A stretch of DNA of 64,000 nt from an uncultured Candidatus Saccharibacteria bacterium (GTDB taxonomy: Bacteria; Patescibacteriota; Minisyncoccia; UBA6257). Shown in pieces: positions 1 through 64,000 of this stretch. A model generated the notes under the pieces. That model ran no database searches. It saw only the letters and a program-made list of their open reading frames with translations, and was not told the origin of the DNA. Numbering within the stretch: the first letter of the stretch is position 1; the number at the start of each line of letters is the position of its first letter. The stretch spans positions 160,001 to 224,000 of the forward strand of contig CAYZJA010000001.1 in the NCBI GenBank assembly GCA_964479005.1. Reading direction: 5' to 3'. Made by a program: the position numbers and the translations under genes.

Positions 1-3
1 GAT

Positions 4-990
4 TTGAAAGTTTTTGGAAGAGTTCCTTATATAAAAAGAGAAACAATTGTTGAAATTCCTAGTGTTATAGGTTATATCCTTGAACATATTTATAAGATTA
101 ATTTTGAAAGCCATAAATCATTTATTCCGTTGGTTATTTATAAACTTCCAAAAAAGATTATAGCTCAAGGCATAAAAGCGTTTGCAGACGATGAAGCAAA
201 TATAGAAGATTCCAGGATTAGATTTTATTCTTCTAACAAAAGATTGCTTTCCGGAATAAAAAGTTTAATGATTAAGAAATTTCCTGAATTTTCTGGTAAA
301 ATTGGCGAAATTAAAAAAAGCAAAAATTATCTAAGAGGAAGAGAATATATTAACTATTCTTTTTCGATTTTTTCAGGTGGACTTCAAGCATACTATAATT
401 TAATTGGCTTTTCGCATTATGAGAAAGCGAGGATTTTAAAAAGAATTATTGAGAGAAAGGGGAGGGTATGGAAAAGAAGGAATAAAGATATTACGAAATT
501 ATTAATACTACAAATTTTAAGGAACAAGAATAAAATGATAAAAGAAATTTCTAGTGAGATTGGTATTACTACAAGCATTACAAGATGTCATCTTGAAGGG
601 AACAGTACTACGGGAATATTATCCTTGAAAAAGATGGGTTATGTTAAAGATATGGGTTTTAGTAGAACGAAAGCTAAAATTTGGGGCATTACTGACAAAG
701 GAATAAATTTCTTGAGAGAAAACGTACATAAGTTAAATAAATTTTCAATCGAAGGAAATATTTCCAAGTTCTATTTAAAAATAGTTAGAAGATTCTCATT
801 AGTTATGCCTTCCTACATAGCTAAACTGCCTTCCTACATAGCTAAACAAAGAAGTTGCAGAAATGATACAGCGAGTAAGCAACTATTGAAATTATATAGA
901 AGTAATTATTTAAAAAGGAATAGATGCTCTAAAGAAGAATATAGCTATACATTAACCAATAAAGGGATTAAATTTTTAGTAAGTGGGTAG
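4..990 (+). CDS. hypothetical DNA-binding protein with winged-helix (MarR/PadR-like) C-terminal region; possible LAGLIDADG-like block; 5' end may lie outside the window
   Basis: The ORF opens at the window edge (first in-frame codon is TTG at 4). 'ILRNKNKMIKEISSEIGITTSITRCHLE' and the C-terminal 'YSYTLTNKGIKFL' resemble wHTH recognition and wing segments. 'KAFADDEANI..IRFYSSNKRLLSGIKSLM' weakly resembles the context of LAGLIDADG block E. A 21-bp tandem duplication at 808-849 encodes PSYIAKL/PSYIAKQ. Confidence 0.35.
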   Translation: MKVFGRVPYIKRETIVEIPSVIGYILEHIYKINFESHKSFIPLVIYKLPKKIIAQGIKAFADDEANIEDSRIRFYSSNKRLLSGIKSLMIKKFPEFSGKIGEIKKSKNYLRGREYINYSFSIFSGGLQAYYNLIGFSHYEKARILKRIIERKGRVWKRRNKDITKLLILQILRNKNKMIKEISSEIGITTSITRCHLEGNSTTGILSLKKMGYVKDMGFSRTKAKIWGITDKGINFLRENVHKLNKFSIEGNISKFYLKIVRRFSLVMPSYIAKLPSYIAKQRSCRNDTASKQLLKLYRSNYLKRNRCSKEEYSYTLTNKGIKFLVSG

Positions 991-1020
991 GTTTTAAAAA
1001 TTAAGAATTAAAAATTTATA

Positions 1021-2238
1021 ATGAGGATTAATGATATTATTCTTAAGATAATTTCTGATTCAAGAGGGCAAGAAACTTTAAAGGCCACGATGAAAAGTGG
1101 TAATATTGAAGTGGATTCCAGTGTTCCTCAAGGAAAAAGTAAAGGGGAAAAAGAAGTTTATATTTTAGAACCGCATTCAGCTATTAGAAAATTTGAAATA
1201 ATTAAAAATCAGATTATAAATACTGAATTTGCTAGCTTAAAAGAATTTGATAATTATTTATTAAGGTTGGATGGAACAGAAAATAAAAGTAATCTTGGTG
1301 GAAATTTAATTTTGGTTTTATCGCAAGCATTTTGCCGTTTAGCGGCAAAAAGTGAAAGATTAGAACTTTGGCAGTATTTAGAAAAACAATTATCTATTTC
1401 TAAAGAAAAAAAAGCGCCGTATCTTTTATTTAATTTGATTAACGGAGGCAAGCATGCCATTTATGGGCCAAAAATTCAAGAATATATGATTGTTCCTCAA
1501 GTTGATAATCCAAAAGTTTCTTTAGAGGTTGCTCAAATATTCTTTGTCGGGTTAAAGGAATATTTCAAGAAAGAATATGGAGAGAATAAATTTGGCGATG
1601 AAGGGGGATTGTTAATTTTTGGGGATGATTATGAAAAACCTTTAAAAATTCTTAATCAAATCAAAGAAGAATTAAATTTAAAGAATAAAATAGAATTTTC
1701 ATTAGATATTGCAGCGTCCTCTTTTTATAACAAAGAGAAGGAGGTGTATTTATTGGAAAAAGATAAAAGTTTTTCAAAAGAAGAATTAGGGCAAATATAT
1801 AAAAAACTTATTTCCGAATACGGTATTCTTTCTTTAGAAGATCCTTTTGAAGAGAATGATTGGGAAAGTTTTCAGAAATTAACTTCTGAAATAGGGGATA
1901 AAACTATAATAATAGGAGACGATTTAACAGTAACTAATCCAGAGTTAGTTAAGAAGGCTGTGGAAATGAAAACAATTACTGGAGTGATTATAAAGCTTAC
2001 ACAAATAGGAACTGTTTCTGAAACTTTAAAAACAATTGATTTGGCTAATAAACATGATTTAAGGATTGTTATAAGCCATCGGAGCGCAGAAACTAATGAT
2101 GATTTTATTGCGGATTTGGCATTGGCAAGCAGGGCATGGGGGCTGAAGGCTGGAGCTCCCAATCAAGAGGAAAGAATGGTAAAATACAATAGAATGATAA
2201 AAATTCATGAAGAAAATAATATTTTTAGAGGCAACTGA
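1021..2238 (+). CDS. eno: enolase (phosphopyruvate hydratase)
   Basis: The N-terminal 'IISDSRGQETLKA' and the enolase signature 'ISHRSAETNDDFIADLALA' are present, at 405 aa. Confidence 0.9.
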   Translation: MRINDIILKIISDSRGQETLKATMKSGNIEVDSSVPQGKSKGEKEVYILEPHSAIRKFEIIKNQIINTEFASLKEFDNYLLRLDGTENKSNLGGNLILVLSQAFCRLAAKSERLELWQYLEKQLSISKEKKAPYLLFNLINGGKHAIYGPKIQEYMIVPQVDNPKVSLEVAQIFFVGLKEYFKKEYGENKFGDEGGLLIFGDDYEKPLKILNQIKEELNLKNKIEFSLDIAASSFYNKEKEVYLLEKDKSFSKEELGQIYKKLISEYGILSLEDPFEENDWESFQKLTSEIGDKTIIIGDDLTVTNPELVKKAVEMKTITGVIIKLTQIGTVSETLKTIDLANKHDLRIVISHRSAETNDDFIADLALASRAWGLKAGAPNQEERMVKYNRMIKIHEENNIFRGN

Positions 2239-3220
2239 TTGGGAAAAAGAAACCCTTCAAAAGTATCCTGATTTTTTGGAGAGAGTGGATTTTTCTTCGG
2301 AAAAACTTACTTTGGAAAATGCCAAAGAATTTAAGGATTATGAAGTTGTTTCTATTTTTATTAGTTCTCAGTTGTCAGCAGAGGCGTTGGGGCAACTGGA
2401 AAATTTAAAATTTATTGCCACTCGTTCTACTGGTTTTGATCATATTGATTTAGATTATTGTAAGAAAAAAGAAATTTTAGTAGCTAATGTTCCTGCTTAT
2501 GGAAGCCATACTGTGGCTGAATATACTTTTGCTTTACTTTTATGTTTAATAAGAAAAGTTTATAATGCTTATCATCGTGTTAGAGAAACAGGGAGTTTTT
2601 CTCTTGAGAGCTTGCGAGGTGAAGAATTGTTTGAAAAAACTATAGGAATAATAGGAACAGGACGAATTGGCACTGAGGTGATAAAAATAGCAAAAGGATT
2701 TTCAATGAATATAATCGCTTGTGATAAATATCCAAAAGAAGGATTGACTGAGCAATTAGGTTTTAAATACGTTTCTTTTGAAGAATTATTGTCCCAATCA
2801 GATATAATCACTTTGCATGTTCCTTATAATAAAGAGACACATCATTTATTAAATAAAGATAGTTTATCAAAAACAAAGAAAGGGGTTTATATTATTAATA
2901 CTGCTCGCGGCGGGATAATAGAAACGCAAGCACTTTATCAGGCATTAAAGAAAGGTCAGATAGGAGGCGCGGCATTAGATGTTTTGGAAGAAGAAGGCGA
3001 TTTAAAAGAAGAACAAAGAATGCTTTTAGAAAAAGAAAATATTCCTCCAGAAAAATTAAAAACACTTTTAGCTAATCATATTTTTATTGATTTGGATAAT
3101 GTGATTATTTCTCCCCATAATGCTTTTAATACAAAAGAAGCGCTTCAGAATATCGTTGTTACAACTGTTGAGAATATTGAGAGTTATTTAAACAAAAAAC
3201 CAATAAATCTTGTAAACTAA
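2207..3220 (+). CDS. D-isomer-specific 2-hydroxyacid dehydrogenase family protein (D-lactate/phosphoglycerate dehydrogenase-like)
   Basis: The Rossmann motif 'IGIIGTGRIGTEVIKIA' and the family architecture are present. It overlaps the eno 3' end by 32 nt, so the true start may be an internal ATG. Confidence 0.8.
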   Translation: MKKIIFLEATDWEKETLQKYPDFLERVDFSSEKLTLENAKEFKDYEVVSIFISSQLSAEALGQLENLKFIATRSTGFDHIDLDYCKKKEILVANVPAYGSHTVAEYTFALLLCLIRKVYNAYHRVRETGSFSLESLRGEELFEKTIGIIGTGRIGTEVIKIAKGFSMNIIACDKYPKEGLTEQLGFKYVSFEELLSQSDIITLHVPYNKETHHLLNKDSLSKTKKGVYIINTARGGIIETQALYQALKKGQIGGAALDVLEEEGDLKEEQRMLLEKENIPPEKLKTLLANHIFIDLDNVIISPHNAFNTKEALQNIVVTTVENIESYLNKKPINLVN

Positions 3221-3224
3221 AATT

Positions 3225-3584
3225 ATGTTAAAAGAAGATTGTCTTTTTTGTAAAATTATTAAAGGAGAAATCCCTTCAAAGAAATATTACGAAGATAATA
3301 ATTTTTTGGCTATTTTTGACATTAATCCTATTAGTGAAGGGCATCTTGTAGTATTTTCTAAAAATCATTATTCTAATATTGAAGAAATGCCTGAACAAGA
3401 ATGGCAAAAAATCTGCGTTTTAGCCCGTAATTTAGCAGAAAAACATATAAAAGAAATAAAGGCTGATGGATATAATTTTTTAACTAATCAAGGTGAAGCA
3501 GCTCAATCAGGCATTGCTCACCGTCCTCATATTCATATTATTCCCCGTCGTTTTAATGATGGATTAAAAATTGACCCAAGGTAG
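3225..3584 (+). CDS. HIT-family (histidine triad) nucleotide hydrolase
   Basis: The histidine triad 'HRPHIHIIPR' sits at the C-terminus of a 119-aa protein. Confidence 0.8.
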   Translation: MLKEDCLFCKIIKGEIPSKKYYEDNNFLAIFDINPISEGHLVVFSKNHYSNIEEMPEQEWQKICVLARNLAEKHIKEIKADGYNFLTNQGEAAQSGIAHRPHIHIIPRRFNDGLKIDPR

Positions 3585-3705
3585 TTTTTAACAAAGGTTT
3601 GGAATATTATCTCAAAAACACGCTAATCGCTATCGTTTTTTTTCAACAACATTCCGAACCTTTTATGGCTTCAGTTTAAAAATCAAAGCATTAAATTGTT
3701 ATTAA

Positions 3706-4527
3706 ATGAAGAATAAAATTGTAATTTTAGATTTTGATGGCACTTTAACTCTGGCAGATGAAGAAGCAAAACCGTTTTTGATTAATTTTAAAAAGGATAT
3801 TGCTAATCTACTAAATAAGAAAGATATAGATAAAGAATGGAAAAAGGCAGAAAGAGAAATTTTGCAAAATCCTAGTGGATATGGCTGGAAATATAAAGGA
3901 AAAATAGTTGCTCCTCCAAATGCAGATGATTATGTATTAGCGACAGTTATAGCCAAATTTCTTTTAGATAAAGCGGGGGTTTTAATGGATATGAATGAAA
4001 GAGATAACATTCTTCAGCAGATCTATCAGCAAAATTATTCGAAAAGCGATATTGCTTTTAAAAAACAGGCAAAAGAAGTTTTAGAAGAATTAATTAAAAG
4101 AATGCCTGTTTTTATCGTGACCAATTCCAATTCAGAAGCTGTTGCTAATAAAATAGAAAAATTAAATCCTCGTGGTAAAGAAAAAATTGCACTTTTTGGT
4201 GATGCCAAAAAATATGTTATTGATTTTAAATTTGATGCTGTTCCTGAAAATATGACAATAAATGGCTTGAATAGAGTCATTTTTCTAAGGAGAAAAAAAT
4301 ATTTTGATGTTTTAAATAAAATTTGGAAAGCAACTATTACAAAACCTGAACAAACCTTGATAATAGGTGATATTTTTGAACTGGATTTAGCTTTACCTGC
4401 CATACTTGGTTGTAATATTTTCTTAATTGCTAATTCTAATACGCCATCCTGTGAAAAAGAGGCCGTGAGTCATTTATTTAAGGGTTATGTGAGTGAAGAT
4501 ATCAAAGATATATTAAAGGTAATTTAA
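3706..4527 (+). CDS. HAD-superfamily hydrolase
   Basis: HAD motif I 'IVILDFDGTLT' at the N-terminus, plus downstream 'IVTNS' and 'IGDIFELD' motifs. Confidence 0.6.
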   Translation: MKNKIVILDFDGTLTLADEEAKPFLINFKKDIANLLNKKDIDKEWKKAEREILQNPSGYGWKYKGKIVAPPNADDYVLATVIAKFLLDKAGVLMDMNERDNILQQIYQQNYSKSDIAFKKQAKEVLEELIKRMPVFIVTNSNSEAVANKIEKLNPRGKEKIALFGDAKKYVIDFKFDAVPENMTINGLNRVIFLRRKKYFDVLNKIWKATITKPEQTLIIGDIFELDLALPAILGCNIFLIANSNTPSCEKEAVSHLFKGYVSEDIKDILKVI

Positions 4528-4546
4528 AATTAAAAATTATTATTGT

Positions 4547-6319
4547 ATGTGTGGAATTATTGCTTATAAAGGAAAAGAAGACGCTACTTCAATTGTTATA
4601 AATGGTTTAAAGCATCTTGAGTATAGGGGGTATGATTCTTGGGGTATAGTCTATTTAAATAATCAAAAAGCTCATTTATTAAAAAAAGTTGGAAAGATTG
4701 GTGAGTTTCAAGGACTAAATAATCTTTCAAGTTCTTCTATAGCCATTGGCCAAAACCGCTGGGCAACTCATGGTAAAGTTTCAGTAGCTAATGCTCATCC
4801 TCATTTTTCCTGCGATAAAAATATTTTTGTTGTTCATAATGGGATTGTTGAAAACTATGAAGTATTGAAAGAAAAATTAATTAAAAAAGGACATCATTTT
4901 GTTTCCCAAACTGATACAGAAGTTATTCCTCATTTAATTGAAGAATACAGAAAAAAGAATAGTTTTGTTGCTTCTTGTGAAAAAACTTTTCGTCAATTGA
5001 AAGGTTTATTTGCTATTGTTGTTTTAGATAAAAAAACAGGAGAAATTATTGGAACTAGAAAAGGTTCTCCTTTGGTAATGGGAATTAGCGACAAAGGACT
5101 TTTTTTGGCTTCAGATGTACCAGCTTTTTTAAATAAAACAAACAAGGTTATATTTTTAGATGACGGGGATATGGTGCATATTATTGATGATAAAACATAT
5201 CAAATTAAAAATTTATCTTCAAAAAAGATACTGAAAAAGAAAATAGATACGATTAAATGGACTCAAGAAGAAGCGGAAAAAGGAAAACATCCGCATTTTA
5301 TGATAAAGGAAATAAAAGAAATACCAGAAGCTATTGAAAAAGCTGTTTGTCAGGATAATAAGAAATTACGATTAATAGCAGGTTTAATAAACAAGAGTCC
5401 TAATTTGTTTTTTGTAGCTTGCGGTACTGCAGGACATGCTTGTTTAGCCGGTCAATATTTATTTTCTTCAGTAGGAAAGCCAACTGGTTTTAGCGCTGCG
5501 AGTGAATTTAAAAATTTTCTACCGACATTAGATAAAAAAACTTTGTTAATCGCTGTTTCACAGAGTGGGGAAACCATTGATGTGATAGAAGCTGTAAAAA
5601 AAGCTAAAGAAAAAGGTATAAAGGTGGTATCTTTGGTAAATGTGATGGGATCTACTTTAACAAGGATAAGTGATTATGTTTTGATGATTAATGCTGGTCC
5701 GGAAAAATGCGTTTTGGCGACAAAAAGTTATTTATCTCAATTAAGTTTGATCATTTTACTTTTTTATTCTATCTTTGGCCAATATAAAAAAGGAGAAAAA
5801 GATTTAAAAAAGATAAGCCGAGAAATAAATCAGCTAATAGAGAATAAATTATTTATTTCTAAAATTAAAAAATTAGCTAAAAAATTATCTTTAGTTAAGC
5901 ATATTTATGTAATTGGGAGAAGTTATAATTACCCAACTACATTAGAAACCGCTTTAAAAATTAAAGAAGGTTGTTATATTCATACTGAGGCTTTTGCAGG
6001 CGGAGAATTAAAGCATGGAGTAATTGCTTTAATACAAAAAGGAACACCTTGCATAATTCATTTGTCAAAAGGCGATGAAGAAGAAAATACTTTAATAAAC
6101 GCGATGGAATTAAAAAGCCGGGGAGCTTATATTATAGGCATAGGGCCTGAACAGAAAAAAGATTTTGATTTTTTTGTTGAAGTTTCAGAAGTTGAAGAAA
6201 TCTTTTCTTTATTGGTAAATATCGTTCCAATTATGCTTTTGAGTTATTATATTGCCTTGGAAAAAGATATAGATCCAGATAAACCGCGTAATTTAGCAAA
6301 AAGTGTTACAGTCAAATAA
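4547..6319 (+). CDS. glmS: glutamine--fructose-6-phosphate aminotransferase
   Basis: 'MCGIIAY' class-II amidotransferase nucleophile, two SIS domains, 590 aa, ending 'AKSVTVK'-like (cf. GlmS 'AKSVTVE'). Confidence 0.95.
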   Translation: MCGIIAYKGKEDATSIVINGLKHLEYRGYDSWGIVYLNNQKAHLLKKVGKIGEFQGLNNLSSSSIAIGQNRWATHGKVSVANAHPHFSCDKNIFVVHNGIVENYEVLKEKLIKKGHHFVSQTDTEVIPHLIEEYRKKNSFVASCEKTFRQLKGLFAIVVLDKKTGEIIGTRKGSPLVMGISDKGLFLASDVPAFLNKTNKVIFLDDGDMVHIIDDKTYQIKNLSSKKILKKKIDTIKWTQEEAEKGKHPHFMIKEIKEIPEAIEKAVCQDNKKLRLIAGLINKSPNLFFVACGTAGHACLAGQYLFSSVGKPTGFSAASEFKNFLPTLDKKTLLIAVSQSGETIDVIEAVKKAKEKGIKVVSLVNVMGSTLTRISDYVLMINAGPEKCVLATKSYLSQLSLIILLFYSIFGQYKKGEKDLKKISREINQLIENKLFISKIKKLAKKLSLVKHIYVIGRSYNYPTTLETALKIKEGCYIHTEAFAGGELKHGVIALIQKGTPCIIHLSKGDEEENTLINAMELKSRGAYIIGIGPEQKKDFDFFVEVSEVEEIFSLLVNIVPIMLLSYYIALEKDIDPDKPRNLAKSVTVK

Positions 6320-6333
6320 ATTGCTAAATTGTT

Positions 6334-6897
6334 TCATTGCTGAACTCTTGCCACATAGCTTATTGTTTCCGTATTAATAATTAATATATCCCCTTCTTTT
6401 ATAAAGATTGGGGTGTTAATTTTTAATCCAGTTTCTAAAACAACTGTTTTAATGGCGCCTGAAACAGTATTTCCTTTTATTGCCGGTGGTGCTTCAATAA
6501 CTTTTAATTCAACTTTTGTTGGTATATTAATATTAATTGGTTTTTCATCAAGAAAGATAATTGAAATTTCACTCTCTTTTTTTAAAAATTGAATAGATTC
6601 TTTTACTTTTTCCAATGGAAAGCTGATTCGCTCTTTGCTATCTTTTAGTTGGAAAACAGCTGATTTTCTATCACTATATAGGTAAAAGGCGGATTGATAT
6701 TGAACTTCAATCTTTTTAAATTTATCCCCAGAGCGAAATGTTTTTTCTAAAACTTTTCCCGTTTGGAAATTTTTTAACTCAGTTCTCATTACGGCTCCTC
6801 CTTTTCCAGGTTTATAAAATTGAAAATCGACGATTTGCCAAGGCTCGCCATTAACATTAATAACCATTCCTTTTTCAAAATCTGAAGTAGATATCAT
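6334..6897 (-). CDS. efp: elongation factor P
   Basis: 'MISTSDFEKGMVINVNGEPWQIVDFQFYKPGKGGAVMRTELKN' is a typical EF-P N-terminus and KPGKG loop. Confidence 0.9.
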   Translation of the reverse strand: MISTSDFEKGMVINVNGEPWQIVDFQFYKPGKGGAVMRTELKNFQTGKVLEKTFRSGDKFKKIEVQYQSAFYLYSDRKSAVFQLKDSKERISFPLEKVKESIQFLKKESEISIIFLDEKPININIPTKVELKVIEAPPAIKGNTVSGAIKTVVLETGLKINTPIFIKEGDILIINTETISYVARVQQ

Positions 6898-6938
6898 ATT
6901 ATTGATTTCTGATTAAACTGATGTTATGATATTCTTTA

Positions 6939-7418
6939 ATGGATATTTCGTCAAGCATTTTTCTTTTAAGTTTGAAGGGGTTAATCTTAGCTGCCGCTCT
7001 TGGCGCTTTAATTGGTCTTGAGAGAGAATGGGCTCAAAGAGCAGCAGGATTAAGAACATTTTCTTTAATTAGCTTGGGAGCTGCTTTATTTGTAATGATT
7101 TCCCGTTTGAGTTTTAGTCAGTATTTAGGAATATCAAGTTTAGATCCTTCACGAACTTTAGGACAGATTATTGTTGGAATAGGATTTTTAGGAGCTGGAA
7201 TTATTATTTTTAGGCAAAGAGAGGGTAAAGTTGAGGGGTTAACTACAGCAGCAATGATGTGGGTAACAGCTGCTGTAGGAGCAGCAGTAGGATTAGAATT
7301 ATATTGGTTAGCGATATCTGTTACCGTATTGATTGTTTTGATTAATTTTGTTGTTTTACCACTTGAAAAACGATTAGAAAAAAAGATTGAGAAAATAAAA
7401 AACGGAAAAGAAGAATAG
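6939..7418 (+). CDS. MgtC/SapB-family membrane protein
   Basis: 'AAALGALIGLEREWAQRAAGLRTFSLISLGAALF' is the MgtC signature, with hydrophobic helices. Confidence 0.7.
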   Translation: MDISSSIFLLSLKGLILAAALGALIGLEREWAQRAAGLRTFSLISLGAALFVMISRLSFSQYLGISSLDPSRTLGQIIVGIGFLGAGIIIFRQREGKVEGLTTAAMMWVTAAVGAAVGLELYWLAISVTVLIVLINFVVLPLEKRLEKKIEKIKNGKEE

Positions 7419-7460
7419 TTATTGCCCCCACGTTAAACGTGGGACAGGTACGTTAAACGT

Positions 7461-7531
7461 GCCCCCATAGCTTAACGGAAAAGCAGTTGCCTTTTAAGCA
7501 ATTGATGGAAGTTCGATTCTTCCTGGGGGCA
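7461..7531 (+). tRNA. tRNA-Lys (anticodon UUU)
   Basis: Manual fold: acceptor GCCCCCA/TGGGGGC (7 bp), D-stem GCTT/AAGC, anticodon stem GTTGC/GCAAT with loop CTTTTAA (UUU), T-stem GGAAG/CTTCC with loop TTCGATT, discriminator A. No CCA is encoded. Confidence 0.85.
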
Positions 7532-7581
7532 CTATTAAATCGTCAATTAATTGATGATTTTTTTATTTTAAAAATAAATTG

Positions 7582-7590
7582 TGGTATAAT
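7582..7590 (+). promoter_or_regulatory. extended -10 element TGGTATAAT upstream of the large surface-protein gene
   Basis: TGnTATAAT lies 31 nt upstream of ATG 7621. The same TGGTATAAT recurs at 32071 and 45367 upstream of other genes. Confidence 0.35.
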
Positions 7591-7620
7591 TATTTAATAA
7601 TATTAAAATGTTATAAAAAG

Positions 7621-10600
7621 ATGAGTTTTAATAGATCTATAAAAATTTCTGTTGTATTTTTAGTTATTTTCGCTTGGGTATTAAATAGCTTTCCTTTGAA
7701 AGCGGCTGACGGTTCTGGTACAAATGTTGTTGATCCGATTACTGCTACGGCCAGCGCTACAGATAAAACTTTTGATTTTACTTTTACTGCGGCAGAAACA
7801 ATGGATTCTGGCGAGATTTCAATAGCAGTGCCTAGTGGCTGGTCTGCTCCACAAGATATATCAACAACAGTTGGTTATACAACAGCTGCTTCTACTGGTA
7901 TGACAGCTGATGTTTTAACCGCTTTAGATACTCATACTGGTTGGAGCACAGGCAGTAATATAGCCATTTCTGCTGATGGCGCTGATTATCAGGAGGGTTC
8001 ATATTCTATTTCAGCTGATATTGCTGTAGGAGCTCAGGCTGGTGAAAAGTGGTATTTTAACGAACCTGGAGCAAAAGATTTTGGCAGCGCCACAAAGATG
8101 ATTTTTTGGATTAAATCAAGTGTTAATACTAATGCTGGTGATTTGCAATTTGAGGTTGATGATTCTGCTGATTTAGCTTCGCCAGAAGAGACGGTTAATA
8201 TTCCAGCTTTAACAGTTGATACCTGGACTGAAGTAACAATTAGTTTAGGAGCAGCTCGCAGTTCAGTGCTTTCTTATGGAATCAAATACACTGTTGATAT
8301 TGGAGCAGCTACTGTGAAAATTGATGATATAAGGGCAATGTTTGATGATGCTGATGCTACTACTAGTTGGACTCAATCTGGTAGTGGAAAGATTACTATT
8401 AGCTCAGATGCAGCAATAAAAAAACAGGGTACAGCTTCAATCAAAGCTGCCTTTCTCCCTCAGGCTAAACCCTTGGATAAATATTTTTGGTCAAGCGCTA
8501 CACCGAGAAGTTTTGGTTCTTACGCTAGAGTTTCTTTTTGGATTTATTCGAGTAAGGCAACAGAAGCTGATGATTTGAAATGGGAGAATGATAATAGTAC
8601 AGGTCTAGCCTCGCCCGAAGATACTATTGGTCTTCCAGCCCTAGCTGCTACTACCTGGACCTATCTCCAGGTTACTCTTGGGGCAACCAGGACTTCGGTT
8701 CTCTCCCACGGTATTCACCAAGTAATTGACTTAGGAGCTCATAATGAATATGTTGACGCTATGGCTGTGCAGGTTAATGCAGCTGAATCAACTACTAATT
8801 GGACAAAGACCTCTCCAATGGTTTTAAGCACTGATACAACTGTTTATCATGAAAATGCTGCGTCTTTGAAAAATATTGTAGCAGTTACTGCTGGAACTGG
8901 AGATGAATGGTGGTATAATTTAGGAGCTGCAGATGATTGGTCAAGTTATACTAATGTTGGTTTTTGGATTCGTTCAACAGTTAATACTTCTGGTGGAAAT
9001 TTACAATTTGAATATGATGATAATACTGATTTAGCTTCTCCAATTGCTTCTCTTGATATTGGCGCTTTAACTGCTAATACCTGGTCTTATCAAAATTTAA
9101 CTTTAACTGATACTCGAACAACTATTAATAGTTATGGTTTTAAATATACTACTGATGTAGGAGCAGTTATTATTAATGCTGATGATATTCTTTTGGGTCC
9201 TGGAGAACCAAGTTTTTCTGGAAGCGGACCGTGGGATATTAATGTAAGAATTTTAGCTTTAGCTAATACAGAAACAATTACTGTGACTTATGGTGATAAT
9301 GCAGGTTCTGGAGGTGGAGTAACTGTTACTTCTGCAACTGGTGACGCTACTTTTACAACCAAATCCAGAATTTCTGATTCAGGAACTCTTACTAATATTG
9401 CCTCTTCTCCAGTTGTAACAGTCGGCACAGCACTGGTTGTTGATAATGTTCAGTTAAATGGTCAGGCTGCAATTGATTTAATTGAAAACACAACTAAATC
9501 TGTATCAGCTACAGCTAATATTTCTCATCCTACAGATTGTAATCTTATTACCAATGTAACATCTAAAATTTATCGTTCAGGTGTCACTAATAATAAAGAT
9601 TGCACATCTGATAATAATGATTGTTATAGTGTTGCTTCTTGCAGTAAAACTTCTTGCGTTGAAACAGAGGCTGTTTATACTTGTACGATTAATATGCAGT
9701 TTCACGCTGATCCGACTGATGAAGATGCAGAATATTGGAGAGCTTGGATTGAAGCAACTGATGGATCTTTGACAAATTCTAATTATAGTCCAGTTGACGC
9801 GCCTGATGTTAATACTTTACGGGCTCTGAATACTACTGCGACAATTAACTATGGAACATTAGATCCCGGACAAAATAGTACCTCGACAAATCAACAAATC
9901 ACAGTGACAAATACTGGCAATGATGCTATTGATATTAGACTTTATGGTATTGATATGACTTGGAACGGAAATACTATTGACACAGCTAATCAAGAATACA
10001 GTTTATCTCCATTTACTTATGGTTCTGGAAATTATCTTAAGGAAGCACCAAGCTATGATGATGTGGATGCTAATTTGCCAAAACCTACAGAATCGCCATC
10101 AAATTCGTCAGATATTTTTTATTGGGGACTAGGTATTCCTTCACCAATGCCTTCAGGTGGACCTTATCAGGGAACAAATACATTTGAAGCGATAAATGAT
10201 CAGGGGGTACTTGGTTGGTATAATCCATCTTGGGGATATAGAGTAAAAGTTACGGTTTTAGCATCAGAAGTTGACGCTGATTTAACTGATTATCCCGTAT
10301 ATGTAGATTTATCTAATTTACCAGCAGGATTTCATACTAATGTTAACCAGACAGATGCAAGGGATATTCGTGTTACGAAATATAATGGTACATTAGAAGT
10401 TCCAAGGGAAGTTGTTTTTTATGATTCAGCAACTGATACTGGGGAGTTACATTTTAAAGGAAATGTAGATGATGGTACAAATACTGATTTCTATATTTAT
10501 TATGGAAATGGTGGGGCAAGTGATTATGCGGTAGATGCAGAATTTGGGGCAGAAAATGTTTGGAATGCGAATGCCAAAATGGTTCAGCATATGAAAGATG

Positions 10601-11244
10601 ACCCTGACACTTCTCATATTAAAGACAGTACTGTGAATGCTAATAATGGCACAAAAAAAGCAGCAAATGAACCGGTAGAAGCAGACGCTAAAATAGCCAA
10701 AGGGCAAAGTTTTGACGGAGCGGATGATTATGTGGATGCTCCTATTCCCAACCTAATTGATTACACTTATGAAGCGTGGTTTTATACTCGAAGTTTTGTT
10801 AATGGTAATGCTAATGATGGTACGGGCACTTATTTTATAGATAGACAAATTGGAGGTAACTCATTGGTTTCTCTAAAGGCTATTAGTGGAAATTTCGCAC
10901 ATCAGTATAGAGATAATGCTGGTGCAGGTCTTGGAGCAGTTCAAGGTGGCGCAATTCAGCTAGATACTTGGCAGCATGTTGTTTGGGGAAGGGAGGAAGG
11001 AATAGGGTTTTTCATTTATGTTGATACTATCAAAAATAGCGTTGCTGATACTCTTGGTGCTTTGACTCCCGACTCACCAAGAATTGGAGCACATCAAGGT
11101 TTAGTAATTTTTTTAAACGGTCTCATCGATGAAATTCGTATATCCAATATTGCACGTTCTTCAACCTGGATTTCTACAGAATACAATAATCAGTCATCAC
11201 CTAGTTCTTTTTACACAGTGGGAAACCAAGAAGAGAGTTACTAA
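7621..11244 (+). CDS. large secreted surface protein: signal peptide, three tandem ~125-aa beta-rich repeats, Cys-rich module, C-terminal LamG/concanavalin-A-like lectin domain
   Basis: ATG 7621 gives a signal peptide 'MSFNRSIKISVVFLVIFAWVLNSFPLKA' (the track start 7579 is upstream of the promoter -10). Three repeats 'FW(I)xSSVNT..GDLQFExDD..DLASP....PALT..TW..V.L...R..V.S.G...T.D.GA' occur at aa ~175/320/450. A Cys-rich segment carries 'QFHADPT'. The C-terminus 'GQSFDGADDYVDAP...YEAWFYTRSF...IDEIRISN' matches the LamG_3 pattern. Confidence 0.75.
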   Translation: MSFNRSIKISVVFLVIFAWVLNSFPLKAADGSGTNVVDPITATASATDKTFDFTFTAAETMDSGEISIAVPSGWSAPQDISTTVGYTTAASTGMTADVLTALDTHTGWSTGSNIAISADGADYQEGSYSISADIAVGAQAGEKWYFNEPGAKDFGSATKMIFWIKSSVNTNAGDLQFEVDDSADLASPEETVNIPALTVDTWTEVTISLGAARSSVLSYGIKYTVDIGAATVKIDDIRAMFDDADATTSWTQSGSGKITISSDAAIKKQGTASIKAAFLPQAKPLDKYFWSSATPRSFGSYARVSFWIYSSKATEADDLKWENDNSTGLASPEDTIGLPALAATTWTYLQVTLGATRTSVLSHGIHQVIDLGAHNEYVDAMAVQVNAAESTTNWTKTSPMVLSTDTTVYHENAASLKNIVAVTAGTGDEWWYNLGAADDWSSYTNVGFWIRSTVNTSGGNLQFEYDDNTDLASPIASLDIGALTANTWSYQNLTLTDTRTTINSYGFKYTTDVGAVIINADDILLGPGEPSFSGSGPWDINVRILALANTETITVTYGDNAGSGGGVTVTSATGDATFTTKSRISDSGTLTNIASSPVVTVGTALVVDNVQLNGQAAIDLIENTTKSVSATANISHPTDCNLITNVTSKIYRSGVTNNKDCTSDNNDCYSVASCSKTSCVETEAVYTCTINMQFHADPTDEDAEYWRAWIEATDGSLTNSNYSPVDAPDVNTLRALNTTATINYGTLDPGQNSTSTNQQITVTNTGNDAIDIRLYGIDMTWNGNTIDTANQEYSLSPFTYGSGNYLKEAPSYDDVDANLPKPTESPSNSSDIFYWGLGIPSPMPSGGPYQGTNTFEAINDQGVLGWYNPSWGYRVKVTVLASEVDADLTDYPVYVDLSNLPAGFHTNVNQTDARDIRVTKYNGTLEVPREVVFYDSATDTGELHFKGNVDDGTNTDFYIYYGNGGASDYAVDAEFGAENVWNANAKMVQHMKDDPDTSHIKDSTVNANNGTKKAANEPVEADAKIAKGQSFDGADDYVDAPIPNLIDYTYEAWFYTRSFVNGNANDGTGTYFIDRQIGGNSLVSLKAISGNFAHQYRDNAGAGLGAVQGGAIQLDTWQHVVWGREEGIGFFIYVDTIKNSVADTLGALTPDSPRIGAHQGLVIFLNGLIDEIRISNIARSSTWISTEYNNQSSPSSFYTVGNQEESY

Positions 11245-11337
11245 AGTGAAAGTGCTTGTCCATAAATATTGACATTGTTTTCTAAATAAATTATATGTTA
11301 TAATAAATAAACAAAACTATGACTAATTCCATATCTT

Positions 11338-11391
<54 letters not shown>

Positions 11392-11394
11392 ATC

Positions 11395-11421
11395 GCGGTT
11401 TTTCAGAAAAACCCTTTTTTT
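11395..11421 (+). terminator. rho-independent terminator-like hairpin
   Basis: GGTTTTT-cag-AAAAACC stem followed by a CTTTTTTT run. Confidence 0.55.
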
Positions 11422-11506
11422 GTTGGTTCAGTCTATAATACTTAACTTAGGCTGGACTTTTTTATTTGTTAATAAAAATTAAATTTTAAAAATAAAATTA
11501 AAAAAT

Positions 11507-13243
11507 ATGCCTAAAATAATAAAAAAATCTATTCCTTGGTTTTTAATTGTAAGTTTAACTCTTGCAACAGTATTAACTTTTAACTTTATGAGTTCAAGAG
11601 TTGAAGCTGATTCAGCAGATACTTCAGTAAGTGTAGGTAATACCACACCAACTTTTAATAGTGGTTATGAGCCTCATGAAGACATAGCTTCAGATGGTAC
11701 GACTCCGACAAATGTTGGTAGTGATGTAACTTTTAAAGCAACAGCAACTGACGCTAATAGTGATGATTGGAAGCTTTTGATTTGCGACAGTCCTGGTACA
11801 ACCGGTGTGACTTGTACTGGTACTGTAATTTGTAATACTGCTGTTGCAGTAAGTTCTGATACAGAAGCTACTTGTAGTTATACTGCGCTTATAGGTGATA
11901 ATCAATCAATTGATTGGTATGGTTATGCTTGTGATTCAACAGGATGTTCTGACGAGGATCACAAAGTAGATGCTTCTGGTCCTCCATTTAAAGTTAATCA
12001 TAGTCCAGCATTTACTGTTTATGCAGATGATGGACCTAAAGGACCTAACGCTACTATTACCTGGACTACCACAGCTTCTGACACAGATGATGATACAGAG
12101 CAAGATACGATAAGCTTATATGTTTGTAAAGCAGATGATTTTACCGGTTCTGCGTGCGGAGTTGGAGGACAGTGGTGTTCATCACTTAACGATGCTGATG
12201 GTGATCCAACTTGTAACGAAACCACTCCGAGACCAGATGGTGATTATGCTGCTTATGGTTATATAGTTGATAGCCATAGTTTAGTTTCTGTAGGTACAGC
12301 AGAAGGAACTGATTCTTCACCAACAGTTACTAATAGCACTCCTTCAATTACTGATTCTTCAATTAATTTATTAGACACAGATGGAAGCGGCAATTTAGAA
12401 TTAATTGATGAGCAAGCTGAAACTGCTAATTTTACAGTTACTTTTATAGTAAATGATGAGAATAGTTGTGAAAATATTACGTCCGGAGATGAAATATCTT
12501 CAGCTTTTATTAATGTAAGGATGTCAGAAAAACCAACAGGCGACTGTGATATTACTGGTGAATATAATGCTAATGATTGTTATCCAGATGATTATACTGA
12601 ATGGAATCCTGTTTGCGCTGCTTCTTCAACAGTTGATGCTTGTAATGGTGATACTGATACTACTGTTGGTTGGGCATGTACTTTCCCTTTACAATATCAT
12701 GCTGATCCAACAGTTACTGGAACTCCAAAGGCAGCTTATACCTGGATAGCAGCTGTTCAAGCTGAAGATGATCAGGCAGCTAATACGGGTCTAATAGATT
12801 CTTCAACTGGCAGCAATGATATTGATAAATTTATGTCTTATAATTTAACTACTGCCTCAATTGCTTATGGTACAGTAGCTCCTGATGATTACAGCTTAGA
12901 GCAAACCACAATTATTGAGGCTACTGGTAATGTTGGATTAGATGAGAATCTTTTGGGGAGTCTGTTATGTAATGATTATGAAACTTGTGCAGGTGATGAT
13001 GATATCGCAATTGCTGAACAACATTATAATCTAAGCCAAGGCGCAGGCTGGGCAGCTGGAACAGAACTTACTGATAGTTTGGTTGAATCTGAGCTTAATT
13101 GTACGAAGACTACTATTACTGGAACTCCAGAAACAAAAAGTACTTATTGGTATTTGCATATACCTCTAGGTCAAGGTGTAGATAGTTATACTGGTGAGAA
13201 TACTATTGAAGGCAAGGTTGATAATGAAACTTACGAAACATAA
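11507..13243 (+). CDS. secreted Thr/Asp/Cys-rich surface protein, paralogous in part to the Cys-rich module of the upstream large protein
   Basis: Signal peptide 'MPKIIKKSIPWFLIVSLTLATVLTFNFMSSRVEA'. It shares the 'C..NDCY...C....C...CTF..QYHADPT...AAYTWIAA' module with 7621..11244. Confidence 0.7.
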   Translation: MPKIIKKSIPWFLIVSLTLATVLTFNFMSSRVEADSADTSVSVGNTTPTFNSGYEPHEDIASDGTTPTNVGSDVTFKATATDANSDDWKLLICDSPGTTGVTCTGTVICNTAVAVSSDTEATCSYTALIGDNQSIDWYGYACDSTGCSDEDHKVDASGPPFKVNHSPAFTVYADDGPKGPNATITWTTTASDTDDDTEQDTISLYVCKADDFTGSACGVGGQWCSSLNDADGDPTCNETTPRPDGDYAAYGYIVDSHSLVSVGTAEGTDSSPTVTNSTPSITDSSINLLDTDGSGNLELIDEQAETANFTVTFIVNDENSCENITSGDEISSAFINVRMSEKPTGDCDITGEYNANDCYPDDYTEWNPVCAASSTVDACNGDTDTTVGWACTFPLQYHADPTVTGTPKAAYTWIAAVQAEDDQAANTGLIDSSTGSNDIDKFMSYNLTTASIAYGTVAPDDYSLEQTTIIEATGNVGLDENLLGSLLCNDYETCAGDDDIAIAEQHYNLSQGAGWAAGTELTDSLVESELNCTKTTITGTPETKSTYWYLHIPLGQGVDSYTGENTIEGKVDNETYET

Positions 13244-13291
13244 TATCTCTGTGTGATAGCAAAGAAATTATTTTAGATAGAGTAAAAACTC

Positions 13292-14227
13292 ATGGTTTTA
13301 AAGAGGATAATTTTATTTATAGTTTTGTGTTCACTATTTAGTTTTAGTTTGATTAATGTTGTTCAAGCTGGCTTTGGAATTTCTCCGCCATATATTAACA
13401 ATGAAAATCTTAGTCAGGGTTCTTATTATGAAAAGAAAATCACATTAGTAAGAGGCGATCCAATTGAAGATTGGAAAGTGGAAATAATTACCAATGTTCC
13501 CGGAGCTGATGATTGGATTTCAGTTAACAAAGGAAAAGAATTTATTATGCCAAAAGGAGCCCAGCAGGTTCCTATTGTTTTTAGTATTGATGTTCCAAAA
13601 AATGCTAAATTTGGAAGATATACAGGAAGTATTAGAGTAAAAACCGCGCCAGTAAAAGATCCAGAAGAAGGAACAATATCAATTCTTTTAGGAGGACAAA
13701 TTGACGTTGATTTAAATATTCAAAAAGAAATTTTTGATTTTAATGTAAGAGGAATAAAAGCTTCTGATTTAGAAGAAGGAGAAAAGCGATTGATATTTTA
13801 TTTTCCGGGAATAATAAAATTCTCAATGCAAATTGAAAATCTTGGGAATATAAAAGCTGCTCCAAGCAAAGTGCTTCTTGAGATTTATGATGAAAAAGAA
13901 AACGAACTTTTGGAAACGATTCAAACCACTAAGATGAATAAAATAAATCCATTTGAAATAGATTGGGTTATTGCCGAACTTAAAACTAAGTTAAAAGCCG
14001 GCAGTTATTACGCGCAATATCAAATTTTTAAAAAAGATGAAGTGGTAAGTCAAGGAAAAATTCATTTGAGCATTTTATCAAAAGGTGCCATTGCTGATTA
14101 TCAAAGGGCAACAATTTTTGATATAGGAGTAAAAGATAAATTAATTATTTTATTTGGAATTTTAGCTAGTATTGGATTAGTGATTTTTGTTATTCCAAAA
14201 ATTATTAGAACTTTTCGAAAAAAATAA
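13292..14227 (+). CDS. secreted protein with C-terminal transmembrane anchor (hypothetical)
   Basis: N-terminal signal 'LFIVLCSLFSFSLINVVQA' and C-terminal TM 'LIILFGILASIGLVIFVIPKIIRTFRKK'. Confidence 0.6.
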   Translation: MVLKRIILFIVLCSLFSFSLINVVQAGFGISPPYINNENLSQGSYYEKKITLVRGDPIEDWKVEIITNVPGADDWISVNKGKEFIMPKGAQQVPIVFSIDVPKNAKFGRYTGSIRVKTAPVKDPEEGTISILLGGQIDVDLNIQKEIFDFNVRGIKASDLEEGEKRLIFYFPGIIKFSMQIENLGNIKAAPSKVLLEIYDEKENELLETIQTTKMNKINPFEIDWVIAELKTKLKAGSYYAQYQIFKKDEVVSQGKIHLSILSKGAIADYQRATIFDIGVKDKLIILFGILASIGLVIFVIPKIIRTFRKK

Positions 14228-14248
14228 TTTGAAGTCGAGAAAAGTATA

Positions 14249-15160
14249 ATGTTCAGAAATTCAAATCGTTTTGGAATTTTTATTATTATTTTAATTTTTT
14301 TTGGATTTTTATCCTCAATCTTTTTATTTCCAAAAAAAACATTTTCAGAAATGCTTTCTACTTCTGTACAGGTACAGATAGTAACTACAACCATCGGTGG
14401 CGGAGGTGGGGGTGGGGGATATATTCCACCTTTGCCACCAGAAACAAAAGTTATTTTTGAAGGAAGGGCTTATCCTTTAAGTAAAGTTAATATTCTTAAA
14501 GATGGTCAGTTAGCTGTTAGCACTATTTCTGGTCCAGATGCAAAATTTTATGTTTCAATAGAAGGCTTATCTTCTGGAAACTATTTGTTTGCAGTTTATA
14601 GCGAGGATAGTCAGGGAAGACGTTCTGTATTATTCACTTTTCCGGTTTTTATTACTCAAGGAGTCACCACCAAGATAAGTGGTATTTTTATTGCGCCAAC
14701 TATTGATGTAGATAAATTGGAAGTCAAAAAAGGGGAAGTAATTAAAATTTTTGGCCAAACAGTTCCTAATATCGATGTTGCCGTTATCATTAATTCCGAA
14801 GAAGAAATTTATGGGAAAACAAAATCAGACGAAATAGGCGCTTATCTTTATAATTTAGATACTATAGAAGTAGAAATGGGAAATCATTTGGCAAAATCAA
14901 GGGCTACTATTGAAGAAGAAATTAGTCCTTTATCGCAAGCAATAAGTTTTAAGGTAGGAACAAAAACAGTTTTAAAAGAAACTGTAAAAATACCAGAAAA
15001 AGGGGATTTAAATAATGATAAAAGGGTAAATTTGGTTGATTTTTCCATTCTTGCTTATTGGTATCAAAGGCCATCACCTTCAGCAACAGTTGATTTTAAC
15101 AATGATGGAAAAGTAAACTTAGTGGATTTTAGTATAATGGCATACTACTGGACAGGTTAA
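14249..15160 (+). CDS. membrane-anchored protein with poly-Gly linker and C-terminal type-I dockerin domain
   Basis: Two dockerin Ca-binding repeats 'GDLNNDKRVNLVDFSILAYWY' and 'VDFNNDGKVNLVDFSIMAYYW' (D-x-N-x-D-G-x-V-N-x-x-D pattern). N-terminal TM. 'GGGGGGGG' run at aa 50-57. Confidence 0.7.
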   Translation: MFRNSNRFGIFIIILIFFGFLSSIFLFPKKTFSEMLSTSVQVQIVTTTIGGGGGGGGYIPPLPPETKVIFEGRAYPLSKVNILKDGQLAVSTISGPDAKFYVSIEGLSSGNYLFAVYSEDSQGRRSVLFTFPVFITQGVTTKISGIFIAPTIDVDKLEVKKGEVIKIFGQTVPNIDVAVIINSEEEIYGKTKSDEIGAYLYNLDTIEVEMGNHLAKSRATIEEEISPLSQAISFKVGTKTVLKETVKIPEKGDLNNDKRVNLVDFSILAYWYQRPSPSATVDFNNDGKVNLVDFSIMAYYWTG

Positions 15161-15200
15161 AATTTTCAATTTTTAATTTCCAATTTTTAAATAAATTCTA

Positions 15201-16172
15201 ATGACAAAAACTCAAAAACTAATTTTTATTCTTCTATTTTCTACTTTCTGCTTTCTATTTTTTAGTTCTTCTTCTACTTTAGCCGCGGAGTTATATTTGG
15301 AGAATTCCGAGGATAATTATTACGTTGATGAAACTTTTATTACTGATATAAGGATTAATGTTGAAAATAATGAAAGCATTAATGCTATTGAAGGTTATTT
15401 AAAATTTCCAAGTAATATTTTGGAAGTAAAAGATTTTAGCACTGGTAATTCGATACTTACTTTTATTGAAGAGCCAAAAATTAATAAAGAAGAAGGTTTG
15501 ATTTCTTTTGTTGGAATTATTCCTGGTGGATATAGTGGAAGGATTCCTGGTGATCCTGGACAAAGTAATCTTTTAGGAAAAATAATTTTTTATTCTATTT
15601 TTTCTGGCACAGCAGAGATTATTTTTGAAGATAGATCACAAGCATTATTAAGCGATGGGGAGGGAACACCAGCTAAGTTAATTAATAAAGGAGTAACTAT
15701 TGAGATCGTAACTAAACCCTTCGACTACGCTCAGGGCAAGGATGAATGGCAGGAACAATTAGAAAAAGACAAAATTCCTCCAGAAGATTTTAAACCAGAA
15801 ATTATTAAAATTGATGATAAATATTATTTAGCTTTTACTACTAAAGATAAAGATTCTGGTATTGATCATTATGAAGTTTTAGAAAAGAATTTTTGGACAA
15901 ATATAAGTAAATTATTAGGAAGAGAAAAATGGATAGTCGCAGAAAGTCCTTATTTATTAAATGGGCAATCATTAAGTAATAGGATAGAAATAAAAACAAT
16001 AGATAAAGCGGGCAATGAGAGAATTGTTAAATTACCAGCTACATATTATTTGCCTTGGTATAAAAATTACTTTATTTGGGTTATACTTATAATAAGTATT
16101 TTTTATGTGATATGGAGAATAATCGCGAAACAGAAAAAAAACAATACGCGAAACCCCGAAGAAAAGCCTTAG
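15201..16172 (+). CDS. cohesin-like domain protein, signal peptide, C-terminal TM anchor
   Basis: The signal peptide and beta-sandwich pattern '...IRINVENNESINAIEGYLKFPSNILEV...ISFVGI...GTAEIIFED' are consistent with a cohesin fold. C-terminal TM 'FIWVILIISIFYVIWRII'. Confidence 0.5.
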   Translation: MTKTQKLIFILLFSTFCFLFFSSSSTLAAELYLENSEDNYYVDETFITDIRINVENNESINAIEGYLKFPSNILEVKDFSTGNSILTFIEEPKINKEEGLISFVGIIPGGYSGRIPGDPGQSNLLGKIIFYSIFSGTAEIIFEDRSQALLSDGEGTPAKLINKGVTIEIVTKPFDYAQGKDEWQEQLEKDKIPPEDFKPEIIKIDDKYYLAFTTKDKDSGIDHYEVLEKNFWTNISKLLGREKWIVAESPYLLNGQSLSNRIEIKTIDKAGNERIVKLPATYYLPWYKNYFIWVILIISIFYVIWRIIAKQKKNNTRNPEEKP

Positions 16173-17929
16173 GCTTCCTACGGGGCAGGCAGACGCGAAA
16201 TTTCTTAATTTGGTTTAGCGTCGGTTTAGCGTTTTTCCTTGGCGTTGGTTTAACGCTGCCTGTGGTAGCGCAAGCGGCAAGTCTATATTTTTATCCTTCA
16301 TCTGGTTCTTATTCCATTGGTCAAACTCTTACTGACTCTGTCTATGTTTCCAGTTCTGATCAGGCAATCAACGCGGCTTCAGGAATTATTTCCTTTCCAC
16401 AGAATAAAATACAGGTTGTATCACTTTCAAAAACAGGTTCTATAATGAGTCTTTGGGTTCAAGAACCATCTTTTTCTAATACTATTGGGACAATCAACTT
16501 TGAAGGTATTATATTAAATCCTGGGTTTATCGGAAATAATGGCAAGATTATTGATATTATTTTTAAATCAAAGGCGTCAGGAATTACACCGTTAAGTTTT
16601 TTTTCAGCGTCAGTTTTGGCTAATGATGGTAAAGGGACAAATATTTTAACAAGCTCTGGGAGCGCTAAATATAATATTATAATCACTACAACTACAGCAA
16701 CCTCGCCAAGTATACCAACTGGGGATGCAAGAACGCCAAGCGCTGTAATTATTTCTTCTGAAACTCATTCCGATTCTAATAAGTGGTATAGTTCTGCAAC
16801 AGCTGAACTTTCTTGGCCTTTAACTGATGATATTACGGCTACTCGTCTTCTTATTAGCAGAAGCTCAAAAGCTTATCCTACTGTGATTTATACACCTGCG
16901 ATTTCTTCTAAAACAATCACCAATTTAGGTGAGGGTATTTGGTATTTTTATGTACAGCTCAGAAATAAATATGGGTGGGGTGATGTTGCTCATTTTCGTT
17001 TACAGATTGATAATACTCCTCCAGGGCCATTAGAAGTTGAAATAGACAATGAAGGAGACCCTACTAATCCTCAGCCCTTGCTTTGCTTTAAAACAAGTGA
17101 TTTTTTATCAGGAATTGATTTTTATGAAATAAAGATTGGAGAGATCTATAATCTCCAGATTTCAATTAATGAAATAAAGGATAATATTTATCGTTTACCG
17201 CTTTGTCCTCCAGGCGAATATTCATTAATAGTAAAAGCCGTAGATAAAGTAGGAAAATACAGTTCAGTAACAAAAAAATTAAATATAGCATCAATAGACG
17301 TTCCAATTATTAGTGACTACTCAAGAATATTATCTAAAAATGATTACTTAGTAATTCTGGGTTATGCAAGATTAAATGATATTGTAAAGTTGTTTATTAA
17401 AAGTGAAAATAAAAAAGTTGCAAGTTATATTGCTAAACGCGATAATGAAAAATGGAGTTATAAAGCAGAAAAACCTTTGCAAGCAGGGATTTATGCAATT
17501 TGGGCACAAGCAGTTGATTCTCGTGGAGCTAAAAGTAATTTTTCAGAAAAAGTCGAAATTTCCGTAGATTCTCCAGCATTTCTTAGATTTGGATTTGGCA
17601 ATTTTATAGTTAGTTATATTGATATTATAATTATTTTTATTATTCTTATTGTTCTTACAGCATTGGCTTGGGTCTATTATGCAAGAATAAAATTAGTGCA
17701 GACAAATCTTCTTAAAGAAGATATTACACAGACTCAGAAAAACTTATACGAAGCTTTTGATCTTTTGAGAAGAGAAGTTACAAGAGAAATAGCCAAACTT
17801 GATAATAATGATCTTTTATCAGAGAGAGAAGAAGCAGTTAATGAAGAATTGAAAAAAGCTATTAGAAAGTCAGAAGAGTTAATTACTGAAGAAATTAAAG
17901 ATATAAAAGAAAAAATAGACAAATCGTAA
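16112..17929 (+). CDS. cohesin-like domain protein with extended Ig-like region, C-terminal TM anchor and coiled-coil tail
   Basis: Signal/TM 'FLIWFSVGLAFFLGVGLTLPVVAQAA' and a cohesin-like segment 'INAASGIISFPQNKIQVVSL...GTINFEGII...ITPLSF'. The start is ambiguous (16076 or 16112) and overlaps the upstream gene. TM 'IIIFIILIVLTALAWVYYA'. Confidence 0.5.
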   Translation: MENNRETEKKQYAKPRRKALGFLRGRQTRNFLIWFSVGLAFFLGVGLTLPVVAQAASLYFYPSSGSYSIGQTLTDSVYVSSSDQAINAASGIISFPQNKIQVVSLSKTGSIMSLWVQEPSFSNTIGTINFEGIILNPGFIGNNGKIIDIIFKSKASGITPLSFFSASVLANDGKGTNILTSSGSAKYNIIITTTTATSPSIPTGDARTPSAVIISSETHSDSNKWYSSATAELSWPLTDDITATRLLISRSSKAYPTVIYTPAISSKTITNLGEGIWYFYVQLRNKYGWGDVAHFRLQIDNTPPGPLEVEIDNEGDPTNPQPLLCFKTSDFLSGIDFYEIKIGEIYNLQISINEIKDNIYRLPLCPPGEYSLIVKAVDKVGKYSSVTKKLNIASIDVPIISDYSRILSKNDYLVILGYARLNDIVKLFIKSENKKVASYIAKRDNEKWSYKAEKPLQAGIYAIWAQAVDSRGAKSNFSEKVEISVDSPAFLRFGFGNFIVSYIDIIIIFIILIVLTALAWVYYARIKLVQTNLLKEDITQTQKNLYEAFDLLRREVTREIAKLDNNDLLSEREEAVNEELKKAIRKSEELITEEIKDIKEKIDKS

Positions 17930-17987
17930 CTGTTGTGTTAAATTATATTTAATTAAAATTTTTGATAGGATTGTAAAGAATTAAGCA

Positions 17988-19307
17988 ATGAATTACAAAA
18001 AGTTATTAATTATTATTGGTATTTTTATAGTCACCATTTTATTGGGGGCTTTTGTTTATCCTGATGGATTAAAAGAAAGGGGGATTGAACTTCCCAGTTT
18101 TTTTGATAAGTCCTTTAGTTTTGGGTTAGATGTTTCTGGTGGAACACTTTTGCTTTATGAAGCTGATTTAAATAATATTGAAACTTCTGATCATGATTCG
18201 GCAATGGATGGTTTGAGAGATGTAATAGAAAGGCGTATAAATTATTCAGGTGTTAGAGAACCGCGTGTGGCAATAAATAAAAGCGGAGAAAAATGGCGTT
18301 TAATAGTGGAATTAGCTGGAATTAAAGATATTCAAGAAGCAATAAAAATGATTGGGGAAACTCCTTATTTAGAATTTAAAGAAATTCGCACAGAAGAAGA
18401 AGCAAAAAGCATTTTAACATTACAAGAAGAAGAATCAAATAAAGAAGAACCCGATTTAAAAATTATGCGGATAGATCCATATTTTAAACAAACTTCTTTA
18501 ACTGGAAAATATTTAAAAAGAGCAAATTTGGGGTTTGACCAAAATTCTTTACCTATCATTAATCTTCAATTTAATGATGAGGGCGCAAAGATTTTTGCCG
18601 CTTTAACAAAAAAGAACATTGGGCAACCATTAGCAATTTATTTAGATAATTATCCAATTAGTATTCCTGTAGTGCGGGAAGAAATTCCTTCAGGTAAAGC
18701 CCAGATTTCTGGAAAATTCACTTTACCTGAAGCAAAGGAGTTAGTGACAAGATTAAATCAAGGCGCTTTACCTGTTCCAATTAATTTAATTTCCCAGCAA
18801 TCTGTTGGCGCTGTTTTAGGGGAAGAATCAATTGAGAAGATAGCCAAAGCGGCTCTTTTAGGATTTGTTTTAGTGCTTATATTTATGATTTTGATTTATC
18901 GTATGCCGGGATTTTTAGCCTCAATTTCTTTGATAATTTATGTTATTTTAACAATGAGTATTTTTAAGGCTCTACCAGTAACCCTTACTTTAGCTGGTAT
19001 TACTGGGTTTATTCTCTCTGTTGGTATGGCTGTAGATGCTAATATCTTAATTTTTGAGCATGCAAAAGAAGAAATTAAAAAAAATAAACCAATGAGGATT
19101 TCAATGGAAGACGGTTTTCAAAGGTCATGGCCAGCTATTCGAGATTCTAACATTGCTACAATAATTTCTGCTGTAATCCTTTATTATTTTACATCAAGTA
19201 TGATAAGAGGATTTTCTGTTACATTGGCAATTGGAGTAGGGGTGAGTATAATTACAGCTTTGTATGTTACAAGGATATTCTTGCAGGTACTCACGACAAA
19301 CAAATAA
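17988..19307 (+). CDS. secD: protein translocase subunit SecD
   Basis: N-terminal TM, 'GLDVSGGTLLLYEAD' and a C-terminal six-TM block typical of SecD. Confidence 0.85.
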   Translation: MNYKKLLIIIGIFIVTILLGAFVYPDGLKERGIELPSFFDKSFSFGLDVSGGTLLLYEADLNNIETSDHDSAMDGLRDVIERRINYSGVREPRVAINKSGEKWRLIVELAGIKDIQEAIKMIGETPYLEFKEIRTEEEAKSILTLQEEESNKEEPDLKIMRIDPYFKQTSLTGKYLKRANLGFDQNSLPIINLQFNDEGAKIFAALTKKNIGQPLAIYLDNYPISIPVVREEIPSGKAQISGKFTLPEAKELVTRLNQGALPVPINLISQQSVGAVLGEESIEKIAKAALLGFVLVLIFMILIYRMPGFLASISLIIYVILTMSIFKALPVTLTLAGITGFILSVGMAVDANILIFEHAKEEIKKNKPMRISMEDGFQRSWPAIRDSNIATIISAVILYYFTSSMIRGFSVTLAIGVGVSIITALYVTRIFLQVLTTNK

Positions 19308-19372
19308 CAAACAACAAACAACAAATAGCAGATAACAAATAACAGATAACAGATAACAGATAACAGATAATA
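19301..19372. repeat. degenerate heptanucleotide tandem repeat (AACAAAC/AACAGAT)n, ~10 copies
   Basis: 'aacaaacaacaaacaacaaatagcagataacaaataacagataacagataacagataacagataa' in the secD-secF intergenic region. Confidence 0.7.
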
Positions 19373-19412
19373 TTGTTTATTGTTCCTTGTTAATTGTTAA
19401 TTAATATTTAGT

Positions 19413-20303
19413 ATGGATTTTATTAATAAGCGGAAAATTTTTTACGGTTTTTCAATAGCAATGATTGTTACTTCCTTTTTGTGTCTCCTGACCTTTGGAT
19501 TTAATTGGGGGATTGATTTTACTGGTGGAAGTCTTTGGGAATTAACTACAGCAGATATTAAAAATGACACAATTAAAATTGTAAATTATTTAGAAAACCA
19601 AGAATTAGGGCAAATTAATGTTCAAACTACAAATGAAAATAGTTTAATATTACGCTTTTCTAATATTTCTGAAGAAAAACATGTCCAATTATTTAAAGGA
19701 TTACAAGAGAAACTTTCTTTAATTCAGGAAAGAAAATTTGAATCAATTGGTCCTTCCATTGGACAGGAATTGAAATCCAAGTCTATTTGGGCTGTTCTTT
19801 TAGTCTTTTTTGGAATTTTAGCATATCTTTCTTATGCTTTTCACAATTCCTCCTTCCGTATTCCGTCTTATCGTTATGGTATTTTGGCAGTTTTAGTATT
19901 AATGCATGACGCAGTGTTCATTATAGGTTTATTTTCCTTGCTGGGAAAATTAAAAGGATGGGAAGTAAATTCGGATTTTTTGGTGGCTCTATTGGTAGTA
20001 GCTGGTTATTCTGTCCATGACACAATAGTAGTTTTTGATAGAGTTAGAGAAAATATACGATTAAAAACAAAAGAAAGTTTAGCTGAAATTATTAATTTAA
20101 GCATTAATCAAACCCTTTTGCGATCTTTAAATACATCTCTTACAACAGCTTTTCCTTTAATAGCTTTATATTTTTTAGGTCCTATTTCTATTAAAATACT
20201 GGTAATAGCAATGATTAGCGGTGTAATAATAGGTACTTATTCTTCAATTTGTCTTGCTGCCCCATTATTATATGATTGGTCGCTAAGGCGAGGACGAACT
20301 TAA
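19413..20303 (+). CDS. secF: protein translocase subunit SecF
   Basis: 'GIDFTGGSLWELT' and six TM segments. Confidence 0.85.
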   Translation: MDFINKRKIFYGFSIAMIVTSFLCLLTFGFNWGIDFTGGSLWELTTADIKNDTIKIVNYLENQELGQINVQTTNENSLILRFSNISEEKHVQLFKGLQEKLSLIQERKFESIGPSIGQELKSKSIWAVLLVFFGILAYLSYAFHNSSFRIPSYRYGILAVLVLMHDAVFIIGLFSLLGKLKGWEVNSDFLVALLVVAGYSVHDTIVVFDRVRENIRLKTKESLAEIINLSINQTLLRSLNTSLTTAFPLIALYFLGPISIKILVIAMISGVIIGTYSSICLAAPLLYDWSLRRGRT

Positions 20304-20316
20304 TATCATTGCAATA

Positions 20317-21462
20317 TTGACTTTTTGTTTGTTTTTTGCTTTAATTAATAATATGAGTATAAACAATTTTAACTTAAGTAAAGAGAGTCCACATCAATTG
20401 GCTCTTAAAATCATTGCTATTTTACCTTCCCGCACGCAGGATATTGTTAAGAAAAGATTTGGTTTAGATAATAACGATCCTAAAACATTAGAAGCAGTTG
20501 GTCAGGATTATAAGATTACGAGGGAGAGAATTAGGCAAATTATAGAGGTAGCTTTAAAAACTGTTAAAAAACAGCCAGTTTTAAAAATGGCTGATGTTTT
20601 TATAAAGCAAGCTGAACAGATTTTAAAGCAAAGCGGAGGAGTAGACGAGAACGTGAGGTTCCTTACAAAAATAGATAAGCAGTTTAAAGAATCAAAAGGG
20701 AATCTGTCCGCAATTAGATTTTTATTGGCATTAAATCCTGATTTTTCATTTGAAGAAGAAAATGATTTATACAATAGTTTTTGGCATTTTTCCAGGATTT
20801 CCAAAAATAAAATTTATAAAAATATTAAAAATATAGAAGGACTTTTTAAGAAAAAACAATCAACTTATTTGATGAACGAAATATTGACTTTGGTTAAAAA
20901 AAATATTTCCTCAAATATTAATAAGGAAGAGCTAAGGGCATATTTAGAAATATCCAAGAAAGTTGGTATGAATCCATTTGGCGAGTATGGCCTATTTGAT
21001 TGGATGGAGATAGATCCATCTGGCGCTCGCGATAGGGCATATTTAATAATGAAACATTCTAAAAAGCCTTTACATTTTTCTGATATTACAAAACGCCTTA
21101 ATGAGTGTAATGAAATAACTATTCCAGCATCTGTTGCCTCTCATTCTTGGCAAAAGAAAGTATGTATTCAAACAGTGCATAATGAATTAATCCGTGATTC
21201 CCGTTTTGTTCTTATTGGAAGGGGAATTTATGCGTTAGGAGAGTGGGGTTATAAACCTGGAAAAATAGTCAATGTTATTAAGGATATTTTAAAGGAAGCC
21301 GGAAAACCGTTAAAACAGGAAGCAATCATTAAGGAAGTTAAAAAACGCAGAATGGCAAAAGATAATACTATTATTTTGAATCTTCATAATAAGAAATATT
21401 TTAAAAAATTGCCGAATAAATATTATAGCTTAGTTAGGTCCTATAAAATATTAGAGGTTTAA
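20317..21462 (+). CDS. DNA-binding protein with N-terminal sigma-70 region-4-like HTH and C-terminal HARE-HTH-like domain
   Basis: '[46 protein letters not shown]' matches the sigma-70 region 4.2 pattern. The C-terminal 'KPLHFSDITKRL...DSRFVLIGRGIYALGEWGY' resembles the RpoE-delta/HARE-HTH 'DGRFVxLGRGxWGLxEW'. Confidence 0.55.
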   Translation: MTFCLFFALINNMSINNFNLSKESPHQLALKIIAILPSRTQDIVKKRFGLDNNDPKTLEAVGQDYKITRERIRQIIEVALKTVKKQPVLKMADVFIKQAEQILKQSGGVDENVRFLTKIDKQFKESKGNLSAIRFLLALNPDFSFEEENDLYNSFWHFSRISKNKIYKNIKNIEGLFKKKQSTYLMNEILTLVKKNISSNINKEELRAYLEISKKVGMNPFGEYGLFDWMEIDPSGARDRAYLIMKHSKKPLHFSDITKRLNECNEITIPASVASHSWQKKVCIQTVHNELIRDSRFVLIGRGIYALGEWGYKPGKIVNVIKDILKEAGKPLKQEAIIKEVKKRRMAKDNTIILNLHNKKYFKKLPNKYYSLVRSYKILEV

Positions 21463-22655
21463 TGTTAGGAGAGATTATTCGTGAATTTTGGTGGATATTA
21501 GCCCTTATTGTTTTGGGGAAGTTTTTTATTGATTCAAGTAAAAAGTATGAAGAGAAAAAAAAGAAAGAAAAAGAAGAGATAAAAGATTGGGTTACTCTAC
21601 AAGCAAAGATTAATCGTGAGATATTACAAACTCCTAAAGCAATGGAGCAAGTATTTAATGGTTTTCATGTTATAGAAAAGGGATATATTTGCTTAGAGCT
21701 GGTTGGTATGGACAGAGAGATATATTTTATTATTCGCGCACCTAAAGAATATAAAAATTTAGTAGAATCACAATTTTACGCGCAATATCCAGAAATAGAA
21801 ATTAAAGAGATTGATGATTATTTTTCACGTCTTCCAGCTCATTTACCAAATAAGGATTTTGATTTATGGGGAACCGAGATCATTTTAGAAAAAGAAAATT
21901 ATTATCCTATTAAAACTTATTCTTATTTTGAGGAATTAAAAGAAGAAAAAAGAATTGATCCAATATCAAGTTTTGCAGAAAGTATTGCCAAGCTTCAAAA
22001 ATCTGAATGGTTTATTTTAGAGATTCTTATTAAACCTCTTTCTGATAAAGATGAGGAAAAATTTATAAATGAAGGGAAAAAACAGATTGACAGTATGTTA
22101 GGTAAAAAAAAGGGAAAAGAAATTACTTGGACAGATTGGGTTGGAGCTTTTTTTAAAAATCTTTTAGTAGGACTAGTTGAACCTCCAGTTTGGCCTACAA
22201 AAGAAGAAAAGAAAAATGGGGCGCCTTTAGTCATTTCATCTGGTGAAAAGGATATAATTAAATCAATTGAAAATAAAATAAGCCGATTATCATTTAATAC
22301 AAACATAAGATTGATTTATATTTCCCCAAAAAAGATTTTTAACGAATCTAATATTTCCGCTTTTATGGCGTTTTTGAAACAATTTAATTCAAAAGATTTA
22401 AATGGTTTTAAGATCAACAAAGACGCTTCTACAATTCTTAAATCTAAATTTTTGCAAAACAGAAGATTATTTTTAAAAAAGATGGATTTTTATCAAAAGT
22501 GTTTAAAGCGAACAAAAACGCAAGATGCAATGATTTTAAACACAGAAGAATTGGCGACTATTTATCATTTCCCGGCATTAAAGGTTGTAACCCCTACATT
22601 GGTCAGGGTTTTGAGTAAAAAAGGCGAACCGCCAGCAGGGTTGCCAGTAGAATAA
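21462..22655 (+). CDS. membrane-anchored hypothetical protein, translationally coupled to flanking genes
   Basis: N-terminal TM 'FWWILALIVLGKFFI' and a Lys/Glu-rich linker. TAATG overlap with the upstream gene and a 4-nt gap to the downstream ATPase. Confidence 0.5.
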   Translation: MLGEIIREFWWILALIVLGKFFIDSSKKYEEKKKKEKEEIKDWVTLQAKINREILQTPKAMEQVFNGFHVIEKGYICLELVGMDREIYFIIRAPKEYKNLVESQFYAQYPEIEIKEIDDYFSRLPAHLPNKDFDLWGTEIILEKENYYPIKTYSYFEELKEEKRIDPISSFAESIAKLQKSEWFILEILIKPLSDKDEEKFINEGKKQIDSMLGKKKGKEITWTDWVGAFFKNLLVGLVEPPVWPTKEEKKNGAPLVISSGEKDIIKSIENKISRLSFNTNIRLIYISPKKIFNESNISAFMAFLKQFNSKDLNGFKINKDASTILKSKFLQNRRLFLKKMDFYQKCLKRTKTQDAMILNTEELATIYHFPALKVVTPTLVRVLSKKGEPPAGLPVE

Positions 22656-22659
22656 ATTT

Positions 22660-24210
22660 ATGGATATAAATCATATTGGAATAACAAATTTTAGAGATGA
22701 ATTTCAGCGATTTGGCATTAAAGCCGATGATAGGCGTCGGCATATATATTTTGTTGGAAAGAGTGGAGTAGGTAAGACTACAATGATGGAGAATATGATT
22801 ATTCAGGATATTAATAATGACAAAGGTGTATGTGTTATTGATCCTCACGGAGAATTAATAAACAGAGTTCTTTACTTTATTCCTGAAAACAGAATAAAAG
22901 ATGTGATTTATTTTAATCCTGGCGATGTTGAATGGCCAATTGCTTTTAATGTTATTGAAGAAGTTCCAGTAGAATATCGCCATTTGGTTGTAGCGGGTTT
23001 AATGGGAGTCTTTAAAAAAATCTGGCCAGATGTATGGTCTGCCAGAATGGAATATATCTTAAATAATGCTTTACTGGCTCTTTTAGAATATCCTGGAGCA
23101 ACGCTTTTAGCTGTAAACAGATTGCTTTCTGACGAAGATTTTCGTAAAGCAGTAATGAAAAAGGTAACAGATCCAATAGTTAAATCTTTTTGGGAAAGAG
23201 AGTTTGCTCGTTATAATGCCCGCTTTGCGACAGAAGCAATTGCTCCAATTCAAAATAAAGTTGGGCAATTTATTTCAAACCCTTTAATTAGAAATATTAT
23301 TGGACAGAAAGAATCAAAAATTGATATCAGGAAAATAATGGATGATGGTAAGATTCTTTTAGCTAATTTGTCAAAAGGAATGGTTGGTGAGGATAATTCT
23401 AGTCTTTTGGGAGCTCTCTTGGTTACAAAAATACAATTAGCTGCAATGAGCCGTATAGATGTTCCTGAAGAGAAAAGAAAGGATTTTTATTTGTACGTAG
23501 ATGAGTTTCAAAATTTTTCCACTGAATCATTTGCTTCTATTTTTGCCGAAGCTAGAAAGTATCGTTTAAACTTAGCTTTAGCTCATCAATATATAGCTCA
23601 ACTTAATGAGCAAGTTAAAGATTCTATTTTTGGTAATATAGGAACTTTGATTTCTTTTAGATTGGGCCCTGAAGACGCGGAATTACTGGAAAAATATTTT
23701 GCTCCAGAATTTTCAAAAGAAGATTTAATTAATCTTCCAAATTATAATTTTTATATAAAATTGATGATTGATGGTGTTTTGTCCAAAAGTTTTTCAGCGA
23801 TGAATATACCACCTTCTAGTTTGCCAGAGAACTCGTTTATACAAGAAATAATTCAGTATTCACGTGAGCATTATGCTGCTTTGCGGCAAGAAATTGAAAA
23901 GAATATCGCGCATTGGGAGTTATTGGATTTTTCTCCAAGCTTCAAGGCAGGGGATCTTAGAAGCAGAAAAGTTGGCGTTAAAGAAGGTTGGGAAGCTGTA
24001 TGTTCTCAATGTGGAAAAAGAATTATTGTACCTTTTCAACCAGATCCTGCCAGGCCTGTTTATTGTGATGAATGTTTTAAAGAAATACGAAGGCAAAGAG
24101 GAAAAGATTTAACACATGCAAATTCTGTTCAGCATACTCAATCTAAAATTAAACCAAAAAAAGAAGAAATAAAGGAGGTAATTAAAAATATTTTCCGTCA
24201 GGATACTTAA
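22660..24210 (+). CDS. TraD/VirD4 (type IV coupling protein)-like FtsK/HerA-superfamily P-loop ATPase with C-terminal zinc ribbon
   Basis: Walker A 'FVGKSGVGKTT', then 'VIDPHGE' (cf. VirD4 DPKGE), Walker B 'YLYVDEFQNF', C-terminal 'CSQCGKRIIVPF..PVYCDECF' CxxC..CxxC. No TM segments. Confidence 0.6.
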   Translation: MDINHIGITNFRDEFQRFGIKADDRRRHIYFVGKSGVGKTTMMENMIIQDINNDKGVCVIDPHGELINRVLYFIPENRIKDVIYFNPGDVEWPIAFNVIEEVPVEYRHLVVAGLMGVFKKIWPDVWSARMEYILNNALLALLEYPGATLLAVNRLLSDEDFRKAVMKKVTDPIVKSFWEREFARYNARFATEAIAPIQNKVGQFISNPLIRNIIGQKESKIDIRKIMDDGKILLANLSKGMVGEDNSSLLGALLVTKIQLAAMSRIDVPEEKRKDFYLYVDEFQNFSTESFASIFAEARKYRLNLALAHQYIAQLNEQVKDSIFGNIGTLISFRLGPEDAELLEKYFAPEFSKEDLINLPNYNFYIKLMIDGVLSKSFSAMNIPPSSLPENSFIQEIIQYSREHYAALRQEIEKNIAHWELLDFSPSFKAGDLRSRKVGVKEGWEAVCSQCGKRIIVPFQPDPARPVYCDECFKEIRRQRGKDLTHANSVQHTQSKIKPKKEEIKEVIKNIFRQDT

Positions 24211-24217
24211 TTAAAAG

Positions 24218-25315
24218 ATGAAAAAAACGATTGCAATTGTTTGTGGGGGGAAAAGCGGAGAACATGAAGTGTCTTTGCGTTCTGCTTTTTATGTTTACAA
24301 TAATATAAATAAAAAAAAGTATCGGGCAGTAATTATAGCAGTTGATAAAAAAGGAAAATGGTATTTTAGCCGTAATTTTAAAGATATTATTAATACTATT
24401 GGTCAGTTATGGAAATTAAAATCCAGATTAGATGAAATTGTTCTTTTAAAATCCAAAAAATGTAGTCAGGTATTCAGCTTAAAACAAAAGAAAAATTTAA
24501 TTGGAATAGATATATTTTTTCCATTAATTCATGGCACTTACGGAGAAGACGGTTGTTTGCAGGGATTTTTTGAGCTTTTAGGTATTCCTTATGTAGGGGC
24601 AGATGTTATAGGCTCGGCAATAGCAATGGATAAAGAAATAACAAAAAGATTATTAATGCTTGAAAAAATACCTGTGACAAAATTTATTATCCTTAAAAAA
24701 GAAGACAAATTAGTAGAGAGAAAAAGAAAAGTTAATCAAGCTATAAAAGAGTTTCATTTTCCTCTTTTTATTAAACCTGTTTGTTTAGGCTCTTCAGTGG
24801 GAATATCCAAGATTTTTAGCAAAAAAGAAATTAATAAGGCTATTGAAGAAGCATTCCAATACGATAACAGAATTATGATTGAAAAATTTGTAAAAGGAAG
24901 AGAAATTGAATGTTCAGTATTAGGAAATTCTAATCCAAGGGCTTCTTTGCCAGGAGAAATCAAATCTCGTTCTTTTTATTCCTATGAGGCAAAGTATTTA
25001 AATTCTGAAGAAGCAGAACTATTGGTTCCAGCTTCTTTGTCAGAAAAAATTATTAAAAAAGTGCAGGAATTAAGTATTAAAGTATTTAAAATATTAAAAT
25101 TGCAAGGAATGGCGCGAATAGATTTTTTCTTAAAGCCAAATGAACAATTAATAGTTAATGAGGCAAATACTATTCCAGGATTTACTCAAATTAGTATGTA
25201 TCCCAAATTATGGCAAATTTCAGGGATAAAATATTCAAAACTACTTGATGAATTAATTCAATTATCTATTGAGAATTTTAACAATAAAAATAAATTAAAA
25301 AGAAATTATCAATGA
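24218..25315 (+). CDS. ddl: D-alanine--D-alanine ligase
   Basis: 'KKTIAIVCGGKSGEHEVSLRSA' N-terminus and ATP-grasp motifs. Confidence 0.9.
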   Translation: MKKTIAIVCGGKSGEHEVSLRSAFYVYNNINKKKYRAVIIAVDKKGKWYFSRNFKDIINTIGQLWKLKSRLDEIVLLKSKKCSQVFSLKQKKNLIGIDIFFPLIHGTYGEDGCLQGFFELLGIPYVGADVIGSAIAMDKEITKRLLMLEKIPVTKFIILKKEDKLVERKRKVNQAIKEFHFPLFIKPVCLGSSVGISKIFSKKEINKAIEEAFQYDNRIMIEKFVKGREIECSVLGNSNPRASLPGEIKSRSFYSYEAKYLNSEEAELLVPASLSEKIIKKVQELSIKVFKILKLQGMARIDFFLKPNEQLIVNEANTIPGFTQISMYPKLWQISGIKYSKLLDELIQLSIENFNNKNKLKRNYQ

Positions 25316-25686
25316 AACTTTCTTTTAAAAAATTTCTCAAAAGCATATATCATGCCTCTCAAGGAATAAAATATGTATTTTTGCAACAGAATTTCTTTTT
25401 AATGTTTCTTATAACGATTGGAACATTAATTCTCGGATTTTGGCTGCAAATTTCTTATTTTGAATGGCTGATAATAATCTTTCTTATTGGTTTTATTCTT
25501 AGTTTAGAAATATTAAACACTGTCCTTGAAAGAACATTAGATTTTTTAGAGCCATATATTTCTGATAAAATTAGAATGATAAAAGACTTAATCGCAGGAG
25601 CGGTTTTTTTAGCTTGTTTGACAGCGCTTATTTTAGGATTTATAATCTTTTTTCCCAAAATACTTATAATAATTTTAAATAACTAA
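25312..25686 (+). CDS. dgkA: diacylglycerol/undecaprenol kinase (DgkA family)
   Basis: A 124-aa three-TM protein with 'EILNTVLERTLD' (E..N..E motif of prokaryotic DAGK). Confidence 0.7.
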   Translation: MKLSFKKFLKSIYHASQGIKYVFLQQNFFLMFLITIGTLILGFWLQISYFEWLIIIFLIGFILSLEILNTVLERTLDFLEPYISDKIRMIKDLIAGAVFLACLTALILGFIIFFPKILIIILNN

Positions 25687-25706
25687 ATTCATAAATTAGA
25701 AATATT

Positions 25707-27506
25707 ATGATTTCTTCTTCTGAAGAGATAAAAAATAAATTAGATATTAAAGAAGTAATTGGTCAGTATGTAAAACTGCAGAAAGCAGGGGCTAATCATA
25801 GGGCTCTTTGCCCTTTTCATAAAGAAAAAACCCCTTCGTTTTTTGTTTCTCCATCCCGTCAAATTTGGCATTGTTTCGGTTGCGGAGAAGGGGGGGATAT
25901 TTTTTCTTTTATAATGAAGATAGAAAATATTGAATTTAAAGAAGCTTTAAAAATATTAGCTCAAAAAGCAGGAGTAAAATTAGCTTATGAAAATCCTCAG
26001 GTGCGTTCTCAGAAACAAAGGTTGATTGATATTAATAAAGAAGCAGTGATATTTTTTGAAGAGAATCTTTGGAAAGAGAAAGAAGTTATAGATTATCTTA
26101 TTAAAAGAGGCTTTAAACAAGAGACAATAAAAGAATTTCATCTTGGCTGGGCTTCTGATGAATGGCAATTTCTTAGCGACTTGCTTATAAAAAAAGGATT
26201 TAAATCAGAAGACATTGTGGCTAGTGGTCTAGGCATTTCTAAAAACACAAAAATATACGATCGTTTTCGTTCACGAATTATGTTTCCTATAGAAGATTAC
26301 TCCCAAAACATAGTTGGTTTTACCGGCAGAATTTTTCAAGGTAAAACTCCTTTGAAAACGATTAGAGATATAGAAAAAATAGGAAAATATATTAATAGTC
26401 CACAAACTTTAATCTTTGATAAAAGTAAGATTTTATATGGTTTATCAAAAAGCAAAAATTATCTACGTTCTCAAGAAAATACTTTGTTAGTAGAAGGCCA
26501 AACAGATTTCTTAATGGGTTGGCAGGCAGGTATTAAAAATATAGTAGCTACTTCGGGAACAGCTTTAACTTTTTATCAATTAAAGATTCTAAGAAGGTAT
26601 AATAATACTTTGGTTTTAGGTTTTGATATGGATGAAGCAGGAGAAAAAGCGGCTGAAAGAAGCATAGAATTAGCATTATCTAGAGAATTTAATATAAAGA
26701 TTCTTAGGTTGCCCCAGGGAAAAGATTTAGCCGACTATCTCAATGATAAGGAAAACAAAGAAAACATTAAAGATTTAATAAATCAAGCCGAGGCAATAAT
26801 GGATTTTTATTTTACCAGAGCCAAAAACGCAGGCGATAAAACAAATATTGATGGTAAGAAAGCCATAGCTTCTTATTTTCTTCCTAAAATCAAAAAACTT
26901 AATAATGCCCTAGATAGATCCTTTTGGATAAATAAGCTCTCGCGTTTTATAAATATCCCTGAACAAGCCCTTGAAGATGAATTAAATAGGCTATTAAAAG
27001 AAGTCGATAAAGAAAATGTTATTGATGAAAATGAATCTCTTTATCAATTTCCCGCTTCTCAATTGCAATCACGAATAGATGGCATAGCTGAAAGAATAAT
27101 ATCTTTTTTAATAAAAACGCCTTCATTAAAAAAAGAGGCTTCTGAATATGAAGAATATTTTCCCGAGAATTTTCAAAAGATTTTTGAAGTTATCAAAAAC
27201 ATTTCTTCGGAAAAAGATTTGAGTATTGAAAATTTGAAAAAAGTAAATTTACCGGAAAATTTAATTAATCAAATCAATCAATTAGCCTTGAGAGCTGATT
27301 ACGAGACAGAATTATTGGAAAAATTTCAGGTTTCTCTTGATGAGGAATTTAAGAAAGAATTAAAAGAATTAAAAAGAGAGTACACCAAGAAGGAATTAGA
27401 AGGAATAGAAAAAGAAATTCAGGTTGCGGAAAAAAATAAAGATAAAAAAGTGCTCAAAGATTTAATGACAAAATTTAACAAATTATCAAAAAGATTATTA
27501 AATTAA
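25707..27506 (+). CDS. dnaG: DNA primase
   Basis: CHC2 zinc finger '[29 protein letters not shown]' and TOPRIM '[10 protein letters not shown]'. Confidence 0.9.
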
Positions 27507-27507
27507 T

Positions 27508-28824
27508 ATGAAACGAATTAAAAAAAACAAAAAGAAGAAAAAAGTTAGAAAAGGAAAAGCCCGTCTTGCTAAAACTTTAGTGAGGCGAGCAAAAAAGGTA
27601 AAAGTTGTAAAAAAGAAAAGAAAAGTAAAAATCATTAAAAGAACAAGAAAAGTAAGGAAGATGAGGAAAATCAAAAAAACCGGGAAGATTAAGAATAACA
27701 AGAAGGTCAAGAATATTAAGAAAAAAAGGCAACAGCCCAAAAAAGAGAAAATACAAGAAAAGATAGGGGTATTGATTGAAAGGGGTAAATCGCGAGGATT
27801 TATTACCCAAGATGAGATCTTAAAATATTTTCCACGCATTGAAGCAGATATTAATCTTTTAGAAAAACTTTATGATGCATTAGCAGAGGTTAATATTGAA
27901 GTAGTAGAAAGTGGGGATTTATTGATACCAAAAAAAGAAGTTTCTGATAAAGAATTAAAAGATGCTTTAAAAGTTCCAAGTTCCAGGGTATTATCTGGGG
28001 CAGTTCAGTCATATCTTAGGGAGATAGGAAAAGTTTCTCTTTTAACTGCTGAGGAAGAAAGGGAATTAGCAAAAAAAGTAGATAGCGGAGATGAACAAGC
28101 AAGACGAAAGATGATTGAAGCCAATCTCCGTTTAGTGGTTTCTATTGCCAAACGTTATATCGGCCGAAGCAGAAATTTGGGCTTATTGGATTTGATTCAG
28201 GAAGGCAATATTGGTCTTTCTAAAGCAGTTGATAAATTTGATTACAAAAAAGGTTTTAAATTTTCCACTTATGCCACTTGGTGGATCAGGCAAGCGATTA
28301 CACGGGCTTTAGCTGATCAAGGACGGACGATTCGTATTCCCGTACATATGGTTGAAACAATTACCAAATATTTAAAAACAAGAAGGGCATTGGCTCAAAC
28401 ATTGGGGAGGGATCCTTTACCAGAAGAAATAGCTTCTGAAATGGGGAAAGAAGTTGAAGAAATTCTTTACCTTATGAGAATTTCTCAAAGCACTTCATCA
28501 TTAAATCAACCAGTAGGGGATGAAGATGGCGGCAGCCAGTTAGGAGATTTTATTTCAGATACGAAAGCCATAACTCCTGATAGCCATGCTGCAAGAGAAT
28601 TGTTAAAAACCGAATTAGAAAAAATTATGAGTGAATTATCTGAAAGAGAAAGAGAGATCATAAAAATGAGGTTTGGCTTGGAAGATGAAATCACCCATAC
28701 ATTAGAAGAAGTAGGAAAATCTTTTGGCGTGACTCGAGAAAGAATTAGACAGATTGAAGCTAAAACCTTAGAAAAACTTAAAGAACATTCTCAATCTAAT
28801 AGACTCAAAGAGTTTTTAAAGTAG
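27508..28824 (+). CDS. rpoD: RNA polymerase sigma factor RpoD with ~80-aa Lys-rich N-terminal extension
   Basis: Region 2.4 '[13 protein letters not shown]' and region 4 '[23 protein letters not shown]'. The N-terminal 80 aa are more than 50 percent K/R. Confidence 0.9.
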
Positions 28825-28826
28825 GT

Positions 28827-30170
28827 ATGAATCTACTGGAAAAAATAAAAAGGAATAGCTTATTGCGAAAGATGATTGCTTTTTTGGCTGCTTTGAGATT
28901 TGGTTTTCCAGGGCGTCATCTTACGATTATTGGTATTACAGGAACCACTGGCAAGACCACAACAGCTTTTATGATTAAGAATATACTGGAGGTTAATGGT
29001 ATAAAGACGGGATTAATTAGTACTGCAGGTTATTACATTGGAGAAGAAGTGATACATCCAGAAGCTTATGCGTCGGGCACTACGCCTGATCTATTTTTTC
29101 TTTATTACTTACTGAAAAAGATGGCAAAAAAAAGTTTGAAAGCGCCAGGTACTACACCTGATCCGTTTTTCCTTCACTATTTGCTAAGAAAGATGGTAAA
29201 AAAAGGCTTAAAAGCTGTAGTAATTGAAGTTGCTTCATTTGGTTTAATGTATGAACGAGTTTATGGATTAAATTTCTCAGCAGCAGTTTTAACTAATATT
29301 TCTTACAATCACCATATTACTTTGCATGGTAATATGAATAATTATGTTTCTGCTAAATTAAAACTTTTTCGTAATTTAAAAACGACATCAATTGCTGTTT
29401 TACCGAAAGAAAGCGAGTATTTTGATCTATTTGCCAAGAACACGCAAGCTCAAGTTCTAAAATTTGGTATTGATAAAACCTGCGATTTATGGATGGACAT
29501 AAAAGAGATTACTAAAACAGAAAATAAAGCGGTTATTCATTGCAATGACAATTCTTTTTCTATTAATTTACCTTTACCCGGGCTTTTTAATATTCTTAAT
29601 GCTTTAGCGGCTGTTGGCGCTGTTTATGGATTTTCTTTTTCCATTGAAAAATTAAAAAAGGGATTAGAAAGTTTAAAAGAAATTCCAGGACGATTAGAGT
29701 ATATAAATGGCAAGCATCCTTTTTCTATAATTATAGATAAAGCGAATACACCAGCAGCCTTTTATGGTATAATAGATTTTATTAAAATTTTAAATCCCAA
29801 AAAGAAAATTGCTGTTTATGGAAACTTTGGGGAAAGTCCTTTAAAAGAAAGGGAAAAACTGGCAGAAATAGCAACCAATTTTTTTGATATTACTATTATC
29901 ACAGAAGATGATCCCCAGGAAGAATCTCCTCAGAAGAGCATTAATGATTTTTTGAATTTTGTGAAAAAAAAGAATATTTCTTCAACTAAATACCAGTCTT
30001 TCCTAAATAGAAGGCAGGCAATTCAAGAAGCGATAAAACAGGCTAATAAAGGAGATTTAATAGTAATTTTAGGCCGTGGCAATGAACAAACAATGGATTA
30101 TGGAACTAAAATTACGCCTTTTGATGATAGGCAAGTGACGAGGGAGGTGCTGAAGAAACAAGGTTATTAG
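28827..30170 (+). CDS. murE: Mur ligase family protein, probably UDP-MurNAc-L-Ala-D-Glu--diamino acid ligase (MurE-like)
   Basis: 'IIGITGTTGKTTTAFM' P-loop and a 'GTTPD..L..LL.KM...G...V.IEV.S.GL' MurE-like block. It contains a 72-bp in-frame tandem duplication at 29078-29221. Confidence 0.65.
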   Translation: MNLLEKIKRNSLLRKMIAFLAALRFGFPGRHLTIIGITGTTGKTTTAFMIKNILEVNGIKTGLISTAGYYIGEEVIHPEAYASGTTPDLFFLYYLLKKMAKKSLKAPGTTPDPFFLHYLLRKMVKKGLKAVVIEVASFGLMYERVYGLNFSAAVLTNISYNHHITLHGNMNNYVSAKLKLFRNLKTTSIAVLPKESEYFDLFAKNTQAQVLKFGIDKTCDLWMDIKEITKTENKAVIHCNDNSFSINLPLPGLFNILNALAAVGAVYGFSFSIEKLKKGLESLKEIPGRLEYINGKHPFSIIIDKANTPAAFYGIIDFIKILNPKKKIAVYGNFGESPLKEREKLAEIATNFFDITIITEDDPQEESPQKSINDFLNFVKKKNISSTKYQSFLNRRQAIQEAIKQANKGDLIVILGRGNEQTMDYGTKITPFDDRQVTREVLKKQGY

Positions 30171-30192
30171 TTGTTAATTGTTATTATAGTTT

Positions 30193-32064
30193 ATGGATTC
30201 AAAAGAGTTAAGAAAAAGATTTTTGAAGTTTTTTGAACAAAGAGGGCATAAAATAATCCCTTCTTCTTCTTTAATTCCAGAAAATGATTCAACGACCTTG
30301 TTTACTGGTTCAGGAATGCAGCCTTTAGTGCCGTATTTGATGGGCGAGTCTCATTCTAAAGGCAAGCGGTTAGTAAATGTCCAAAAATCATTTCGAGCTG
30401 AAGACATTGAAGAAGTAGGTGATAATCGTCATACAACCTTTTTTGAAATGCTGGGCAATTGGTCATTAGGCGATTATTTTAAAAAAGAACAATTAAATTG
30501 GTTGTTTGAATTTCTCATTGAGGAAGTAAAATTAGATCCTAAAAAGATTTACGTATCTGTTTTCCGAGGGAATGAAAAAATTGGCATCAATAGAGACTTA
30601 GAATCTGTTCAGGTTTGGAAAGATATTTTTAAAAAAAATGGAATTGAAGCTAATGACGTCGATTATTCTGAAAAACATGGATTTCAAGATGGTCGTATTT
30701 TTTATTATGACGAAACCAAAAATTGGTGGTCACGTTCAGGAACTCCGGCTAATATGCCGATTGGAGAAATTGGGGGGCCAGATAGCGAAGTTTTTTATGA
30801 TTTAGGAGAAGAATTAAAACGGCATGAAAATTCTAAATGGCGAAATCAACCTTGTCATATTAATTGTGATTGCGGGCGTTTTATTGAAATCGGCAACAGC
30901 GTTTTTATAGAATTTATTCGTTCTGCAAAAGGATTTGAATCCTTACCGCAAAAGAACGTAGATTTTGGCGGTGGTTTGGAAAGAATTACTATGGTAGCGC
31001 AAGGTAAGAACAATATTTTCAAAACAGATTTATTTATTAGTATCATTAAAAGAATTGAAGAATTGTCAGGTAAAAAATATGAAGACAATATGCAATCATT
31101 TGAAATTATTGCGGACCATTTAAGGGCCGCAACCTTTATTATGGGTGATGATAGGGGAATTGTTCCTTCTAATGTTGATCAGGGATATATAGCTCGCCGA
31201 TTAATTAGAAGGGCTATTCGTTATGGTCGGCAAATAGATATTCAACAGAAATCCTGGACTCAGGAAATAGCAAAAGTCATAAATAATGATTATAAATTAA
31301 TTTATCCTGAATTAACCCATAATCTTAAATTTATAACAAATAATTTAGAAAAAGAAGAAATTAAATTCAGTAAAACATTGGAGAAAGGGCTAAAAGAATT
31401 AGAAAGATATAAGAGTAGTGGAAAAGAAATCACAGGAATAATAGCTTTTGATTTATATCAAACCTATGGATTTCCTTTTGAAATGACTGAAGAAGAATTA
31501 TTTAAATCTGGTATTAAAATAAAAAATCCAGAAAAGTTCAAAGAAGCATTGATTAAGCATCAAGAACTTTCTCGAACTGCTGCTGTTGGTAAATTTAAAG
31601 GCGGATTAGCTGATGTTTCTGATAAAACCAAGAAACTTCATACTGCTTGCCACCTTGTTTTAGCTGCTTTAAGGAGTGTGTTAGGGGATCATGTAGAGCA
31701 AAGAGGCTCAAATATCACGGCTGAACGTCTTCGTTTTGATTTTTCTCATACTGAAAAACTTACCTTAGAACAAAAAACTACAGTGGAAAAAATGGTAAAT
31801 GAAGCAATTCAAAAAGATTTGCCAGTGCTTTCCGAAGAGATGTTATTGGAAGATGCTAAAAAACAAGGGGCACTAGGAATATTTGAGTCAAAATATGGAG
31901 AAAAAGTAAAAGTTTATACTATTGGAGAAAAAGATAATTCTTTTTCAAAAGAAATTTGTGGTGGTCCACACGTAGAATCCACTGGTAAATTGGGTTATTT
32001 TAGGATTATTAAAGAAGAATCATCGGGGGCAGGCGTTAGGAGAATTAAGGCTGTTTTAGAATAG
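30193..32064 (+). CDS. alaS: alanine--tRNA ligase, short form lacking C-terminal (C-Ala/DHHA1) region
   Basis: Catalytic core 'FTGSGMQPLVPYLMGE', 'FEMLGNWSLGDYFK' and the editing HxxxH 'HTACHLVLAALR'. It ends after 'CGGPHV' at 623 aa. Confidence 0.85.
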   Translation: MDSKELRKRFLKFFEQRGHKIIPSSSLIPENDSTTLFTGSGMQPLVPYLMGESHSKGKRLVNVQKSFRAEDIEEVGDNRHTTFFEMLGNWSLGDYFKKEQLNWLFEFLIEEVKLDPKKIYVSVFRGNEKIGINRDLESVQVWKDIFKKNGIEANDVDYSEKHGFQDGRIFYYDETKNWWSRSGTPANMPIGEIGGPDSEVFYDLGEELKRHENSKWRNQPCHINCDCGRFIEIGNSVFIEFIRSAKGFESLPQKNVDFGGGLERITMVAQGKNNIFKTDLFISIIKRIEELSGKKYEDNMQSFEIIADHLRAATFIMGDDRGIVPSNVDQGYIARRLIRRAIRYGRQIDIQQKSWTQEIAKVINNDYKLIYPELTHNLKFITNNLEKEEIKFSKTLEKGLKELERYKSSGKEITGIIAFDLYQTYGFPFEMTEEELFKSGIKIKNPEKFKEALIKHQELSRTAAVGKFKGGLADVSDKTKKLHTACHLVLAALRSVLGDHVEQRGSNITAERLRFDFSHTEKLTLEQKTTVEKMVNEAIQKDLPVLSEEMLLEDAKKQGALGIFESKYGEKVKVYTIGEKDNSFSKEICGGPHVESTGKLGYFRIIKEESSGAGVRRIKAVLE

Positions 32065-32070
32065 AGTTTG

Positions 32071-32079
32071 TGGTATAAT
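32071..32079 (+). promoter_or_regulatory. extended -10 TGGTATAAT
   Basis: The same extended -10 as at 7582, lying 45 nt upstream of ATG 32125. Confidence 0.3.
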
Positions 32080-32124
32080 AAATTACTTTTTTATGGTATA
32101 CTTAAAACATAACTTGCAATAAAA

Positions 32125-33522
32125 ATGGAGAATTCTCAAAAAAGGAAAAGAAAAGTTAAAGATATTTTTTCCCCACACGAATTAAATAATTATTCGTCTG
32201 ACGAAAAAAAAGTTGAGGAAAAAGAAATTCCAATTCATTTGACTGATAAATTACAGCAAGAAAGAAAGGTCGAAGACGCTAAAACAGAAAGTGAAGAGAG
32301 TATAACAGTCATTACTTCTGGTCTTAAAGAAAAATGGGCGAAAAAGGAAAAGGCAATTAATAAAAAGATAATGATCCTTCTTGGAGTATTTTTTTCTTTG
32401 GTTGCCTTTTATTATTTAGGATTTGTATTTTTAGCTAAGGCAGAAATTAATATTATTACCAAGAAGATAGAGATGCCTTTTTCAGGCGTTGTTTTAGTGG
32501 ATACAAATGTTTCGACAATAAATTTTAATGAAGCAATAATTCCTGGAAATCCATTTATTTTTAAAGCAGAAGAGACGCAAGAATTTTCAAGTTCTGGACA
32601 GGGCAAAGACGAAAGAAAAGCCAAGGGAATAATTACTATATATAATAATTACTCAACTTCTCCTCAGATTTTGGTAGCTACAACCCGTTTTGAAACACCT
32701 GATCATAAGATATTTCGCTTAGATTCCCGTATTGTTATTCCAGGAGCTACTACTAAAAATGGAGAACTTGTACGGTCTACGATTGATGTAAAAGTTACTG
32801 CAGATAAATCAGGGCCTGATTATAATATAGAGGTTTGTAATTTGCCTGATTGTAAATTTACTATTCCAGGATTTGAAGGAACATCAAAGTTTGATGGCTT
32901 TTATGGTATTTCTACTAAAGTGATGGCAGGAGGAGCCCTTGCTTCAGTTCCTTTAGTAACTTCAGAAGATTTAAAAGGGGCAGAAGAAATTATTTTTGAA
33001 AAAGTTATGGATTCTATTAATCAGGATTTAGAAAATAAAATTCCAAAAAAACCAAAAGAATTAAAAGTATTACCAGGAGCAAAAAGCAGTATAAATCTTA
33101 CTAATTTGAGTAGTGATGCCAGTATTGGAGATTATCGTGAAAAGTTTTCAGTTAGTGTTGAAGGTGAAATTAAAGTCATTGCGTTCGATGAAGACAGTAT
33201 TATTGAATACATACAAGGAATTCTCGAAAAAGACAAGGATGAAAATTATCATTATTGCCAAAAGCCAGAATTAGAATATTTAGAATTAAAAACCGACTTC
33301 AGTAAAGGCACGATGAGAATGTCAATTAAAACAAATCAAATTGTGTGCCATAAATTATCTTTGGAGGAAATAAAGCAACTTGTTGTTGGAAAAGACAAAA
33401 AGGAGTTAAATCAGATTTTTGGGGCTAATCCTGGTATAAAGGATGTAGAAGTAAATCTTCGGCCATTGTGGATAAGAAAAGTTCCAAATTCTTTAGACAA
33501 AATTAACCTTTTTATTGACTAA
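32125..33522 (+). CDS. membrane-anchored extracytoplasmic hypothetical protein
   Basis: Lys-rich N-terminus, a single TM 'IMILLGVFFSLVAFYYLGFVFLA', and a beta-rich ~370-aa ectodomain. Confidence 0.5.
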   Translation: MENSQKRKRKVKDIFSPHELNNYSSDEKKVEEKEIPIHLTDKLQQERKVEDAKTESEESITVITSGLKEKWAKKEKAINKKIMILLGVFFSLVAFYYLGFVFLAKAEINIITKKIEMPFSGVVLVDTNVSTINFNEAIIPGNPFIFKAEETQEFSSSGQGKDERKAKGIITIYNNYSTSPQILVATTRFETPDHKIFRLDSRIVIPGATTKNGELVRSTIDVKVTADKSGPDYNIEVCNLPDCKFTIPGFEGTSKFDGFYGISTKVMAGGALASVPLVTSEDLKGAEEIIFEKVMDSINQDLENKIPKKPKELKVLPGAKSSINLTNLSSDASIGDYREKFSVSVEGEIKVIAFDEDSIIEYIQGILEKDKDENYHYCQKPELEYLELKTDFSKGTMRMSIKTNQIVCHKLSLEEIKQLVVGKDKKELNQIFGANPGIKDVEVNLRPLWIRKVPNSLDKINLFID

Positions 33523-33554
33523 AATTAGTTATTCTGATAAACTAATAACGCTTT

Positions 33555-33776
33555 ATGGTACAGAAAAAAGAAGCTGATCGCAAAGAAGGGATTATAACTG
33601 AATCTTTGCGCAATACAATATTTAGAGTGCGTTTAGATGGAGACGATAAAGAAATTTTAGCTCATTTAGCTGGCAAGCTTCGTCTTCATCACATTAAAAT
33701 TCTTCCAGGTGATAGAGTCGTAGTAGAACTATCACCATATGATTCTAGCCGTGGTCGCATTGTTTATCGGCTGTAA
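33555..33776 (+). CDS. infA: translation initiation factor IF-1
   Basis: '[34 protein letters not shown]' matches the S1-like IF-1 family. Confidence 0.9.
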
Positions 33777-33798
33777 ACCGATTTTATTTTTAATATAT

Positions 33799-33912
33799 AT
33801 GAAAGTTAGAGCATCAGTAAAAAAAATTTGTAGAAATTGCAAGATAGTGCGACGAAAAGGTCGTGTATATGTAATTTGTCAAAATCCTAAGCATAAACAA
33901 AGACAAGGCTAA
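33799..33912 (+). CDS. rpmJ: 50S ribosomal protein L36
   Basis: Manual translation '[37 protein letters not shown]' (37 aa). It is too short for the ORF track. Confidence 0.85.
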
Positions 33913-34006
33913 AGCTCAGATAATTGTTTTAAAAACACGCTAATCGCTATAGTTTTTCTAAACAATTACCTTCGCTTTAATATTTAATCAAATTAAATAA
34001 ATTAAT

Positions 34007-34399
34007 ATGGTTCGTTTTTTAGGTATAAATATACCAGATGATAAAAATATAAATATTGCCCTTACATACATTTATGGAATAGGGCGTTCTTCATCAGAGA
34101 AGCTTTTAAAAGAAGCTAATATTGATTTTCAAAAAAAGACAAAAGATTTAAGTGTTTCCGAATTAAATTCTTTAAAGGAATTAATAGAAAAAAATAAAAT
34201 AAATACAGAGGGTGATTTAAGAAGAAAAGTTAGATCAAATATAAAACGTCTTATAAATGTTAATTCTTATCGTGGAATAAGGCATACAAAAAAATTACCA
34301 TTAAGGGGGCAAAGGACAAAAACAAATTCTCGTACAGTAAGAGGGAATGTACGAAGGACAGTTGGTTCTGGGAAAAAGAAAGCCCCAACAGCAAAGTAA
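34007..34399 (+). CDS. rpsM: 30S ribosomal protein S13
   Basis: 'MVRFLGINIPDDKNINIALTYIYGIGRS'. Confidence 0.9.
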   Translation: MVRFLGINIPDDKNINIALTYIYGIGRSSSEKLLKEANIDFQKKTKDLSVSELNSLKELIEKNKINTEGDLRRKVRSNIKRLINVNSYRGIRHTKKLPLRGQRTKTNSRTVRGNVRRTVGSGKKKAPTAK

Positions 34400-34424
34400 G
34401 ATTAATAATTTTTAATTTTGGGAT

Positions 34425-34868
34425 ATGGGCAAAAAGAGAGTTATTACTAAATCTGGAGAAGATATTAGTAAAATAGAAGAAAAAGCATCTTCTATTAAAG
34501 CTAAAGCCTCTTCTAAGAAACACTTAGAAACAGGAAGAATTTATATTCGCGCTTCTTATAATAATACATCTGTATCACTTACTGATCTAAAAGGTGGTCT
34601 TATTGCTTGGTCTTCAGCCGGATCTTTAGGGTTTAAGGGACCTAAGAAGGCAACTCCTTTTGCTGCGTCAAAAGTAGTGTCTGTTCTAATGGAAAAAACA
34701 AAGAAGATTGGATTAAAAACTGTAGAAATTTATGTAAAGGGGATTGGTGGTGGAAGAGAAACAGCAATTCGCTCTTTAGCTAACCATGGGCTTGATATTC
34801 TTTTAATAAAAGATATAACGCCAATGCCCCATAACGGACCACGTCCTCCAAAGGTGAGGAGAGTTTAA
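34425..34868 (+). CDS. rpsK: 30S ribosomal protein S11
   Basis: 'GRIYIRASYNNTSVSLTDLKGGLIAWSSAGSLGFKG'. Confidence 0.9.
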   Translation: MGKKRVITKSGEDISKIEEKASSIKAKASSKKHLETGRIYIRASYNNTSVSLTDLKGGLIAWSSAGSLGFKGPKKATPFAASKVVSVLMEKTKKIGLKTVEIYVKGIGGGRETAIRSLANHGLDILLIKDITPMPHNGPRPPKVRRV

Positions 34869-34888
34869 GAATTAAAAATTATAATAGT

Positions 34889-35506
34889 ATGTTGGATGAT
34901 AAATGTAAAAAATGTAGGGCAGTTGGGGAGAAACTGTTTTTAAAAGGAGAAAGATGCTTTACTCCCAAATGCGCCTTAATAAGAAGGGGATTTAGGGTTT
35001 TAGGAAAAAGGAGAAGAAGAAAAACGTTAACTTCTTATGGCAAACAGTTATTAGAAAAACAAAAGGTAAAGTTAGCTTATGGAATGAGGGAAAAACAATT
35101 TAGAAGATATTTTAAAATGGCGTTAAAAAAGAAAATTTCTACTCCAGAAGCTTTTGCTCAATTAATAGAAAATCGTTTTGATAATACAGTGTTTCGTTTA
35201 GGATTTACTATTTCCAGAACGATGGCTAGACATTTAGTAAGCCATGGCCATTTTTTCTTAAACGGACGAAAACACAATATTTCTTCTACAATTGTGAAAA
35301 AAGACGATGTTATTTCTATCAGGCCACAGAGTAGCAGCAAAGCGCCTTTTAAAGATATTAAAGAAAGATTAAAAAAATATAGTCCTCCAAAGCATCTTAA
35401 ATTAGATATGAATAAAATGGAAGGAAAAGTTATGGCAGATCCAGATTTAGAAGAATTACAATTGCCTTTTGATTTCACTTCAATTGTAGAATTTTATAGC
35501 AGATAG
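34889..35506 (+). CDS. rpsD: 30S ribosomal protein S4
   Basis: Zn-ribbon-like 'CKKCRAVGEKLFLKGERCFTPKCA' and an S4 domain. Confidence 0.9.
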   Translation: MLDDKCKKCRAVGEKLFLKGERCFTPKCALIRRGFRVLGKRRRRKTLTSYGKQLLEKQKVKLAYGMREKQFRRYFKMALKKKISTPEAFAQLIENRFDNTVFRLGFTISRTMARHLVSHGHFFLNGRKHNISSTIVKKDDVISIRPQSSSKAPFKDIKERLKKYSPPKHLKLDMNKMEGKVMADPDLEELQLPFDFTSIVEFYSR

Positions 35507-35559
35507 TATTAATTTGATTTAAAATTAAAAACTACAAAATTAAAAATTATATTAATATC

Positions 35560-36486
35560 ATGTTTCATTTACCTTCTTCAATAAAAATCATTGAGCAAGA
35601 AAAAAACTATGGAAAATTTGAAATCGAAGGACTATATCCTGGTTACGGAGTAACTATTGGTAATGCATTAAGGCGAGTTCTCCTTTCTTCCATAGAAGGC
35701 GCGGCAGTAACATCCTTTAAAATTAAAGGGGTTCATCATGAATTTTCTACTATTAATTATATTTCTGATACAGTTTTGGACATAATGCTTAATTTAAAAC
35801 AATTAAGAGTAAAACTGCACAGTAACGAGCCTCAGGTTTTAAAATTAAAGGTTGAAGGCGAAAAAAAGGTATATGCCAAGGACTTTGAATCTAATTCCAT
35901 GGTGGATGTAATGAACCCTGATTTATATATTACAGCCATTACAGATAAAAAAGGCAAAATAGAAATGGAGGTAGTGGTAGAAAAAGGATTAGGTTATTCA
36001 CAGGTAGAAGAACGCAAGGAAGATAAGATACCAATAGGTACTATTGCTGTTGATTCTATTTTTAGTCCGGTTCGAAGGGTTAATTTTCAAGTAGAAAATA
36101 TGAGAGTTAGGGAAAAAACCGATTACAATCGTTTAATTATTTCAATTGAAACAGATGGCTCTGTTTCTCCAAAAGAAGCGCTAAATAAAGCATCTGCGAT
36201 TTTAAAAGATCATTTTATTAATATTGAAGAAAAATTTGTTCCAGAACTTAAAGAAGAAAAAAAGGTTACTTCAAAAAAAGCAGGTAAGGAACCAAAAGAT
36301 ATCCTCATAAAAGATTTAGATTTGGGCTCTCGAACAAAAAAAGCCTTAATAAATAATGGAGTCAAGACTTTAGCTGGCTTATTGAGATATAACGAAGAAA
36401 ATTTATCAACCATGGATGGTTTAGGTAAGAAATCATTGGAAGAAATAAAAGCAATTCTTAAAAATTTAAAGTATACATTAAAGTAA
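35560..36486 (+). CDS. rpoA: DNA-directed RNA polymerase subunit alpha
   Basis: 'YGVTIGNALRRVLLSSIEGAAVTSFKIKGVHHEFSTI' N-terminal domain plus the alpha-CTD. Confidence 0.9.
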   Translation: MFHLPSSIKIIEQEKNYGKFEIEGLYPGYGVTIGNALRRVLLSSIEGAAVTSFKIKGVHHEFSTINYISDTVLDIMLNLKQLRVKLHSNEPQVLKLKVEGEKKVYAKDFESNSMVDVMNPDLYITAITDKKGKIEMEVVVEKGLGYSQVEERKEDKIPIGTIAVDSIFSPVRRVNFQVENMRVREKTDYNRLIISIETDGSVSPKEALNKASAILKDHFINIEEKFVPELKEEKKVTSKKAGKEPKDILIKDLDLGSRTKKALINNGVKTLAGLLRYNEENLSTMDGLGKKSLEEIKAILKNLKYTLK

Positions 36487-36544
36487 GAACCTGCTCGCTC
36501 TGCTCGCAGAACCTTGTTTCTCACTTTGTTCGAAATAAAAATAG

Positions 36545-36931
36545 ATGAAGCATCTAAAGAAAGGGAAAAAATTCCATAGAAAGACAGGCCAACGAAAAGC
36601 TCTTTTAAAAGGTTTAGCTGCCAATTTAATATTACGGGAAAGAATTAAAACCACTCCAGTAAAAGCTAAAGAGACAAGAACTAAAGTAGAGAAATTAATA
36701 ACTATTGCCAAAAAACAAAATTTAATTGCCCTAAGAAAAATTAAAGAAGATTTACCAGAGAAAGCAGCTAATAAATTATATTATGAAATTGCTCCATTGT
36801 ATAAAGATAGAAAAGGCGGATATACCAGAATTATTAAAACCTCAATGAAAAAGGTTAGAGATGCTTCGCCTTTAGTCATATTAGAATTTGTTAAAGAACA
36901 AAAAACAGTAAATACAGTAAATAAAGAATAA
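36545..36931 (+). CDS. rplQ: 50S ribosomal protein L17
   Basis: 'RKTGQRKALLKGLAANLILRERIKTT'. Confidence 0.9.
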   Translation: MKHLKKGKKFHRKTGQRKALLKGLAANLILRERIKTTPVKAKETRTKVEKLITIAKKQNLIALRKIKEDLPEKAANKLYYEIAPLYKDRKGGYTRIIKTSMKKVRDASPLVILEFVKEQKTVNTVNKE

Positions 36932-37294
36932 ATGGAAAAAGAGAACAAAAATGTTGTTACAATAGATGCCAAAGACAAATCTTTAGGAAGAATGGCGTCC
37001 AGGATTGCTGTTTTGCTTCAAGACAAACATAAGGCTCAATATGCCCCAAATAAAGTTGGTGATACAGTTGTTATAATAGAAAATCTTAGCAAGATAAAAC
37101 CGTTTAAGGAAACAAAATTAAGAACAAAAACTTATTATAAGCATACTGGTTACATAGGCCACTTAAAAGAGACAAAGTTATCTGATATGTGGGAAAAAGA
37201 TCCAGTAAAAGTCCTTAAAATAGCTGTTAGAGGTATGTTGCCTAAAAATAAACTCAGAGATAAAAGACTAAAAAGATTAGAAATAAACTTGTAA
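36932..37294 (+). CDS. rplM: 50S ribosomal protein L13
   Basis: 'VVTIDAKDKSLGRMASRIAVLLQDKHKAQYAPNKVGDTVVIIENL'. Confidence 0.85.
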   Translation: MEKENKNVVTIDAKDKSLGRMASRIAVLLQDKHKAQYAPNKVGDTVVIIENLSKIKPFKETKLRTKTYYKHTGYIGHLKETKLSDMWEKDPVKVLKIAVRGMLPKNKLRDKRLKRLEINL

Positions 37295-37331
37295 CAATTA
37301 ATAAATGATAGGGAATAAATAACAATAAATA

Positions 37332-37859
37332 ATGGATAAAAAGAAAACAGTTAAAAAAACAACATCTGTAAAGAAAGAGACAAAGAAAACGGTGAAGAAA
37401 GAAGCGAAGAGAAAAGTAAAAAAAGAAGTCAAAAAAGCTGTAACAAAAAAGGAAGTCAAGAAGGAAATCAAGAAAAAGTATATTGAAGCTGTTGGTAGAA
37501 GAAAAGAATCTGTAGCTCGTGTAAGGCTTATCAAAGACAAGCCAGGTTTTATTATTAATGAAAAAACAATGGAAGAATATTTTTCTTTGCGGGATTATCA
37601 CAAAAAGATATTAGATCCTTTCAAAACAACTAATTTAGAAAATAGTTTTTTTGTTTCAATAAAAGTAAAAGGAGGTGGAATTACCGGTCAAGCTGAAGCT
37701 ATTAGATTAGGAATTAGCCGTTGTTTAATAAAAATTGATAAGAAATTAAAACCAGCATTAAGAAAAGCGGGATTTTTGACACGTGATGCTCGTATTGTAG
37801 AAAGAAAGAAATATGGTTTGAAAAAGGCTAGAAAGGCTGCACAGTGGTCAAAAAGATAA
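37332..37859 (+). CDS. rpsI: 30S ribosomal protein S9 with ~45-aa Lys-rich N-terminal extension
   Basis: 'GRRKESVARVRL...GGGITGQAEAIRLGISRCL...ARKAAQWSKR', preceded by a KKxxKK-repeat tail. Confidence 0.85.
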   Translation: MDKKKTVKKTTSVKKETKKTVKKEAKRKVKKEVKKAVTKKEVKKEIKKKYIEAVGRRKESVARVRLIKDKPGFIINEKTMEEYFSLRDYHKKILDPFKTTNLENSFFVSIKVKGGGITGQAEAIRLGISRCLIKIDKKLKPALRKAGFLTRDARIVERKKYGLKKARKAAQWSKR

Positions 37860-37894
37860 ATTAACTCTTTACCTTTCTTATTAATTCTTATTAA

Positions 37895-37926
37895 AAAGCA
37901 TCTCTCAATAAGGTGCTTTGTTTCTT
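37895..37926 (+). terminator. terminator-like hairpin after rpsI
   Basis: AAAGCA-(13 nt)-TGCTTT followed by GTTTCTT. Confidence 0.4.
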
Positions 37927-37953
37927 GACAAGATGAGATATATTTGTTATATT
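37925..37953 (+). promoter_or_regulatory. sigma-70-like promoter TTGACA-17-TATATT
   Basis: A consensus -35 and a near-consensus -10, ~135 nt upstream of the first small tandem gene. Confidence 0.4.
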
Positions 37954-38088
37954 AAATACAATAGAACAGTTACTGATATAACCATCGGAAGGTAATAAAA
38001 TTAAATAAATCTTATTTAAAGAAAAACGGGTTTCTACAATTCAAGAAAGTGAGTTAAATGTGAATAATTCTCCTAATCGGGTATAATT

Positions 38089-38316
38089 ATGAATAACAAA
38101 CCCATCATAACTAAGGAGAAAGCACAAAAACTTTCTAAGCTTTTCGATAATCCTACTAATTTTAAACAGGCTTGTATTAAGGTTTTATTAGAAGTACCTG
38201 ATGAAAAACTGGATTTTTACAAAGGGAACTTGACTTTTTCAAAAAATGGTGGTACAATTTTGACGAAAATAGAACAATTTTGCGAACAGAAACAATTTAA
38301 GAGTTTTAAGAATTAA
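38089..38316 (+). CDS. small hypothetical protein (75 aa), tandem paralog 1
   Basis: 'MNNKPIITKEKAQKLSKLFDNPTNFKQACIKVLLEVPDEKLDFYKGNLTFSKNGG' is ~70 percent identical to the next gene. Confidence 0.55.
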   Translation: MNNKPIITKEKAQKLSKLFDNPTNFKQACIKVLLEVPDEKLDFYKGNLTFSKNGGTILTKIEQFCEQKQFKSFKN

Positions 38317-38401
38317 ACAATTGAATCATACAATTTAATTAGTTTGCCGAGAAGGTGACGCTAACCGAAGAGGGGCGTCTAGACTATCTCTAAGTTTATT
38401 A

Positions 38402-38426
38402 GGGGTCGTCTGGACACCCCTTTTTT
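38402..38426 (+). terminator. rho-independent terminator (copy 1 of duplicated 3' element)
   Basis: GGGGTCGTC..GACACCCC hairpin plus a TTTTTT run. An upstream conserved ~80-nt segment is shared with copy 2. Confidence 0.6.
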
Positions 38427-38428
38427 CA

Positions 38429-38653
38429 ATGAATAACAAATTTATTATAAACAAAAGAAAATATCAGGAACTTTCTAAACTCTTTGATAATCCTACTAAT
38501 TTTAAGGAAGCTTGTATAAAACTTCTGTTAGAAATACCAGATAAAAAATTAGATTTTTACAAAGGGAACTTGACTTTTTCAAAAAACGGTGGCATGATTC
38601 TAATGAAAATAGAAGAATTATGTGGGTCAAAACACTTTAATTTTAAAGATTGA
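38429..38653 (+). CDS. small hypothetical protein (74 aa), tandem paralog 2
   Basis: 'MNNKFIINKRKYQELSKLFDNPTNFKEACIKLLLEIPDKKLDFYKGNLTFSKNGG'. Confidence 0.55.
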   Translation: MNNKFIINKRKYQELSKLFDNPTNFKEACIKLLLEIPDKKLDFYKGNLTFSKNGGMILMKIEELCGSKHFNFKD

Positions 38654-38713
38654 ACCTACATAGATTAAATCATACAATTTAATTAGTTTGCCGAGAAGGT
38701 GACGCTAACCGAA

Positions 38714-38771
38714 GAGGGGCGTCTGAACTATCTCTAAGTTTATTAGGGGTCGTCTGGACGCCCCTTTTTTT
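38714..38771 (+). terminator. rho-independent terminator (copy 2), long stem GGGGCGTC...GACGCCCC + T-run
   Basis: 'gaggggcgtctgaac..ggggtcgtctggacgcccctttttttt'. Confidence 0.6.
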
Positions 38772-38938
38772 ATTGGAAATTATTGGGAAAAAATATCAAC
38801 TGGATATTGAGAAAAAAATAGTACTTTATAGCACCTTGAAAAATAGCACCTTGAAATAAAAATTTAGTGAAATGAGAGATAAGAAAAAGATAAAAGTATA
38901 AGAAAGAAATGTATTAGAAAGAAAGGAGGTGAAACAAA

Positions 38939-40138
38939 ATGACAAAACGCAAATGGACTAAAGAAGATGACGAATATCTTATCCAACATAGTCCGAAACA
39001 ACGGGGAGATTATGGGAAGTTGGCTATCAAACTTGATAGAACAGTAGAAGCAGTGAGGTATAGGTGTAGAAATCTAAAATTGGAAAATGTCCAAAAGAAT
39101 AGTCAGGCACAGAGAACAGATGTTCCATTAGAAGATAGGATTTACGAATTGCTTTCACATTCCAAAAAACATTCTATTGAGGAGCTAAGTAATACATTTG
39201 ATATTTGTGTAGGAAAGGTTAAAGAAGCATTAGGTGTATTACAGAGCAGACGGATTTTAATAGACGCAATAGATGACAAAATTGTTTTAGGGAATACGAT
39301 TAAACCACCAAAAGCCACTCCAATTCCGATGAAGATTTATCATAATAGGTGGATTAAGTTTGGAGTAATCAGTGATACTCATTTGAACTCCAAATATCAA
39401 AGATTGGATATTTTAAACCACGCTTATAAAATCTTTCAGAAAGAAGGAGTGAAGAATGTTCTACACGCTGGGAATATTATAGATGGTTATGGTAGATTAA
39501 ATCAGTTTGATGTATTTAACATCGGGACAGAAGACCAAATCAACTATTGTATTGAAACCTATCCTTGTAAGCAAGGGATTACTACTCACTTCATTACTGC
39601 TGATGATCACGAGGGATGGATTGTAAGGAGAGAACACATTAACATCGGAGAATTACTTGAACTCAAAGCTAACAAAATGGGTAGAAAAGATTTGAAACAT
39701 TTAGGATATATTGAAAGTGATGTGTTAGTTAAAGTTGGAAGCAAACCTACAAGAATTAGAGTATTCCATCCTGGCGGAGGCACAGCATATTCTCTTTCTT
39801 ATAAACCTCAGAAGATTGTTGAGTCCTTACAGGGTGGAGAAAAACCTGATATATTATTAGTCGGACATTTTCATAAACTCGGACATTTTGAATGGCGGAA
39901 TGTGGAAGTGTTATTGACTGGTTGTATAGAAGACCAAACTCCATTTATGAGAAAGAAACATATTGCTGCTCATCTTGGTTTCTATATTGTGAAAGCCCAT
40001 ATTGCTCCTGACGGTTCTGTCAATAGATTCATTCCAGAAAAGATTAGCTATTACGATAGGAAATATTATACCAGCAGAGCTTGGAAGAAAACTCCTACCA
40101 GTTTTGAAAAACCTATTGAATGGTTTTACAAGTGGTAA
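38939..40138 (+). CDS. Myb/SANT-like HTH + winged-helix fused to calcineurin-like metallophosphoesterase (phage-type)
   Basis: N-terminal 'KWTKEDDEYLIQH...GDYGKLAIKLDRTVEAVRYRC'. Phosphoesterase motifs 'GVISDTHL', 'HAGNIIDG', 'LLVGHFHK'. Consensus SD 'AAGGAGGTG' upstream. Confidence 0.6.
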   Translation: MTKRKWTKEDDEYLIQHSPKQRGDYGKLAIKLDRTVEAVRYRCRNLKLENVQKNSQAQRTDVPLEDRIYELLSHSKKHSIEELSNTFDICVGKVKEALGVLQSRRILIDAIDDKIVLGNTIKPPKATPIPMKIYHNRWIKFGVISDTHLNSKYQRLDILNHAYKIFQKEGVKNVLHAGNIIDGYGRLNQFDVFNIGTEDQINYCIETYPCKQGITTHFITADDHEGWIVRREHINIGELLELKANKMGRKDLKHLGYIESDVLVKVGSKPTRIRVFHPGGGTAYSLSYKPQKIVESLQGGEKPDILLVGHFHKLGHFEWRNVEVLLTGCIEDQTPFMRKKHIAAHLGFYIVKAHIAPDGSVNRFIPEKISYYDRKYYTSRAWKKTPTSFEKPIEWFYKW

Positions 40139-40208
40139 GTATTCGCTCTTAAAACAAAACGGGGTGTCTTAAACACAGACACCCCTAATCTCACAGGAGG
40201 TGATTTTG

Positions 40209-40781
40209 ATGAAAATCTTAATCGATTTGGACGGAACAGTATTTGAGACTTACGACACTTTAGAAGAAAAGTTTGTCCAGAAATTTAATCGCAAAATGAA
40301 CTGGCAGGCGCTGAAAAGCGGCAAGAATCATTACTGGCAAACAGATGGGGGTAAGTGGATAGTCAAGCAATTCAAAGACCCAAACTTTTATTACAATTTA
40401 GAAACTTATCCTGATGCTCCCAAAGTGTTAAGGCAACTTGCCCGAAAACATACAATCATATATTGTACCGCGAGGAGGTTTGGATTAGAAAATGCCACCT
40501 CCTATTCGCTTGGTTATAGAAAACTGCCATTCGGGAAGGTATATTGTATTGGCAGGAGACACATTGCGGGGGTTAAAAAGAGAATTGCCTTAGATGAAAA
40601 AATTGACCTTGCTATTGATGATGAATCAAAAGTGGTAGAAAAACTTTCTGAAGTCTGTCAAGTTTTGATATTTACTCAGAATTATAATAAAGGTTGTAAA
40701 TTCGGTAAGAGAGTAAAATCTTGGAAGGAGGTGCGTCATGAATTACAAGCAAAGAAAAGAAATAATAGAACAAGCAAATAA
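40209..40781 (+). CDS. 5'(3')-deoxyribonucleotidase-like HAD protein (NT5C family)
   Basis: 'MKILIDLDGTVFETYD' DxDGT at the N-terminus, ~190 aa, with SD 'CAGGAGGTG'. ATG 40209 is preferred over the track start 40200. Confidence 0.5.
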   Translation: MKILIDLDGTVFETYDTLEEKFVQKFNRKMNWQALKSGKNHYWQTDGGKWIVKQFKDPNFYYNLETYPDAPKVLRQLARKHTIIYCTARRFGLENATSYSLGYRKLPFGKVYCIGRRHIAGVKKRIALDEKIDLAIDDESKVVEKLSEVCQVLIFTQNYNKGCKFGKRVKSWKEVRHELQAKKRNNRTSK

Positions 40782-41073
40782 AAGACGTCAATCCTTAATG
40801 CTTAATAAAGGAAAAGAATATTCAAAGGGTAATGCCGATATTAATTATAACTTTAAAGAAGTTGCTGATAGATTAGGCACTCGTCTTGCTGGAACTCCTG
40901 AATATACTTGTTTAGTTTATTTATTCAAACAGATTTTATCAATAGAGAAATGGGCAAGAGATGGAAAGTTAAGTTCAGGGGAAACAATTTTTTCAAGATT
41001 AGATGATGCCAGAAACTACATGGATATTTTAGAAAGTCTGATAAGAGAAAAATCCGATGTACAAGGAAGGTGA
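40738..41073 (+). CDS. hypothetical protein (111 aa)
   Basis: An ORF with SD 'GGAAGGAGGTG' that overlaps the upstream gene. Confidence 0.45.
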   Translation: MNYKQRKEIIEQANKRRQSLMLNKGKEYSKGNADINYNFKEVADRLGTRLAGTPEYTCLVYLFKQILSIEKWARDGKLSSGETIFSRLDDARNYMDILESLIREKSDVQGR

Positions 41074-41077
41074 TGGT

Positions 41078-41224
41078 ATGGAAATTCAGAATGTTTACTG
41101 TTTGATTAAGATTACTTGTGTTGTGATTATTGTAGTAGGATTTTTCGCAATTGTTCAATTACATCTTAAAAGAGAAAAGCAAAGGATACGGGATTATTAT
41201 AAAAGAGGAGGTGATAAGCGATGA
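41078..41224 (+). CDS. small membrane protein (48 aa), holin-like size
   Basis: Manual ORF 'MEIQNVYCLIKITCVVIIVVGFFAIVQLHLKREKQRIRDYYKRGGDKR' with one TM and a charged C-terminus. ATGA overlap with the next gene. Confidence 0.35.
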   Translation: MEIQNVYCLIKITCVVIIVVGFFAIVQLHLKREKQRIRDYYKRGGDKR

Positions 41225-42303
41225 AAAAACTACTCGTAGTATTGATTTGTTTGTTTCTATTAGTTCCAACTGTAATTTCTGCACCAGTTGAAAGATTAAG
41301 TGTAGGAGATTTTACTCGTGCAGTAACGGCTCAGATAGTCTGTAATGTTGATGTGTATAGACGGGATTTAACCTGGTATAAGATTGAGGATGGTCAGGTG
41401 ATCCCTGAATTCAAAGATTTAGATGAAGATGACTGGGCATATCAATGGTTAAAGAAAGGCTGGTTCGTGGTATATGGCGAATGGAATACAGAACCTCGCA
41501 AAGGTAAGATAATGGGTTCTGGTGAAGTATTATATTCCTGGTTATTACCTATGGGGATTAACTTAGAAGGTAAACCTGCTGCAACTTATGTAGGCACAAA
41601 TGCCCATGTGGTAGATGTATTTATGTTAGAAGCCAGTAGGGGTTCAAGAGATAAACCATTAGACCTATATGCCGAGAAGGACACGATGAAGACAATGAAT
41701 ATGCTTAGAACGACTTATAAAGAAGAGGCTAAACCAATAGCCCAGTATTACTTTGATATAGATAACAGTTATATCACTGTAAAGACCGAAGCAGACCAAA
41801 GATTTAGAACTAAAGTTAACATCGTATTGTTTGACATAGCATTAGATTTTGCCTTATTGGAAATGGAAAATGTTTTAGGTCTGCCTTATGTGAGTTTTAG
41901 AGGCACTCCTATACAGGTTGGCGAAACGATTAAAATCTGTGGAGCACCATTAGGATTTGCTTTTAGTAGAGACGAAGGACGAGTAAGTCAAGTTCACTTA
42001 AATCTCGGAACTGATGGAGTGGAAGATTATATTGTATGGGATAACCAAGTGCGTATGGATATTGCTGCTGCACCAGGAAGTTCGGGTAGTGCGATATTTG
42101 ATAAAGATGGCTATATGATTGCCCAATTACACGGAATAATGGTTCACAACGGCAACTATATTCAAGGCGGACAATTAGCAGTAGACCAAGAAGATATAAT
42201 TCGTTTTCTGGTGTTAAATGGTTTTTCGTGGATAGTTCAAAATCCTTATGGAATTTGGGCTAACGCACCATATAATACAGTCCGACCAAAAGTAGGAGAA
42301 TAG
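41221..42303 (+). CDS. secreted trypsin-like (S1/Trypsin_2) serine protease
   Basis: Signal peptide 'MKKLLVVLICLFLLVPTVISAP'. Catalytic His 'GTNAHVV', Asp 'DFALLEME' and Ser 'APGSSGSAIFD'. SD 'GAGGAGGTG'. Confidence 0.6.
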   Translation: MKKLLVVLICLFLLVPTVISAPVERLSVGDFTRAVTAQIVCNVDVYRRDLTWYKIEDGQVIPEFKDLDEDDWAYQWLKKGWFVVYGEWNTEPRKGKIMGSGEVLYSWLLPMGINLEGKPAATYVGTNAHVVDVFMLEASRGSRDKPLDLYAEKDTMKTMNMLRTTYKEEAKPIAQYYFDIDNSYITVKTEADQRFRTKVNIVLFDIALDFALLEMENVLGLPYVSFRGTPIQVGETIKICGAPLGFAFSRDEGRVSQVHLNLGTDGVEDYIVWDNQVRMDIAAAPGSSGSAIFDKDGYMIAQLHGIMVHNGNYIQGGQLAVDQEDIIRFLVLNGFSWIVQNPYGIWANAPYNTVRPKVGE

Positions 42304-42380
42304 AAATGAGAATTAACGCAGAGGGGGCTTACCTTGATGGTTTCTAAAAGTCCCCCTCCAGCTGTATGGAGGTGATTAAG

Positions 42381-42530
42381 ATGAGGTGGTTATTACTCAC
42401 ATTTGCAATATCTACTATCATATCTTTTGTAGGATTTGTGAATTGTAAAATGGAAAAGGAGAAAGATTGGTTTATTGCGTTATTGGTTTCTGCAACATTA
42501 GTTGTATTGATGTTTGTTGAATTATCTTAG
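42381..42530 (+). CDS. small two-TM membrane protein (49 aa)
   Basis: Manual ORF 'MRWLLLTFAISTIISFVGFVNCKMEKEKDWFIALLVSATLVVLMFVELS' with SD 'GGAGGTG'. Confidence 0.35.
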   Translation: MRWLLLTFAISTIISFVGFVNCKMEKEKDWFIALLVSATLVVLMFVELS

Positions 42531-42545
42531 GGGGAGGTGATAGAG

Positions 42546-42893
42546 ATGAAGAAACGAAGAAAAAAGCAAAAAGTTAAGAGAGAAGTTTTAAAGAAAATTG
42601 TTAGAGAGAAAAAGGTTTGTTATTTCTGTGGAACTACCGAGAATATAACCGAGCATCACATAATTTTTAAGTGTTTCATTAAAGGCGGAGAGTTACCAAA
42701 TAACAAGAAAGACATTTGTGATAAGTGCCACAAGCAGTTTCATAAATTAGCAAAACCTGTTGTGGATTTACTCTTATCGGTAATTCAAGGATTACAACCG
42801 AAACCAACTCGGAAAATAGGATTCATAAGAACGAACAACAAAGGAGGCGAAAGAAATGAGAAACATAAAAAGATGTCTATTGTTCTATCCTGA
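42546..42893 (+). CDS. HNH endonuclease
   Basis: 'CYFCGTTENITEHHII...NKKDICDKCHKQFH' is an HNH/CxxC..CxxH pattern, with SD 'GGGGGAGGTG'. Confidence 0.6.
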   Translation: MKKRRKKQKVKREVLKKIVREKKVCYFCGTTENITEHHIIFKCFIKGGELPNNKKDICDKCHKQFHKLAKPVVDLLLSVIQGLQPKPTRKIGFIRTNNKGGERNEKHKKMSIVLS

Positions 42894-43080
42894 CATACTG
42901 CCAGCTTTACCTTGTTCTTATCCCGATGAGGATAAATGCGGTAGATATATGAAAATCTATCGTAGAAGTAAGAACAGAAAACAGGCAATAGTTCTTTGCT
43001 CACATCGGGTTAAAGAATTAGGTAGAAAGACTTGTGTCAGAGAACAAATGAAACTCAAAGATTCTACAATTTACAGGTAG
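42856..43080 (+). CDS. small Cys-rich protein, paralog A (74 aa)
   Basis: 'C...P.LPCSYPDEDKCGRY...CSHRVKELGRKTC' shares a motif with 43436..43630. Confidence 0.45.
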   Translation: MRNIKRCLLFYPDILPALPCSYPDEDKCGRYMKIYRRSKNRKQAIVLCSHRVKELGRKTCVREQMKLKDSTIYR

Positions 43081-43113
43081 AATTCTCAAAGCCATTAGAA
43101 GGAGGGAGAAGAA

Positions 43114-43275
43114 ATGAAAACAAGAATAGTAGTAATTGTAGAAAATGAAATATCTTATTCAGTAAATGATTTTACCAGAATGGAACTCAAAGTTTTCAAG
43201 AAAAGGATTAAGGAACAGATAGAAGAGAAATTGTTAGCAGGTTGGAAAGTGATAAAAATAAAAATTAGGAGGTAA
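43114..43275 (+). CDS. small hypothetical protein (53 aa)
   Basis: Manual ORF 'MKTRIVVIVENEISYSVNDFTRMELKVFKKRIKEQIEEKLLAGWKVIKIKIRR' with SD 'AGGAGGGAG'. Confidence 0.35.
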   Translation: MKTRIVVIVENEISYSVNDFTRMELKVFKKRIKEQIEEKLLAGWKVIKIKIRR

Positions 43276-43281
43276 GAAGTA

Positions 43282-43422
43282 ATGAGAATAACAAGAGAAG
43301 AGCTCGTAAAACAAGGATGGTCATTTATGAGAAGAATAAGCAGAAATTGCGAAATCTGGACAAGAGAAGAAGGAATGATCCTATGGAATAGAGAAACATT
43401 AAAGGTTTATGTGATATGTTAG
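43282..43422 (+). CDS. small hypothetical protein (46 aa)
   Basis: Manual ORF 'MRITREELVKQGWSFMRRISRNCEIWTREEGMILWNRETLKVYVIC' with SD 'TAGGAGGTAA'. Confidence 0.3.
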   Translation: MRITREELVKQGWSFMRRISRNCEIWTREEGMILWNRETLKVYVIC

Positions 43423-43435
43423 GAGGTAAAAAGAA

Positions 43436-43630
43436 ATGAGAGATATTTATCGTTGTCCGATTATGTGGAAACTTTTAAAGAAAGCAACTCCTTGTGCGTA
43501 TCCTGATGTTGAAAAATGTGGAAGAGTTGGTGGCTCTTTCCTTTGTAAATATCGGATAGCTGAAATAGGTAAAAAGAATTGCCTTAAAGAAGTTGCTGAG
43601 TTGAAAGATTTTGCTAAAACTCTCAAATAA
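43436..43630 (+). CDS. small Cys-rich protein, paralog B (64 aa)
   Basis: 'C..PCAYPDVEKCGRV..C......GKKNC' with SD 'TAGGAGGTAAA'. Followed by the hairpin GGCAAGAG..CTCTTGCC at 43639-43662. Confidence 0.45.
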   Translation: MRDIYRCPIMWKLLKKATPCAYPDVEKCGRVGGSFLCKYRIAEIGKKNCLKEVAELKDFAKTLK

Positions 43631-43794
43631 AAGCCAATGGCAAGAGGGCTATATCTCTTGCCACTCTCTCGGAGGGTATTTGTAGATGTTGTTCAAAATC
43701 ACATAAGTCCCATTTTTCTACAAGTATCTTCCGAGAGGGTAATTTCCTCAAACTAATAAAGGTCTTTAAAAAATAATCATAAATAAATATAAAT

Positions 43795-43995
43795 ATGAAA
43801 TTTTGGAAACCTCTCACAAAATACAGATATAGCAAAGAGAGAAATGAAGTTAAATATCATACTGATTTTATGCTTGATAAAGAAGAAGGATTTGAATTAA
43901 GATTTGCGGACTTTATGTTTAAGGAAAAAGTTCCAAAAGATAAGGTTTGGAAATGTCATCTTGAGCTTGCTGTGGAGGAATTTAATGAAAAATAA
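43795..43995 (+). CDS. hypothetical protein (66 aa)
   Basis: An ORF with no recognisable motif and no SD. Confidence 0.3.
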   Translation: MKFWKPLTKYRYSKERNEVKYHTDFMLDKEEGFELRFADFMFKEKVPKDKVWKCHLELAVEEFNEK

Positions 43996-44103
43996 AACAA
44001 CCAAAAAACATTGTGCGTTACATTATAAATCTAAATAAACTTAGTTATATTATTTTAATAGATTAAAACAATTTTTAAATTTTACGAATTAGAATATGTT
44101 CCA

Positions 44104-44556
44104 ATGTTCCAAATATCCGAAGAAAAATTAAAAAAGATAAGAACGGTAGAAATTGCCATCAATAAGAATTTATTTTTAATTTGTATTGTTATTTCAGTAA
44201 TAACAATGAGTATTTTAGGAATAGAATTTTTTAGCCATAGAATCTTTCCTTCTTCTAAAATAAGTTTTTTTTACATTGGGATTTTGTTGATTTATTCTAT
44301 TCATAAGGAAATGTTGAGATGGGTAGGAGCAAAAAGAATAGAAAGGCAAGGTGAGTGGTTTGTTTATTTTTGGATCGGATTTACTATCATCTTATATGTT
44401 ATTAATTTCTCTACAAAAGGTTATTTTAATTATCCTTTAGGAAATACATCATCGGAATCGCTTAATCAAATTGCCGTTACTACTTTAGAAATCTGCGGCA
44501 TTTTTATTGTTTCTAGATTATCTAAGATGGCAAAGATTATTTTGGAAAAAAGATAA
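44104..44556 (+). CDS. hypothetical multi-TM membrane protein
   Basis: About four hydrophobic helices and no SD. Confidence 0.45.
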   Translation: MFQISEEKLKKIRTVEIAINKNLFLICIVISVITMSILGIEFFSHRIFPSSKISFFYIGILLIYSIHKEMLRWVGAKRIERQGEWFVYFWIGFTIILYVINFSTKGYFNYPLGNTSSESLNQIAVTTLEICGIFIVSRLSKMAKIILEKR

Positions 44557-44624
44557 TAATAATATTCTAAGATAGAACATTTTTTGTATTTTGAAAATTA
44601 AAAAGAGAGGAGGTGGACAATTTG

Positions 44625-45258
44625 ATGAAATTATTAAGAGTTTTTTTTGTCAGCTTTTGGGAAAGGAATTATAACTTTGGTTCCAATCTTAATTATTTTC
44701 TGGTTACTTGGACTTTTTTTGGGAGAAAATATGATAACTATGCGAGATATCATATTTTCTATTTTAAGGGGATTACTTCCTAGGGGGATGGTAGTGCAAG
44801 AGTGGATGATTGGTTTAGGATTGATTTTAACTATTCTGTTTGTCGGTTTAATTTCTTCATCAATTTTCAAAAGAATCTACGCCTGTACAGGTAGATTAAT
44901 AGGTAAATTAATCCAAAAATCATTAACAGGGAAAATAAAAGAACAATATCAGGATCAGGGTATGGTGATATTTGAGTTTAGGGAAGGAATATGGATTCCA
45001 GGAATTATAGTTGGATATATAGCAGGAAGTGAAAAACTTAAGGGTGGAAAATTTTTGAGAATCTTTATTCCCAATGTACCCATACCTTTAACTGGATTTT
45101 CACCTATTTTTGTGCAAGAAAGCAAAGTGATACATATCGATCTTCCGGTTGATGAGGTACTTAATATGTATATTTCAGCTGGGATATTAGGCCCTAAAAG
45201 ACTCCCAGAAATAGTCAGGGAATTAGAGAAAAGAGAAATAATATCAAAAATAGACTAG
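44625..45258 (+). CDS. DUF502/COG2928-like membrane protein; ATG 44625 is out of frame with the main ORF (TTG 44647) across a T8 tract
   Basis: A strong SD 'GAGGAGGTG' sits 8 nt before ATG 44625. Removing one T from TTTTTTTT (44641-44648) gives 'MKLLRVFLSAFGKGIITLVPILIIFWLL', which resembles (from memory) the DUF502 N-terminus 'MK.LR..FL.GLL.LLPL.IT'. Confidence 0.5.
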
Positions 45259-45272
45259 TAGAGACTTTTAAA

Positions 45273-45311
45273 GGCGGTCTCAATATTTATCTGAGAACCG
45301 CCCTTTTTTTT
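45273..45311 (+). terminator. rho-independent terminator
   Basis: GGCGGTCTC-(11 nt)-GAGAACCGCC followed by CTTTTTTTT. Confidence 0.7.
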
Positions 45312-45346
45312 GGTATAAGAAAACTCTAATCTATACCAGGGATGGA

Positions 45347-45375
45347 TTGACTAACAAGATTATTAGTGGTATAAT
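45347..45375 (+). promoter_or_regulatory. sigma-70 promoter TTGACT-17-TGgTATAAT
   Basis: Consensus spacing with an extended -10, located 58 nt upstream of ATG 45433. Confidence 0.5.
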
Positions 45376-45432
45376 TGGATTACTCTACTTAGTACTCTTG
45401 AAAATTTTAAAAAAAGGAGGAAAAAGAAAAAG

Positions 45433-45675
45433 ATGAAAAGGATATTATTTGAAAAGAACGCTAAAAGAATTACAAAGGCAGTAGCAGAATTTGTTGCAGA
45501 AGAATTTAAGCCTTTGAGGGAAGGGGATAAGATAAAAAAGATAGGAGAGCTGTTAAAGGGTTTTGAAGACACAAAAAAAATAAATGGAAATTTTTTTGTT
45601 GTTCTTCGATTACCTGAAGGGACAGAAGCAGCAATTGACTTACAAGGAAGACTTTATGACTTAAATGAAATTTGA
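45433..45675 (+). CDS. hypothetical protein (80 aa)
   Basis: SD 'AAAGGAGGAAAAAG'. No motif recognised. Confidence 0.45.
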   Translation: MKRILFEKNAKRITKAVAEFVAEEFKPLREGDKIKKIGELLKGFEDTKKINGNFFVVLRLPEGTEAAIDLQGRLYDLNEI

Positions 45676-45703
45676 TTTTAGGCAATAGGAGGCGAAAAAC
45701 ATA

Positions 45704-45787
45704 ATGACAGTAACTACATTTTCAGAATTCTTGCCCTGGTTTGTAATAATGATCGGAGTGTATTTTTTATCTCTTTGGATAAAATAA
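45704..45787 (+). CDS. small membrane peptide (27 aa)
   Basis: Manual ORF 'MTVTTFSEFLPWFVIMIGVYFLSLWIK' with SD 'TAGGAGGCG'. Confidence 0.3.
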   Translation: MTVTTFSEFLPWFVIMIGVYFLSLWIK

Positions 45788-45793
45788 GACAAC

Positions 45794-45839
45794 AAAACCG
45801 CTTAGAAGGTTGCATAAGTGTAACTGGACAAGCGGTTTT
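45794..45839 (+). terminator. long hairpin AAAACCGCTT...AAGCGGTTTT (10-bp stem, 26-nt loop)
   Basis: An inverted repeat immediately after the small-peptide gene. It marks the right edge of the SD-rich island. Confidence 0.4.
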
Positions 45840-45889
45840 AAATTGCTATATTCGCTTTTTTGTGATATAATTTTAGAACAAAAATACTT

Positions 45890-47461
45890 ATGGATATTCT
45901 CAAAAACATATACAAAGAATTTATTAAAAGGCGGGTTATTGTTATTATCGGCGCTATTATTTTATTAGTAATTTATTTGTTCTTTTTTAGAAATAACAAA
46001 GAACCAGAATATAACTTAGCAATAGCTGAGAGAGGATCTATAAGAGAAGAGGTTTCAGTTACAGGTAAAATAGAAGCTATTGAAAACATAGATTTGTCTT
46101 TTAGGGCTACAGGAAATGTATCCCAAGTTTTAATTGAAACTGGAAGTGAGGTTAAAAAAGGTCAAGTTTTAGCTAGTTTAGAAAATAATGATTTATGGGC
46201 TCAATTAAGACAAGCTAAAGCTAATTTAGAGGCTGAAAAAGCTAAATTAGATGAATTAGAAAAAGGAACCAGACAAGAAACAATTAATATTAAACAGACA
46301 GAGCTTTCTAAAGCCCAACAAGACTTAGATAATTATTATTTGGATATCTTAGATGTCTTAAATGATTCTTATGCTAAAGCTGAAGAAGCTATCAAAATAA
46401 AAATCAAGGATATCTTTTTAGGAGCAGAAGCGGCAAATAGCTATATATTGAATTTTGATACTTGCGTGTCTAATGAGATATCTTCAGATGTTGGATATTC
46501 ACGATTAGTATCTGAGAGGGAGCTTAAAGAATGGAAAAATCAATTATCCATAATTAACATTAATTCTTCCAAAGAGGAATTAAATTTGGCAATAAAGAAT
46601 GCAAAAGAATATACGGTTTCTTTTAAAGATTTTTTTGGAAAATTAAATAATATTTTATTAGCAGATTGTTCTTATAGTAATCCTAACCTTGATGTTTATA
46701 GAATTGATACAAATACTGGTAGAAATCTTATTATTACCGCGATAACTAATATTAATAATTTAGAACAGAGTGTTGCCTCTCAAAAATTATTAGTTGAAAA
46801 AACACAAAACGAATTAGATCTTTTGTTAGCCGGTTCTACAAAAGAACAAATTATTACCCAACAAGCAAAAGTAGAATATGCTGAAGCTGATATAGCTAAT
46901 CGTTATGCGCTAATTGAAAAAACCATTATTCGCGCCCCAATAGATGGTTTTATAGCCAAAAAAGAAATAAAAAAAGGTGAGGTAGTATTGGCAAATGTTT
47001 CAGTAGTTAGTCTTATGGCAGAAAAAGGATTACAGATTAAAACATATGTTCCTGAGGTTGACGTTTCTAAAGTTAAGGTAGGGGATAGAGTTTTGATAAC
47101 TTTAGACGCTTTTCCTCGAAAAGAATTTTTTGGAGAAATAATACATATTGATTCTGCTGAGACGATTGTTGATGGTGTAGTTTATTATAAAGTAAAAAGT
47201 ACAATTGATACTAAAGATACTAATATTAAATCAGGGATGACTGCTGATATTATTATTATCACCGATTCAAAAGAAGATGCTTTGATTATTCCAAGAAGAG
47301 CTGTGATAGAAAAAGAGGGAAAGAGCATGGTAAGAATTCCTGTTAATGGGGATTTTCAAGAAATTGAAGTTGAAACAGGCTTAGTAGGCTCTGATGGAAA
47401 TATTGAAATCATATCTGGATTAAAAGAAGATGATAAAGTAATTACTTTTATCAAAAAATGA
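45890..47461 (+). CDS. HlyD/MacA-family efflux periplasmic adaptor
   Basis: N-terminal TM, long coiled-coil 'LRQAKANLEAEKAKLDELEKG' and beta-barrel/lipoyl-like segments. Confidence 0.75.
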   Translation: MDILKNIYKEFIKRRVIVIIGAIILLVIYLFFFRNNKEPEYNLAIAERGSIREEVSVTGKIEAIENIDLSFRATGNVSQVLIETGSEVKKGQVLASLENNDLWAQLRQAKANLEAEKAKLDELEKGTRQETINIKQTELSKAQQDLDNYYLDILDVLNDSYAKAEEAIKIKIKDIFLGAEAANSYILNFDTCVSNEISSDVGYSRLVSERELKEWKNQLSIININSSKEELNLAIKNAKEYTVSFKDFFGKLNNILLADCSYSNPNLDVYRIDTNTGRNLIITAITNINNLEQSVASQKLLVEKTQNELDLLLAGSTKEQIITQQAKVEYAEADIANRYALIEKTIIRAPIDGFIAKKEIKKGEVVLANVSVVSLMAEKGLQIKTYVPEVDVSKVKVGDRVLITLDAFPRKEFFGEIIHIDSAETIVDGVVYYKVKSTIDTKDTNIKSGMTADIIIITDSKEDALIIPRRAVIEKEGKSMVRIPVNGDFQEIEVETGLVGSDGNIEIISGLKEDDKVITFIKK

Positions 47462-47468
47462 TAACTCT

Positions 47469-48179
47469 ATGATACAAATAGAGAGTCTTAAAAAGATTTA
47501 TCGCAATGATTCTGTTGAAACCCCAGCTCTTCAAGGGGTTTCTTTTAGGATTAAACAAGGAGAATTTGTTTCTATCATGGGACCTTCTGGTTCTGGGAAA
47601 TCAACTTTAATGCATATCATGTGCTTTTTAGACAGACCAAGTTCAGGAATTTGTAAATTTGAAGGAAAGAGTATTGATAGTTTAACTGATGATGAGTTAG
47701 CAAGAATCAGAAATAAAAAAATGGGTTTTGTTTTTCAATCCTATAATCTTTTATCCAGAACTACTGTTTTTGACAACGTGAGATTACCTTTAATTTATAC
47801 TGGTTTTTCTAAACAAAAAGAATATGAGATGACAAAACAGGCCCTTGAGGCAGTTGGTATTTTACATAGGGCTTCTCATTTTCCAAATCAGCTTTCTGGT
47901 GGAGAACAGCAAAAAACAGCAATTGCCCGGGCAATAGTCAATCATCCGTCTGTAATTTTTGCAGATGAACCAACTGGTAATTTAGACAGTAAATCTGGTC
48001 AGCAAATAATGGATATTTTTGAAAAACTTAATAATCAAGGCCATACTGTAATTTTAGTTACGCATGAGAAATATACTGCTGAAATGGCAAAAAGGATTAT
48101 TTCATTAAAAGACGGAAAAGTAATTAAAGATGAATTAGTAAATTCAAGGCATTATGCTAAGGATGGTTTAATTAAATGA
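47469..48179 (+). CDS. ABC transporter ATP-binding protein (MacB/LolD-like)
   Basis: Walker A 'GPSGSGKST', signature 'LSGGEQQKTAIARA' and Walker B 'IFADEPT'. Confidence 0.85.
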   Translation: MIQIESLKKIYRNDSVETPALQGVSFRIKQGEFVSIMGPSGSGKSTLMHIMCFLDRPSSGICKFEGKSIDSLTDDELARIRNKKMGFVFQSYNLLSRTTVFDNVRLPLIYTGFSKQKEYEMTKQALEAVGILHRASHFPNQLSGGEQQKTAIARAIVNHPSVIFADEPTGNLDSKSGQQIMDIFEKLNNQGHTVILVTHEKYTAEMAKRIISLKDGKVIKDELVNSRHYAKDGLIK

Positions 48180-48183
48180 AATT

Positions 48184-49437
48184 ATGAAATTTAATAATTC
48201 TTTTAAAACAGCAATAATAGGATTAAAAACGAATAAAACACGTTCTTTTTTGACTATTTTAGGAATTGTTATTGGAATAGCATCAGTTATTTTAATGATG
48301 TCATTAGGAGATGGAGCTCAGAATTTAATTTTAAGGCAAATTATGTCTATGGGCGCTAATAACATTTATGTTGAACCAGGTGCTTTCACAGGAGGAGGGG
48401 ATATAACACAACAAATGATGGAGGGGATGGAAATTAAAACACTAACCTTTGAAGACATGGAAGCAATTGAAAAAGATCCATTAGTGGAAATGGTTGCTCC
48501 AATAGTTGTTAGTGTTAGCAGAGTAATTTATAAAAATAATGATGAAAAGATTACCTTTTATGGTACTACCCCGGCATATAATAAAATAACAGATGTTCAA
48601 ACTATATTAGGGTCTGATATTACTGATTTTGACGTTCGTAGTATGTCAAAAGTGGTTGTTTTAGGATATAAAATAAAGGAAGATTTATTTGAAGATGAAA
48701 ATCCAATTGGTAAGATTATTAGAATTAAACAAACAAATTTTAGGGTTATTGGTGTTATGGAAGAACAAGGAACGCAGATGTTTCAAAATTTAGATGAATA
48801 TATATATATTCCGATTACTACCGCCCAGAAATTTTTATTAGGCATTAATCACGTGCAGTCTTCCGTGGTTAAAATAGTTAGTCAGGATAAAATTGATGAA
48901 GCTGTAGAAAGCGTTCGTTTAATGTTACGAGAACGGCATAATATATATAATCCAGAGGGCGATTTAGCTAAAGATGATTTTAAAGTGGTGAGCGGGAAAG
49001 AAACTGCAGATATTATGAATACGGTTACAAGTATCCTTACATTACTTTTATCATCTGTAGCCGCTATTGCTTTAATAGTTGGTGGAGTTGGAATTATGAA
49101 TATTATGTTAGTTTCAGTGGCTGAAAGAACAAGGGAGATTGGTTTGAGAAAAGCGGTCGGCGCCCGTAAAAAAGATATTCTTTATCAATTTTTAATTGAA
49201 TCAGTAGTTCTAACTGGTTTAGGCGGAATATTAGGAATTTTATTAGGAGCTATTTTTTCTTATCTTATAAGCATTGCTTTAACTATGGCTTTAGGTATAA
49301 AGTGGGACTTTGTTCTTTCTTTAAGTTCCATAATTCTAGCCTTTGGAGTAGCTACAAGCATTGGTCTTGTTTTTGGAATTTATCCTGCTCGCAAAGCAGC
49401 AAAATTAAGCCCAATTGACGCTTTGAGATACGAATAA
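48184..49437 (+). CDS. ABC transporter permease (MacB/FtsX family)
   Basis: N-terminal TM, a large periplasmic domain, and C-terminal FtsX-like four TM with 'LRKAVGARKKDI'. Confidence 0.8.
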   Translation: MKFNNSFKTAIIGLKTNKTRSFLTILGIVIGIASVILMMSLGDGAQNLILRQIMSMGANNIYVEPGAFTGGGDITQQMMEGMEIKTLTFEDMEAIEKDPLVEMVAPIVVSVSRVIYKNNDEKITFYGTTPAYNKITDVQTILGSDITDFDVRSMSKVVVLGYKIKEDLFEDENPIGKIIRIKQTNFRVIGVMEEQGTQMFQNLDEYIYIPITTAQKFLLGINHVQSSVVKIVSQDKIDEAVESVRLMLRERHNIYNPEGDLAKDDFKVVSGKETADIMNTVTSILTLLLSSVAAIALIVGGVGIMNIMLVSVAERTREIGLRKAVGARKKDILYQFLIESVVLTGLGGILGILLGAIFSYLISIALTMALGIKWDFVLSLSSIILAFGVATSIGLVFGIYPARKAAKLSPIDALRYE

Positions 49438-49439
49438 AT

Positions 49440-50759
49440 TTACAGAGATACTTTGATTATTCCTGAATCAGAAAGATAGAAAATATAGTTTATTGAAGGA
49501 TCGTAGAAAAAGTTATTATTCTTTATATTACTGGCAACAGGCCAGGTTTTATTATTTTTAAGCGCGTAAATATTAAGCAGATTATTATTTAAGAATAGAA
49601 GGTAGTTGTTATCAAGAAACCAGGTAACAGGGACATCAGAAAAAAGTTTTTTAGAAGATTTAATTTCGTTTTCTGGATTATAAATTTCAATTTTATCCTT
49701 TGAATATAACAATATTTCTTTTTTGTTTAAAGAAAAAATGCCGTCAATAACATTTTCACCAATTAATTTTGGCAGATTTTCAAATCCTTTTAAATAATAA
49801 GCTTTTTTTAATCCCTCAATAATTAAAAAGTTGTTTTCACTTTTTTCTTTTCTAATTTTAGCTTTTTCTAAATCTTCAAGAGAAAAACTATACAGAGATG
49901 TTTCTATTTCTTTTTTTGTCTCCAAAGAAATTTTAGCAAAGACTCCATTTTCTTTTATAAAATAGATATAATCGTTATCAAATATAAAAGTGGAGCTTTT
50001 GCCTTCATATATTTTTTCTATAGATTCTGTAAGGAAATTAAAAAGATAAATTGCATCAGTAGTTTTAACAATTATGTCGCCATCATTTTTTAGGTAGAAA
50101 GTAGCCTGGTTTATGGTCAGAGAGGTTTGTTTTTCTTTTAATTCCGCCTGATCCAGCGCTTCTTTAAATGGAGTGTTTAAAGAGATGCCATTTTTAATAA
50201 GGCTTTTTGGTAAAAATACAATTTCCCAGTTATTTTTTTCTGAATGAATTAGAATCTTTTTTGAAGAAAAAACAATATCATATGGTAAAGAAGTGGTTTT
50301 ATGAAAGTATTCTTTTTGTTTCGTGCTTCTATCAAAGATATACCAATCATAATTAGAGGATTTTTTTATGAAAAGAATGCGATTAGAATCTGGGCTTAAA
50401 TAGAAACGTTCGATTTTTTCATTCGTTATAATTCTTTCTTCAGGCCAAGTATTAGGGAATAGATAAATATGATTAAGATTAGTTGTTTTATTGCTTTCAA
50501 TTTTTACTTTATCCTCCAAAAATGAATAATCTGGACAAGAAAAAGATATAGAATGTTCGCCAGGATGTAATCTGATTCTAAAAATACCTTGTTTATTCTG
50601 ATAAGTTTTATTATTAATTTTTAAAGTAGTTTCAGCAGGATAAACCCGAGCTTCTAAAATTCCTTGGGACTCTAAATATCTTTGGAAAGAACGAAAACCA
50701 AAAAATATTCCGATTCCTAAAACTAGGATTACTGACAGAATTGTTAGAATTCTATTCAT
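49440..50759 (-). CDS. membrane-anchored hypothetical protein (PEGA-like domain + beta-propeller-like region)
   Basis: N-terminal TM 'ILTILSVILVLGIGIFFGF' and a beta-rich repeat-like ectodomain. Confidence 0.5.
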   Translation of the reverse strand: MNRILTILSVILVLGIGIFFGFRSFQRYLESQGILEARVYPAETTLKINNKTYQNKQGIFRIRLHPGEHSISFSCPDYSFLEDKVKIESNKTTNLNHIYLFPNTWPEERIITNEKIERFYLSPDSNRILFIKKSSNYDWYIFDRSTKQKEYFHKTTSLPYDIVFSSKKILIHSEKNNWEIVFLPKSLIKNGISLNTPFKEALDQAELKEKQTSLTINQATFYLKNDGDIIVKTTDAIYLFNFLTESIEKIYEGKSSTFIFDNDYIYFIKENGVFAKISLETKKEIETSLYSFSLEDLEKAKIRKEKSENNFLIIEGLKKAYYLKGFENLPKLIGENVIDGIFSLNKKEILLYSKDKIEIYNPENEIKSSKKLFSDVPVTWFLDNNYLLFLNNNLLNIYALKNNKTWPVASNIKNNNFFYDPSINYIFYLSDSGIIKVSL

Positions 50760-50876
50760 ATAATTCGTACATATTAATATATTTGTATCATTAAGATTAT
50801 ATATGATTTGAGCTTAAAAAGAAAATATTATACAATAGAAGAGTGATAAAAAATAGAAAAGTACTTAAAAAAATAG

Positions 50877-51977
50877 ATGATTAAACCAAATAAACTTAAT
50901 CGTTTGCTCGTTACTTTTAGCGTACTTCTTTTGGTGTTAGGTTTGATTGCCTTAATAAGCGCTTCTGCTGTAATCGGAGAACAGGAACACGGTGATGTTT
51001 ATCATTTTGTTAAAAGACAATTATTTCTTGGAATATTTTTAGGATTAATTTTTGCTTGGATTGTTTCAAAGATAAATTATCACTCTTTAGCAAAACTGTC
51101 CTTAATTTTATTAATTTCTAATATTCTTTTATTGCTTCTATGTTTTATTCCGGCACTTCAACCAATAGGTTCGTCAGCCAATAGATGGTTAAGAATCGTT
51201 TTTATAAATTTTCAACCCTCTGAATTTATAAAACTAACCTACATTCTTTTTCTTGCCAGTTTATTAAGTCGTTTTTCATTAGATAAAAGGCGAAAAATGC
51301 ATATTACGCCTTTTATTGTTTTTGTATGTTCTTTAGCCATTATTGGTGTTATTATTATAAAGCAGCCAGCCACAGGGACTTTAATTGTTTTAGCTTTATC
51401 TAGTGTAATGGTCTATATTGTTGCAGGTATGAGCGTAACTCAATTTTTGTCTTTAGGATTAATAGGTATTTTGGGACTGGTCTTTATAATAAAAAGAACT
51501 TCTTACCGTTTTGAGAGGATATTATCATTCTTGTCGCCAGGAAGTGACCCATTAGGTAAAGGTTATCATATTATTCAATCTTTAATTGGTATTGGTTCTG
51601 GAGGATTACTTGGTATAGGGTTTGGAAGATCAATACAAAAATTTAATTATTTACCAGAGAGCCATACCGATGCTATTTTTTCTATAATTGCCGAGGAATT
51701 TGGTTTTTTGGGATCTTTAATAATAATTATTCTTTTTATTTTCCTTATATCAATTGGGTTGAAAATAGCCAAAAGAGCGCCAGATAACTTAGGAAAATTT
51801 TTGGCAATAGGTTTAACTTGCAATATTGGTTTTCAGGCATTCATTAATATTGCGGCTATGTGCCAGTTGGTTCCTATGACAGGCATTCCTTTGCCGTTTA
51901 TAAGTTATGGTGGTTCTTCTATGGTAGCAACTTTGATAAGTATTGGAATTTTAAGCAATATAGCAAAACAAACATAA
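50877..51977 (+). CDS. ftsW: FtsW/RodA/SpoVE-family peptidoglycan glycosyltransferase
   Basis: About ten TM segments, with SEDS-family motifs 'QPSEFIKL' and 'PLPFISYGGSS'. Confidence 0.8.
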   Translation: MIKPNKLNRLLVTFSVLLLVLGLIALISASAVIGEQEHGDVYHFVKRQLFLGIFLGLIFAWIVSKINYHSLAKLSLILLISNILLLLLCFIPALQPIGSSANRWLRIVFINFQPSEFIKLTYILFLASLLSRFSLDKRRKMHITPFIVFVCSLAIIGVIIIKQPATGTLIVLALSSVMVYIVAGMSVTQFLSLGLIGILGLVFIIKRTSYRFERILSFLSPGSDPLGKGYHIIQSLIGIGSGGLLGIGFGRSIQKFNYLPESHTDAIFSIIAEEFGFLGSLIIIILFIFLISIGLKIAKRAPDNLGKFLAIGLTCNIGFQAFINIAAMCQLVPMTGIPLPFISYGGSSMVATLISIGILSNIAKQT

Positions 51978-51997
51978 TAATTAATTCAAAACCTAAT

Positions 51998-53197
51998 ATG
52001 GATCTTTCATTTTTAAAACCTAAATTTTCTTTTGATAAAACCGTACGCATAGTATTTACTGGCGGTGGCTCTGGTGGGCATACCTTTCCTTTGATTGCTG
52101 TTTATAGAGAGCTTAAAAAAGTAGCTGAGACGCAAAAAGTTTCTTTAGAAATTATATATATAGGACCTAATGATTTTACTCTTCCATACATTTTAAAAGA
52201 GCAGGGGATAAAGATAAGAACAATTACAACCGGAAAATTCATGGGTTCATTTAATCTTATTAAAAGTATTTTTGGATTTTTTAAAACCATAGGAGGTATT
52301 TTCCAATCTCTTTATTATGTTTATATTTCAATGCCTGATGTTATTTTTTCTAAAGGGGGATACGGTTCTTTCCCGGTAGTCTTTTGGGGAATTCTTTTCT
52401 TTATTCCTACTTATACGCATGAAAGCGACGCTGTTCCTGGTTTAGTTAATCATATTATAGGAAGATTTTGCCAAAAAGTTTTTGTATCTTTTGATTACAC
52501 AAAAAGATATTTTTCACCAAAAAAAACATTGTTAACGGGAAATCCTATACGATTAGATTTGTTTGATGAAACATTAGATAAAGAAAATACTAAAAAATTA
52601 TTAAAATTAGATATAGAAAAGCCGGTTGTAACAATAATTGGCGGATCGCAAGGTTCTCGCCATATTAATGATTTTATTTTAGATATTCTTCCGAAAATTA
52701 TTAAAGATGTAGAAATAATTCATCAAACAGGCAAAACAAATTATAAAGAGGTAGCAAGAGAAGCTGATATTGTTTTTCAGGAAATCATAGGGGATAAGGG
52801 GCAACAAAAATATTATCATTTTTTGCCATTTTTTGAAGAAACAACAATACCAAGCATTTTTTCTTTAAAAGAAGTATTTGCTGCTAGTGATTTAATTATA
52901 GCTCGCGCTGGAAGTGGCTTAATTTTTGAAATTGCCGCAAGTGGAAAGCCCTCAATTCTTATACCCTTACCATGGGCGAGTCGTGGCCATCAAAAGAAAA
53001 ATGCCTATGAGTATGCTAAAAATGGAGCAGCTATTGTTGTTGAAGAAGGGAATTTAAAACCGAATGTATTCTCAGGTTTAATTCTTCAGATTATTTCTGA
53101 TAAAAAAAAGAATGAAAAAATGAGTGAAGCAGCCCTTGAGTTTTCTAAACCAAAGGCAGCGTACAATATAGCGCAACATCTACTTCAAAATATATAA
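51998..53197 (+). CDS. murG: undecaprenyldiphospho-muramoylpentapeptide beta-N-acetylglucosaminyltransferase
   Basis: 'IVFTGGGSGGHTFPLIAV' N-terminal motif. ATG 51998 is preferred because track start 51860 overlaps ftsW. Confidence 0.8.
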   Translation: MDLSFLKPKFSFDKTVRIVFTGGGSGGHTFPLIAVYRELKKVAETQKVSLEIIYIGPNDFTLPYILKEQGIKIRTITTGKFMGSFNLIKSIFGFFKTIGGIFQSLYYVYISMPDVIFSKGGYGSFPVVFWGILFFIPTYTHESDAVPGLVNHIIGRFCQKVFVSFDYTKRYFSPKKTLLTGNPIRLDLFDETLDKENTKKLLKLDIEKPVVTIIGGSQGSRHINDFILDILPKIIKDVEIIHQTGKTNYKEVAREADIVFQEIIGDKGQQKYYHFLPFFEETTIPSIFSLKEVFAASDLIIARAGSGLIFEIAASGKPSILIPLPWASRGHQKKNAYEYAKNGAAIVVEEGNLKPNVFSGLILQIISDKKKNEKMSEAALEFSKPKAAYNIAQHLLQNI

Positions 53198-53231
53198 GGT
53201 ATAGAGTATACTGTATACAAAGTGCATATTT

Positions 53232-54731
53232 ATGGATGATCCTAAAACCCCACAATCATTATTCGGGCCTAGGGTCAGGTTAGCCCCTAGCCCCACTGGT
53301 CTATTTCATTTAGGCACTGCCAGAACAGGTTTATTTAATTATTTATTTGCCCGTAAAGCAGGCGGAAAATTTATTTTAAGAATAGAAGATACTGATAAAG
53401 AGAGATCAAAAAAAGAATACGAGGATAATATACTTGAAGGATTAAAATCTTTAGGAATTGAATGGGATGAAGGCCCTGACATTGGCGGATTTCTTGGTCC
53501 GTATCGCCAAAGTGAAAGATTGGAAATTTATGAAAAATACCTTCGTCAATTATTAAAAGAAAAAAAAGCTTATTATTGTTTTTGTTCTCCAGAGGAAATT
53601 GAGGCGCAAAGAGAGGAAATGATTGCTCGTGGCGTTCCACCTAAGTATTCAGGTAAATGCCGCGATTTATCAGAAAGCGCAGCAAAAACCTATTTAGCTG
53701 AAGACAAGCCAGCTGTTATAAGGATAAAAATGCCTAATAAGGTAATTAAATTTGAAGATATTATTCGTGGAGAAGTACAATTTGATTTGAGCTTAATAGG
53801 CGATATAGTGATAGCTAAAAGCTTTAAAGATCCTTTATACAATTTTGCTGTGGTTATAGACGATTATTTAATGAAAATAACGCACGTAATTCGCGGGGAA
53901 GACCATATTTCCAATACACCTAAGCAAATGACCGTTCAAGAAGCATTAGACCTTCCTAGACCCAATTATGCGCATTTACCGATGATTTTAGGGTCTGATA
54001 GGTCTAAATTAAGTAAAAGACATGGGGCTATGGCTTTAACAGAGTATAGAAAAATGGGTTATTTACCTGAGGCTTTGGTTAATTTTTTAGCGTTTTTAGG
54101 GTGGCACCCAATAGGGAATCAGGAAATATTAAATTTAGAAGAGTTAATTGATAAATTTGATTTAGAACGTGTTCAAAAAGGAGGCGCTATTTTTAATATA
54201 AGAAAATTAGATTGGTTTAATGCTCAGTATTTTAAAAGAATGTCTTCAGACGAATTAATGAATAGGGTAGTGGATTATATTAAAAATTTTTCATCTACTC
54301 CACAAATAATCAAAGAATATGATATTGATTATATAAAAAAAGTTATTGATATAGAAGTTCCAAGAATGAATAAGTTGAGCGATTTAATAGATTTATCAGA
54401 TTTCTTTTTCAAAAAGAAGATCGAATATTCAAAAGAACTTTTAAAATGGAAAGATATGACTGACATAGAACTAGCAAAATCACTGCAAGATTCTTTAAAC
54501 ATTTTGGAAAAAATAAAAGAAAGTGAATTTAATAGAGTTAATCTGCAAATAAAATTTTATAATTTTATAGATGAAAATCCAAATTATACAGGGAATAAAG
54601 GTAAACTACTTTGGCCTTTAAGAGTTGCCTTATCTGGAAAAAAGGCTTCACCAGGTCCATTTGAAATAGCTGAGGTTTTGGAAAGAGAGAGAAGTATTGA
54701 GAGGGTGAAACAAGCTTTAAAAAATTATTAA
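53232..54731 (+). CDS. gltX: glutamate--tRNA ligase
   Basis: 'RLAPSPTGLFHLGTARTGLFNYLFAR' HIGH region and the 'KLSKR' KMSKS motif. Confidence 0.9.
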   Translation: MDDPKTPQSLFGPRVRLAPSPTGLFHLGTARTGLFNYLFARKAGGKFILRIEDTDKERSKKEYEDNILEGLKSLGIEWDEGPDIGGFLGPYRQSERLEIYEKYLRQLLKEKKAYYCFCSPEEIEAQREEMIARGVPPKYSGKCRDLSESAAKTYLAEDKPAVIRIKMPNKVIKFEDIIRGEVQFDLSLIGDIVIAKSFKDPLYNFAVVIDDYLMKITHVIRGEDHISNTPKQMTVQEALDLPRPNYAHLPMILGSDRSKLSKRHGAMALTEYRKMGYLPEALVNFLAFLGWHPIGNQEILNLEELIDKFDLERVQKGGAIFNIRKLDWFNAQYFKRMSSDELMNRVVDYIKNFSSTPQIIKEYDIDYIKKVIDIEVPRMNKLSDLIDLSDFFFKKKIEYSKELLKWKDMTDIELAKSLQDSLNILEKIKESEFNRVNLQIKFYNFIDENPNYTGNKGKLLWPLRVALSGKKASPGPFEIAEVLERERSIERVKQALKNY

Positions 54732-54739
54732 TTAAAATT

Positions 54740-54934
54740 ATGGATAATATAGATCAACTAATTGCGCAGGCTTCACAAATTTTTACTAAAGTTCTTTATG
54801 AGATAACTCATCTCACAGATCAGGTTTTTATATCTGGAATATTAGGACATTTATGGGCGTTTTTAAAAACAATAATCCAATTTATTATTCTAGCATTAGA
54901 AGCATTAGTTAGAATTTTAAAGTTTTTCGTTTAA
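54740..54934 (+). CDS. small hypothetical hydrophobic protein (64 aa)
   Basis: ORF only. It may be non-coding. Confidence 0.2.
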   Translation: MDNIDQLIAQASQIFTKVLYEITHLTDQVFISGILGHLWAFLKTIIQFIILALEALVRILKFFV

Positions 54935-54993
54935 CAAATAACAATAAAACAATTTAGCAATTTAGCAATATACTGAATTTGGGGGGAGTACTC

Positions 54994-55021
54994 TTGACAA
55001 GTCATCTAAGATGGCTATAAT
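54994..55021 (+). promoter_or_regulatory. sigma-70 promoter TTGACA-16-TATAAT
   Basis: Consensus hexamers upstream of the dif-like site and the xer gene. Confidence 0.5.
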
Positions 55022-55034
55022 TAAAGTATAATAA

Positions 55035-55062
55035 GGTTCGCATAATTATAGTTAAGCGAACA
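55035..55062. other. dif-like Xer recombination site (28 bp): GGTTCGCATAA-TTATAG-TTAAGCGAACA
   Basis: The left arm matches the E. coli dif XerC arm GGTGCGCATAA at 10 of 11 positions. There is a 6-bp spacer, and the right arm is a near-perfect inverted copy (9/11). It lies 48 nt upstream of the recombinase gene. Confidence 0.5.
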
Positions 55063-55109
55063 TCTAATATAGCTTATAATAGCCTATTATACATTGTCAC
55101 GTTAATAAC

Positions 55110-56066
55110 ATGAAAAAGAACCAAAAACCAATCCCCTGTCATTTATCTGATTTTTTAGATTGGTTAGATATTGAAAAAGGTTTATCTTCTAAATCCCAGG
55201 AAAATTATAATAGATTTTTAAAAAAATTTTTAGATTGGTTAAAATCAAATAATTTAGAGGGTTTAAAGCCTCATGAATTAACTACTGATCATGTTTGGAA
55301 ATATCGGGTTTTCCTCTCGCGCCGATATCTTCCTAAAACGAAAACACCCCTTAAAAAAACAACTCAAAATTATTATTTAATAGCTTTAAGGTCCTTTTTG
55401 AATTATTTTGCTGATAGAGATATTTTGTCTTTACCATCTGAAAAGATAAAATTAGCTAAAGATAGAGATGAAAAACAAGTTAGTTTTTTAAATTTAGAGC
55501 AATTAGAGAAATTATTTTCAGCTCCTGACACTTCTAAAAAGCAAGAATTGCGGGACAGAGCTATTTTAGAGGTTTTATTCTCTACTGGTATGAGGATAGC
55601 AGAATTAGTTTCATTAAACCGGGATCAAATTAAAATAAATCCTGGAATAAAAGAATTAGAAGTTGGGATTATTGGCAAAGGGAAAAAACTACGAACTGTT
55701 TATTTCTCTGAAAGAGCTCTATCTTGGTTATCTAAATACTTTAAAACCCGAAATGATGATGAAAAAGCGTTATTTATCAATTATAGAAGCAGGAAAGGAG
55801 CGCCACGGAGATTAACTCCACGTTCAATTGAAAAAAATATGAAAAAATATGTGATTATGTCAGGGGTTCCAATAACAACTACTCCTCACGCCATGCGCCA
55901 TACTTTTTCGACAGATCTTTTAAATCAAGGCGTGGATTTAAAAATACTCCAGGAATTTCTTGGCCACAAAAGCATTGCCGCTACACAAATTTACGCGCAT
56001 GTTACGAGTAAAAAACTTCGTGAGGTACATCGGAAATTTCACAGTGGCCGTAAATTAAAAACATAA
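55110..56066 (+). CDS. tyrosine site-specific recombinase (XerC/XerD-like)
   Basis: C-terminal catalytic 'HAMRHTFSTDLLNQGVDLKILQEFLGHKSIAATQIYAHV' (R..H..R..Y) and an N-terminal SAM-like core-binding domain. Confidence 0.8.
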   Translation: MKKNQKPIPCHLSDFLDWLDIEKGLSSKSQENYNRFLKKFLDWLKSNNLEGLKPHELTTDHVWKYRVFLSRRYLPKTKTPLKKTTQNYYLIALRSFLNYFADRDILSLPSEKIKLAKDRDEKQVSFLNLEQLEKLFSAPDTSKKQELRDRAILEVLFSTGMRIAELVSLNRDQIKINPGIKELEVGIIGKGKKLRTVYFSERALSWLSKYFKTRNDDEKALFINYRSRKGAPRRLTPRSIEKNMKKYVIMSGVPITTTPHAMRHTFSTDLLNQGVDLKILQEFLGHKSIAATQIYAHVTSKKLREVHRKFHSGRKLKT

Positions 56067-56129
56067 GTAAAATAAATAAAATAAGGTAGAGGTTTGTTCC
56101 CCTACCTTATAAATTCAGCTTCTATGTTT

Positions 56130-56336
56130 CTACATTTTATTTTCAATCAATCTTAGAATTCTTTTCCATTTCTCAAAATTCTTATTAATAACTTTTGAAA
56201 TTTTTTTCCAATCTTCAGGGGATGGCTCACGTATGCCCTTTTTTGGTTCCCCTAAAAAGATTTCCCCTGTTTTTGTATCACAAACAATATCATCTCCATT
56301 TTCTAATTTACCTATTTCTTCCCAATTAGCCATCAT
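56130..56336 (-). CDS. small hypothetical protein (68 aa)
   Basis: SD 'GAGGTG'. Overlaps the upstream gene by ATGA. Confidence 0.4.
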   Translation of the reverse strand: MMANWEEIGKLENGDDIVCDTKTGEIFLGEPKKGIREPSPEDWKKISKVINKNFEKWKRILRLIENKM

Positions 56337-56649
56337 TTTTCACCTCTTCGATAATTTTATCAATCTTTAATCTATCATTAGGTACAAGATCTTTCATTTT
56401 GAGACCGAAAACCTCATTAATTACGCGAGTAAGGATGTTTTCTAGATTTTCATTTACTTTTTCCTCTAATTCTTTTATTTGTCTCAGTAGGCCGTCAATC
56501 TCGATGTCTTTATGGATGTTTTTAGCTTCCAGCTCAGACCATAGATTCTCAAAATAAGATTTAATGGCTATGTCTAGCAGGTCTTTTTGGGTATCTGATA
56601 GATAGTTACAATTCCAAATAAAATCAATAAGTTTTTCCCTGAGAGTCAT
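56326..56649 (-). CDS. hypothetical protein (107 aa), coiled-coil rich
   Basis: SD 'AAGGAGGAG' and a predicted helical fold. Confidence 0.4.
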   Translation of the reverse strand: MTLREKLIDFIWNCNYLSDTQKDLLDIAIKSYFENLWSELEAKNIHKDIEIDGLLRQIKELEEKVNENLENILTRVINEVFGLKMKDLVPNDRLKIDKIIEEVKNDG

Positions 56650-56701
56650 TTATTCACTCCTCCTTTTTTTATTTATTTCAGATTTTTGAATCTCAATCTA
56701 T

Positions 56702-56899
56702 CTAATAAATTTGTGTCTTTTCTTTATGTATACCATCAAGAATTGCTTTTATTCGCGGTTCTGATTTTTTATTGATGTACTTCCCTTGGTCTTTTATTTC
56801 TTTTTTGCTCATTTTCTTACCTTTTCCTCTTGTCCGCGGTCTTTTTAGAATATCAGCCGGACTAGAGCACAATGTTATTTGCTCTGATATTTTTGCCAT
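56702..56899 (-). CDS. small basic protein (65 aa), possible DNA-binding regulator
   Basis: SD 'GAAGGAGGGG'. The sequence is Lys/Arg-rich ('KRPRTRGKGKKMSKKEIK'). Confidence 0.4.
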   Translation of the reverse strand: MAKISEQITLCSSPADILKRPRTRGKGKKMSKKEIKDQGKYINKKSEPRIKAILDGIHKEKTQIY

Positions 56900-56961
56900 T
56901 ACAATCCCCTCCTTCTATATATTTTTTATATTTTTATTATTATTCAGTTTTCAATCTGCAA

Positions 56962-56979
56962 GCTACACAGTCATGTAGC
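56962..56979. promoter_or_regulatory. palindromic operator-like site GCTACA-cagtca-TGTAGC
   Basis: A perfect 6-bp inverted repeat overlapping the predicted transcription start of the minus-strand promoter. Confidence 0.35.
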
Positions 56980-56982
56980 CTT

Positions 56983-57012
56983 ATTATATCAATAATCATT
57001 AGACCTGTCAAC
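56983..57012 (-). promoter_or_regulatory. sigma-70 promoter (minus strand) TTGACA-18-TATAAT
   Basis: The reverse complement of 57007-57012 is TTGACA and of 56983-56988 is TATAAT. It drives the three small minus-strand genes. Confidence 0.45.
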
Positions 57013-57121
57013 CCAGCACTACCTATACATAGGTGCGTGGGGTATATGAAATTGAATAAATAAATGCTAATATAACTAACATTGCCCATTATTATTTGTT
57101 AATTGTTATTTGTTAATTTTT

Positions 57122-58303
57122 ATGAGAATAAGTTATTCCAGTTTAGAGAATTTTAAACAGTGTCCTCTAAAATATAAGTTTTCTAATATAGATAAAATAA
57201 AAGAGCCTAAAAGCAAAGAGGCTATTTTTGGCACTTATATTCATAAAGTTCTGAAATGGTTTTATCAAAAAGATCCACACTTCCCTACTCTTGATGCTTT
57301 ATTAAAGTATTATCGTGATTATTGGCCTAGAAAAACAGAAGGATTTGAATGGAAAGATCCTGAAGAAGAAAAATCTTATTTCAAAGAGGGGTTAAGAATA
57401 TTAGAAGAATTTTATAAGAAAAATATTCCACATAAAACATCTATTTTGGATTTAGAAACAAGGTTTGAAGTTGTTATTGATGAAAATCCTAATAAACCAA
57501 ATGGCAAGCATATTTTAACAGGCGTAATAGATAGAATAGATAAATTACCAGATGATACAATTGAAATAATTGATTATAAAACAGGAAAAAGAATGCCTTC
57601 TCAAAAAGCTTTAGATAAAAATGATCAACTTTCTCTTTACGCTATTGGATTAAAAAGCCGTTGGCCAAGAACTAAAATTGAAGATTTACGCCTAAGCTTA
57701 TATTTTCTTAAGTTCAATGAAAGAATAAATACCAAAAGAACAGAAAAAGACTTGGAAGAAGCAAAAGATAAAATAATAAATTTAATTCATCGAATAGAAA
57801 AAAGCGATTTTGAACCTCATTCTTCAGCATTATGTGGTTGGTGCGGTTATCGTAATATTTGTCCAATTTGGCGGCATTTTTATGAAGACGAGGAAAGCAA
57901 TCATTTAAATGATATAGATATTAAAGAAAAAATAGATAAATACTTTGTTTTAAAAAAAGAAAAAGAAAAATTAGAACAAGAATTATTAGAATTAAAGAAT
58001 TTAATTGATGTTTATTGTCATCAAAAAGGATTAAAGCGCGTATTTGGTGAAAATGGTTATTTTAGCCATACTGTTTATAACAAAGTTTCTTATGATATTC
58101 CTAAATTAAAAGAAATTTTAGAGCCATTGGAAAAATGGGAAGATATTATTGAAATTAATGCTAAAAAATTAAAAAAGGTTTTAAAAGAGATACCTGCTGA
58201 TTTGAGGGAAAAAATAAAAGAAACAGAAAAAATAGAAGAAAAATTTAAATACTTATCCACCAACCATATAAGCAAAAAAGAAATCAAAGAGCAACTGCCT
58301 TAG
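57122..58303 (+). CDS. PD-(D/E)XK nuclease of the Cas4/RecB-AddB nuclease-domain type with C-terminal Cys cluster
   Basis: 'IDRIDKL..IEIIDYKTGK' (D..EhhDYK core), 'DQLSLYAI' (QhxxY), and a C-terminal 'CGWCGYRNICPIW' Fe-S-type cysteine cluster plus an N-terminal 'CPLKY' Cys. Confidence 0.6.
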   Translation: MRISYSSLENFKQCPLKYKFSNIDKIKEPKSKEAIFGTYIHKVLKWFYQKDPHFPTLDALLKYYRDYWPRKTEGFEWKDPEEEKSYFKEGLRILEEFYKKNIPHKTSILDLETRFEVVIDENPNKPNGKHILTGVIDRIDKLPDDTIEIIDYKTGKRMPSQKALDKNDQLSLYAIGLKSRWPRTKIEDLRLSLYFLKFNERINTKRTEKDLEEAKDKIINLIHRIEKSDFEPHSSALCGWCGYRNICPIWRHFYEDEESNHLNDIDIKEKIDKYFVLKKEKEKLEQELLELKNLIDVYCHQKGLKRVFGENGYFSHTVYNKVSYDIPKLKEILEPLEKWEDIIEINAKKLKKVLKEIPADLREKIKETEKIEEKFKYLSTNHISKKEIKEQLP

Positions 58304-58668
58304 TTGCATCTAGTATTATAAATATATCCCCTATTTTCAGCTTCTTGTTGGGTTTTAAAATAGATTCGATTTTCTTCTTTTAATGAATTAGACAAACTAC
58401 AATCTACTGGATAATAATATTTTCCTCTGGAACTGGCTACAAATGAAAATTCTTTAGCTGTTATTGTAGTTTTATCTATTATAGGTTCATCAATGCTTGT
58501 TATTAATTCTTTTTCTATAATGATCGGTGGACGGGAGATAATATCAGCTCCAATAATAATACCAAGGGAAAAAGATAAAGTTATACTTAAAAATCCAAGG
58601 CTGAACAGCCAAAAATTCTTTTTGACAAATAGAACAAATTTTGTTAGAATTTTCAAACAGTGGGGCAT
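58300..58668 (-). CDS. membrane-anchored hypothetical protein (122 aa)
   Basis: N-terminal TM 'FWLFSLGFLSITLSFSLGIIIGA'. Confidence 0.45.
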   Translation of the reverse strand: MPHCLKILTKFVLFVKKNFWLFSLGFLSITLSFSLGIIIGADIISRPPIIIEKELITSIDEPIIDKTTITAKEFSFVASSRGKYYYPVDCSLSNSLKEENRIYFKTQQEAENRGYIYNTRCN

Positions 58669-58688
58669 AAAAATTTTAATTTTTAAAT

Positions 58689-58979
58689 ATGGCGCATGTT
58701 AAATCGGGTGGTTCAACAAAATTAGGAAGAGATTCAAGATCTAAAAGATTAGGAGTTAAAAGATTTGATGGTCAGATAGTAAAATCTGGCAATGTTTTAA
58801 TTAGGCAAAGAGGAACTAAGTGGCATCCTGGATTAAACACTAAGTTAGGTTGCGATGATACTATTTACGCTCTTATCAATGGAATAGTAAAATTTTCTAA
58901 TAGAAGAAAAAGAACTTTTACAGGCAAAACAAAAAGAATTAGTTTAGTAAATGTCATTCCTTCTGCTCAGAAACAATAG
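58689..58979 (+). CDS. rpmA: 50S ribosomal protein L27
   Basis: '[29 protein letters not shown]'. Confidence 0.9.
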
Positions 58980-59418
58980 CTTTAATTCTTACCTTCAAGG
59001 AGGTTTCTATTTTAGGATATAGAATTAGACGCACATCATAAAGTCCCTCTTTTTTGAGGGGTTTTTTTAATTCAATTTGGTTTTCTAATAAATGAATGCC
59101 TTGGGATTCTAATTCTTCAATAATTCTTTTGCTATTTACAGAGCTATAAGCTTCTTTTCCTTTTTCAGGGAATTTAAGCGGAATTTCTAAAATAATCTTT
59201 TTAAGACGGGTGGCTAGTTTAAGAGCTTGCTCTTTTTGTTTTTTATCAGTTTTTATCTTCTGTTCTTTTTTTTCTGAAACCTTTTTGATAATATCTGAGT
59301 CAGCTCTTTGGGCAATTTTTTGGGGAAAAAGATAATTTATAGCATAACCATCTGCTACATTTTTAATTTCTCCTTTATTGCCTAAACTTTGGACATCTTT
59401 TAAAAGATAAATTTTCAT
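58954..59418 (-). CDS. rplI: 50S ribosomal protein L9
   Basis: '[36 protein letters not shown]'. Confidence 0.85.
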
Positions 59419-59426
59419 AGGGATTA

Positions 59427-60686
59427 TTAATTAGTGGTTAGTAATTTTTGTAATTCTGCTATAGCTGTTTGTAATTGTTTGTCTTTTTCTAAATCTATTT
59501 TAGAAAAAGTGCCAAATTCTTCCTCGTTTTTAACTTCAATATCAGGAATAAGGCCATTATCTTCAATAATAGTTTCATTGGGGGTCAGCCATCGTGATAT
59601 AGTGATTTTAACGCTATTATTATCTTTTAAGGAAACTAATTCTTGTACAGATCCTTTGCCAAAGGTTTTCTCCCCAATTAATTTAACTCCCCTATTATCT
59701 CTTAAAGCGCCAGCTAATATTTCTGAAGCTGAAGCTGTGCCTTCGTTTATTAGAATAACTGTAGGAATCTCTTTAAGTAATGCTTGCCCAATTCTTACCC
59801 GAAAAATTTTTATTTCATCATTGCCAAAATCTTCTTTAAGAATAATATCTCCTTTTTCTAAGAACCAACCACTAATATTAACGACTGATTCTAAATATCC
59901 GCCTGGATTATTTCTAAGATCTATAATTAGTCCCTGTGGCCTGGTAAAAGCTATTTCCAAAGCTGTTTTATAGAAATTAAGGGTAAGAGGCTGGTTAAAA
60001 TTATAAATTTTCAGATAAGCAATATTATTATCTATTTTTTCCCATTTTACTGAAGGAATAGAAATCTTTTTTCTAATTAATTCTATCTTCTTTGTTTCAT
60101 CCCAGCTTGATCGATAAATAGTTAATATTACTTTTGTTCCTTCTGGCCCTCGTATTAGTTTAGCAGCTTCAAACGGAGATAAATCAATTGTTTCAGTTTC
60201 ATCTATTTTAATAATTTTATCGTTTGCCCTCAATCCAGCTTTTTCTGCCGGAGTATCTGAAAGAGGCGCTATGACTATCAAAAATCCATCGCGTCTTCCA
60301 ATTTCCATTCCTACACCATAGAATTCTCCGGATAATTCCTGAGAAAGATTCTCTGTTTGCTCAGAATCCAAAAATTCTGAATAAGGGTCTTTTAATGCGT
60401 TTATTATACCTCTGGTAGCGCCTAAGATTATTTTTTGGGCATCTAAATCATTTCTACCAACATATTTTTCTAAAATAACTTTCCATGTATCCCAAAAAAT
60501 ACTCATGTCAGTTTCTGTGATTTCCGCAGGTTTTTCTTTATTGATAATTTTTTCAAAAGGAGAAGGTAAATTAGCTTTCCAACCCCAATTTGCGCCTTGA
60601 GAAAAACCAAAAACCCATGCGCCTGCGAGGCAAATTATAATTAAAATTACTAAACAAGTTTTTCTATAATTGTTATTCTTTTTCAT
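59427..60686 (-). CDS. ctpA: carboxyl-terminal processing protease (S41 family) with PDZ domain
   Basis: PDZ '[34 protein letters not shown]' and S41 motifs '[12 protein letters not shown]' and 'GEKTFGKGS'. Confidence 0.85.
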
Positions 60687-62073
60687 AACTTTTCAATAAA
60701 TTAATAAATTTAGGGGGCATATTCGCTATTTTCCCTGGACCAGCAAAAAGGAAAACATCACCATCTTTTTGAAATTTGAAAAGATTTTTCAAAAAAGATG
60801 ATTCATTTTTTACAAGATGTAATTTATTTTTACTTAGGGTTTTTGTTTTTAATATCTCTTTATATATTTTTTCGCTGTTAATCCTTTTAATAGGTTTTTC
60901 ATTAGATGAATCTAGTGGTAAAAGAAATAAAATGTCACAATTCTTTATTGCTCGAGCAAAGTCTTTATACAGAAGAAAAATCCGAGAATAACGATGAGGC
61001 TCTAAAATGAATATAATTCTTCTTTTTGGAAAAACAATTCTTGCCATTCTTAAAGTACCTTTTATTTCAGTAGGATGATGCGCATAATCATCAACTATTG
61101 CAATTTCTTTATTATATAGGATGGAAAATCTTCTTTTTATACCAGTAAAGGTTTTTAAATATTGCAAGGCATCTTTTAAAGGAACATTGAGAATTTGTGA
61201 AGCAGAAATAGCGCCTAAAGCATTATAGATATTTTCTTTTCCAGGCAAAGAGAGTTCTAATCTTCCTTGAAATTTATTATTTATGAATAAATCCGAAAAA
61301 GTTTTTATTCCTTTATAATCAATATTTTTGACAAAAAGATCGGCTTTATTGTCTATCCCAAAAGTTAAAGATTTTCTTTTCTTTTGTTTTGCTATTTTTC
61401 TTAAAAAAGAATCATCATTATTTAAAACAATAAATCCAGACTGATTATTTTGAGAAAAATCTTCAAAAGCTTTTTTCAATAAAGAAAATTGTCCTTTGTA
61501 AGGACCATTAATATCTAAATGATCCTTATCAACATTAGTAATTACACAAAGAAAAAACGGAGTTTTTAAAAACGATTTATCGTGCTCATCTGTTTCCAAA
61601 ACAGAATATTCTCCTATCCCCCATTTACTTCCCAATGGATATGTTTTATTTTTAGCCCCTAAATAAACCGTTGGTTTTAATTTTGCTTTTTCTAAAATAT
61701 GGGCAATCATTGCTACAGTAGTACTTTTTCCATGAGTTCCTGCAATGCTAATAATCTTTTTTTCAGTCAGAATATCCATCAGAAAATCAAAACGATTCGA
61801 TAAAGGAACATTCATCTTTTGGGCTGTTTTAAGCTCAATGTTATTGACAGGAATTGCAGAAGAATAAATTACAATTTCTGCTTTTTTTATATTATCAGCC
61901 TTATGACCAATATATATCTTTGCTCCTTTTTTTTCTAAAATTCTTCTTGCTGCAAAATCATTTTTATCAGAGCCTGATAATGAATATCCTTTTTCTAATA
62001 AGAGATTGGCTAAAGCGGTCATTCCTACTCCTCCAATGCCGATTAAATGAATTTGCTTTTTCTTTATAGCCAT
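60673..62073 (-). CDS. murC: UDP-N-acetylmuramate--L-alanine ligase
   Basis: 'IHLIGIGGVGMTALANLLLEKGYSLSGSD' N-terminus and 'IAGTHGKSTT' P-loop. Confidence 0.9.
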   Translation of the reverse strand: MAIKKKQIHLIGIGGVGMTALANLLLEKGYSLSGSDKNDFAARRILEKKGAKIYIGHKADNIKKAEIVIYSSAIPVNNIELKTAQKMNVPLSNRFDFLMDILTEKKIISIAGTHGKSTTVAMIAHILEKAKLKPTVYLGAKNKTYPLGSKWGIGEYSVLETDEHDKSFLKTPFFLCVITNVDKDHLDINGPYKGQFSLLKKAFEDFSQNNQSGFIVLNNDDSFLRKIAKQKKRKSLTFGIDNKADLFVKNIDYKGIKTFSDLFINNKFQGRLELSLPGKENIYNALGAISASQILNVPLKDALQYLKTFTGIKRRFSILYNKEIAIVDDYAHHPTEIKGTLRMARIVFPKRRIIFILEPHRYSRIFLLYKDFARAIKNCDILFLLPLDSSNEKPIKRINSEKIYKEILKTKTLSKNKLHLVKNESSFLKNLFKFQKDGDVFLFAGPGKIANMPPKFINLLKSYEKE

Positions 62074-62114
62074 TTAGTAATTATATAGTTTAAACACTGT
62101 TTTTGTCAATTTTA

Positions 62115-62185
62115 CCCCCACATCATAATGAGCACCGAGTGCTTTGCACTAACTAAACAGAGTATGTGCTCGTTTGGTGTGGGGG
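62115..62185. other. extended imperfect inverted repeat / structured element in the murC-thpR divergent region
   Basis: CCCCCACA..GAGCAC ...(30 nt with nested GCAC/GTGC)... GTGCTC..TGTGGGGG. Confidence 0.3.
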
Positions 62186-62232
62186 TTTAACAGCTGGAAA
62201 TTACAGTAAAAATAAGATAAAATACAAGGTAT

Positions 62233-62790
62233 ATGGGACATCGTATATTTATTGCTTCACATTTACCAAATGATGTTAAGAAAATCTTTTTAGATTATCA
62301 ACAAAAGAAACTCCACAATTTTGGTTTTCGGCTTATACCTGAGCAGGCCTTACATTTAACATTGGTCTTTATTGGATATGTTAGTAATGATAATATATTG
62401 AAAATTAATAAAGCTTGTCAAAATATTGCTTCCTTGTTCTTTCCAATAGAGGTTAAATTAAATAAAATAACTTATGGTCCAAATCCACACTCCCCTCGCC
62501 TAATTTGGGCAGAAGGCGAAATTTCAAAGAATTTAGACAAACTTCATAAAGCATTAGAAAATGAATTAATGGACCAGGGAATAAATTTTAAAATAGAAAA
62601 TCGTTTATTCAAACCCCATGTTACTTTAGCGCGCTTCCAAAATGAAACAAAACCACCACGTCTATCAGAACTGGAAGAAAAAATTAATAAATCTTTTGTA
62701 ATTAATTCCATATCTATTATAGAGAGCGAATTAAGTCGTTCAGGACCACAATATACGGATTTAGCCACATATACATTAAATTTTAAATAA
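62233..62790 (+). CDS. thpR: RNA 2',3'-cyclic phosphodiesterase (2H family, LigT/ThpR)
   Basis: Two H-x-T-x motifs, 'HLTLVFIG' and 'HVTLARF', at 185 aa. Confidence 0.75.
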   Translation: MGHRIFIASHLPNDVKKIFLDYQQKKLHNFGFRLIPEQALHLTLVFIGYVSNDNILKINKACQNIASLFFPIEVKLNKITYGPNPHSPRLIWAEGEISKNLDKLHKALENELMDQGINFKIENRLFKPHVTLARFQNETKPPRLSELEEKINKSFVINSISIIESELSRSGPQYTDLATYTLNFK

Positions 62791-63626
62791 TGTTTATTAT
62801 TAACGTAATTCCATTGACTAATATTCCAAGGCCTCAACCACAAATTTTTTCTTATTTTTATAAGTCGGATTTAATAAAAGGATCTATTGTTGAAATACCT
62901 TTAAGACGCAGGAATGTAATGGCAATAGTGTTGAATTCAGCGTCTGTGTCTTCAAAAAAAGCAACCTTAAAAAAGGCTGATTTTGTTTTAAAACCAATAA
63001 ATAAAGTTATCTCTTCAAGGCAGATAGTTCCACCATTATTTTTTTCTTTAGCAGATTTTATCTCTCGTTATTATTTTTATCCAATTTCGTTGTGTTTGAA
63101 AATTATTTTACCACGTCGCATGAAATCTTTAATAAATTATGTAGAAAAACTAGAAAAAGATTTTCCAAAATATTTTGATCCATCAGTTTCAAAGACAAAA
63201 AAAGATAAAATAGAAAAAATAGGTTCCTACAATTTTTCTGATGTTATTAAAAAAATAAAGGCAAATCTTAAAAACAAAAAACAGGTGTTAATTCTCGTTC
63301 CAACTATTTTCTATCAAAATTATTATTTTACTAAATTATCATCTAAAATCTCTATACCAATTTTTATTTCCTCAAATGATTTAAAAATTAAAGAATTTAA
63401 TTCTTTATGGACAAAAATTAATTCTCAGGAAGCGCAATTAATTATAGGACGGCGTTCTTCTCTGTTTCTGCCATGGCAAAATTTAGGACTTATAATTGTA
63501 GTGGATGGAAGCAATAATTCTTATAAATCGTGGAATCAAAAACCTTATTATAACGCCGCTTTTCTTATTAACTATTTAGCTTTGTATTATAATACTTCAA
63601 TTATTTACTATAATGCCTGTTATTAA
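62790..63626 (+). CDS. priA: primosomal protein N' (PriA), N-terminal portion; Walker A/DExH degenerate
   Basis: 3'-DNA-binding-like N-terminus 'GSIVEIPLRRRNVMAIVL' and motif Ia-like 'QVLILVPTIFYQ'. Walker A and DExH positions read 'GSYNFS' and 'VDGS'. Ends 'NACY*'. Confidence 0.55.
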   Translation: MFIINVIPLTNIPRPQPQIFSYFYKSDLIKGSIVEIPLRRRNVMAIVLNSASVSSKKATLKKADFVLKPINKVISSRQIVPPLFFSLADFISRYYFYPISLCLKIILPRRMKSLINYVEKLEKDFPKYFDPSVSKTKKDKIEKIGSYNFSDVIKKIKANLKNKKQVLILVPTIFYQNYYFTKLSSKISIPIFISSNDLKIKEFNSLWTKINSQEAQLIIGRRSSLFLPWQNLGLIIVVDGSNNSYKSWNQKPYYNAAFLINYLALYYNTSIIYYNACY

Positions 63627-64000
63627 AATTATTGATCTAAAAAAGGTTAGAAAAGAGAAAAAACTATTTCAGGCTATTTCTCCTGATGCTTTTATTGAAA
63701 TTCAAAAAGCCCTAAAAAAAAGAAAAAGGATTATTATTTTTATTAACAGAAGGGGGTTAGCAACAAGCATTATATGCCAGGAATGTGGTTTTGTATTTAA
63801 ATGCCCAAATTGTGATATCCCCTTGGGGTTTCATAATAAATCTAAGCTTATTTGTCATCATTGTAATTATAATGTTTCTATACCACCAGTTTGTCCTTCT
63901 TGCAGGGGCTATAAGCTTAAAGCTTTGGGAATTGGTATTGAGAGAATTGCTGAAGAAATTAAAAAATTTATTATTCCAACGCCTATTTTTATGTTAATCG
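63613..64000 (+). CDS. priA: PriA C-terminal portion (helicase C lobe with Cys-rich zinc-binding insert), other frame, runs off the window end
   Basis: Manual translation 'MPVIKIIDLKK...IIIFINRRGLATSIICQECGFVFKCPNCDIPLGFHNKSKLICHHCNYNVSIPPVCPSCRGY' shows the PriA FLNRRG and CxxC..CxxC..CxxC..CxxC pattern. Confidence 0.6.
   Translation, partial: MPVIKIIDLKKVRKEKKLFQAISPDAFIEIQKALKKRKRIIIFINRRGLATSIICQECGFVFKCPNCDIPLGFHNKSKLICHHCNYNVSIPPVCPSCRGYKLKALGIGIERIAEEIKKFIIPTPIFMLI

Follow-up and report, generated by a model that had tools for sequence, protein, structure and literature searches.

An unusual characteristic of this locus is the presence of two short units, each a small open reading frame (ORF) followed by a 3' element, that lie head to tail on the forward strand of the 64-kb stretch of DNA analysed here (the window), which belongs to a Paceibacterota (CPR) genome. 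This raises the question as to what the 3' element does, and whether it works together with the small protein encoded in front of it. The units are spaced 340/344 bp apart, and each consists of an ORF of 74-75 aa and an element of ~110 nt. A repeat search of the window returned two direct repeats, one of 212 nt (38089-38300 and 38429-38640; 78% identity, spacing 340) and one of 112 nt (38320-38431 and 38664-38775; 95% identity, spacing 344), and both were confirmed by pairwise alignment of the units. The preliminary description of the locus, which had reported two ~340-bp head-to-tail units with a ~75-aa protein in each, is borne out by these repeats and by ORFs of 75 and 74 aa whose products both fit the consensus quoted there. 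ORF1 (38089-38316, plus strand) encodes the 75-aa protein P0001 and ORF2 (38429-38653, plus strand) its 74-aa paralogue P0002, with 76% amino acid identity between them; neither has a Shine-Dalgarno sequence, and ORF2 starts only 2 nt past the U-run of the first terminator. Differences between the two genes are distributed 14/9/27 over the three codon positions, the only indel is 3 nt long and in frame, and the pair has a dN/dS of 0.08-0.13 at a dS of 1.1-1.7. An open frame is retained in 0.07% of ORF1 shuffles and in 3.4% of randomly mutated copies. ORF1 and ORF2 are genuine, selected genes and, with a dN/dS of about 0.1 and a dS above 1, old paralogues. An antisense ORF at 38335-38454 was rejected, as it is not duplicated in unit 2.

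The small protein is hydrophilic and lysine-rich, with 0-2 arginines in the family members. Searches of Pfam and PHROGs returned nothing above threshold, no recognisable RNA-binding domain was seen, and even at E values up to 10 four of the five members had no Pfam match. The fifth, the distant homologue P0003, matches the AbrB C-terminal family (AbrB_C, PF18277) with 14.1 bits and an E value of 0.038, short of the gathering score of 22.8 bits; the match to the structure of the AbrB C-terminal domain (PDB 2mjg) has an E value of 0.23, and hhalign of the small protein against AbrB_C gives 36% identity over 33 columns at a probability of 4.4%. What aligns with PF18277 and 2mjg is a local motif, L-x-[LF]-x-x-G-x-L-x-[LF]-S-K-x-G...I-[IL]-x-x-I, although the scores are below every curated threshold and, unlike AbrB, the small protein does not have the N-terminal swapped-hairpin domain. 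We take this as a weak hint of an AbrB_C-like oligomerisation segment. Two AlphaFold (AF2) models of the small protein were poor (pLDDT about 55), and a Foldseek search gave no match.

How widespread is the cassette? An exhaustive search of about 15 billion proteins found the family in only three lineages. Besides the two window proteins it comprises the distant homologues P0003, P0004 and P0005, of which P0003 and P0004 were recovered only by exhaustive HMMER search; a word-indexed protein search with the small protein returned just itself and its paralogue. The other two lineages (L085 and L086) are represented on phage-like contigs, where the module sits between genes in mid-contig. The element follows immediately 3' of every small-protein homologue found, and this holds across three different gene contexts; an element without a small-protein gene was never found by pattern, repeat, covariance-model or JGI metagenome searches. 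Phages that carry the same neighbouring exonuclease and have no small gene also have no element; homologues of this exonuclease are numerous, and the two longer contigs examined (L093 and L095) are without the module. Gene and element thus always travel together among the known lineages. Exact and degenerate DNA patterns of the element had no match in IMG/VR, and the neighbouring phage proteins identified no relatives there. In JGI metagenomes the same degenerate pattern had one true match (L091, of the L085 lineage) and three chance matches inside high-GC coding sequence, while blastn and tblastn against GenBank phages gave none or chance-level matches only. Single units flanked by a non-conserved 3' region in relatives had been named beforehand as the result that would count against the locus as first described; the relatives do carry a single unit, but their 3' region is conserved. 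L001 represents a 276-bp deletion allele, distinct from the two-unit allele.

Higher conservation of the 3' element relative to the coding part had been claimed at the outset, and the claim proves correct and even understated: the two window elements share 95% identity, compared to 64% for third codon positions. No difference occurs over the first 38 alignment columns (100% identity), and a 34-mer from the element core occurs exactly twice in the window, with 0 occurrences expected by chance. A 41-nt stretch within the ORFs is also near-identical between units despite a dS above 1, suggesting gene conversion in the window, so gene conversion rather than selection may explain part of the 95-100% identity between the two window elements. 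Across lineages, element identity is 62-69% overall and 68-73% in the segment that forms the hairpins P1 and P2 (see below), whereas the coding side has 52-54% DNA identity, 28-40% identity at third codon positions and 34-39% protein identity. The stretch GCCGAGAAGGTGAC is identical between the window and L086. On its 5' side each window element has an extension, an AU-rich hairpin with a TACAAT hexamer: in element 1 (38320-38345, plus strand) the stem is UUGAAU/AUUUAA, the hexamer lies in the loop and the feature is common to both units, and the counterpart in element 2 (38664-38689, plus strand) is defined by repeat, fold and alignment. This extension is partly kept in L086 (TTAAACAATTGAAT). 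A non-coding 3' element that is better conserved than the protein gene upstream of it, as is clearly the case here, is a useful search signature for similar cassettes.

The plus strand of each element folds into small hairpins followed by a hairpin of ~26 bp and a run of 6-7 U. The two window elements reach -44 and -41.7 kcal/mol (z -5.9 and -5.1), and across the four copies the plus strand gives -44/-41.7/-43.4/-28.3 kcal/mol versus -30/-27.6/-27/-16.9 for the minus strand, which folds less well because the stems hold G-U pairs. The element is therefore an RNA rather than a DNA feature, on the plus strand. P1 of element 1 (38346-38356) is a 3-bp hairpin, GCC-GAGAA-GGU, with a G-A-N-R-A pentaloop; it is paired in all four sequences, among which its closing pair changes from G-U to G-C. 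Directly downstream, P2 (38357-38379), the proposed antiterminator, has an outer stem of 6 bp (GACGCU/GGCGUC) and an inner one of 2 bp (CC/GG), with a 2-nt bulge between them, and is capped by the pentaloop GAAGA; in every lineage the predicted minimum free energy (MFE) fold of the nascent transcript includes P2, which has two compensatory pairs. The counterparts in element 2 (P1, 38690-38700; P2, 38701-38723; together 38690-38723, plus strand) are identical to those of element 1. Loops observed in P1 and P2 are GAGAA, GAAGA, GACAA and GACGA, all of the form G-A-N-R-A. In the P1+P2 alignment 100% of cells are paired, compared to 35-55% in slid controls.

Terminator 1 (38367-38426, plus strand) is a predicted long hairpin with a U-run at 38421-38426, a distal part P3 (38380-38412) and a basal helix, GGGGCGUC/GACACCCC, that contains one C.A mismatch; in terminator 2 (38711-38771, plus strand; U-run 38765-38771) the basal helix, GGGGCGUC/GACGCCCC, is perfect. 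In the window this helix, written GGGGCGUC/GAC(A/G)CCCC for both units, abuts U6 or U7, and the arrangement is likewise found in L085 and L086. In all copies the predicted fold is thus that of an intrinsic terminator, a G/C-rich stem-loop with a U-run. A simple terminator scanner flagged neither element hairpin, and the terminator reading rests on the folds and U-runs. Covariation at homologous loci, which had been proposed as a check, consists of compensatory changes at seven terminator pairs, among only four sequences, and at two P2 pairs. Searches for known RNA families gave one tRNA-Lys alone in the whole window at the Rfam gathering threshold, with no match to the element; a permissive Rfam search of 37850-38950 yielded sub-threshold hits to unrelated families, the best with E at least 0.07, and a tRNA/tmRNA search found nothing relevant to the units.

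The P2 3' strand is also the 5' strand of the terminator base, and the two structures are mutually exclusive. Truncated (nascent) transcripts of all four copies share the MFE topology P1|P2|P3, with 0-1 nt between hairpins, and in the full-length MFE structure the terminator base takes the place of P2. The compensatory changes in P2 are double changes at two pairs (G-C to A-U and C-G to U-A). Alignment column 37 (C/U) covaries perfectly with its P2 partner and not with its terminator partner, which forms the C.A mismatch of unit 1. In a shuffle control the observed covariation score was reached by 27 of 500 alignments and the count of compensated pairs by 115 of 500; with this control and only three independent lineages (four distinct element sequences), the P2 helix rests on two compensatory pairs. 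A conserved upstream helix that excludes the terminator, the mark of an attenuator, is thus predicted in all four copies, at the low power that three lineages afford. The stability of P1-P2 alone barely exceeds that of shuffled sequence (z -0.6 to -2.6), and the terminator, being far more stable than P2, should win unless a stabilising factor intervenes.

The surroundings of the units suggest what such a switch could control. Upstream, the ribosomal-protein operon ends with the rpsI intrinsic terminator (37895-37919, plus strand), found by a terminator scan and with an equivalent hairpin in the nearest relative, L004 (Paceibacterota MAG STB_31, 80% RpsI identity), which has neither the units nor the island described below. 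It is followed by a strong sigma-70-type promoter, TTGACA-17-TATATT (37925-37953, plus strand), that agrees with the consensus at 11 of 12 positions and has a TG before the -10; in L004 the sequence behind rpsI reads TTGACT-17-TATTAT at the corresponding position. The window promoter is the likely source of transcripts into both units and probably an ancestral host promoter. Downstream of terminator 2 lies a phage-derived island (38939-45258, plus strand) that has no counterpart at the syntenic locus of L004. It encodes a Myb/HTH-metallophosphoesterase, an NT5C nucleotidase, a phrog_6802 protein, a secreted trypsin-like protease and an HNH protein, besides small and membrane ORFs. The distance from the U-run to the next ORF is 2 nt in unit 1, 14 nt in L085 and 15 nt in L086. 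A gap of 2-15 nt in three of the four copies leaves no room for a promoter, and the downstream ORF is therefore predicted to need read-through. After terminator 2, the next gene is 167 nt away; this spacer contains a 14-nt direct repeat and weak promoter-like sites, and the island might have its own promoter there.

Of the roles offered in the preliminary description, that of a cis-regulatory RNA has the best support: the element is conserved across lineages whose proteins are 34-39% identical, its covarying structure is strand-specific, antiterminator and terminator exclude one another, and in three of four copies it ends 2-15 nt before the next ORF. Our leading explanation, in which we place even confidence, is that each unit is a phage-derived regulatory cassette consisting of a small-protein gene and a conditional intrinsic terminator, i.e. 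a transcription attenuator. Transcripts would start at the strong promoter past the rpsI terminator and traverse ORF1, and the emerging 3' element would first fold as three abutting hairpins, P1, P2 and the distal P3. Once made, the last segment (GGACRCCCC and the U-run) would displace the P2 3' strand and complete the ~26-bp terminator, placing its G/C-rich base against the U-run and stopping transcription. If P2 were held, the base would be blocked and P3 would be left stranded 9-10 nt from the U-run, resulting in read-through into ORF2 after unit 1 and into the phage-like island after unit 2. This model supposes that termination is actually modulated, and presumes as modulator the adjacent small protein rather than a host factor or metabolite: the factor that holds P1/P2 would most likely be the protein encoded immediately upstream. 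A dimer formed via the possible AbrB_C-like segment would offer two RNA-binding surfaces for two similar hairpins. More speculatively, and as a possibility that we consider doubtful, the units may represent a self-contained antitermination cassette of phages infecting CPR bacteria, in which a new-family protein of ~60-75 aa, possibly a dimer formed via an AbrB_C-like segment, binds two adjoining boxB-like hairpins with G-A-N-R-A pentaloops in the 3' UTR of the mRNA that encodes it, locks the second hairpin, keeps the terminator from being completed and so opens the downstream genes.

How do other explanations fare against the conditional terminator? In a plain 'moron'-type cassette, an accessory phage gene would be followed by an unusually long constitutive terminator without any switching, and the conservation upstream of the hairpin would be due to shared ancestry, gene conversion or an mRNA-stabilising 3' end. 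The sporadic occurrence of the cassette among related phages, its gene-plus-terminator layout (typical of morons), the thermodynamic dominance of the terminator and the gene conversion suggested by the near-identical 41-nt ORF stretch all agree with this. However, gene conversion cannot yield P1-P2 conservation across lineages (68-73% vs 28-40% at third positions) and does not explain the compensatory changes in P2, and a strong constitutive terminator 2-15 nt ahead would silence the next ORF, yet ORF2 is under purifying selection; we consider this reading unlikely. An sRNA, another of the options put forward initially, would have to be a stable trans-acting species, either processed from the 3' UTR or made from an internal promoter with its -10 in the AU-rich hairpin loop, and would use the purine-rich P1/P2 as seed. 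Such a promoter could be read into the TTAAGA/TTGAAC-17-TACAAT sites that end 11 nt before P1 in both units and, by eye, into TATAAT 4 nt before P1 in L085 and AATAAT 2 nt before it in L086, and bacterial sRNAs usually end in a terminator hairpin with a U-tail. But the distance from the -10-like hexamer to P1 varies (2, 4 and 11 nt), the start site would lie inside P1 in L085 and L086, and such hexamers are common at 30% GC (12 promoter-like sites vs 5.2 expected). Apart from these hexamers the sRNA option gained no positive support: no target can be proposed, and both the strict linkage to an upstream protein gene and the abutting downstream ORFs would be left unexplained, making it quite improbable.

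The same attenuator architecture could instead sense a small molecule, as a riboswitch, or a host factor. Competition between P2 and the terminator is the standard expression platform of riboswitches, and the small protein has no known RNA-binding domain; nevertheless P1-P2 measures only 34 nt, with helices of 3 bp and 6+2 bp and no obvious pocket, Rfam gives no match, and the element is tied to the upstream gene while downstream genes vary by lineage, the opposite of riboswitch logic. We rate a sensor of this kind as very improbable. Least of all do we expect a site that acts as DNA, be it an operator at which the possibly AbrB-like small protein would bind two direct repeats (GCCGA-NNN-GG) spaced by 17-18 bp, or an attachment (att) or recombination site or origin at the island border. 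Both repeats are present in all lineages, the units are at the left edge of a foreign island, and the faint similarity of the small protein is to part of AbrB, a DNA-binding regulator. That part is, however, the oligomerisation and not the DNA-binding domain, the 17-18 bp spacing is off helical phase, and the second repeat of L086 has two substitutions that keep pairing (CC/GG to CU/AG) plus an extra base, which is unexpected for a half-site; the strand asymmetry due to G-U pairs points to RNA. As for recombination or attachment, suggested in the preliminary description, pattern, repeat and covariance-model searches of the window found no third or partial copy at the other island end or elsewhere, no integrase is present among the island ORFs scanned, and on the phage-like contigs the module is internal. 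Several other candidates were dismissed on specific grounds. Leader-peptide (ribosome-mediated) attenuation does not fit an inconsistent distance of 5-36 nt between stop codon and P1, and the ORF is a conserved protein; AGGUGA in P1 is not a Shine-Dalgarno sequence, as no start codon follows and L085 has AGGCGA with the hairpin pair kept. A diversity-generating retroelement (DGR, with a VR/TR pair) was rejected in view of the absence of a reverse transcriptase and of differences that are not adenine-specific, and sites for PyrR, TRAP and HutP because neither their motifs nor any Rfam family match the element. Type I toxin-antitoxin systems do not agree with a protein that is hydrophilic and lysine-rich rather than hydrophobic or with a poorly folding minus strand, and type III systems would require a short-repeat array upstream rather than one structured RNA 3' of each gene.

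Gene regulation in CPR/Patescibacteria and in their phages is, to our knowledge, almost unexplored. If the self-contained antitermination cassette were real, its protein would belong to a new class of RNA-binding antiterminators, separate from the ANTAR, PRD and N families, and would act on an RNA motif that is also new. If our leading explanation is right, each unit would be a compact, portable gene-plus-RNA switch of ~340 bp, in which a known logic, competition of a protein-stabilised antiterminator with a terminator, is carried out by an RNA motif and a small protein that are both new, and could serve as a minimal system for studying conditional termination and possibly as a part for synthetic biology.

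Comparison with known systems helps to place the proposed conditional terminator. Lambdoid boxB hairpins, which are known protein-recognition sites, have loops of the G-A-N-R-A type, and GAAGA is the loop of lambda nutL. GAAGA and GAAAA are reportedly the lambda boxB loops of Legault et al. 1998. The loop GACAA is that of P22 boxB, recognised by the N peptide (PMC12550061). Like N/nut, the units would form a phage regulatory cassette with a small basic protein encoded beside its RNA site, hairpins with GNRA-like pentaloops and terminator read-through into later genes as the proposed outcome. Unlike the units, N acts processively via Nus factors from a distant nut site, without competing structurally with any particular terminator; the stem of boxB is 5 bp long and boxA precedes it, whereas the stems here are 2-3 bp and no boxA is seen; N binds by an arginine-rich motif, whereas the proteins here are lysine-rich with 0-2 arginines; and there is no sequence similarity. 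The pentaloops thus fit the lambdoid family but the stems, boxA and arginine-rich motif do not. The substrate of ANTAR proteins consists of two 3-bp hairpins with hexanucleotide loops (A at position 1, G at position 4) and a linker of about 5-12 nt (PMC3369931); in these systems (EutV, NasR, AmiR) the ANTAR protein is dimeric and thought to bind both loops (PMC3369931; PMC8934654). The likeness lies in a neighbouring pair of small hairpins whose stems are short (3 bp) and whose conserved terminal loops resemble each other, just upstream of an intrinsic terminator; the second hairpin shares nucleotides with the terminator, resulting in mutual exclusion. Here, in contrast, each loop is a G-A-N-R-A pentaloop, with G in first place and A in second and fifth, the hairpins abut with a 0-nt linker, P2 has two helical parts (6+2 bp), and the element is found behind a small phage gene and not in the leader of a metabolic operon. 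Pfam finds no ANTAR domain in the adjacent small proteins, so that neither loops and linker nor a cognate ANTAR protein among them match that system. In the BglG/SacY/LicT systems, the regulator stabilises a hairpin overlapping the 5' half of an intrinsic terminator (PMC3369931), as would the hairpin proposed here; however, their RAT is a single hairpin of ~29 nt and their regulators are PTS-controlled, PRD-containing proteins of ~280 aa, both absent here. Prophage morons, finally, are likewise small accessory genes with their own terminator, sporadic among related phages and, once integrated, driven by a strong promoter. Moron terminators, though, are unconserved beyond the hairpin and have no alternative structure, whereas in the present cassette conservation is highest in the non-coding part.

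The proposal that this region holds two head-to-tail duplicated units, each a small-protein gene followed by a 3' element, is confirmed by direct repeats of 212 nt (38089-38300 and 38429-38640; 78% identity, spacing 340) and 112 nt (38320-38431 and 38664-38775; 95% identity, spacing 344), found by repeat search and alignment. The 212-nt repeat corresponds to the small ORFs themselves, ORF1 (75 aa, 38089-38316) and ORF2 (74 aa, 38429-38653), both on the + strand. These differ at 14, 9 and 27 sites in codon positions 1, 2 and 3, their single indel is 3 nt long and in frame, and dN/dS is 0.08 (NG86) to 0.13 (YN00) with dS of 1.1-1.7; only 0.07% of ORF1 shuffles, and only 3.4% of copies given an equal number of random substitutions, are free of stops. 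ORF1 and ORF2 are genuine genes and old paralogues. Given their high dS, synonymous sites are saturated, yet the non-coding elements 1 and 2 are near-identical (5 differences over ~112 positions), with no change in the part forming the small hairpins P1 and P2. This contrast stands as the core of the finding and upholds the claim of the preliminary description that the 3' element is better conserved than the coding part. The 64 kb contain just two copies of a 34-nt core of the element (expected 0), and two covariance models found no third copy, whole or partial, in the window. Within the ORFs, a 41-nt stretch encoding DFYKGNLTFSKNGG (38212-38252 and 38552-38592) differs by one base between copies despite synonymous saturation elsewhere, which suggests either a patch of gene conversion or a function at the nucleotide level; its unit 1 copy holds a promoter-like TTGACT-17-TACAAT, and DNA-level conservation of the stretch is absent in the phage-like contigs L085 and L086.

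A word-indexed protein search returned nothing but the two paralogues. When 1.84 billion cluster representatives were searched exhaustively with an HMMER profile, two further clusters emerged: P0003, of 67 aa, and P0004, of 60 aa. A profile search of a 5.8-billion set contributed P0005 and otherwise only near-identical members of these clusters. These homologues, 34-39% identical to the window proteins, were found on short phage-like contigs, with genes for an exonuclease, a Zn-finger protein, a replication-initiation protein and a 3D-domain hydrolase in the L085/L091/L092 lineage, and for a transglycosylase-like protein and an RNase_H_2 exonuclease in the L086/L087 lineage. Each relative has one unit only; the non-conserved 3' region considered earlier alongside a single unit is not seen, as a clearly homologous element lies directly 3' of each small gene (in L086, AAGCCGAGAAGGTGACATTGCTGACGAAGGGTGTCCGGACTAACTAC...GTAGGTAGTTTAGGCGCCCTTTTTT). 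Identity across lineages is 62-69% for the whole element, 68-73% for its P1-P2 part, 52-54% for coding DNA and 28-40% at third codon positions. The element is absent from longer contigs of related phages that have the exonuclease but lack the small gene, and the sole true match in JGI metagenomes to a degenerate pattern for the element again adjoins the small gene; gene and element therefore form one accessory module. In L093 and L095, two of the longer contigs, the RNase_H_2 exonuclease gene lies within 55-610 nt of a contig end, which suggests that the genome physically ends, or the assembly breaks, near the module's site in L086. P1-like sequences also occur near the module in the phage-like contigs: TTGCCAAAGGATGA (L086 880-900) in the leader that precedes the L086 small gene, and TTGCCGAAGGTCGAGCGGC (L085 1950-1975) within a 36-aa ORF downstream of the L085 element. 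Neither scores with covariance model R2, and both may be due to chance or represent additional binding sites. In the window, TGCCGAGAAGGACACG (41670-41685), within a trypsin-like protease ORF, matches the P1 region at 14 of 16 bases; with only 9.8 bits (E 2.9) under the P1-P2 covariance model, it is probably chance.

The element is an RNA feature of the + strand. Fold energies of four copies are -44, -41.7, -43.4 and -28.3 kcal/mol on that strand and -30, -27.6, -27 and -16.9 kcal/mol on the complement, which folds worse because the stems hold G-U pairs. The RNAalifold consensus has P1, a hairpin of 3 bp, and a long hairpin of 23 pairs, followed by U5-U7. The conserved stretch between them can form P2, which consists of an outer stem of 6 bp (GACGCU/GGCGUC in the window), a bulge of 1-2 nt and an inner stem of 2 bp capped by a pentaloop. 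In the alignment, 40 of 40 P1 and P2 cells are paired, vs. 35-55% with slid partners. Covariation in homologous loci, suggested earlier as a check, is found at seven long-hairpin pairs, altered on both sides with pairing kept, and at two P2 pairs (one outer-stem pair goes from G-C to A-U, one inner-stem pair from C-G to U-A). Loops of P1 and P2 are GAGAA, GAAGA, GACAA and GACGA, i.e. G-A-N-R-A. The 3' strand of P2, GGGGCGUC, is also the 5' strand of the terminator basal helix, so that P2 and the terminator are mutually exclusive. In MFE predictions, transcripts truncated before the terminator's last strand adopt the topology P1|P2|P3 with abutting hairpins in all four copies (P3 being the distal part of the terminator hairpin), and full-length transcripts form the complete terminator in place of P2.

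Our favoured reading, to which we give roughly even credence, is that the element is a conditional terminator, or attenuator; the evidence is coherent but limited to three lineages and to sequence analysis. Segments 1 (GACRY), 2 (RYGUC) and 3 (GRCRCCC) follow the standard attenuator layout, and the dual use of nucleotides in two structures explains the tighter constraint on the non-coding stretch than on the gene. A plain moron terminator would account for the sporadic distribution, but leaves the cross-lineage conservation and covariation of P1-P2 unexplained, as well as the ORFs abutting the U-run. The next ORF starts only 2 nt (unit 1), 14 nt (L085) or 15 nt (L086) past the U-run and would therefore need read-through to be transcribed; ORF2, being under purifying selection, must be expressed. 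The strand-specific covarying fold, the P2/terminator alternative and these abutting ORFs support a cis-regulatory RNA, one of the options in the preliminary description. Another, an sRNA, here taken as trans-acting, is possible in view of -10-like hexamers upstream of P1, although their spacing is inconsistent and hexamers of this kind are common in DNA of 30% GC. We disfavour a DNA operator or attachment site given the strand asymmetry of the fold, a pairing-preserving double change in the second repeat of L086, the lack of a second border copy and the internal position of the module in the phage-like contigs; the suggested attachment site at the island border is not supported. For the attenuator, a C.A mismatch in the basal helix of unit 1, absent from unit 2, may make the first gate leakier than the second, which stands before the island and would be tighter.

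A tentative and rather doubtful candidate for the ligand of the attenuator is the small protein itself, which would bind P1/P2 and is favoured because the element is tied to the upstream gene while downstream genes vary; a host factor or metabolite is also a possible trigger. The protein is mildly basic and lysine-rich, and matches no Pfam or PHROG family. Its resemblance to the AbrB C-terminal oligomerisation domain is sub-threshold (PDB 2mjg, E 0.23): PF18277 scores 14.1 bits (cut-off 22.8 bits) with one of five members, and hhalign gives 36% identity over 33 columns at 4% probability. AlphaFold models are unreliable, and Foldseek gave no match. ANTAR proteins (PMC3369931) would offer a parallel for a dimer that binds two similar hairpins.

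Left of the units lies the ribosomal-protein operon rpsM, rpsK, rpsD, rpoA, rplQ, rplM, rpsI, closed by a terminator (37895-37919) and followed by a near-consensus promoter, TTGACA-17-TATATT (37925-37953). Ribosomal protein S9 (37332-37859) has a ~50-residue lysine-rich N-terminal extension (MDKKKTVKKTTSVKKETKK...) only partly common to the closest relative, whose S9 has 153 aa. On the right, a slightly GC-richer block of phage-type genes, the island (38939 to about 45260), encodes a Myb/HTH-metallophosphoesterase (399 aa, 167 nt past element 2), an NT5C nucleotidase, a phrog_6802 protein, a secreted trypsin-like protease, an HNH protein and a number of small and membrane ORFs; the island ORFs scanned include no integrase. 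The 167-nt spacer contains a perfect 14-nt direct repeat, ATAGCACCTTGAAA (two copies, 15-nt spacing, 38828-38856), with a TTGAAA -35-like hexamer in each copy; the repeat perhaps serves the island as operator or promoter. Two small cysteine-rich paralogous island ORFs (42856-43080, 74 aa; 43436-43630, 64 aa) have a common motif, PC(S/A)YPD(E/V)(D/E)KCGR, and a similar RBS repeat before each.

The nearest genome found, Paceibacterota MAG STB_31 (L004; RpsI identity 80%), matches the window on the left (rpsI, terminator, TTGACT promoter) and on the right (88-aa ORF, then HlyD/ABC/FtsX), with a pyrE-like gene and two small paralogous ORFs in place of units and island. The segment from rpsI to HlyD/ABC/FtsX is a variable locus (window 37860-45900, L004 10385-11810), filled in the window by the two units and the ~6.3-kb integrase-less phage-derived island. 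With the same flanks around different content, units and island together form an insertion, specific to the strain or species, that lies downstream of a host promoter. Its right border would lie before 45433 if an 80-aa ORF (45433-45675), resembling the 88-aa ORF of L004 by eye (common ...RLPEG... segment), corresponds to the latter. Three contigs from JGI agree with the window at 100% identity; in one of them, L001 (551 kb, elsewhere 100% identical over 20 kb), the only difference is a 276-bp deletion (window 38382-38657, junction L001 10293/10294) at CTA microhomology. This takes out the whole of ORF2 together with the 3' half of terminator 1, leaving ORF1, P1-P2 and a complete element 2. 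It represents either a natural allele with a single gene or an artefact of assembly; simple repeat collapse was rejected because the junction falls outside shared sequence.

The loop type and phage setting of the element recall boxB/N, lambda boxB loops being GAAAA and GAAGA. The GACAA loop is that of P22 boxB (PMC12550061). The working principle is closest to ANTAR dual-hairpin antiterminators, with a looser likeness to RAT/BglG. However, the element has pentaloops and a 0-nt linker, whereas the ANTAR substrate has A1/G4 hexaloops and a linker of 5-12 nt; its stems are 2-3 bp as opposed to the 5 bp of boxB; boxA and an arginine-rich motif are absent, unlike in boxB/N; and the small proteins, in contrast to those of ANTAR and BglG systems, lack an ANTAR or PRD domain. 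No Rfam family matches the element, which belongs to neither the ANTAR, the RAT/BglG nor the boxB/N family. The cassette combines an undescribed small-protein family with an undescribed RNA motif, both from phages of CPR bacteria.

Follow-up and report, generated by a model that had tools for sequence, protein, structure and literature searches.

A 7.4-kb phage-like island downstream of rpsI in a Paceibacterota genome

The analyzed window, a 64,000-nt stretch of DNA, belongs to a Paceibacterota (CPR) bacterium and contains a 7.4-kb insertion (~37.93-45.33 kb) in the variable stretch that separates rpsI from the MacAB-type efflux genes (Table 1). The insertion comprises a left arm with the genes dupA and dupB, a core at 38.8-43.65 kb, and a right arm with mem150 and mem203.

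Table 1. Features of the island and its flanks, in window coordinates (L numbers denote compared genomes and contigs; SD, Shine-Dalgarno site)
Feature	Position	Strand	Remarks
rpsI terminator hairpin	37895..37919	+	z = -4.3; conserved in L007, L009, L011, L083
Island-type sigma-70-like promoter	37925..37953	+	TTGACA-17-TGtTATATT; 11/12 positions match; island left end
dupA, 75-aa orphan	38089..38316	+	no SD; first copy of 340-bp tandem unit (family D1)
112-nt terminator element, copy 1	38320..38431	+	~26-bp hairpin then U-run; family D2
dupB, 74-aa paralogue of dupA	38429..38653	+	absent from JGI 551-kb contig version of the genome
112-nt terminator element, copy 2	38664..38775	+	families D2 and I4
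Triple motif (A)TAGYACYTT(GAAAA), tandem	38818..38858	+	5' of first phage gene
MPE399, metallophosphoesterase	38939..40138	+	two N-terminal HTH-type domains, intact phosphoesterase; SD AAGGAGGTGA
G+C-rich hairpin between MPE and NT5C	40161..40185	+	z = -4.8; conserved in L007, L083
NT5C-family 5'-deoxynucleotidase	40209..40781	+	SD GGAGGTGAT
p111, small phage protein	40738..41073	+	phrog_6802; SD AAGGAGGTG
p55, small predicted membrane protein	41057..41224	+	no SD; ATGA overlap with next gene
Secreted S1 (trypsin-like) serine protease	41221..42303	+	signal peptide, His/Asp/Ser motifs; SD AGGAGGTGAT
p54, small membrane protein	42381..42530	+	49 aa from SD-led ATG; homologue in L083
Small HNH endonuclease	42546..42893	+	SD GGAGGTGAT
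p74, p64, p53, p46, four small genes	42856..43630	+	SD-led; p74 and p64 are Cys-rich paralogues
Short then long hairpin	43636..43741	+	long hairpin with 24-bp stem, 30-nt loop; -53.7 kcal/mol, z = -8
p66, orphan	43795..43995	+	no SD
mem150, membrane protein	44104..44556	+	no SD; host-like composition; conserved right arm
mem203, DUF502-like membrane protein	44625..45258	+	SD-led ATG at 44625
Intrinsic terminator, island right end	45273..45311	+	folds; native promoter starts 36 nt beyond
Native flank outside island	45347..45839	+	promoter, p80, p27, terminator

The recognizable products of the core were borne out by Pfam: Metallophos_2 with an N-terminal HTH, NT5C (E = 2e-14), Trypsin_2 (E = 3e-13) with a signal peptide, and HNH_5. 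MPE399, which has at least 614 homologues, exceeds the Pfam cut-off for Metallophos_2 and shows the features that define the calcineurin-like superfamily, i.e., the metal-binding motifs (DxH, GD/GN, GNHE-like, H, and GHxH) and the metallophosphoesterase (MPE) fold. Seven residues (D146, H148, N179, H224, H277, H310, and H312) show no variation among 50 homologues, and D182 shows almost none. The AF2 model (pLDDT 86) suggests a DP1/Mre11-like fold, the top Foldseek matches in PDB being the PolD exonuclease subunit DP1 (E = 2e-9); a PDB sequence search with MPE399 gave no informative match. The predicted role of the protein is that of a nuclease or phosphodiesterase that binds DNA. A tblastn search with MPE399 against 50,697 phage records yielded one match, in a Halorubrum virus, where the neighboring genes encode hypothetical proteins throughout; phage proteins of the DP1-like HTH-MPE type were not found described in the literature search. 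The deoxynucleotidase matches phrog_2643 ('5'-3' deoxyribonucleotidase') weakly (E = 1.3e-4). The hairpins at 43636..43741 mark the end of the phage block rich in SD sites and in third-codon-position GC (GC3), and hairpins of the related form CCCTCTCAGAG...CTCTGAGAGGG also separate gene modules in the L083 island.

The two arms have a different character. Relatives of dupA number only 4 among 1.8 billion representative proteins, with remnants in L007 and L083, and a metagenome scan with this gene gave no match. The first terminator element is strong (-44 kcal/mol, z = -6.4), and the copies of family D2 share 95% identity. In the right arm, mem150 is 85% identical to its L083 and L084 copies, and the mem203 frame is shifted by a T8 run (44641-44648; T7 in L083), the open frame resuming at the TTG at 44647. 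Phage relatives were found for none of dupA, dupB, mem150, and mem203, and both arms may represent older cargo or host genes and not phage DNA. An Rfam scan of the island identified no RNA family.

Translation signals distinguish the island from the rest of the window. An SD site, defined as GGAGG, AGGAG, or GAGGT located 4-17 nt upstream of the curated start, precedes 11 of the 16 genes between 38089 and 45258, versus 2 of the 50 other window genes (Fisher p = 2.7e-7); ribosomal-protein and other core genes have A-rich leaders lacking SD sites. The near-absence of these sites from core genes, from which the sequence-only reading had started, is thereby supported. More than one-half of the island products (9/16) are shorter than 80 aa, as had been noted, whereas the overlap of genes by ATGA, described as general, occurs only once, at 41221. 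The visibly higher GC content attributed to the island holds for 38776-43630 (35.2%, versus 31.2% in the rest) and not for its right 1.7 kb (43.63-45.33 kb, 29.5%). Total GC is not distinctive of the island, since the region at 6.5-13 kb reaches 37%. Better separation is provided by GC3, which in the island lies more than three standard deviations above host genes (0.206 +/- 0.027, maximum 0.26), with 0.29 for MPE, 0.36 for NT5C, 0.29 for the S1 protease, 0.34 for HNH, 0.31 for p74, and 0.32 for p46. SD sites also occur in native DNA: p80, p27, and the pyrE genes found at the same locus in relatives carry strong ones, which makes SD sites an incompletely specific criterion. No account of SD usage in Patescibacteria was found in the literature search.

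Comparison with related genomes fixed the borders. The island had been placed at 38700-45850; its existence stands, and its coordinates are corrected to ~37.93-45.33 kb. On the left, the last sequence in common with empty-site relatives is the rpsI terminator hairpin. The promoter that follows it is also present in L007 and decayed in L083, and its sequence was not found in empty-site genomes; the border moved to ~37.93 kb, which brings the tandem orphan gene pair (38089-38653) into the island. On the right, the hairpins at 45273-45311 and 45794-45839 both fold as described, and the border is the former and not the latter, because the SD-led genes between them, p80 (45433-45675; in L011-L015) and p27 (45704-45787; in L015), are native and conserved in island-free relatives. 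Their promoter (TTGACT-17-TGgTATAAT) matches L009, L011, L012, and L013. We also considered this promoter as a phage/host hybrid (attR), since it shares GATTGACTAACAAGA with phage contig L069; this was rejected, as the native promoters of L012 and L013 are near-identical (TTGACTAAAAAAG and TTGACTAAGAAAG).

The expected empty site between rpsI and the MacAB genes was indeed found in close relatives, where the order is rpsI, ~270 bp, p80, and macA. In L015, L011, and L014, p80 and macA come after rpsI, whereas pyrE takes this place in L009, L012, and L013; all six lack the island, which is thus identified as an insertion. The MacAB genes of island-free L015 and island-bearing L083 are 98.3% identical. 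Breaks in the contigs of relatives at this locus (L007, L008, and L010) might point to an assembly chimera of a host and a phage contig, but JGI and Logan assemblies, obtained independently and from different samples, read through the left (L003) and right (L002) junctions with 100% identity, and other genomes carry related islands at the same site; the junction-spanning assemblies rule a chimera out, its probability being practically nil.

Three other genomes (L007, L083, and L084/L086) contain a related island at the same site, with the same ends and gene order and with different phage alleles. In these sister islands, for instance, the place of the HTH-MPE is taken by an unrelated phrog_221 MPE and that of p111 by a dGTP_diPhyd_N protein. 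The recurrence at one site indicates an old, polymorphic hot-spot island rather than a one-off recent insertion. Synteny of the same genes in all relatives, which would have refuted a foreign island, is not observed. Almost every ORF is intact, and genomes that have diverged to species level retain the same architecture, a degree of order beyond that expected from simple decay.

The phage-like character of the gene repertoire was confirmed by PHROG matches and by the best relatives of the island genes, which lie on phage contigs in retained order. The 4.9-kb core is a mosaic of cassettes collinear with early, replication-proximal regions of uncultivated tailed phages. Its counterparts on phage contigs include the HTH-metallophosphoesterase (80% identity), p111 (84%), the S1 protease (73%), NT5C, HNH, and small genes, and these are neighbored by endolysin, DnaB, terminase, or portal genes. 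Contigs L069-72 carry endolysin and Endonuclease VII genes followed by MPE (79%), NT5C, HNH, and p46, whereas in L076 the MPE (80%) and the p111 counterpart next to it (84%) adjoin Lin1244_N and DNA methylase genes. A DnaB-like gene lies near the core relatives in L078; L073 contains NinG, sigma factor, terminase, and portal genes, and L067 contains tail genes and an integrase. NT5C is 68% identical to its L007 and L083 copies and 39-47% to phage copies; for HNH the values are 61% (L082), 47% (L069), and 39% (L083). The S1 protease has 58 homologues, several of them on 35-48 kb contigs, and adjoins HNH on phage contig L081 and on L082, which has no phage hallmark gene of its own. Homologues of p46 occur on phage contigs L069, L073, and L078, and for p64 the identity to L082 is 75%. 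No complete parent phage genome was recovered, the closest contigs being 3-10 kb long. Scans of IMG/VR with the S1 protease, mem203, and p111 gave no match, and that with MPE399 gave a single weak HTH match.

The TAGYACYTT motif upstream of MPE399 links the island to the same phages. The islands and the leaders of p80 and mem203 carry it, as do phage contigs L069-72 and L076-80, where it is always on the plus strand and nearly always between genes; the remaining occurrences are four minus-strand matches in distant loci. The triple motif is a candidate phage-type regulatory or promoter-like element; no convincing sigma-70 promoter was found at 38818..38858. A double-motif scan of metagenomes recovered only the other half of the L084 island, and that of IMG/VR gave no match. 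A further candidate leader motif of the cassettes, CTTGAAAATTT, was discarded, as its frequency does not exceed chance.

Empty sites together with collinear phage-contig relatives uphold the view that foreign, phage-like DNA lacking an integrase was inserted behind the ribosomal-protein cluster. By Pfam and PHROG, no integrase or recombinase, replication, packaging, virion, or lysis genes were found at 37.9-45.3 kb, and no flanking att-type direct repeats were found beyond general promoter similarity. The lack of att repeats and of an integrase, as well as the arms without phage relatives, count against a prophage origin. An alternative is an autonomous or helper-dependent mobile element, either a satellite or an IMEX-like element using the Xer-like recombinase encoded at 55110-56066. 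Presence or absence among close relatives at one fixed site, and a tyrosine recombinase with a probable replication terminus ~10 kb downstream, would suit such an element. However, integrase, primase/replication, capsid, and packaging genes and an att repeat are all absent in or beside the island, conserved host genes separate it from the recombinase, which L083 also has, and every contig long enough for context shows the same chromosomal setting. The satellite-like option fails every testable hallmark of PICI, P4-like, and PLE satellites, as neither an integrase, nor a replication initiator or primase, nor packaging- or capsid-hijack genes were detected. IMEX integrate at the dif site, whereas the GC-skew switch and the Xer-like gene lie at 55-56 kb, ~10 kb off. 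We consider a mobile element highly improbable.

Among the three origins offered by the sequence-only reading, a decayed prophage fits best: the island is probably a non-autonomous, phage-derived cryptic prophage remnant reshuffled by recombination with phages. It shows the homology and collinearity with phage genes, the empty-site insertion, and the missing essential phage modules expected of cryptic prophages, and lacks the integrase and att direct repeats that form the integration scar; their loss is common in old remnants, which leaves this class allowed. A temperate phage or phage fragment would have entered the site once, in an ancestor, and subsequently lost its late genes and integrase. 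Since then, recombination with infecting phages would have replaced the remainder bit by bit, at regulatory sequences common to both, namely the TAGYACCTT motif and the hairpin before NT5C, and the strong SD sites would have arrived with the phage cassettes. The operon is presumably kept off normally, given the toxicity of the phage T5 counterparts expressed alone, the two long upstream terminators, and the lack of a good sigma-70 promoter.

Any present function of the island can only be inferred. If retained by selection, the operon might act only on a trigger, e.g., infection by a related phage, and interfere with superinfection. A domesticated anti-phage or superinfection-exclusion cassette would go further: on entry of a related phage its phage-type promoters would fire, the products (nuclease, dNMP nucleotidase, HNH, and secreted protease) would abort or block the infection, and the continued exchange of alleles would be the mark of an arms race. 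In favor of this reading, depleting nucleotides is an established means of defence, toxicity is known for the T5 counterparts expressed alone, the phage-specific motif is retained upstream, the ORFs are intact, and three or more species-level genomes share the architecture, an unrelated MPE occupying the HTH-MPE position. Nevertheless, PADLOC-DB 2.0 gave only weak trypsin-domain matches (E >= 2.6e-4; LmuA, E = 2.6e-4) and a spurious Cas8b match, the closest relative by ribosomal proteins and MacAB (L015) lacks the island, and the only sensor or regulator candidate is the HTH of MPE399, which is missing from the sister islands. The novel defence cassette proposed earlier thus found no database support and is a speculative, rather unlikely reading. 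An extended version, in our view decidedly unlikely, would make the rpsI-macA gap a long-lived integrase-free cassette that repeatedly samples early host-takeover genes of its infecting phages and serves, in a host with almost no classical defence systems, as a phage-inducible decoy or abortive-infection locus. Phage-specific motifs and strong SD sites would then restrict firing to the arrival of the cognate phage, SD-led translation setting accessory and phage genes apart as an expression class of their own in a lineage that otherwise makes hardly any use of SD sites.

A co-opted operon for nucleotide and peptide scavenging, in which the nuclease or phosphodiesterase, the 5'-nucleotidase, and the secreted protease would serve the salvage of a CPR episymbiont whatever their origin, is quite improbable. 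CPR bacteria depend on salvage, the same intergenic slot carries pyrE in three relatives, the protease is secreted, and mem150 and mem203 are co-conserved with the island. Yet MPE399 and NT5C lack signal peptides, both the gene content and its order match phage early regions, salvage has no use for HNH or the small Cys-rich proteins, strong terminators insulate the operon, and close relatives do without it.

Read as a prophage remnant, the island leaves current concepts unchanged, as prophage remnants and genomic islands of Patescibacteria are already known. Phage-host links are scarce for CPR bacteria, and the island connects a set of uncultivated phage contigs (~30-33% GC) with a Paceibacterota host. 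In a lineage whose core genes have no SD sites, SD density combined with GC3 can flag small phage-derived inserts free of integrase and virion genes, of a kind that prophage finders relying on hallmark genes might be expected to overlook. The HTH-linked DP1/Mre11-like metallophosphoesterases form a large uncharacterized phage family (>600 members) worth biochemical study.

In kind, the gene set resembles the pre-early host-takeover genes of phage T5. The first-step-transfer genes of T5 encode the metallo-phosphatase A1, the DNA-binding A2, the dNMP phosphatase Dmp, and the HNH protein HegG. These products break down host DNA and deplete nucleotides, and they are toxic if expressed on their own (bioRxiv 10.64898/2026.04.02.716235). 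The island likewise combines a DNA-binding-linked metallophosphoesterase, a 5'-deoxynucleotidase, an HNH protein, and many tiny ORFs in one early operon; in contrast to T5, its HTH is fused to the MPE, and the genes reside in a bacterial chromosome and not in an infecting phage. No homology to A1 or Dmp was detectable (tblastn with MPE399; weak PHROG match of NT5C). Phage morons are self-contained cassettes of promoter, gene, and terminator, usually a fitness gene expressed in lysogeny. The MPE399 gene similarly moves with its own upstream motif, SD site, and downstream hairpin, the SD site being kept even on SD-poor phage contigs (1 of 16 genes in L076 and 1 of 17 in L078 by the same motif-and-spacing test); unlike morons, it lies in replication-proximal regions and is a predicted nuclease.

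Genomic islands and ~44-kb, near complete prophages have been described in Paceibacteria/Patescibacteria (mSystems 2025, PMC12455944). The host group and the horizontal acquisition of phage DNA are the same, whereas our island is a 7.4-kb fragment found by translation signals and could easily be missed by compositional island finders or CheckV-type filters. It is also similar to cryptic (defective) prophages and prophage remnants such as e14, Rac, and DLP12 of E. coli K-12 in being an intergenic block of phage genes that is absent in relatives, has no particle-making modules, and is mosaic with related phages. It differs from them in the lack of an integrase and att, in the retention of only the early, nucleotide-metabolism segment, in an architecture that persists across several species with its alleles replaced, and in its CPR host of ~0.55 Mb. 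The island is probably of the ordinary prophage-remnant type, unusually clearly marked by translation signals.

The window, with a GC content of ~31%, recurs at 100% identity on a JGI metagenome contig of 551,616 bp (3300028837, Ga0309839_1000001) and on several Logan/JGI contigs that were assembled independently. RpoA-based retrieval places the host in the Paceibacterota (CPR/Patescibacteria), near Staskawiczbacteria, and RpoA identity to nine relatives varies between 71 and 95%. The rpsI-macA gap, in which the island of phage-type genes lies, is a hot spot that can be filled in several different ways. The empty site that the sequence-only reading had proposed to look for between rpsI and the MacAB genes was found in three relatives (L015, L011, and L014), where rpsI is followed by the small gene p80 and macA, with p27, another small gene, also present in L015; p80 lies about 270 bp (L015) or about 150 bp (L011) from rpsI. 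Three further relatives carry an SD (Shine-Dalgarno)-led pyrE after rpsI. The contigs of another three (L007, L008, and L010) stop inside or just past the rplM/rpsI region, as could be expected if strain heterogeneity or repeats break assemblies at the hot spot.

The break of left-hand homology to the empty-site genomes and the right-hand terminator delimit the island at ~37.93-45.33 kb. On the right, p80 and p27 are native despite their SDs, since both are present in empty-site relatives and the promoter upstream (TTGACT-17-TGgTATAAT) matches the sole promoter of the empty-site genomes; the island accordingly ends at the terminator preceding this promoter. Thus, the proposed foreign, phage-like island was upheld, whereas its coordinates were revised, with p80 and p27 assigned to the host. 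Both hairpins at which it had been suggested to end fold well.

Features of the island, its borders, and its surroundings (window coordinates unless a contig is named)
Feature	Coordinates	Description
Upstream genes		infA, rpsM, rpsK, rpsD, rpoA, rplQ, rplM, rpsI
rpsI terminator	37895-37919	last left-hand homology to empty-site genomes
Second promoter type	37925-37953	common only to island-bearing relatives
MPE399	38939-40138	two N-terminal helix-turn-helix (HTH)-type domains, intact metallophosphoesterase (MPE) domain
Core after MPE399		NT5C 5'-deoxynucleotidase, p111 (phrog_6802), tiny membrane protein, S1 serine protease with signal peptide
Core after S1		second tiny membrane protein, small HNH endonuclease, four SD-led small ORFs (two Cys-rich paralogs)
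Long hairpin pair	43636-43741	z = -8
Right arm	remaining 1.7 kb	one orphan gene; two membrane proteins (mem150, mem203; composition host-like)
T8 run in mem203	44641-44648	T7 in L083; downstream of SD-led ATG 44625
Right-end terminator	45273-45311	right end of island
Native promoter	45347-45375	
p80	45433-45675	native
p27	45704-45787	native
Downstream genes		MacA-like adaptor, MacB-type ABC ATPase and permease
Xer-like tyrosine recombinase	55110-56066	flanks SD-led ORFs
Three SD-led ORFs	56130-56899 (-)	65, 107, and 68 aa
PD-(D/E)XK/DUF2800 nuclease	57110-58303	flanks SD-led ORFs
pyrE, L009	12384-12968	native p80-type promoter upstream
pyrE, L012	12351-12944	native p80-type promoter upstream
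pyrE, L013	6227-6820	native p80-type promoter upstream

The SD-rich, GC-elevated character read from the sequence holds far beyond chance. SD-type motifs, scored as GGAGG, AGGAG, or GAGGT 4-17 nt before curated starts, precede 11 of 16 genes in 38089-45258 vs. 2 of 50 other genes of the window (Fisher p = 2.7e-7), and the GC content of 38776-43630 is 35.2% vs. 31.2% for the rest. The core genes of the host, including all ribosomal-protein genes, have A-rich leaders without an SD. The SD is strongly enriched in the island, yet it is an impure marker of foreign DNA. High total GC is not limited to the island either, reaching 37% at 6.5-13 kb, and third-position GC (GC3) marks the island more cleanly: it amounts to 0.206 +/- 0.027 in host genes (maximum 0.26) and to 0.29-0.36 in the genes for MPE, NT5C, S1, HNH, p74, and p46. 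Total GC peaks within the window at 7461-13243 (37%), where GC3 is nevertheless host-like; a tRNA-Lys gene in this region precedes two ORFs of very large size (1221 and 578 aa) without a Pfam match.

The second SD-led cluster of the window, three small ORFs without matches in a family search, lies farther downstream. The cumulative GC skew peaks at ~55000-56500, where gene orientation also switches from + to -, which suggests a replication terminus ~10 kb downstream of the island; the cluster may represent a small terminus-associated insert.

The named products of the island (a Myb/wHTH-metallophosphoesterase fusion, a deoxynucleotidase, an HNH endonuclease, and a secreted S1 protease) were confirmed by Pfam and PHROGs. 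The metal-binding residues of the first, MPE399, are kept across 50 homologs, and NCBIfam matches the protein locally to the small subunit of archaeal PolD. The best PDB matches of its AlphaFold model (pLDDT 86) are PolD DP1 3'-5' exonuclease subunits (E = 2e-9), followed by MJ0936, Vps29, the Pol alpha B-subunit, and Mre11/SbcD; as whole-chain TM-scores are low (about 0.39), we limit the claim to a predicted nuclease-type MPE fold. Homologs of MPE399 number more than 600. This large family of phage proteins, which combines an HTH with a DP1/Mre11-like MPE, carries no annotation, and most members are ~330-440 aa long; homologs are also encoded by a Halorubrum tailed virus and by MAGs labeled Atribacteria, Bacteroidetes, and Proteobacteria.

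The left arm begins, after the promoter, with a 340-bp tandem duplication (dupA/dupB), each unit comprising an orphan gene of 75 aa and a terminator whose stem spans ~26 bp. The JGI 551-kb contig (L001) lacks 276 bp at 38382-38657, including dupB, whereas the window and an independently assembled contig (L003) keep both copies; the difference reflects either variation within the population or collapse of the tandem unit during assembly. The dupA protein has only four relatives, one of which, P0185 (1166 aa), matches it in six separate stretches, so dupA may represent a repeat domain that exists on its own. At the other side, the long hairpin pair ends the GC3-rich, SD-rich block. A conserved long inverted repeat, CCCTCTCAGAG...CTCTGAGAGGG, located at 43663-43741 in the window, recurs between modules of the sister island in L083 (at about 6880, 7740, 8330, and 9260), often 3' of a terminator-like hairpin and 5' of a ACCTTAAAA motif, and could serve as a site of RNA processing, regulation, or recombination. 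In the right arm, the frame of the DUF502-like mem203 is shifted by a slippery T8 run, which could allow slippage or phase variation.

All inspected contexts of MPE399 homologs are phage-like, and the island genes match phage-type contigs in kind and order, in agreement with the phage-like repertoire seen initially. In L069-72, Endonuclease VII and a PG_binding endolysin are followed by MPE (79%), NT5C, HNH, and a p46 homolog in island order; in L076, MPE (80%) and p111 (84%) adjoin Lin1244_N and a DNA methylase. Other contigs carry a DnaB-like helicase (L078), NinG, a sigma factor, terminase, and portal (L073), or tail genes, a dNMP kinase, and an integrase (L067). An S1-family protease adjoins HNH in L081 (46.6 kb; DnaB, GH108, RNase H) and in L082 (S1 73%, HNH 61%, p64 75%), the latter being only 3 kb long and without a phage hallmark gene. 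Upstream of MPE399, the motif TAGYACCTT(N)A(A/C)A occurs three times in tandem; its other sites in 1.2 Mb of retrieved sequence fall in sister islands, p80/mem203 leaders, and phage contigs, where they are nearly always intergenic, and four minus-strand matches in distant loci are taken as chance. Related phage contigs mostly lack SDs, as the host does (L065, L067, and L073), and MPE is the only SD-scored gene in L076 (1/16) and L078 (1/17) by the same motif-and-spacing test, one more L078 gene having GGAGG slightly outside the scored spacing; SDs are abundant on L081 and L082, the contigs of the S1/HNH type. The SD richness of the island thus stems from the particular cassettes it holds, and the MPE cassette, self-contained in that it brings a motif, an SD, and a hairpin along, behaves like a moron.

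Same-site islands were found in L007, L083, and L084/L086. Their ends are kept, on the left a dupA remnant with a double motif (82-86% DNA identity) and on the right mem150 and mem203 (about 81% DNA identity; 85 and 77% at the protein level), at identities comparable to those of the host flanks (e.g., macA, 79%). In the interior, gene order is kept but alleles are not: an unrelated phrog_221 MPE without HTH stands in for MPE399 and a dGTP_diPhyd_N protein for p111, a second NT5C is added, and identity to the window falls to 68% for NT5C, 39% for HNH, and 33% for S1. For MPE and p111 of the window, the phage copies (80-84%) are far closer matches than anything the sister islands contain. The MacAB proteins of L015 and L083 are 98.3% identical, yet L015 lacks the island. 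The simplest history is that the island was acquired once, long ago, that some lineages lost it, and that its modules were replaced repeatedly as it recombined with phages, shared regulatory sequences being the sites of exchange.

Neither an integrase, whose absence had been noted from the sequence, nor replication, packaging, virion, or lysis genes were found in the island, and no att-type flanking repeat was found at it. We classify it as a cryptic, integrase-less prophage remnant, mosaic and phage-derived, in a hot spot; prophages and genomic islands have been reported before in Paceibacteria (PMC12455944). The finding provides a phage-host link, a detection principle combining SD and GC3, and an uncharacterized HTH-MPE family. 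Two strong terminators lie upstream of the operon, with no good sigma-70 promoter between them and MPE399, from which we infer that it is probably silent under normal conditions. It could be an inert remnant; its retention as a phage-triggered interference cassette is less likely, a PADLOC search of the island having returned nothing meaningful, as is its co-option for nucleotide salvage. Strictly by analogy, since no sequence homology was detected, the DNA-binding MPE, dNMP phosphatase, HNH nuclease, and tiny ORFs of the island resemble the pre-early genes A1/A2, dmp, and hegG of phage T5, which break down the DNA of the host, deplete its nucleotides, and show toxicity if expressed on their own (bioRxiv 10.64898/2026.04.02.716235).

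Follow-up and report, generated by a model that had tools for sequence, protein, structure and literature searches.

In Escherichia coli, repeats of 3–8 nt readily acquire frameshifts, the bypass of which is no more than partial (Rockah-Shmuel et al., 2013; PMC3812077). The frequency of indels climbs about 2.5-fold with each nucleotide of the repeat (PMC3812077), and transcriptional slippage in runs of A or T leads mainly to insertions (PMC5574713). Two other kinds of gene bear on the locus described here: the poly(A)-interrupted genes of insect endosymbionts, and the slipped-strand contingency genes of host-associated bacteria, in which the length of a homopolymer serves as a switch.

The literature searched reports no function for bacterial DUF502 proteins, which receive passing mentions only, and a search of the PDB found no solved DUF502 structure. 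The family, PF04367 in Pfam, is one that we take to be associated with COG2928 and with the plant COV1/LCV proteins.

The gene in question lies in a 64-kb stretch of DNA, which was analysed as a whole and is referred to as the window. The genome has a GC content of about 30%, and the best match to its AlaRS (65% identity) is among Patescibacteria/CPR MAGs. The features of the locus are as follows.

44104..44556, + strand: ORF for a 150-aa membrane protein, an upstream neighbour that is conserved in the loci of relatives
44605..44616, + strand: Shine-Dalgarno (SD) site GAGAGGAGGTGG, with its GGAGG core at 44609-44613, read from the sequence
44625..44627, + strand: ATG, the ancestral start codon, whose frame the gene body no longer follows
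44625..44783, + strand: frame read from the SD-led ATG, comprising MKLLRVF (seven ancestral codons) and then 45 out-of-frame codons
44641..44648, + strand: T8 homopolymer, the site of a derived +1 T insertion; relatives have T7
44647..44649, + strand: TTG, the first start codon of the long ORF, within the end of the T tract and taken as the start by gene callers
44647..45258, + strand: 203-codon body of a divergent DUF502-family membrane protein, its ORF intact
45273..45311, + strand: putative terminator-like hairpin GGCGGTCTC ... GAGAACCGCC, recognised by eye, followed by C and T8

An earlier note on this DNA had pointed out that the T tract separates a start codon from the frame of the long ORF, and this can be read directly in the sequence. 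The tract at 44641-44648 is exactly eight nucleotides long with a G on each flank. The frame that opens at ATG 44625 reads MKLLRVFFVSFWERN... and terminates at TAG 44781-44783; the long ORF, from TTG 44647 to 45258, encodes 203 aa and is offset by +1. Since TAA 44635-44637 shuts the frame of the long ORF on its 5′ side, TTG 44647 is the first possible start of that ORF. The shifted frame amounts to 56 aa when it is opened at GTG 44613 and 52 aa when opened at ATG 44625, and neither peptide was found in a collection of about 15 billion proteins. The same note had predicted that loss of one T would restore a continuous protein. Removal of one T from the tract does give the uninterrupted reading MKLLRVFLSAFGKGIITLVPILIIFW... 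/ MKLLRVFLSAFGKG..., in which the tract encodes Val-Phe-Leu (GTT TTT TTG) as codons 6–8, and which carries the ancestral N-terminus, as does the MKLLRVFLS... that relatives encode with T7. Within this repaired reading, MKLLRVFLSAFGKGIITLVPILIIFWLLGLFLG is identical to residues 9–41 of the homolog P0004. To judge from that identity, and from the coding of the relatives' T7 genes in one frame, the repaired frame is more than chance.

Some further observations concern the surroundings of the gene. Immediately after TAG 44781-44783 comes GGGG, followed by ATG 44788, the codon for Met48 in the main frame; termination followed by reinitiation there would yield a product without the first transmembrane helix (TM1). 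The hairpin beyond the gene has an 11-nt loop and was therefore unreported by the automatic scan, which was limited to loops of 3–8 nt. A promoter-like TTGACT-17-TATAAT (11 of 12 positions agreeing with consensus) occupies 45347-45375, 5′ of an 80-aa ORF at 45433.

The strong SD attributed to ATG 44625 in the earlier note was borne out by calculation. Against a generic anti-SD, the duplex energy 5′ of this ATG is −13.3 kcal/mol, which ranks it among the top 0.1% of the window's NTG triplets. TTG 44647, with −2.4 kcal/mol, is close to the median of the background (−1.8) and has essentially no SD, and the only SD-like element near the tract is a weak AAGAG at 44636-44640. Nearly all ORFs of the window start at ATG, TTG being rarely credible as a start, and most genes have no SD and are preceded by AT-rich leaders. 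Strong SDs of the GGAGG type are found at five starts only (38939, 40200, 41221, 44625 and 45433), all of them clustered at 38939-45675, just downstream of rpsD-rpoA...rpsI (34.9–37.9 kb). This region has a slightly higher GC content (0.34–0.36) and contains weak phage-like matches (D5-like/metallophosphatase, NT5C, HNH and a trypsin-like protease); possibly it is an island that was acquired horizontally or derives from a mobile element.

Homopolymers are classic sites of error, and the earlier note had listed a sequencing error among its options; on that reading the true genome would have T7 (or T10) and the T8 would be a miscall of sequencing or assembly. The available assemblies may also come from related libraries and a single chemistry. 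Against this, the T8 is present in 7/7 assemblies of the strain, from at least four runs and at least two pipelines (Logan and JGI). These are the window itself, the Logan assemblies of SRR3095939, SRR3085416, SRR3085435 and SRR3091719 (L001-L004), and the JGI metagenomes 3300028837 (L009, a 551,616-bp contig) and 3300005782 (L010); the last six are 100% identical to the window across 1.1–8.4 kb. The seven represent independent libraries or assemblers rather than populations, being clonal (0 differences in 8.4 kb) and probably from one site or project. The 203-aa product is present on eight contigs of the public collection, six of which were retrieved for comparison. An exact match to the T7-repaired 210-aa protein of this strain is missing from the collection of about 15 billion proteins. 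Scans of metagenome and viral contigs for variants in tract length returned only SDBT01000295.1, which is L006, and no new T7 or T9 alleles. Of the runs in the window, 21 of the 27 A8/T8 runs, and 66 of the 75 A/T runs of 7 nt, fall in frame within intact ORFs at least 100 aa long, including housekeeping genes such as AlaRS. Because an A9 run exists in the related loci L005/L006, sequence collections evidently do not truncate homopolymer runs. The occurrence of T8 in all assemblies, together with the 8-nt runs that are in frame, makes a random miscall very unlikely. The T8 insertion is genuine and is fixed at the consensus (assembly) level.

The window was scanned for other pairs of ORFs that a 1-nt indel in a homopolymer would join, and no other convincing case was found. 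ORFs 15201-16172 and 16076-17929 overlap at an A8 run at 16134, where addition of one A gives a fused ORF of 911 aa. As a second frameshift this site was rejected, ATG 16112 being a plausible start with the A8 in frame (MENNRETEKKQ...), and the two ORFs, neither of which has an NCBIfam match, are probably overlapping genes.

With respect to the homopolymer content of the window, runs of A of 5, 6, 7 and 8 nt number 337, 131, 49 and 19, and the corresponding runs of T number 249, 87, 26 and 8, a geometric decay. The 64 kb thus contain 102 A/T runs of at least 7 nt. Extrapolation of the decay predicts about 15 runs of 9 nt or more; none is present in the window, a deficit that points to strong counter-selection of runs matching the RNA:DNA hybrid in length (about 9 nt). 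At a GC content of about 30%, and in a Phe-rich motif (RVFLS, KFFFYG, KLFLYG), poly-T can be understood as a by-product of TTT codons.

The direction of the change at the T tract is indicated by the relatives. A word-indexed homology search with the repaired protein yielded four clusters at E ≤ 1e-3, its own and only three further ones, P0002 (217 aa), P0003 (210 aa) and P0004 (214 aa), with 66–78% aa identity to it; a profile search of the contigs of GTDB species representatives with the subfamily alignment revealed no relative. Four related loci from three lineages (L005/L006, L007 and L008) have T7 and a single continuous frame with the N-terminus MKLLRVFLS or MELLGVFLS, the opening ATG of which is homologous to ATG 44625 of the window. 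Near the tract L008 is identical to the window apart from the extra T, and the SD GGAGGTGG is conserved in L005-L008. Across 60/60 family members, the invariant glycine of TM1 is preceded by 9–49 residues (median 18.5), basic ones included; the product that starts at TTG 44647 would have six, and six or fewer are found in 0/60 homologs. From the T7 of the relatives and these N-terminal lengths it follows that T8 is a derived, lineage-specific +1 insertion (T7 → T8), that the ancestral start lies upstream of the tract, and that TTG 44647 is not ancestral. The earlier note had held that uniform T8 in the reads, together with homologs starting at the equivalent of TTG 44647, would speak against a disrupted gene. 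The assemblies are indeed uniformly T8, but the homologs do not start there.

A reading in which TTG 44647 is the ancestral start and the tract a 5′-UTR spacer was considered and rejected. It is contradicted by the family-wide N-terminal lengths, by the homology of MKLLRVF to KLVKFFF/KLVKLFL and by the conserved SD. The latter two peptides belong to more distant members, P0008 (at L092; MKLVKFFFYG) and P0009 (RKLVKLFLYG), at the homologous N-terminal place. At L092 (3001-3030) the start of P0008 consists of an SD and then ATG AAG TTG GTA AAG TTT TTT TTC, and this ATG too is homologous to ATG 44625. An in-frame T8 (AAG TTT TTT TTC, encoding KFFF) is thus found in P0008 at the homologous site, as it is at L094 and L095. 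Poly-T at this N-terminal site thus recurs within the subfamily.

A 21-nt in-frame indel between the SD and the ATG was also seen, the comparison being made at L005:4970-5000 and L007:670-700. L005-L008 have GTG AAA AAG CTA AAT GCT/TCT GCT/GTT in this place, so that a GTG start adjoins the SD and the protein is longer by MKKLNAA; the gene-caller starts are ATG for P0003 and GTG for P0002 and P0004. The segment is absent from the window (44617-44624) and from L092, where the ATG adjoins the SD. Its length, a multiple of three, is consistent with a coding region. Since both the window and the distant L092 are without it, the change may have gone in either direction.

The likeness to DUF502, which the earlier note had proposed, was upheld at the level of the subfamily and fell short for the single protein. 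The window protein matches PF04367 over residues 97–155 with E=0.13 and 12.6 bits, below the cut-off of 23.8 bits, and P0002 alone has no Pfam match. With a subfamily profile built from four sequences, 372 proteins were found at E ≤ 1e-3 among 1.84 billion representatives, mostly of 200–250 aa and aligned over profile positions of about 11–200. Among the 60 best full-length matches that were aligned, 55 match PF04367, the best with E=3e-37. In the 60-member alignment G22, G81 and G193 are invariant, and P28, Y92, F154, P156, P159, P161, G164 and S191 are at least 90% conserved, forming the family motifs G...P in TM1, G in TM2, F.P..P.P..G and IS.G. The window ORF (P0001) keeps 11/11 of these residues; ten are invariant in the A3 alignment as well, P161 being replaced by V in P0004 and retained in the window (PIPLTG). 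An AF2 model of the relative P0002, made with 60 sequences, has a pLDDT of 84.7, with helices at 2–40 and 66–118 and strands at 120–178; with only four sequences the pLDDT was 46.9. Foldseek of the model against the PDB gave no significant match, the best (E~0.06) being Tudor/SH3-like barrels aligned to the C-terminal domain only. The predicted architecture is that of DUF502: a basic N-terminus, two TM helices and a small C-terminal beta domain. In the window gene the basic segment is found only in the repaired reading. Profile and residue conservation thus identify the gene as a divergent member of DUF502 (PF04367), with a resemblance that is real but distant.

The neighbourhood is also shared with relatives. 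The 150-aa ORF, which has no Pfam or PHROG match, lies directly upstream in all related loci that cover it (L001-L003, L005-L010), and downstream, in the window and in relatives, there are genes for an HlyD/YknX-like adaptor, an ABC ATPase and a MacB/FtsX permease. Two paralogous small Cys-rich ORFs at 42856-43080 (74 aa) and 43436-43630 (64 aa) have in common the pattern R/C...PC.YPD..KCGR...C......G.K.C; searches of Pfam and PHROG gave no match to either.

The T8 is a lineage-specific T7 → T8 insertion, fixed at the consensus level in a clonal population, and we consider it probable that the allele is a loss-of-function or strongly hypomorphic, leaky one. A frameshift mutation, pseudogenising or leaky, is the best supported of the three options named in the earlier note. 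Homopolymer runs being hot spots for indels, replication slippage in the GTT TTT TTG run is the simplest and most likely origin of the additional T. Ribosomes recruited by the strong SD would initiate at ATG 44625 and, after seven ancestral codons, continue out of frame until they terminate at TAG 44781-44783; the 203-codon body would be uncoupled from its translation start. The outcome would probably be a loss-of-function or strongly hypomorphic allele, in other words a young pseudogene. Three routes could still provide some product: rare SD-less initiation at TTG 44647, which would give a protein without the basic MKLLRVF segment; an occasional +1 slip of tRNA-Phe on UUU-U (44643-44646); and the loss of one U in transcription. 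Either of the latter two would recreate the ancestral protein exactly. All three are expected to be inefficient, and for that reason a loss-of-function or strongly hypomorphic allele is favoured.

The 203-codon body has no further lesion. Pairwise dN/dS is 0.25–0.35 between the window and its relatives, not clearly higher than the 0.23–0.29 among the relatives themselves, and the window has too few changes of its own (7.3 synonymous, 9.7 non-synonymous) for the lesion to be dated. The intact body and a dN/dS like that of the relatives imply either that the lesion is recent or that leaky expression suffices and the gene is still useful. Two further points weigh against the favoured reading. Fixation in every sample would also fit an allele that is tolerated or even favoured, and since SD-less AT-rich starts are usual in this genome, initiation at TTG 44647 is conceivable.

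These points lead to the alternative that TTG 44647 is a working new start from which a useful 203-aa protein without MKLLRVF is made, with the SD-led ATG frame becoming an overlapping upstream ORF. In its favour are the intact body with its dN/dS of 0.25–0.35, a genome in which most genes have no SD, and the AT-rich sequence of the 20 nt 5′ of the TTG; moreover, just seven residues would have been lost in an allele fixed in all assemblies. Nevertheless, TTG is rarely a credible start in the window, and ribosomes arriving from the SD and ATG only 22 nt upstream would cross it in another frame. The six residues left before the invariant glycine are fewer than in any of the 60 homologs, and K2 and R5, basic residues of the kind that precede TM1 throughout the family, would be gone. 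We regard this alternative as unlikely. Useful synthesis of the ancestral protein from the T8 allele, either by +1 ribosomal slippage on GUU UUU U or by slippage of RNA polymerase, also draws on the intact gene body. Movement of tRNA-Phe from UUU 44643-44645 to UUU 44644-44646 re-pairs perfectly and gives MKLLRVFLSAFGK..., in E. coli a measurable bypass of frameshifts is known for repeats no longer than 8 nt (PMC3812077), and the poly(A)-interrupted genes of endosymbionts are a precedent. Of the features of programmed frameshifting, the slippery re-pairing site is present; a conserved requirement and a stimulatory element are absent. Neither a hungry nor a stop codon occupies the A site, a UUU there is common in AT-rich sequence, and no conserved stimulator was found, the RNA fold of 44596-44715 having z=0.12 against shuffled sequences. 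The shift is unnecessary in relatives, the four related loci having T7 and the distant member an in-frame T8. Moreover, transcription would have to delete a nucleotide (or add two), and slippage in A/T runs mostly inserts (PMC5574713); bypass in such cases is partial (PMC3812077). Efficient recoding therefore has, in our estimation, only a slight chance of being correct.

The third option of the earlier note was a slipped-strand switch, with T7 as the ON state and T8 as the OFF state of a DUF502-like protein within populations. The position is suited to it, since a membrane-protein gene has the homopolymer among its opening codons, where T7 is continuous from the SD-led start and T8 is shifted by +1. 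Both lengths are known among related lineages (T7 in L005-L008, T8 in the window), a distant member keeps an in-frame T8 at the homologous site, and runs of 8 nt, the longest homopolymers of the window, are among its most slippage-prone sequences. Contingency loci are also marked by length polymorphism within a strain, and none was seen in the seven assemblies, at the consensus level, nor is the T7 product present among about 15 billion proteins. The tract is neither long nor over-represented against its genome, being one of 27 runs of 8 nt, beside 75 of 7 nt, most of which are in frame in ordinary genes, and its poly-T is explained by TTT Phe codons at about 30% GC. T7 has remained unchanged among relatives at dS of 0.25–0.9. 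Tracts of seven or eight T are short compared with classical A/T contingency tracts. Such a switch seems improbable to us. Slimmer still is the chance of its fullest form, a CPR contingency switch at the tolerated maximum of 8 nt, controlling a DUF502 protein beside a MacAB-like exporter and caught OFF in this population; if true, it would exemplify homopolymer phase variation within the CPR radiation and give a first lead to the function of DUF502. Neither phase variation nor programmed recoding is supported by the present data.

The fixed frameshift, our preferred reading, has a practical consequence for annotation. Every pipeline calls a 203-aa protein with a TTG start (P0001/P0005), and a real frameshift is thereby hidden. 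The TTG call drops the SD-linked start and the conserved basic N-terminus, and it is the relatives that show the true architecture. The locus offers a clean natural homopolymer indel in a reduced, AT-rich CPR genome, in a tract at the apparent 8-nt ceiling, and is a possible test case for the extent to which slippage rescues such lesions. As an ordinary homopolymer frameshift it will not surprise the specialist, and it opens no long-standing question.

In comparison with known systems, the window gene has the general plan of PF04367: a length of about 200–220 aa, a basic N-terminus, a TM1 with an invariant G...P, a second TM and a beta-rich domain. It differs from PF04367 at large in belonging to a small subfamily that scores below the Pfam gathering threshold, carries an inserted GKG in TM1, occurs only in CPR-like MAGs and adjoins a MacAB/YknXYZ-like exporter. 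With the contingency genes of host-associated bacteria it shares a homopolymer within the opening codons for a membrane protein and a tract length that differs between lineages; unlike them, it has no within-strain polymorphism in seven assemblies, its tract is ordinary for the genome and its relatives keep T7. There is a likeness also to the repeats of Rockah-Shmuel et al. (2013) and the poly(A)-interrupted genes of endosymbionts, in which, as here, a 1-base indel in an A/T run of 7–8 nt interrupts an otherwise intact gene. Further common features are an AT-rich, reduced genome and a causal repeat that could in principle itself permit frame-restoring slippage. In contrast to both, the tract of the window locus is only 8 nt, and it would need a 1-base deletion in the RNA, the direction that is disfavoured in slippage by RNA polymerase (PMC5574713).

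Follow-up and report, generated by a model that had tools for sequence, protein, structure and literature searches.

A likely chromosomal dif site in the promoter region of a Xer-type recombinase gene of a Candidate Phyla Radiation bacterium

A 28-bp sequence directly upstream of a gene for a Xer-type tyrosine recombinase (xer) was identified as the likely chromosomal dif site of a bacterium of the Candidate Phyla Radiation (CPR), the two together forming a self-contained dif-xer module at the replication terminus. We consider it highly probable that this 28-mer is a functional, conserved Xer-binding site, and it is very probably the place where joined chromosomes are separated after replication. 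The putative dif-xer unit is conserved across the class. The window, namely the whole stretch of 64,000 nucleotides that was analyzed, was extended by 9.6 kb using an identical contig, and the two together cover 73.6 kb of the ~550-kb genome.

The 28-bp site and the promoter of xer

The features of the site, its promoter, and the recombinase gene in the window were as follows.

54994..54999, + strand: -35 hexamer TTGACA of a 12/12 consensus promoter
55000..55015, + strand: promoter spacer (16 bp) with the inverted repeat AGTCATCT-A-AGATGGC...
55016..55021, + strand: -10 hexamer TATAAT of the 12/12 consensus promoter
55027-55032, + strand: second TATAAT, seen in the sequence
55035-55062, + strand: dif-type 28-mer GGTTCGCATAATTATAGTTAAGCGAACA = GGTTCGCATAA-TTATAG-TTAAGCGAACA (sequence check)
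55035..55045, + strand: left arm GGTTCGCATAA, strongly conserved, putative recombinase-binding half-site
55046..55051, + strand: central region TTATAG (6 bp), presumed region of strand exchange
55052..55062, + strand: right arm TTAAGCGAACA, weaker and more variable putative half-site
55110..56066, + strand: xer, Xer-type tyrosine recombinase of 318 aa (Pfam Phage_integrase and a SAM-like N-domain)
56081..56110, no strand assigned: terminator-like hairpin (12-bp stem) between the convergent xer and small minus-strand ORFs

The 28-mer had been placed at 55035-55062 by the sequence-only reading, and was found exactly there, on the plus strand, as two inverted arms in an 11-6-11 layout. When compared with dif of E. 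coli K-12 in MG1655 (GGTGCGCATAATGTATATTATGTTAAAT, between yneL and hipA), the left arm GGTTCGCATAA matched the XerC arm at 10/11 positions, as had been claimed, and the right arm TTAAGCGAACA matched the XerD arm at 6/11 positions only. The 6-bp spacer and the near-palindromic second arm were likewise verified: the reverse complement of the right arm, TGTTCGCTTAA, agreed with the left arm at 9/11 positions. A lone arm match of 10/11 was not significant (two in the window versus 0.4 expected, and at least two in 6/100 shuffles), and was left out of the evidence; the full palindromic pattern occurred once in the window versus 0 expected. Using a weight matrix built from the sites that the plain 28-mer found in relatives, the 28-mer scored 40 bits, whereas no other distinct position in the 64 kb scored more than 2.1 bits, and the 28-mer was unique in the 73.6 kb (window plus extension) of the ~550-kb genome. 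The real weight of evidence for this predicted site lies in its conservation in relatives.

The placement of the site between a consensus sigma-70 promoter and the xer-like gene was also correct: 12/12 promoter positions matched, and the ATG is at 55110. Among 76 relatives, the majority had a TTGACA-like -35, a spacer of 16-18 bp, and a TAtaAT -10 ahead of the site. Since the -10 ends 8-14 bp before the first base of the site in relatives (the site begins 13 bp past the -10 in the window), the predicted transcription start falls at or within the left arm, and a recombinase bound there should hinder RNA polymerase. We infer that Xer probably represses its own promoter; in the case of difSL, which lies immediately upstream of xerS, autoregulation was proposed by the authors (PMC1914069). 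The palindromy of the promoter spacer (16-18 bp) was kept in L010-L087 with differing sequences, including CACCCCTAGGGTAGGGGTG in L053 and GCGCCGGAATGGCGC in L061. This palindrome may be an operator, or else a terminator that lies within the promoter and ends the gltX/orf64 transcript coming from upstream.

Conservation in relatives and position of the terminus

Conservation was analyzed in both directions, from gene to site and from site to gene. An alignment of 28 homologues led to 80 loci of ~20 kb each, from 80 species genomes, in which the identity of the Xer protein was 61-94%. In most of them, the top match of the plain 28-mer was directly upstream of xer, and with the weight matrix, applied to both strands, the top match in 76/80 loci was on the strand of xer, 3-664 bp ahead of the gene. 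The spacing between site and xer was 48 bp here and 3-237 bp in nearly all relatives. Among the four remaining loci, L012 had no upstream sequence, L028 and L088 had diverged sites (by eye), and L089 had the site before a tandem paralogue; the site was thus conserved in 76-79 of the 80 species genomes, in line with the proposed comparative alignment, for which the figure by weight matrix is the 76/80 given above. In the reverse direction, a scan of a metagenome collection with the 20-nt core TTCGCATAATTATASTTAAG matched at least 120 contigs. Among the matches listed, 106 contigs had at least 300 bp downstream, and a xer homologue (58-96% identity) was found 6-237 bp downstream of the core in 103 of them. 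The physical coupling of a dif-type site to the recombinase gene, previously compared with single-recombinase systems, was therefore observed in both sets. Two of the three exceptions among the matches listed, L134 (10722-10741) and L171 (3004-3023), came from an organism of ~52% GC, with an intergenic 20-nt core and no xer nearby; these may represent dif of an unrelated lineage.

Sixty-six distinct sites were compared position by position. Positions 5-12 (CGCATAAT) and 18-21 (TTAA) were invariant or nearly so, and the outer right arm was the least conserved portion. The central region was constant in length and, except for the first T, variable in sequence: TTATAC, TTTAAG, TATACC, and TGTAGC. 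Outer positions of both arms covaried above the shuffle expectation (pair 3/26 was complementary in 51 sites versus 37.8 +/- 3.1 expected), while position 8 and its mirror position 21 were both always A, a fixed asymmetry. This pattern fits a predicted protein-recognition site with built-in polarity, not an RNA stem. In a large group of relatives, the right arm was conserved as TTAATACACAT, which is non-palindromic with the left arm.

The synteny in most relatives was ftsW-murG-gltX / site-xer / rpmA-rplI-ctpA. Variations around the site were also found. An ORF of 142 aa was located between site and xer in L047. In seven relatives (L050, L051, L052, L062, L068, L075, and L082), an extra inverted copy of the right arm, which included part of the central region and covaried with the right arm, was found 7-90 bp after the site; these are the loci with the site 73-195 bp from xer, and the window has no such copy. 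This extra copy might serve as a third arm for binding, or might contribute to a long hairpin in the leader. The unit of site and xer was inverted relative to conserved flanks in six relatives (L016, L025, L048, L058, L076, and L079). Because the flanks are otherwise conserved in these six, the putative module behaves as a cassette that is able to flip in place.

The GC skew of the plus strand was positive throughout 1-55 kb of the window, where nearly all genes were on the plus strand. In the window plus extension, the cumulative skew flattened at 55-56 kb, reached its maximum at 59481, remained flat to ~67 kb, and then fell, by which the switch was located to 55-67 kb, with the maximum 4.4 kb from the site. 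The right side was noisier: a 12-kb skew plateau in which genes of both orientations are mixed. Skew is in part confounded with gene orientation; the left-arm skew was not just a coding-strand effect, because two minus-strand genes on the left still had a positive third-position skew on the plus strand. Among relatives with at least 5 kb per side, the skew of the left flank was higher than that of the right flank in 50/51 and switched from plus to minus in 40/51, and the plus-strand coding fraction in relatives changed from 0.94 to 0.19 across the module. Among those with at least 8 kb per side, the local maximum of the cumulative skew was within 1 kb of the site in 18/44 (~4 for random) and at -1 to +3 kb in 30/44 (~8 for random); 9/44 had no skew switch inside the 21-kb locus. 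At a resolution of a few kb, the site was at or beside the switch in skew and gene orientation in the window and in most relatives, which supported the suggestion of the sequence-only reading that the locus marks the terminus, and the cumulative-skew check that it had proposed gave the plateau from 55-56 kb and the maximum described above. The opposite outcome named in advance, a terminus elsewhere together with an unconserved 28-mer, was observed on neither count.

The recombinase, its neighbors, and known Xer systems

The Xer protein scored below the curated cut-off of every Xer family. The NCBIfam scores (and cut-offs) were 219.5 (335) bits for XerC (TIGR02224), 213.9 (330) for XerD (TIGR02225), and 186.7 (220) for archaeal XerA (NF040815), the last being nearest its own cut-off; PRK00283 gave 211 bits. 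In the case of XerS (NF003462), the score was 123 bits against a cut-off of 267, and the C-terminal half alone aligned. Among solved structures, the best matches were E. coli XerD (E 7e-37) and Pyrococcus XerA (1.4e-32), and XerH (1.5e-12) matched in the catalytic domain only. In an end-to-end alignment, identity was 32% to E. coli XerD and 27% to XerC. The catalytic set (R148, K190, H260, R263, H286, and Y295) was invariant in the 28 homologues and aligned with those of XerC and XerD. The protein is predicted to be a XerC/XerD-like recombinase, not XerS or XerH.

In the alignment, the QQ and RQ of XerD, whose positions we take to be those relevant to FtsK (partly after the review PMC5357621), corresponded to RR and PR in this protein, and this replacement may bear on the interaction with FtsK. 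Helix motifs have been divided into the XerC (xRx), XerA (xKx), and XerD (RQx) classes (Cortez et al., PMC2958812). The recognition motif in Xer and its relatives is T-P-R-S, with Arg at the XerC position, which fits a site with two arms that resemble the XerC arm. Exact copies of the protein were found on JGI and Logan metagenome contigs, of which the longest has 551,616 bp, and homologues with 72-96% identity were named Nealsonbacteria, Portnoybacteria, Parcubacteria, or Patescibacteria. The window was therefore assigned to a CPR bacterium with a small genome within the Paceibacteria (Patescibacteria), near Nealsonbacteria.

A tandem arrangement, site-xer1-orfX-xer2, was observed in L089 (8488-10936) and in the metagenome loci L138, L153, and L212; L184 was grouped with the same observation. 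The orfX protein (140-176 aa), encoded between two full-length Xer paralogues, weakly resembles Hjc and contains a PD-(D/E)XK-like motif (GRADLG.YK...DLFIE.GT). The xer2 products of L138, L153, and L212 formed a separate clade (71-79% mutual identity) without a TPRS-type motif.

The region downstream of xer in the window contained the following features.

56130-56899, - strand: three small ORFs (65, 107, and 68 aa) converging on xer
57011-56983, - strand: perfect promoter TTGACA-17-TATAAT of the small ORFs, with a TG extension
57110-58303: PD-(D/E)XK nuclease of 397 aa (Cas4/AddB-like N-terminal part, DUF7376 C-terminal part; PHROG 'exonuclease')

This block of small genes and nuclease had been regarded as a possible dif-exploiting mobile element, a view that was not supported. 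The weight matrix gave no second dif above 2.1 bits in the window, nor another in the ~20 kb of each of the 80 relatives, and the only repeats over 54-60 kb were low-complexity, AT-rich chance pairs. The block is located downstream of xer, not at the crossover point. An IMEX (integrative mobile element exploiting Xer) would lie between dif and a second dif-like site, often a degenerate one, at the crossover point. An IMEX beside dif was rejected as a candidate: a second dif-like site and flanking repeats were absent, and the variable ORFs were not at the site. The nuclease gene adjoined xer in 28/80 species, often directly after xer on the same strand, and is therefore not a recent arrival; including it, the widespread synteny is ftsW-murG-gltX / site-xer / (PD-(D/E)XK nuclease)-orf122-rpmA-rplI-ctpA. 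The three small ORFs were species-specific, being absent in L011, in which Xer is 94% identical, and searches of Pfam, NCBIfam, and PHROGs gave only a sub-threshold HTH_3 match for the 68-aa ORF.

Several further observations were made on genes near xer and elsewhere in the window. In L094, L158, and L167, a complete xer was followed by an inserted endonuclease gene and then by a separate second copy of the final 26-36 xer codons; the inserts were LAGLIDADG in L167 (E 1.9e-16), HNH in L158 (36 bits), and orfX in L094. The pattern resembles an invasion of the homing-endonuclease type into the conserved xer 3' end, or else the decay of a second copy. FtsK was not found among ten long ORFs of the window scanned against Pfam. 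An ORF at 22660-24210 (516 aa), ~31 kb from the site, has TrwB/VirD4-type coupling protein and HerA (DUF87) ATPase domains and a treble-clef zinc finger, and belongs to the FtsK-HerA superfamily. priA was present as two overlapping ORFs: 62790-63626 (278 aa, 3'-DNA-binding domain) and, in the extension, 63580-64710 (365 aa, zinc ribbon and C-terminal domain). An assembly error does not account for this split, since several independent contigs showed it. No Pfam match was obtained for two large ORFs (1221 and 578 aa) at 7579-13243, which lay in a stretch of higher G+C (0.35-0.38, versus ~0.30 elsewhere).

The likeness to XerS/difSL and XerH/difH proposed in the sequence-only reading applied to the arrangement, a gene adjoining its site, but not to the recombinase, which was neither XerS nor XerH by the scores above (123 vs 267 bits, and E 1.5e-12, respectively). 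As in the XerS/difSL system of Streptococcus and Lactococcus, the site is immediately upstream of the recombinase gene in one module at the terminus, and the left half-site is stronger than the right (judged here by conservation). Autoregulation and protection from insertions have been proposed for that layout (PMC1914069, PMC5357621). On the other hand, difSL is 31 bp long with an 11-bp central region and has little similarity to canonical dif, whereas the site described here contains the canonical CGCATAAT core and spans 28 bp (11-6-11); furthermore, XerS (~356 aa) is distant from XerC/D, in contrast to the XerC/D-like protein of 318 aa. XerH/difH of Helicobacter and Campylobacter is also a single-recombinase system for dimer resolution with difH near xerH; however, XerH is longer (354-362 aa) and distantly similar (E 1.5e-12 vs 7e-37 for XerD), and the arms of difH are unrelated in sequence.

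With the XerC/XerD-dif system of E. coli and most bacteria, the present one shares a 28-bp 11-6-11 site at the shift point of the skew, a left arm matching at 10/11, and a recombinase that aligns over its full length with the same catalytic residues. The two recombinases of that system have genes distant both from dif and from one another, unlike the one gene beside the site here, and scores of 219 and 214 bits are far under the cut-offs of 335 and 330. Canonical dif is conserved in its XerD arm and variable in its XerC arm (PMC3025954), whereas in the present site it is the left, XerC-like arm that is invariant and the right arm that varies. Archaeal XerA/dif is similar in having a single XerC/D-like recombinase (a probable feature here) and a near-palindromic 28-bp site (11-6-11) related to bacterial dif, and dif is close to xerA in Sulfolobales (PMC2958812). 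It differs in that dif of Thermococcales is not beside xerA, and in that XerA is archaeal with the motif xKx, in contrast to the bacterial lineage with XerC-type xRx described here; XerA acts without FtsK. A lineage-specific single-recombinase system, XerL/dif, was recently found in Legionellales (PMC9765430). A 'Cand' subgroup of simple tyrosine recombinases, Xer-related and from candidate phyla, may replace Xer (Smyshlyaev et al. 2021, PMC8138268); in the portion of that paper available to us, the proteins are classified, and no target site, gene-site linkage, or terminus location is described. The Xer protein plausibly belongs to this subgroup. As judged from sequence comparison, the predicted architecture is closest to XerS/difSL, and the site type and protein lineage are closest to XerCD/dif and XerA/dif.

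Alternative explanations and the proposed role of the module

No tyrosine recombinase gene other than xer was found in the window plus extension (73.6 kb of the ~550-kb genome), and the earlier claim of only one recombinase holds within this range; nor was a second found in the loci of 79/80 relatives, which comprise 1.3 Mb of terminus-proximal DNA. Taken together with the near-palindromic XerC-like arms and the XerC-type motif, the absence of a second recombinase nearby suggested one recombinase for both arms, a reading for which the arm covariation was also counted, and it is reasonably likely that a single recombinase serves both arms in this genome. A XerC/XerD-like dif for two recombinases, with the adjacent gene encoding one partner and a second Xer from elsewhere binding the right arm, is improbable. 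It gains from a right arm that is systematically less left-like than a pure homodimer site needs and that is conserved, unmatched to the left, as TTAATACACAT in one large group, from the tandem second Xer paralogues in L089, L138, L153, and L212, and from the coverage (73.6 of ~550 kb) of the recombinase search in this genome. The 9/11 match between the arms in the window and the covariation of outer arm positions across relatives argue against it, as do the right arm, which fits the XerD-arm signature (TTATGTTAAAT-like) at 6/11 only and resembles the left arm instead, and the lack of a second recombinase gene in the 1.3 Mb of 79/80 species; the Xer-related recombinases of candidate phyla are also classed as a separate subgroup (PMC8138268). 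A second protein could still act on the right arm in lineages with tandem paralogues or the TTAATACACAT arm.

The other explanations place the function of the 28-mer outside dimer resolution. It might be an operator only, by which a recombinase-like protein represses its own promoter, with a true dif, if any, elsewhere. In the window and in most relatives, the site does overlap the region where transcription from a consensus promoter would begin, and site and gene are almost never apart; nevertheless, the 28-mer has the canonical 11-6-11 form of dif, including the CGCATAAT...TTA core known from bacteria, and the module is at the switch in skew and orientation in most genomes, a position for which an operator has no reason. 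In addition, the 80 genomes contained no other dif-like site in the 10 kb to either side of the switch, and the tie to the xer promoter is not absolute, because the 142-aa ORF intervenes in L047 and the site precedes a different paralogue in L089. We regard this explanation as distinctly improbable. An integrase of a mobile element, with the 28-mer as its att site or as the end of an invertible segment, is very improbable: the protein matches phage integrase families, the unit is inverted in six relatives, and the region directly downstream of xer is variable, but the site is single, with no direct or inverted partner, the same housekeeping neighbors recur in dozens of species, the protein is 61-96% conserved, and no phage or plasmid genes are adjacent to xer. 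Phage or plasmid carriers of the site were sought in IMG/VR with an 18-base core; the three matches, all inside ORFs on contigs without xer or genes of the window, were judged to be chance. A role of the palindrome at the RNA level, as a stability or attenuation hairpin of the xer leader and not as a DNA site, is scarcely credible. It would be transcribed if the -10 at 55016 is used, the outer stem positions covary, and the extra right-arm copy in seven relatives could extend a leader hairpin. However, the leader folded no better than shuffles (z = -1.2), no Rfam match was obtained in 54000-58000, and the best-conserved bases are those of the would-be loop and the inner stem, which include an A-A mismatch that never varies, and conservation is lowest in the outer stem.

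With the 28-mer as a chromosomal dif, a conventional mechanism can be proposed by analogy with the Xer family. Xer monomers would bind both 11-bp arms, the invariant left arm being the predicted high-affinity half-site, and the variable right arm would probably be filled cooperatively. Two copies of dif on a chromosome dimer would then synapse, Tyr295 would cleave at the borders between the arms and the central region, and two sequential strand exchanges over the 6-bp central region, via a Holliday junction, would convert the dimer into monomers. Xer bound at approximately the transcription start would also be expected to repress its own promoter.

The function is the one expected, by a conventional mechanism; what appears to be undescribed is the lineage and the way in which the features are combined. 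Our literature search, with most subscription journals outside its coverage, found no description of dif or its recombinase in the CPR. We tentatively propose, as a reading slightly less likely than not, that Paceibacteria, and perhaps more of the CPR, may use a lineage-specific single XerC-like recombinase on both arms of a canonical-type 28-bp dif within its own promoter: a portable, self-regulating, and terminus-marking cassette, which could flip in place and whose conserved 3' end would be a target for homing endonucleases. This cassette may be the bacterial counterpart of archaeal XerA/dif, possibly near the condition that preceded the XerC/XerD duplication.

How dimers are resolved is established or has been predicted in archaea and in the majority of bacterial phyla, and the CPR case fills a gap. 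The module would be a further independent case of a single-recombinase, cis-linked dif-xer system, and the protein and the 28-mer are testable in E. coli. Its invariant left and variable right arms, the reverse of XerCD, could shed light on the way in which strand exchange is ordered when one recombinase carries it out. The conserved 28-bp site with its adjacent gene also provides a terminus marker, which aids the checking and closing of metagenome-assembled genomes of uncultured bacteria with small genomes.
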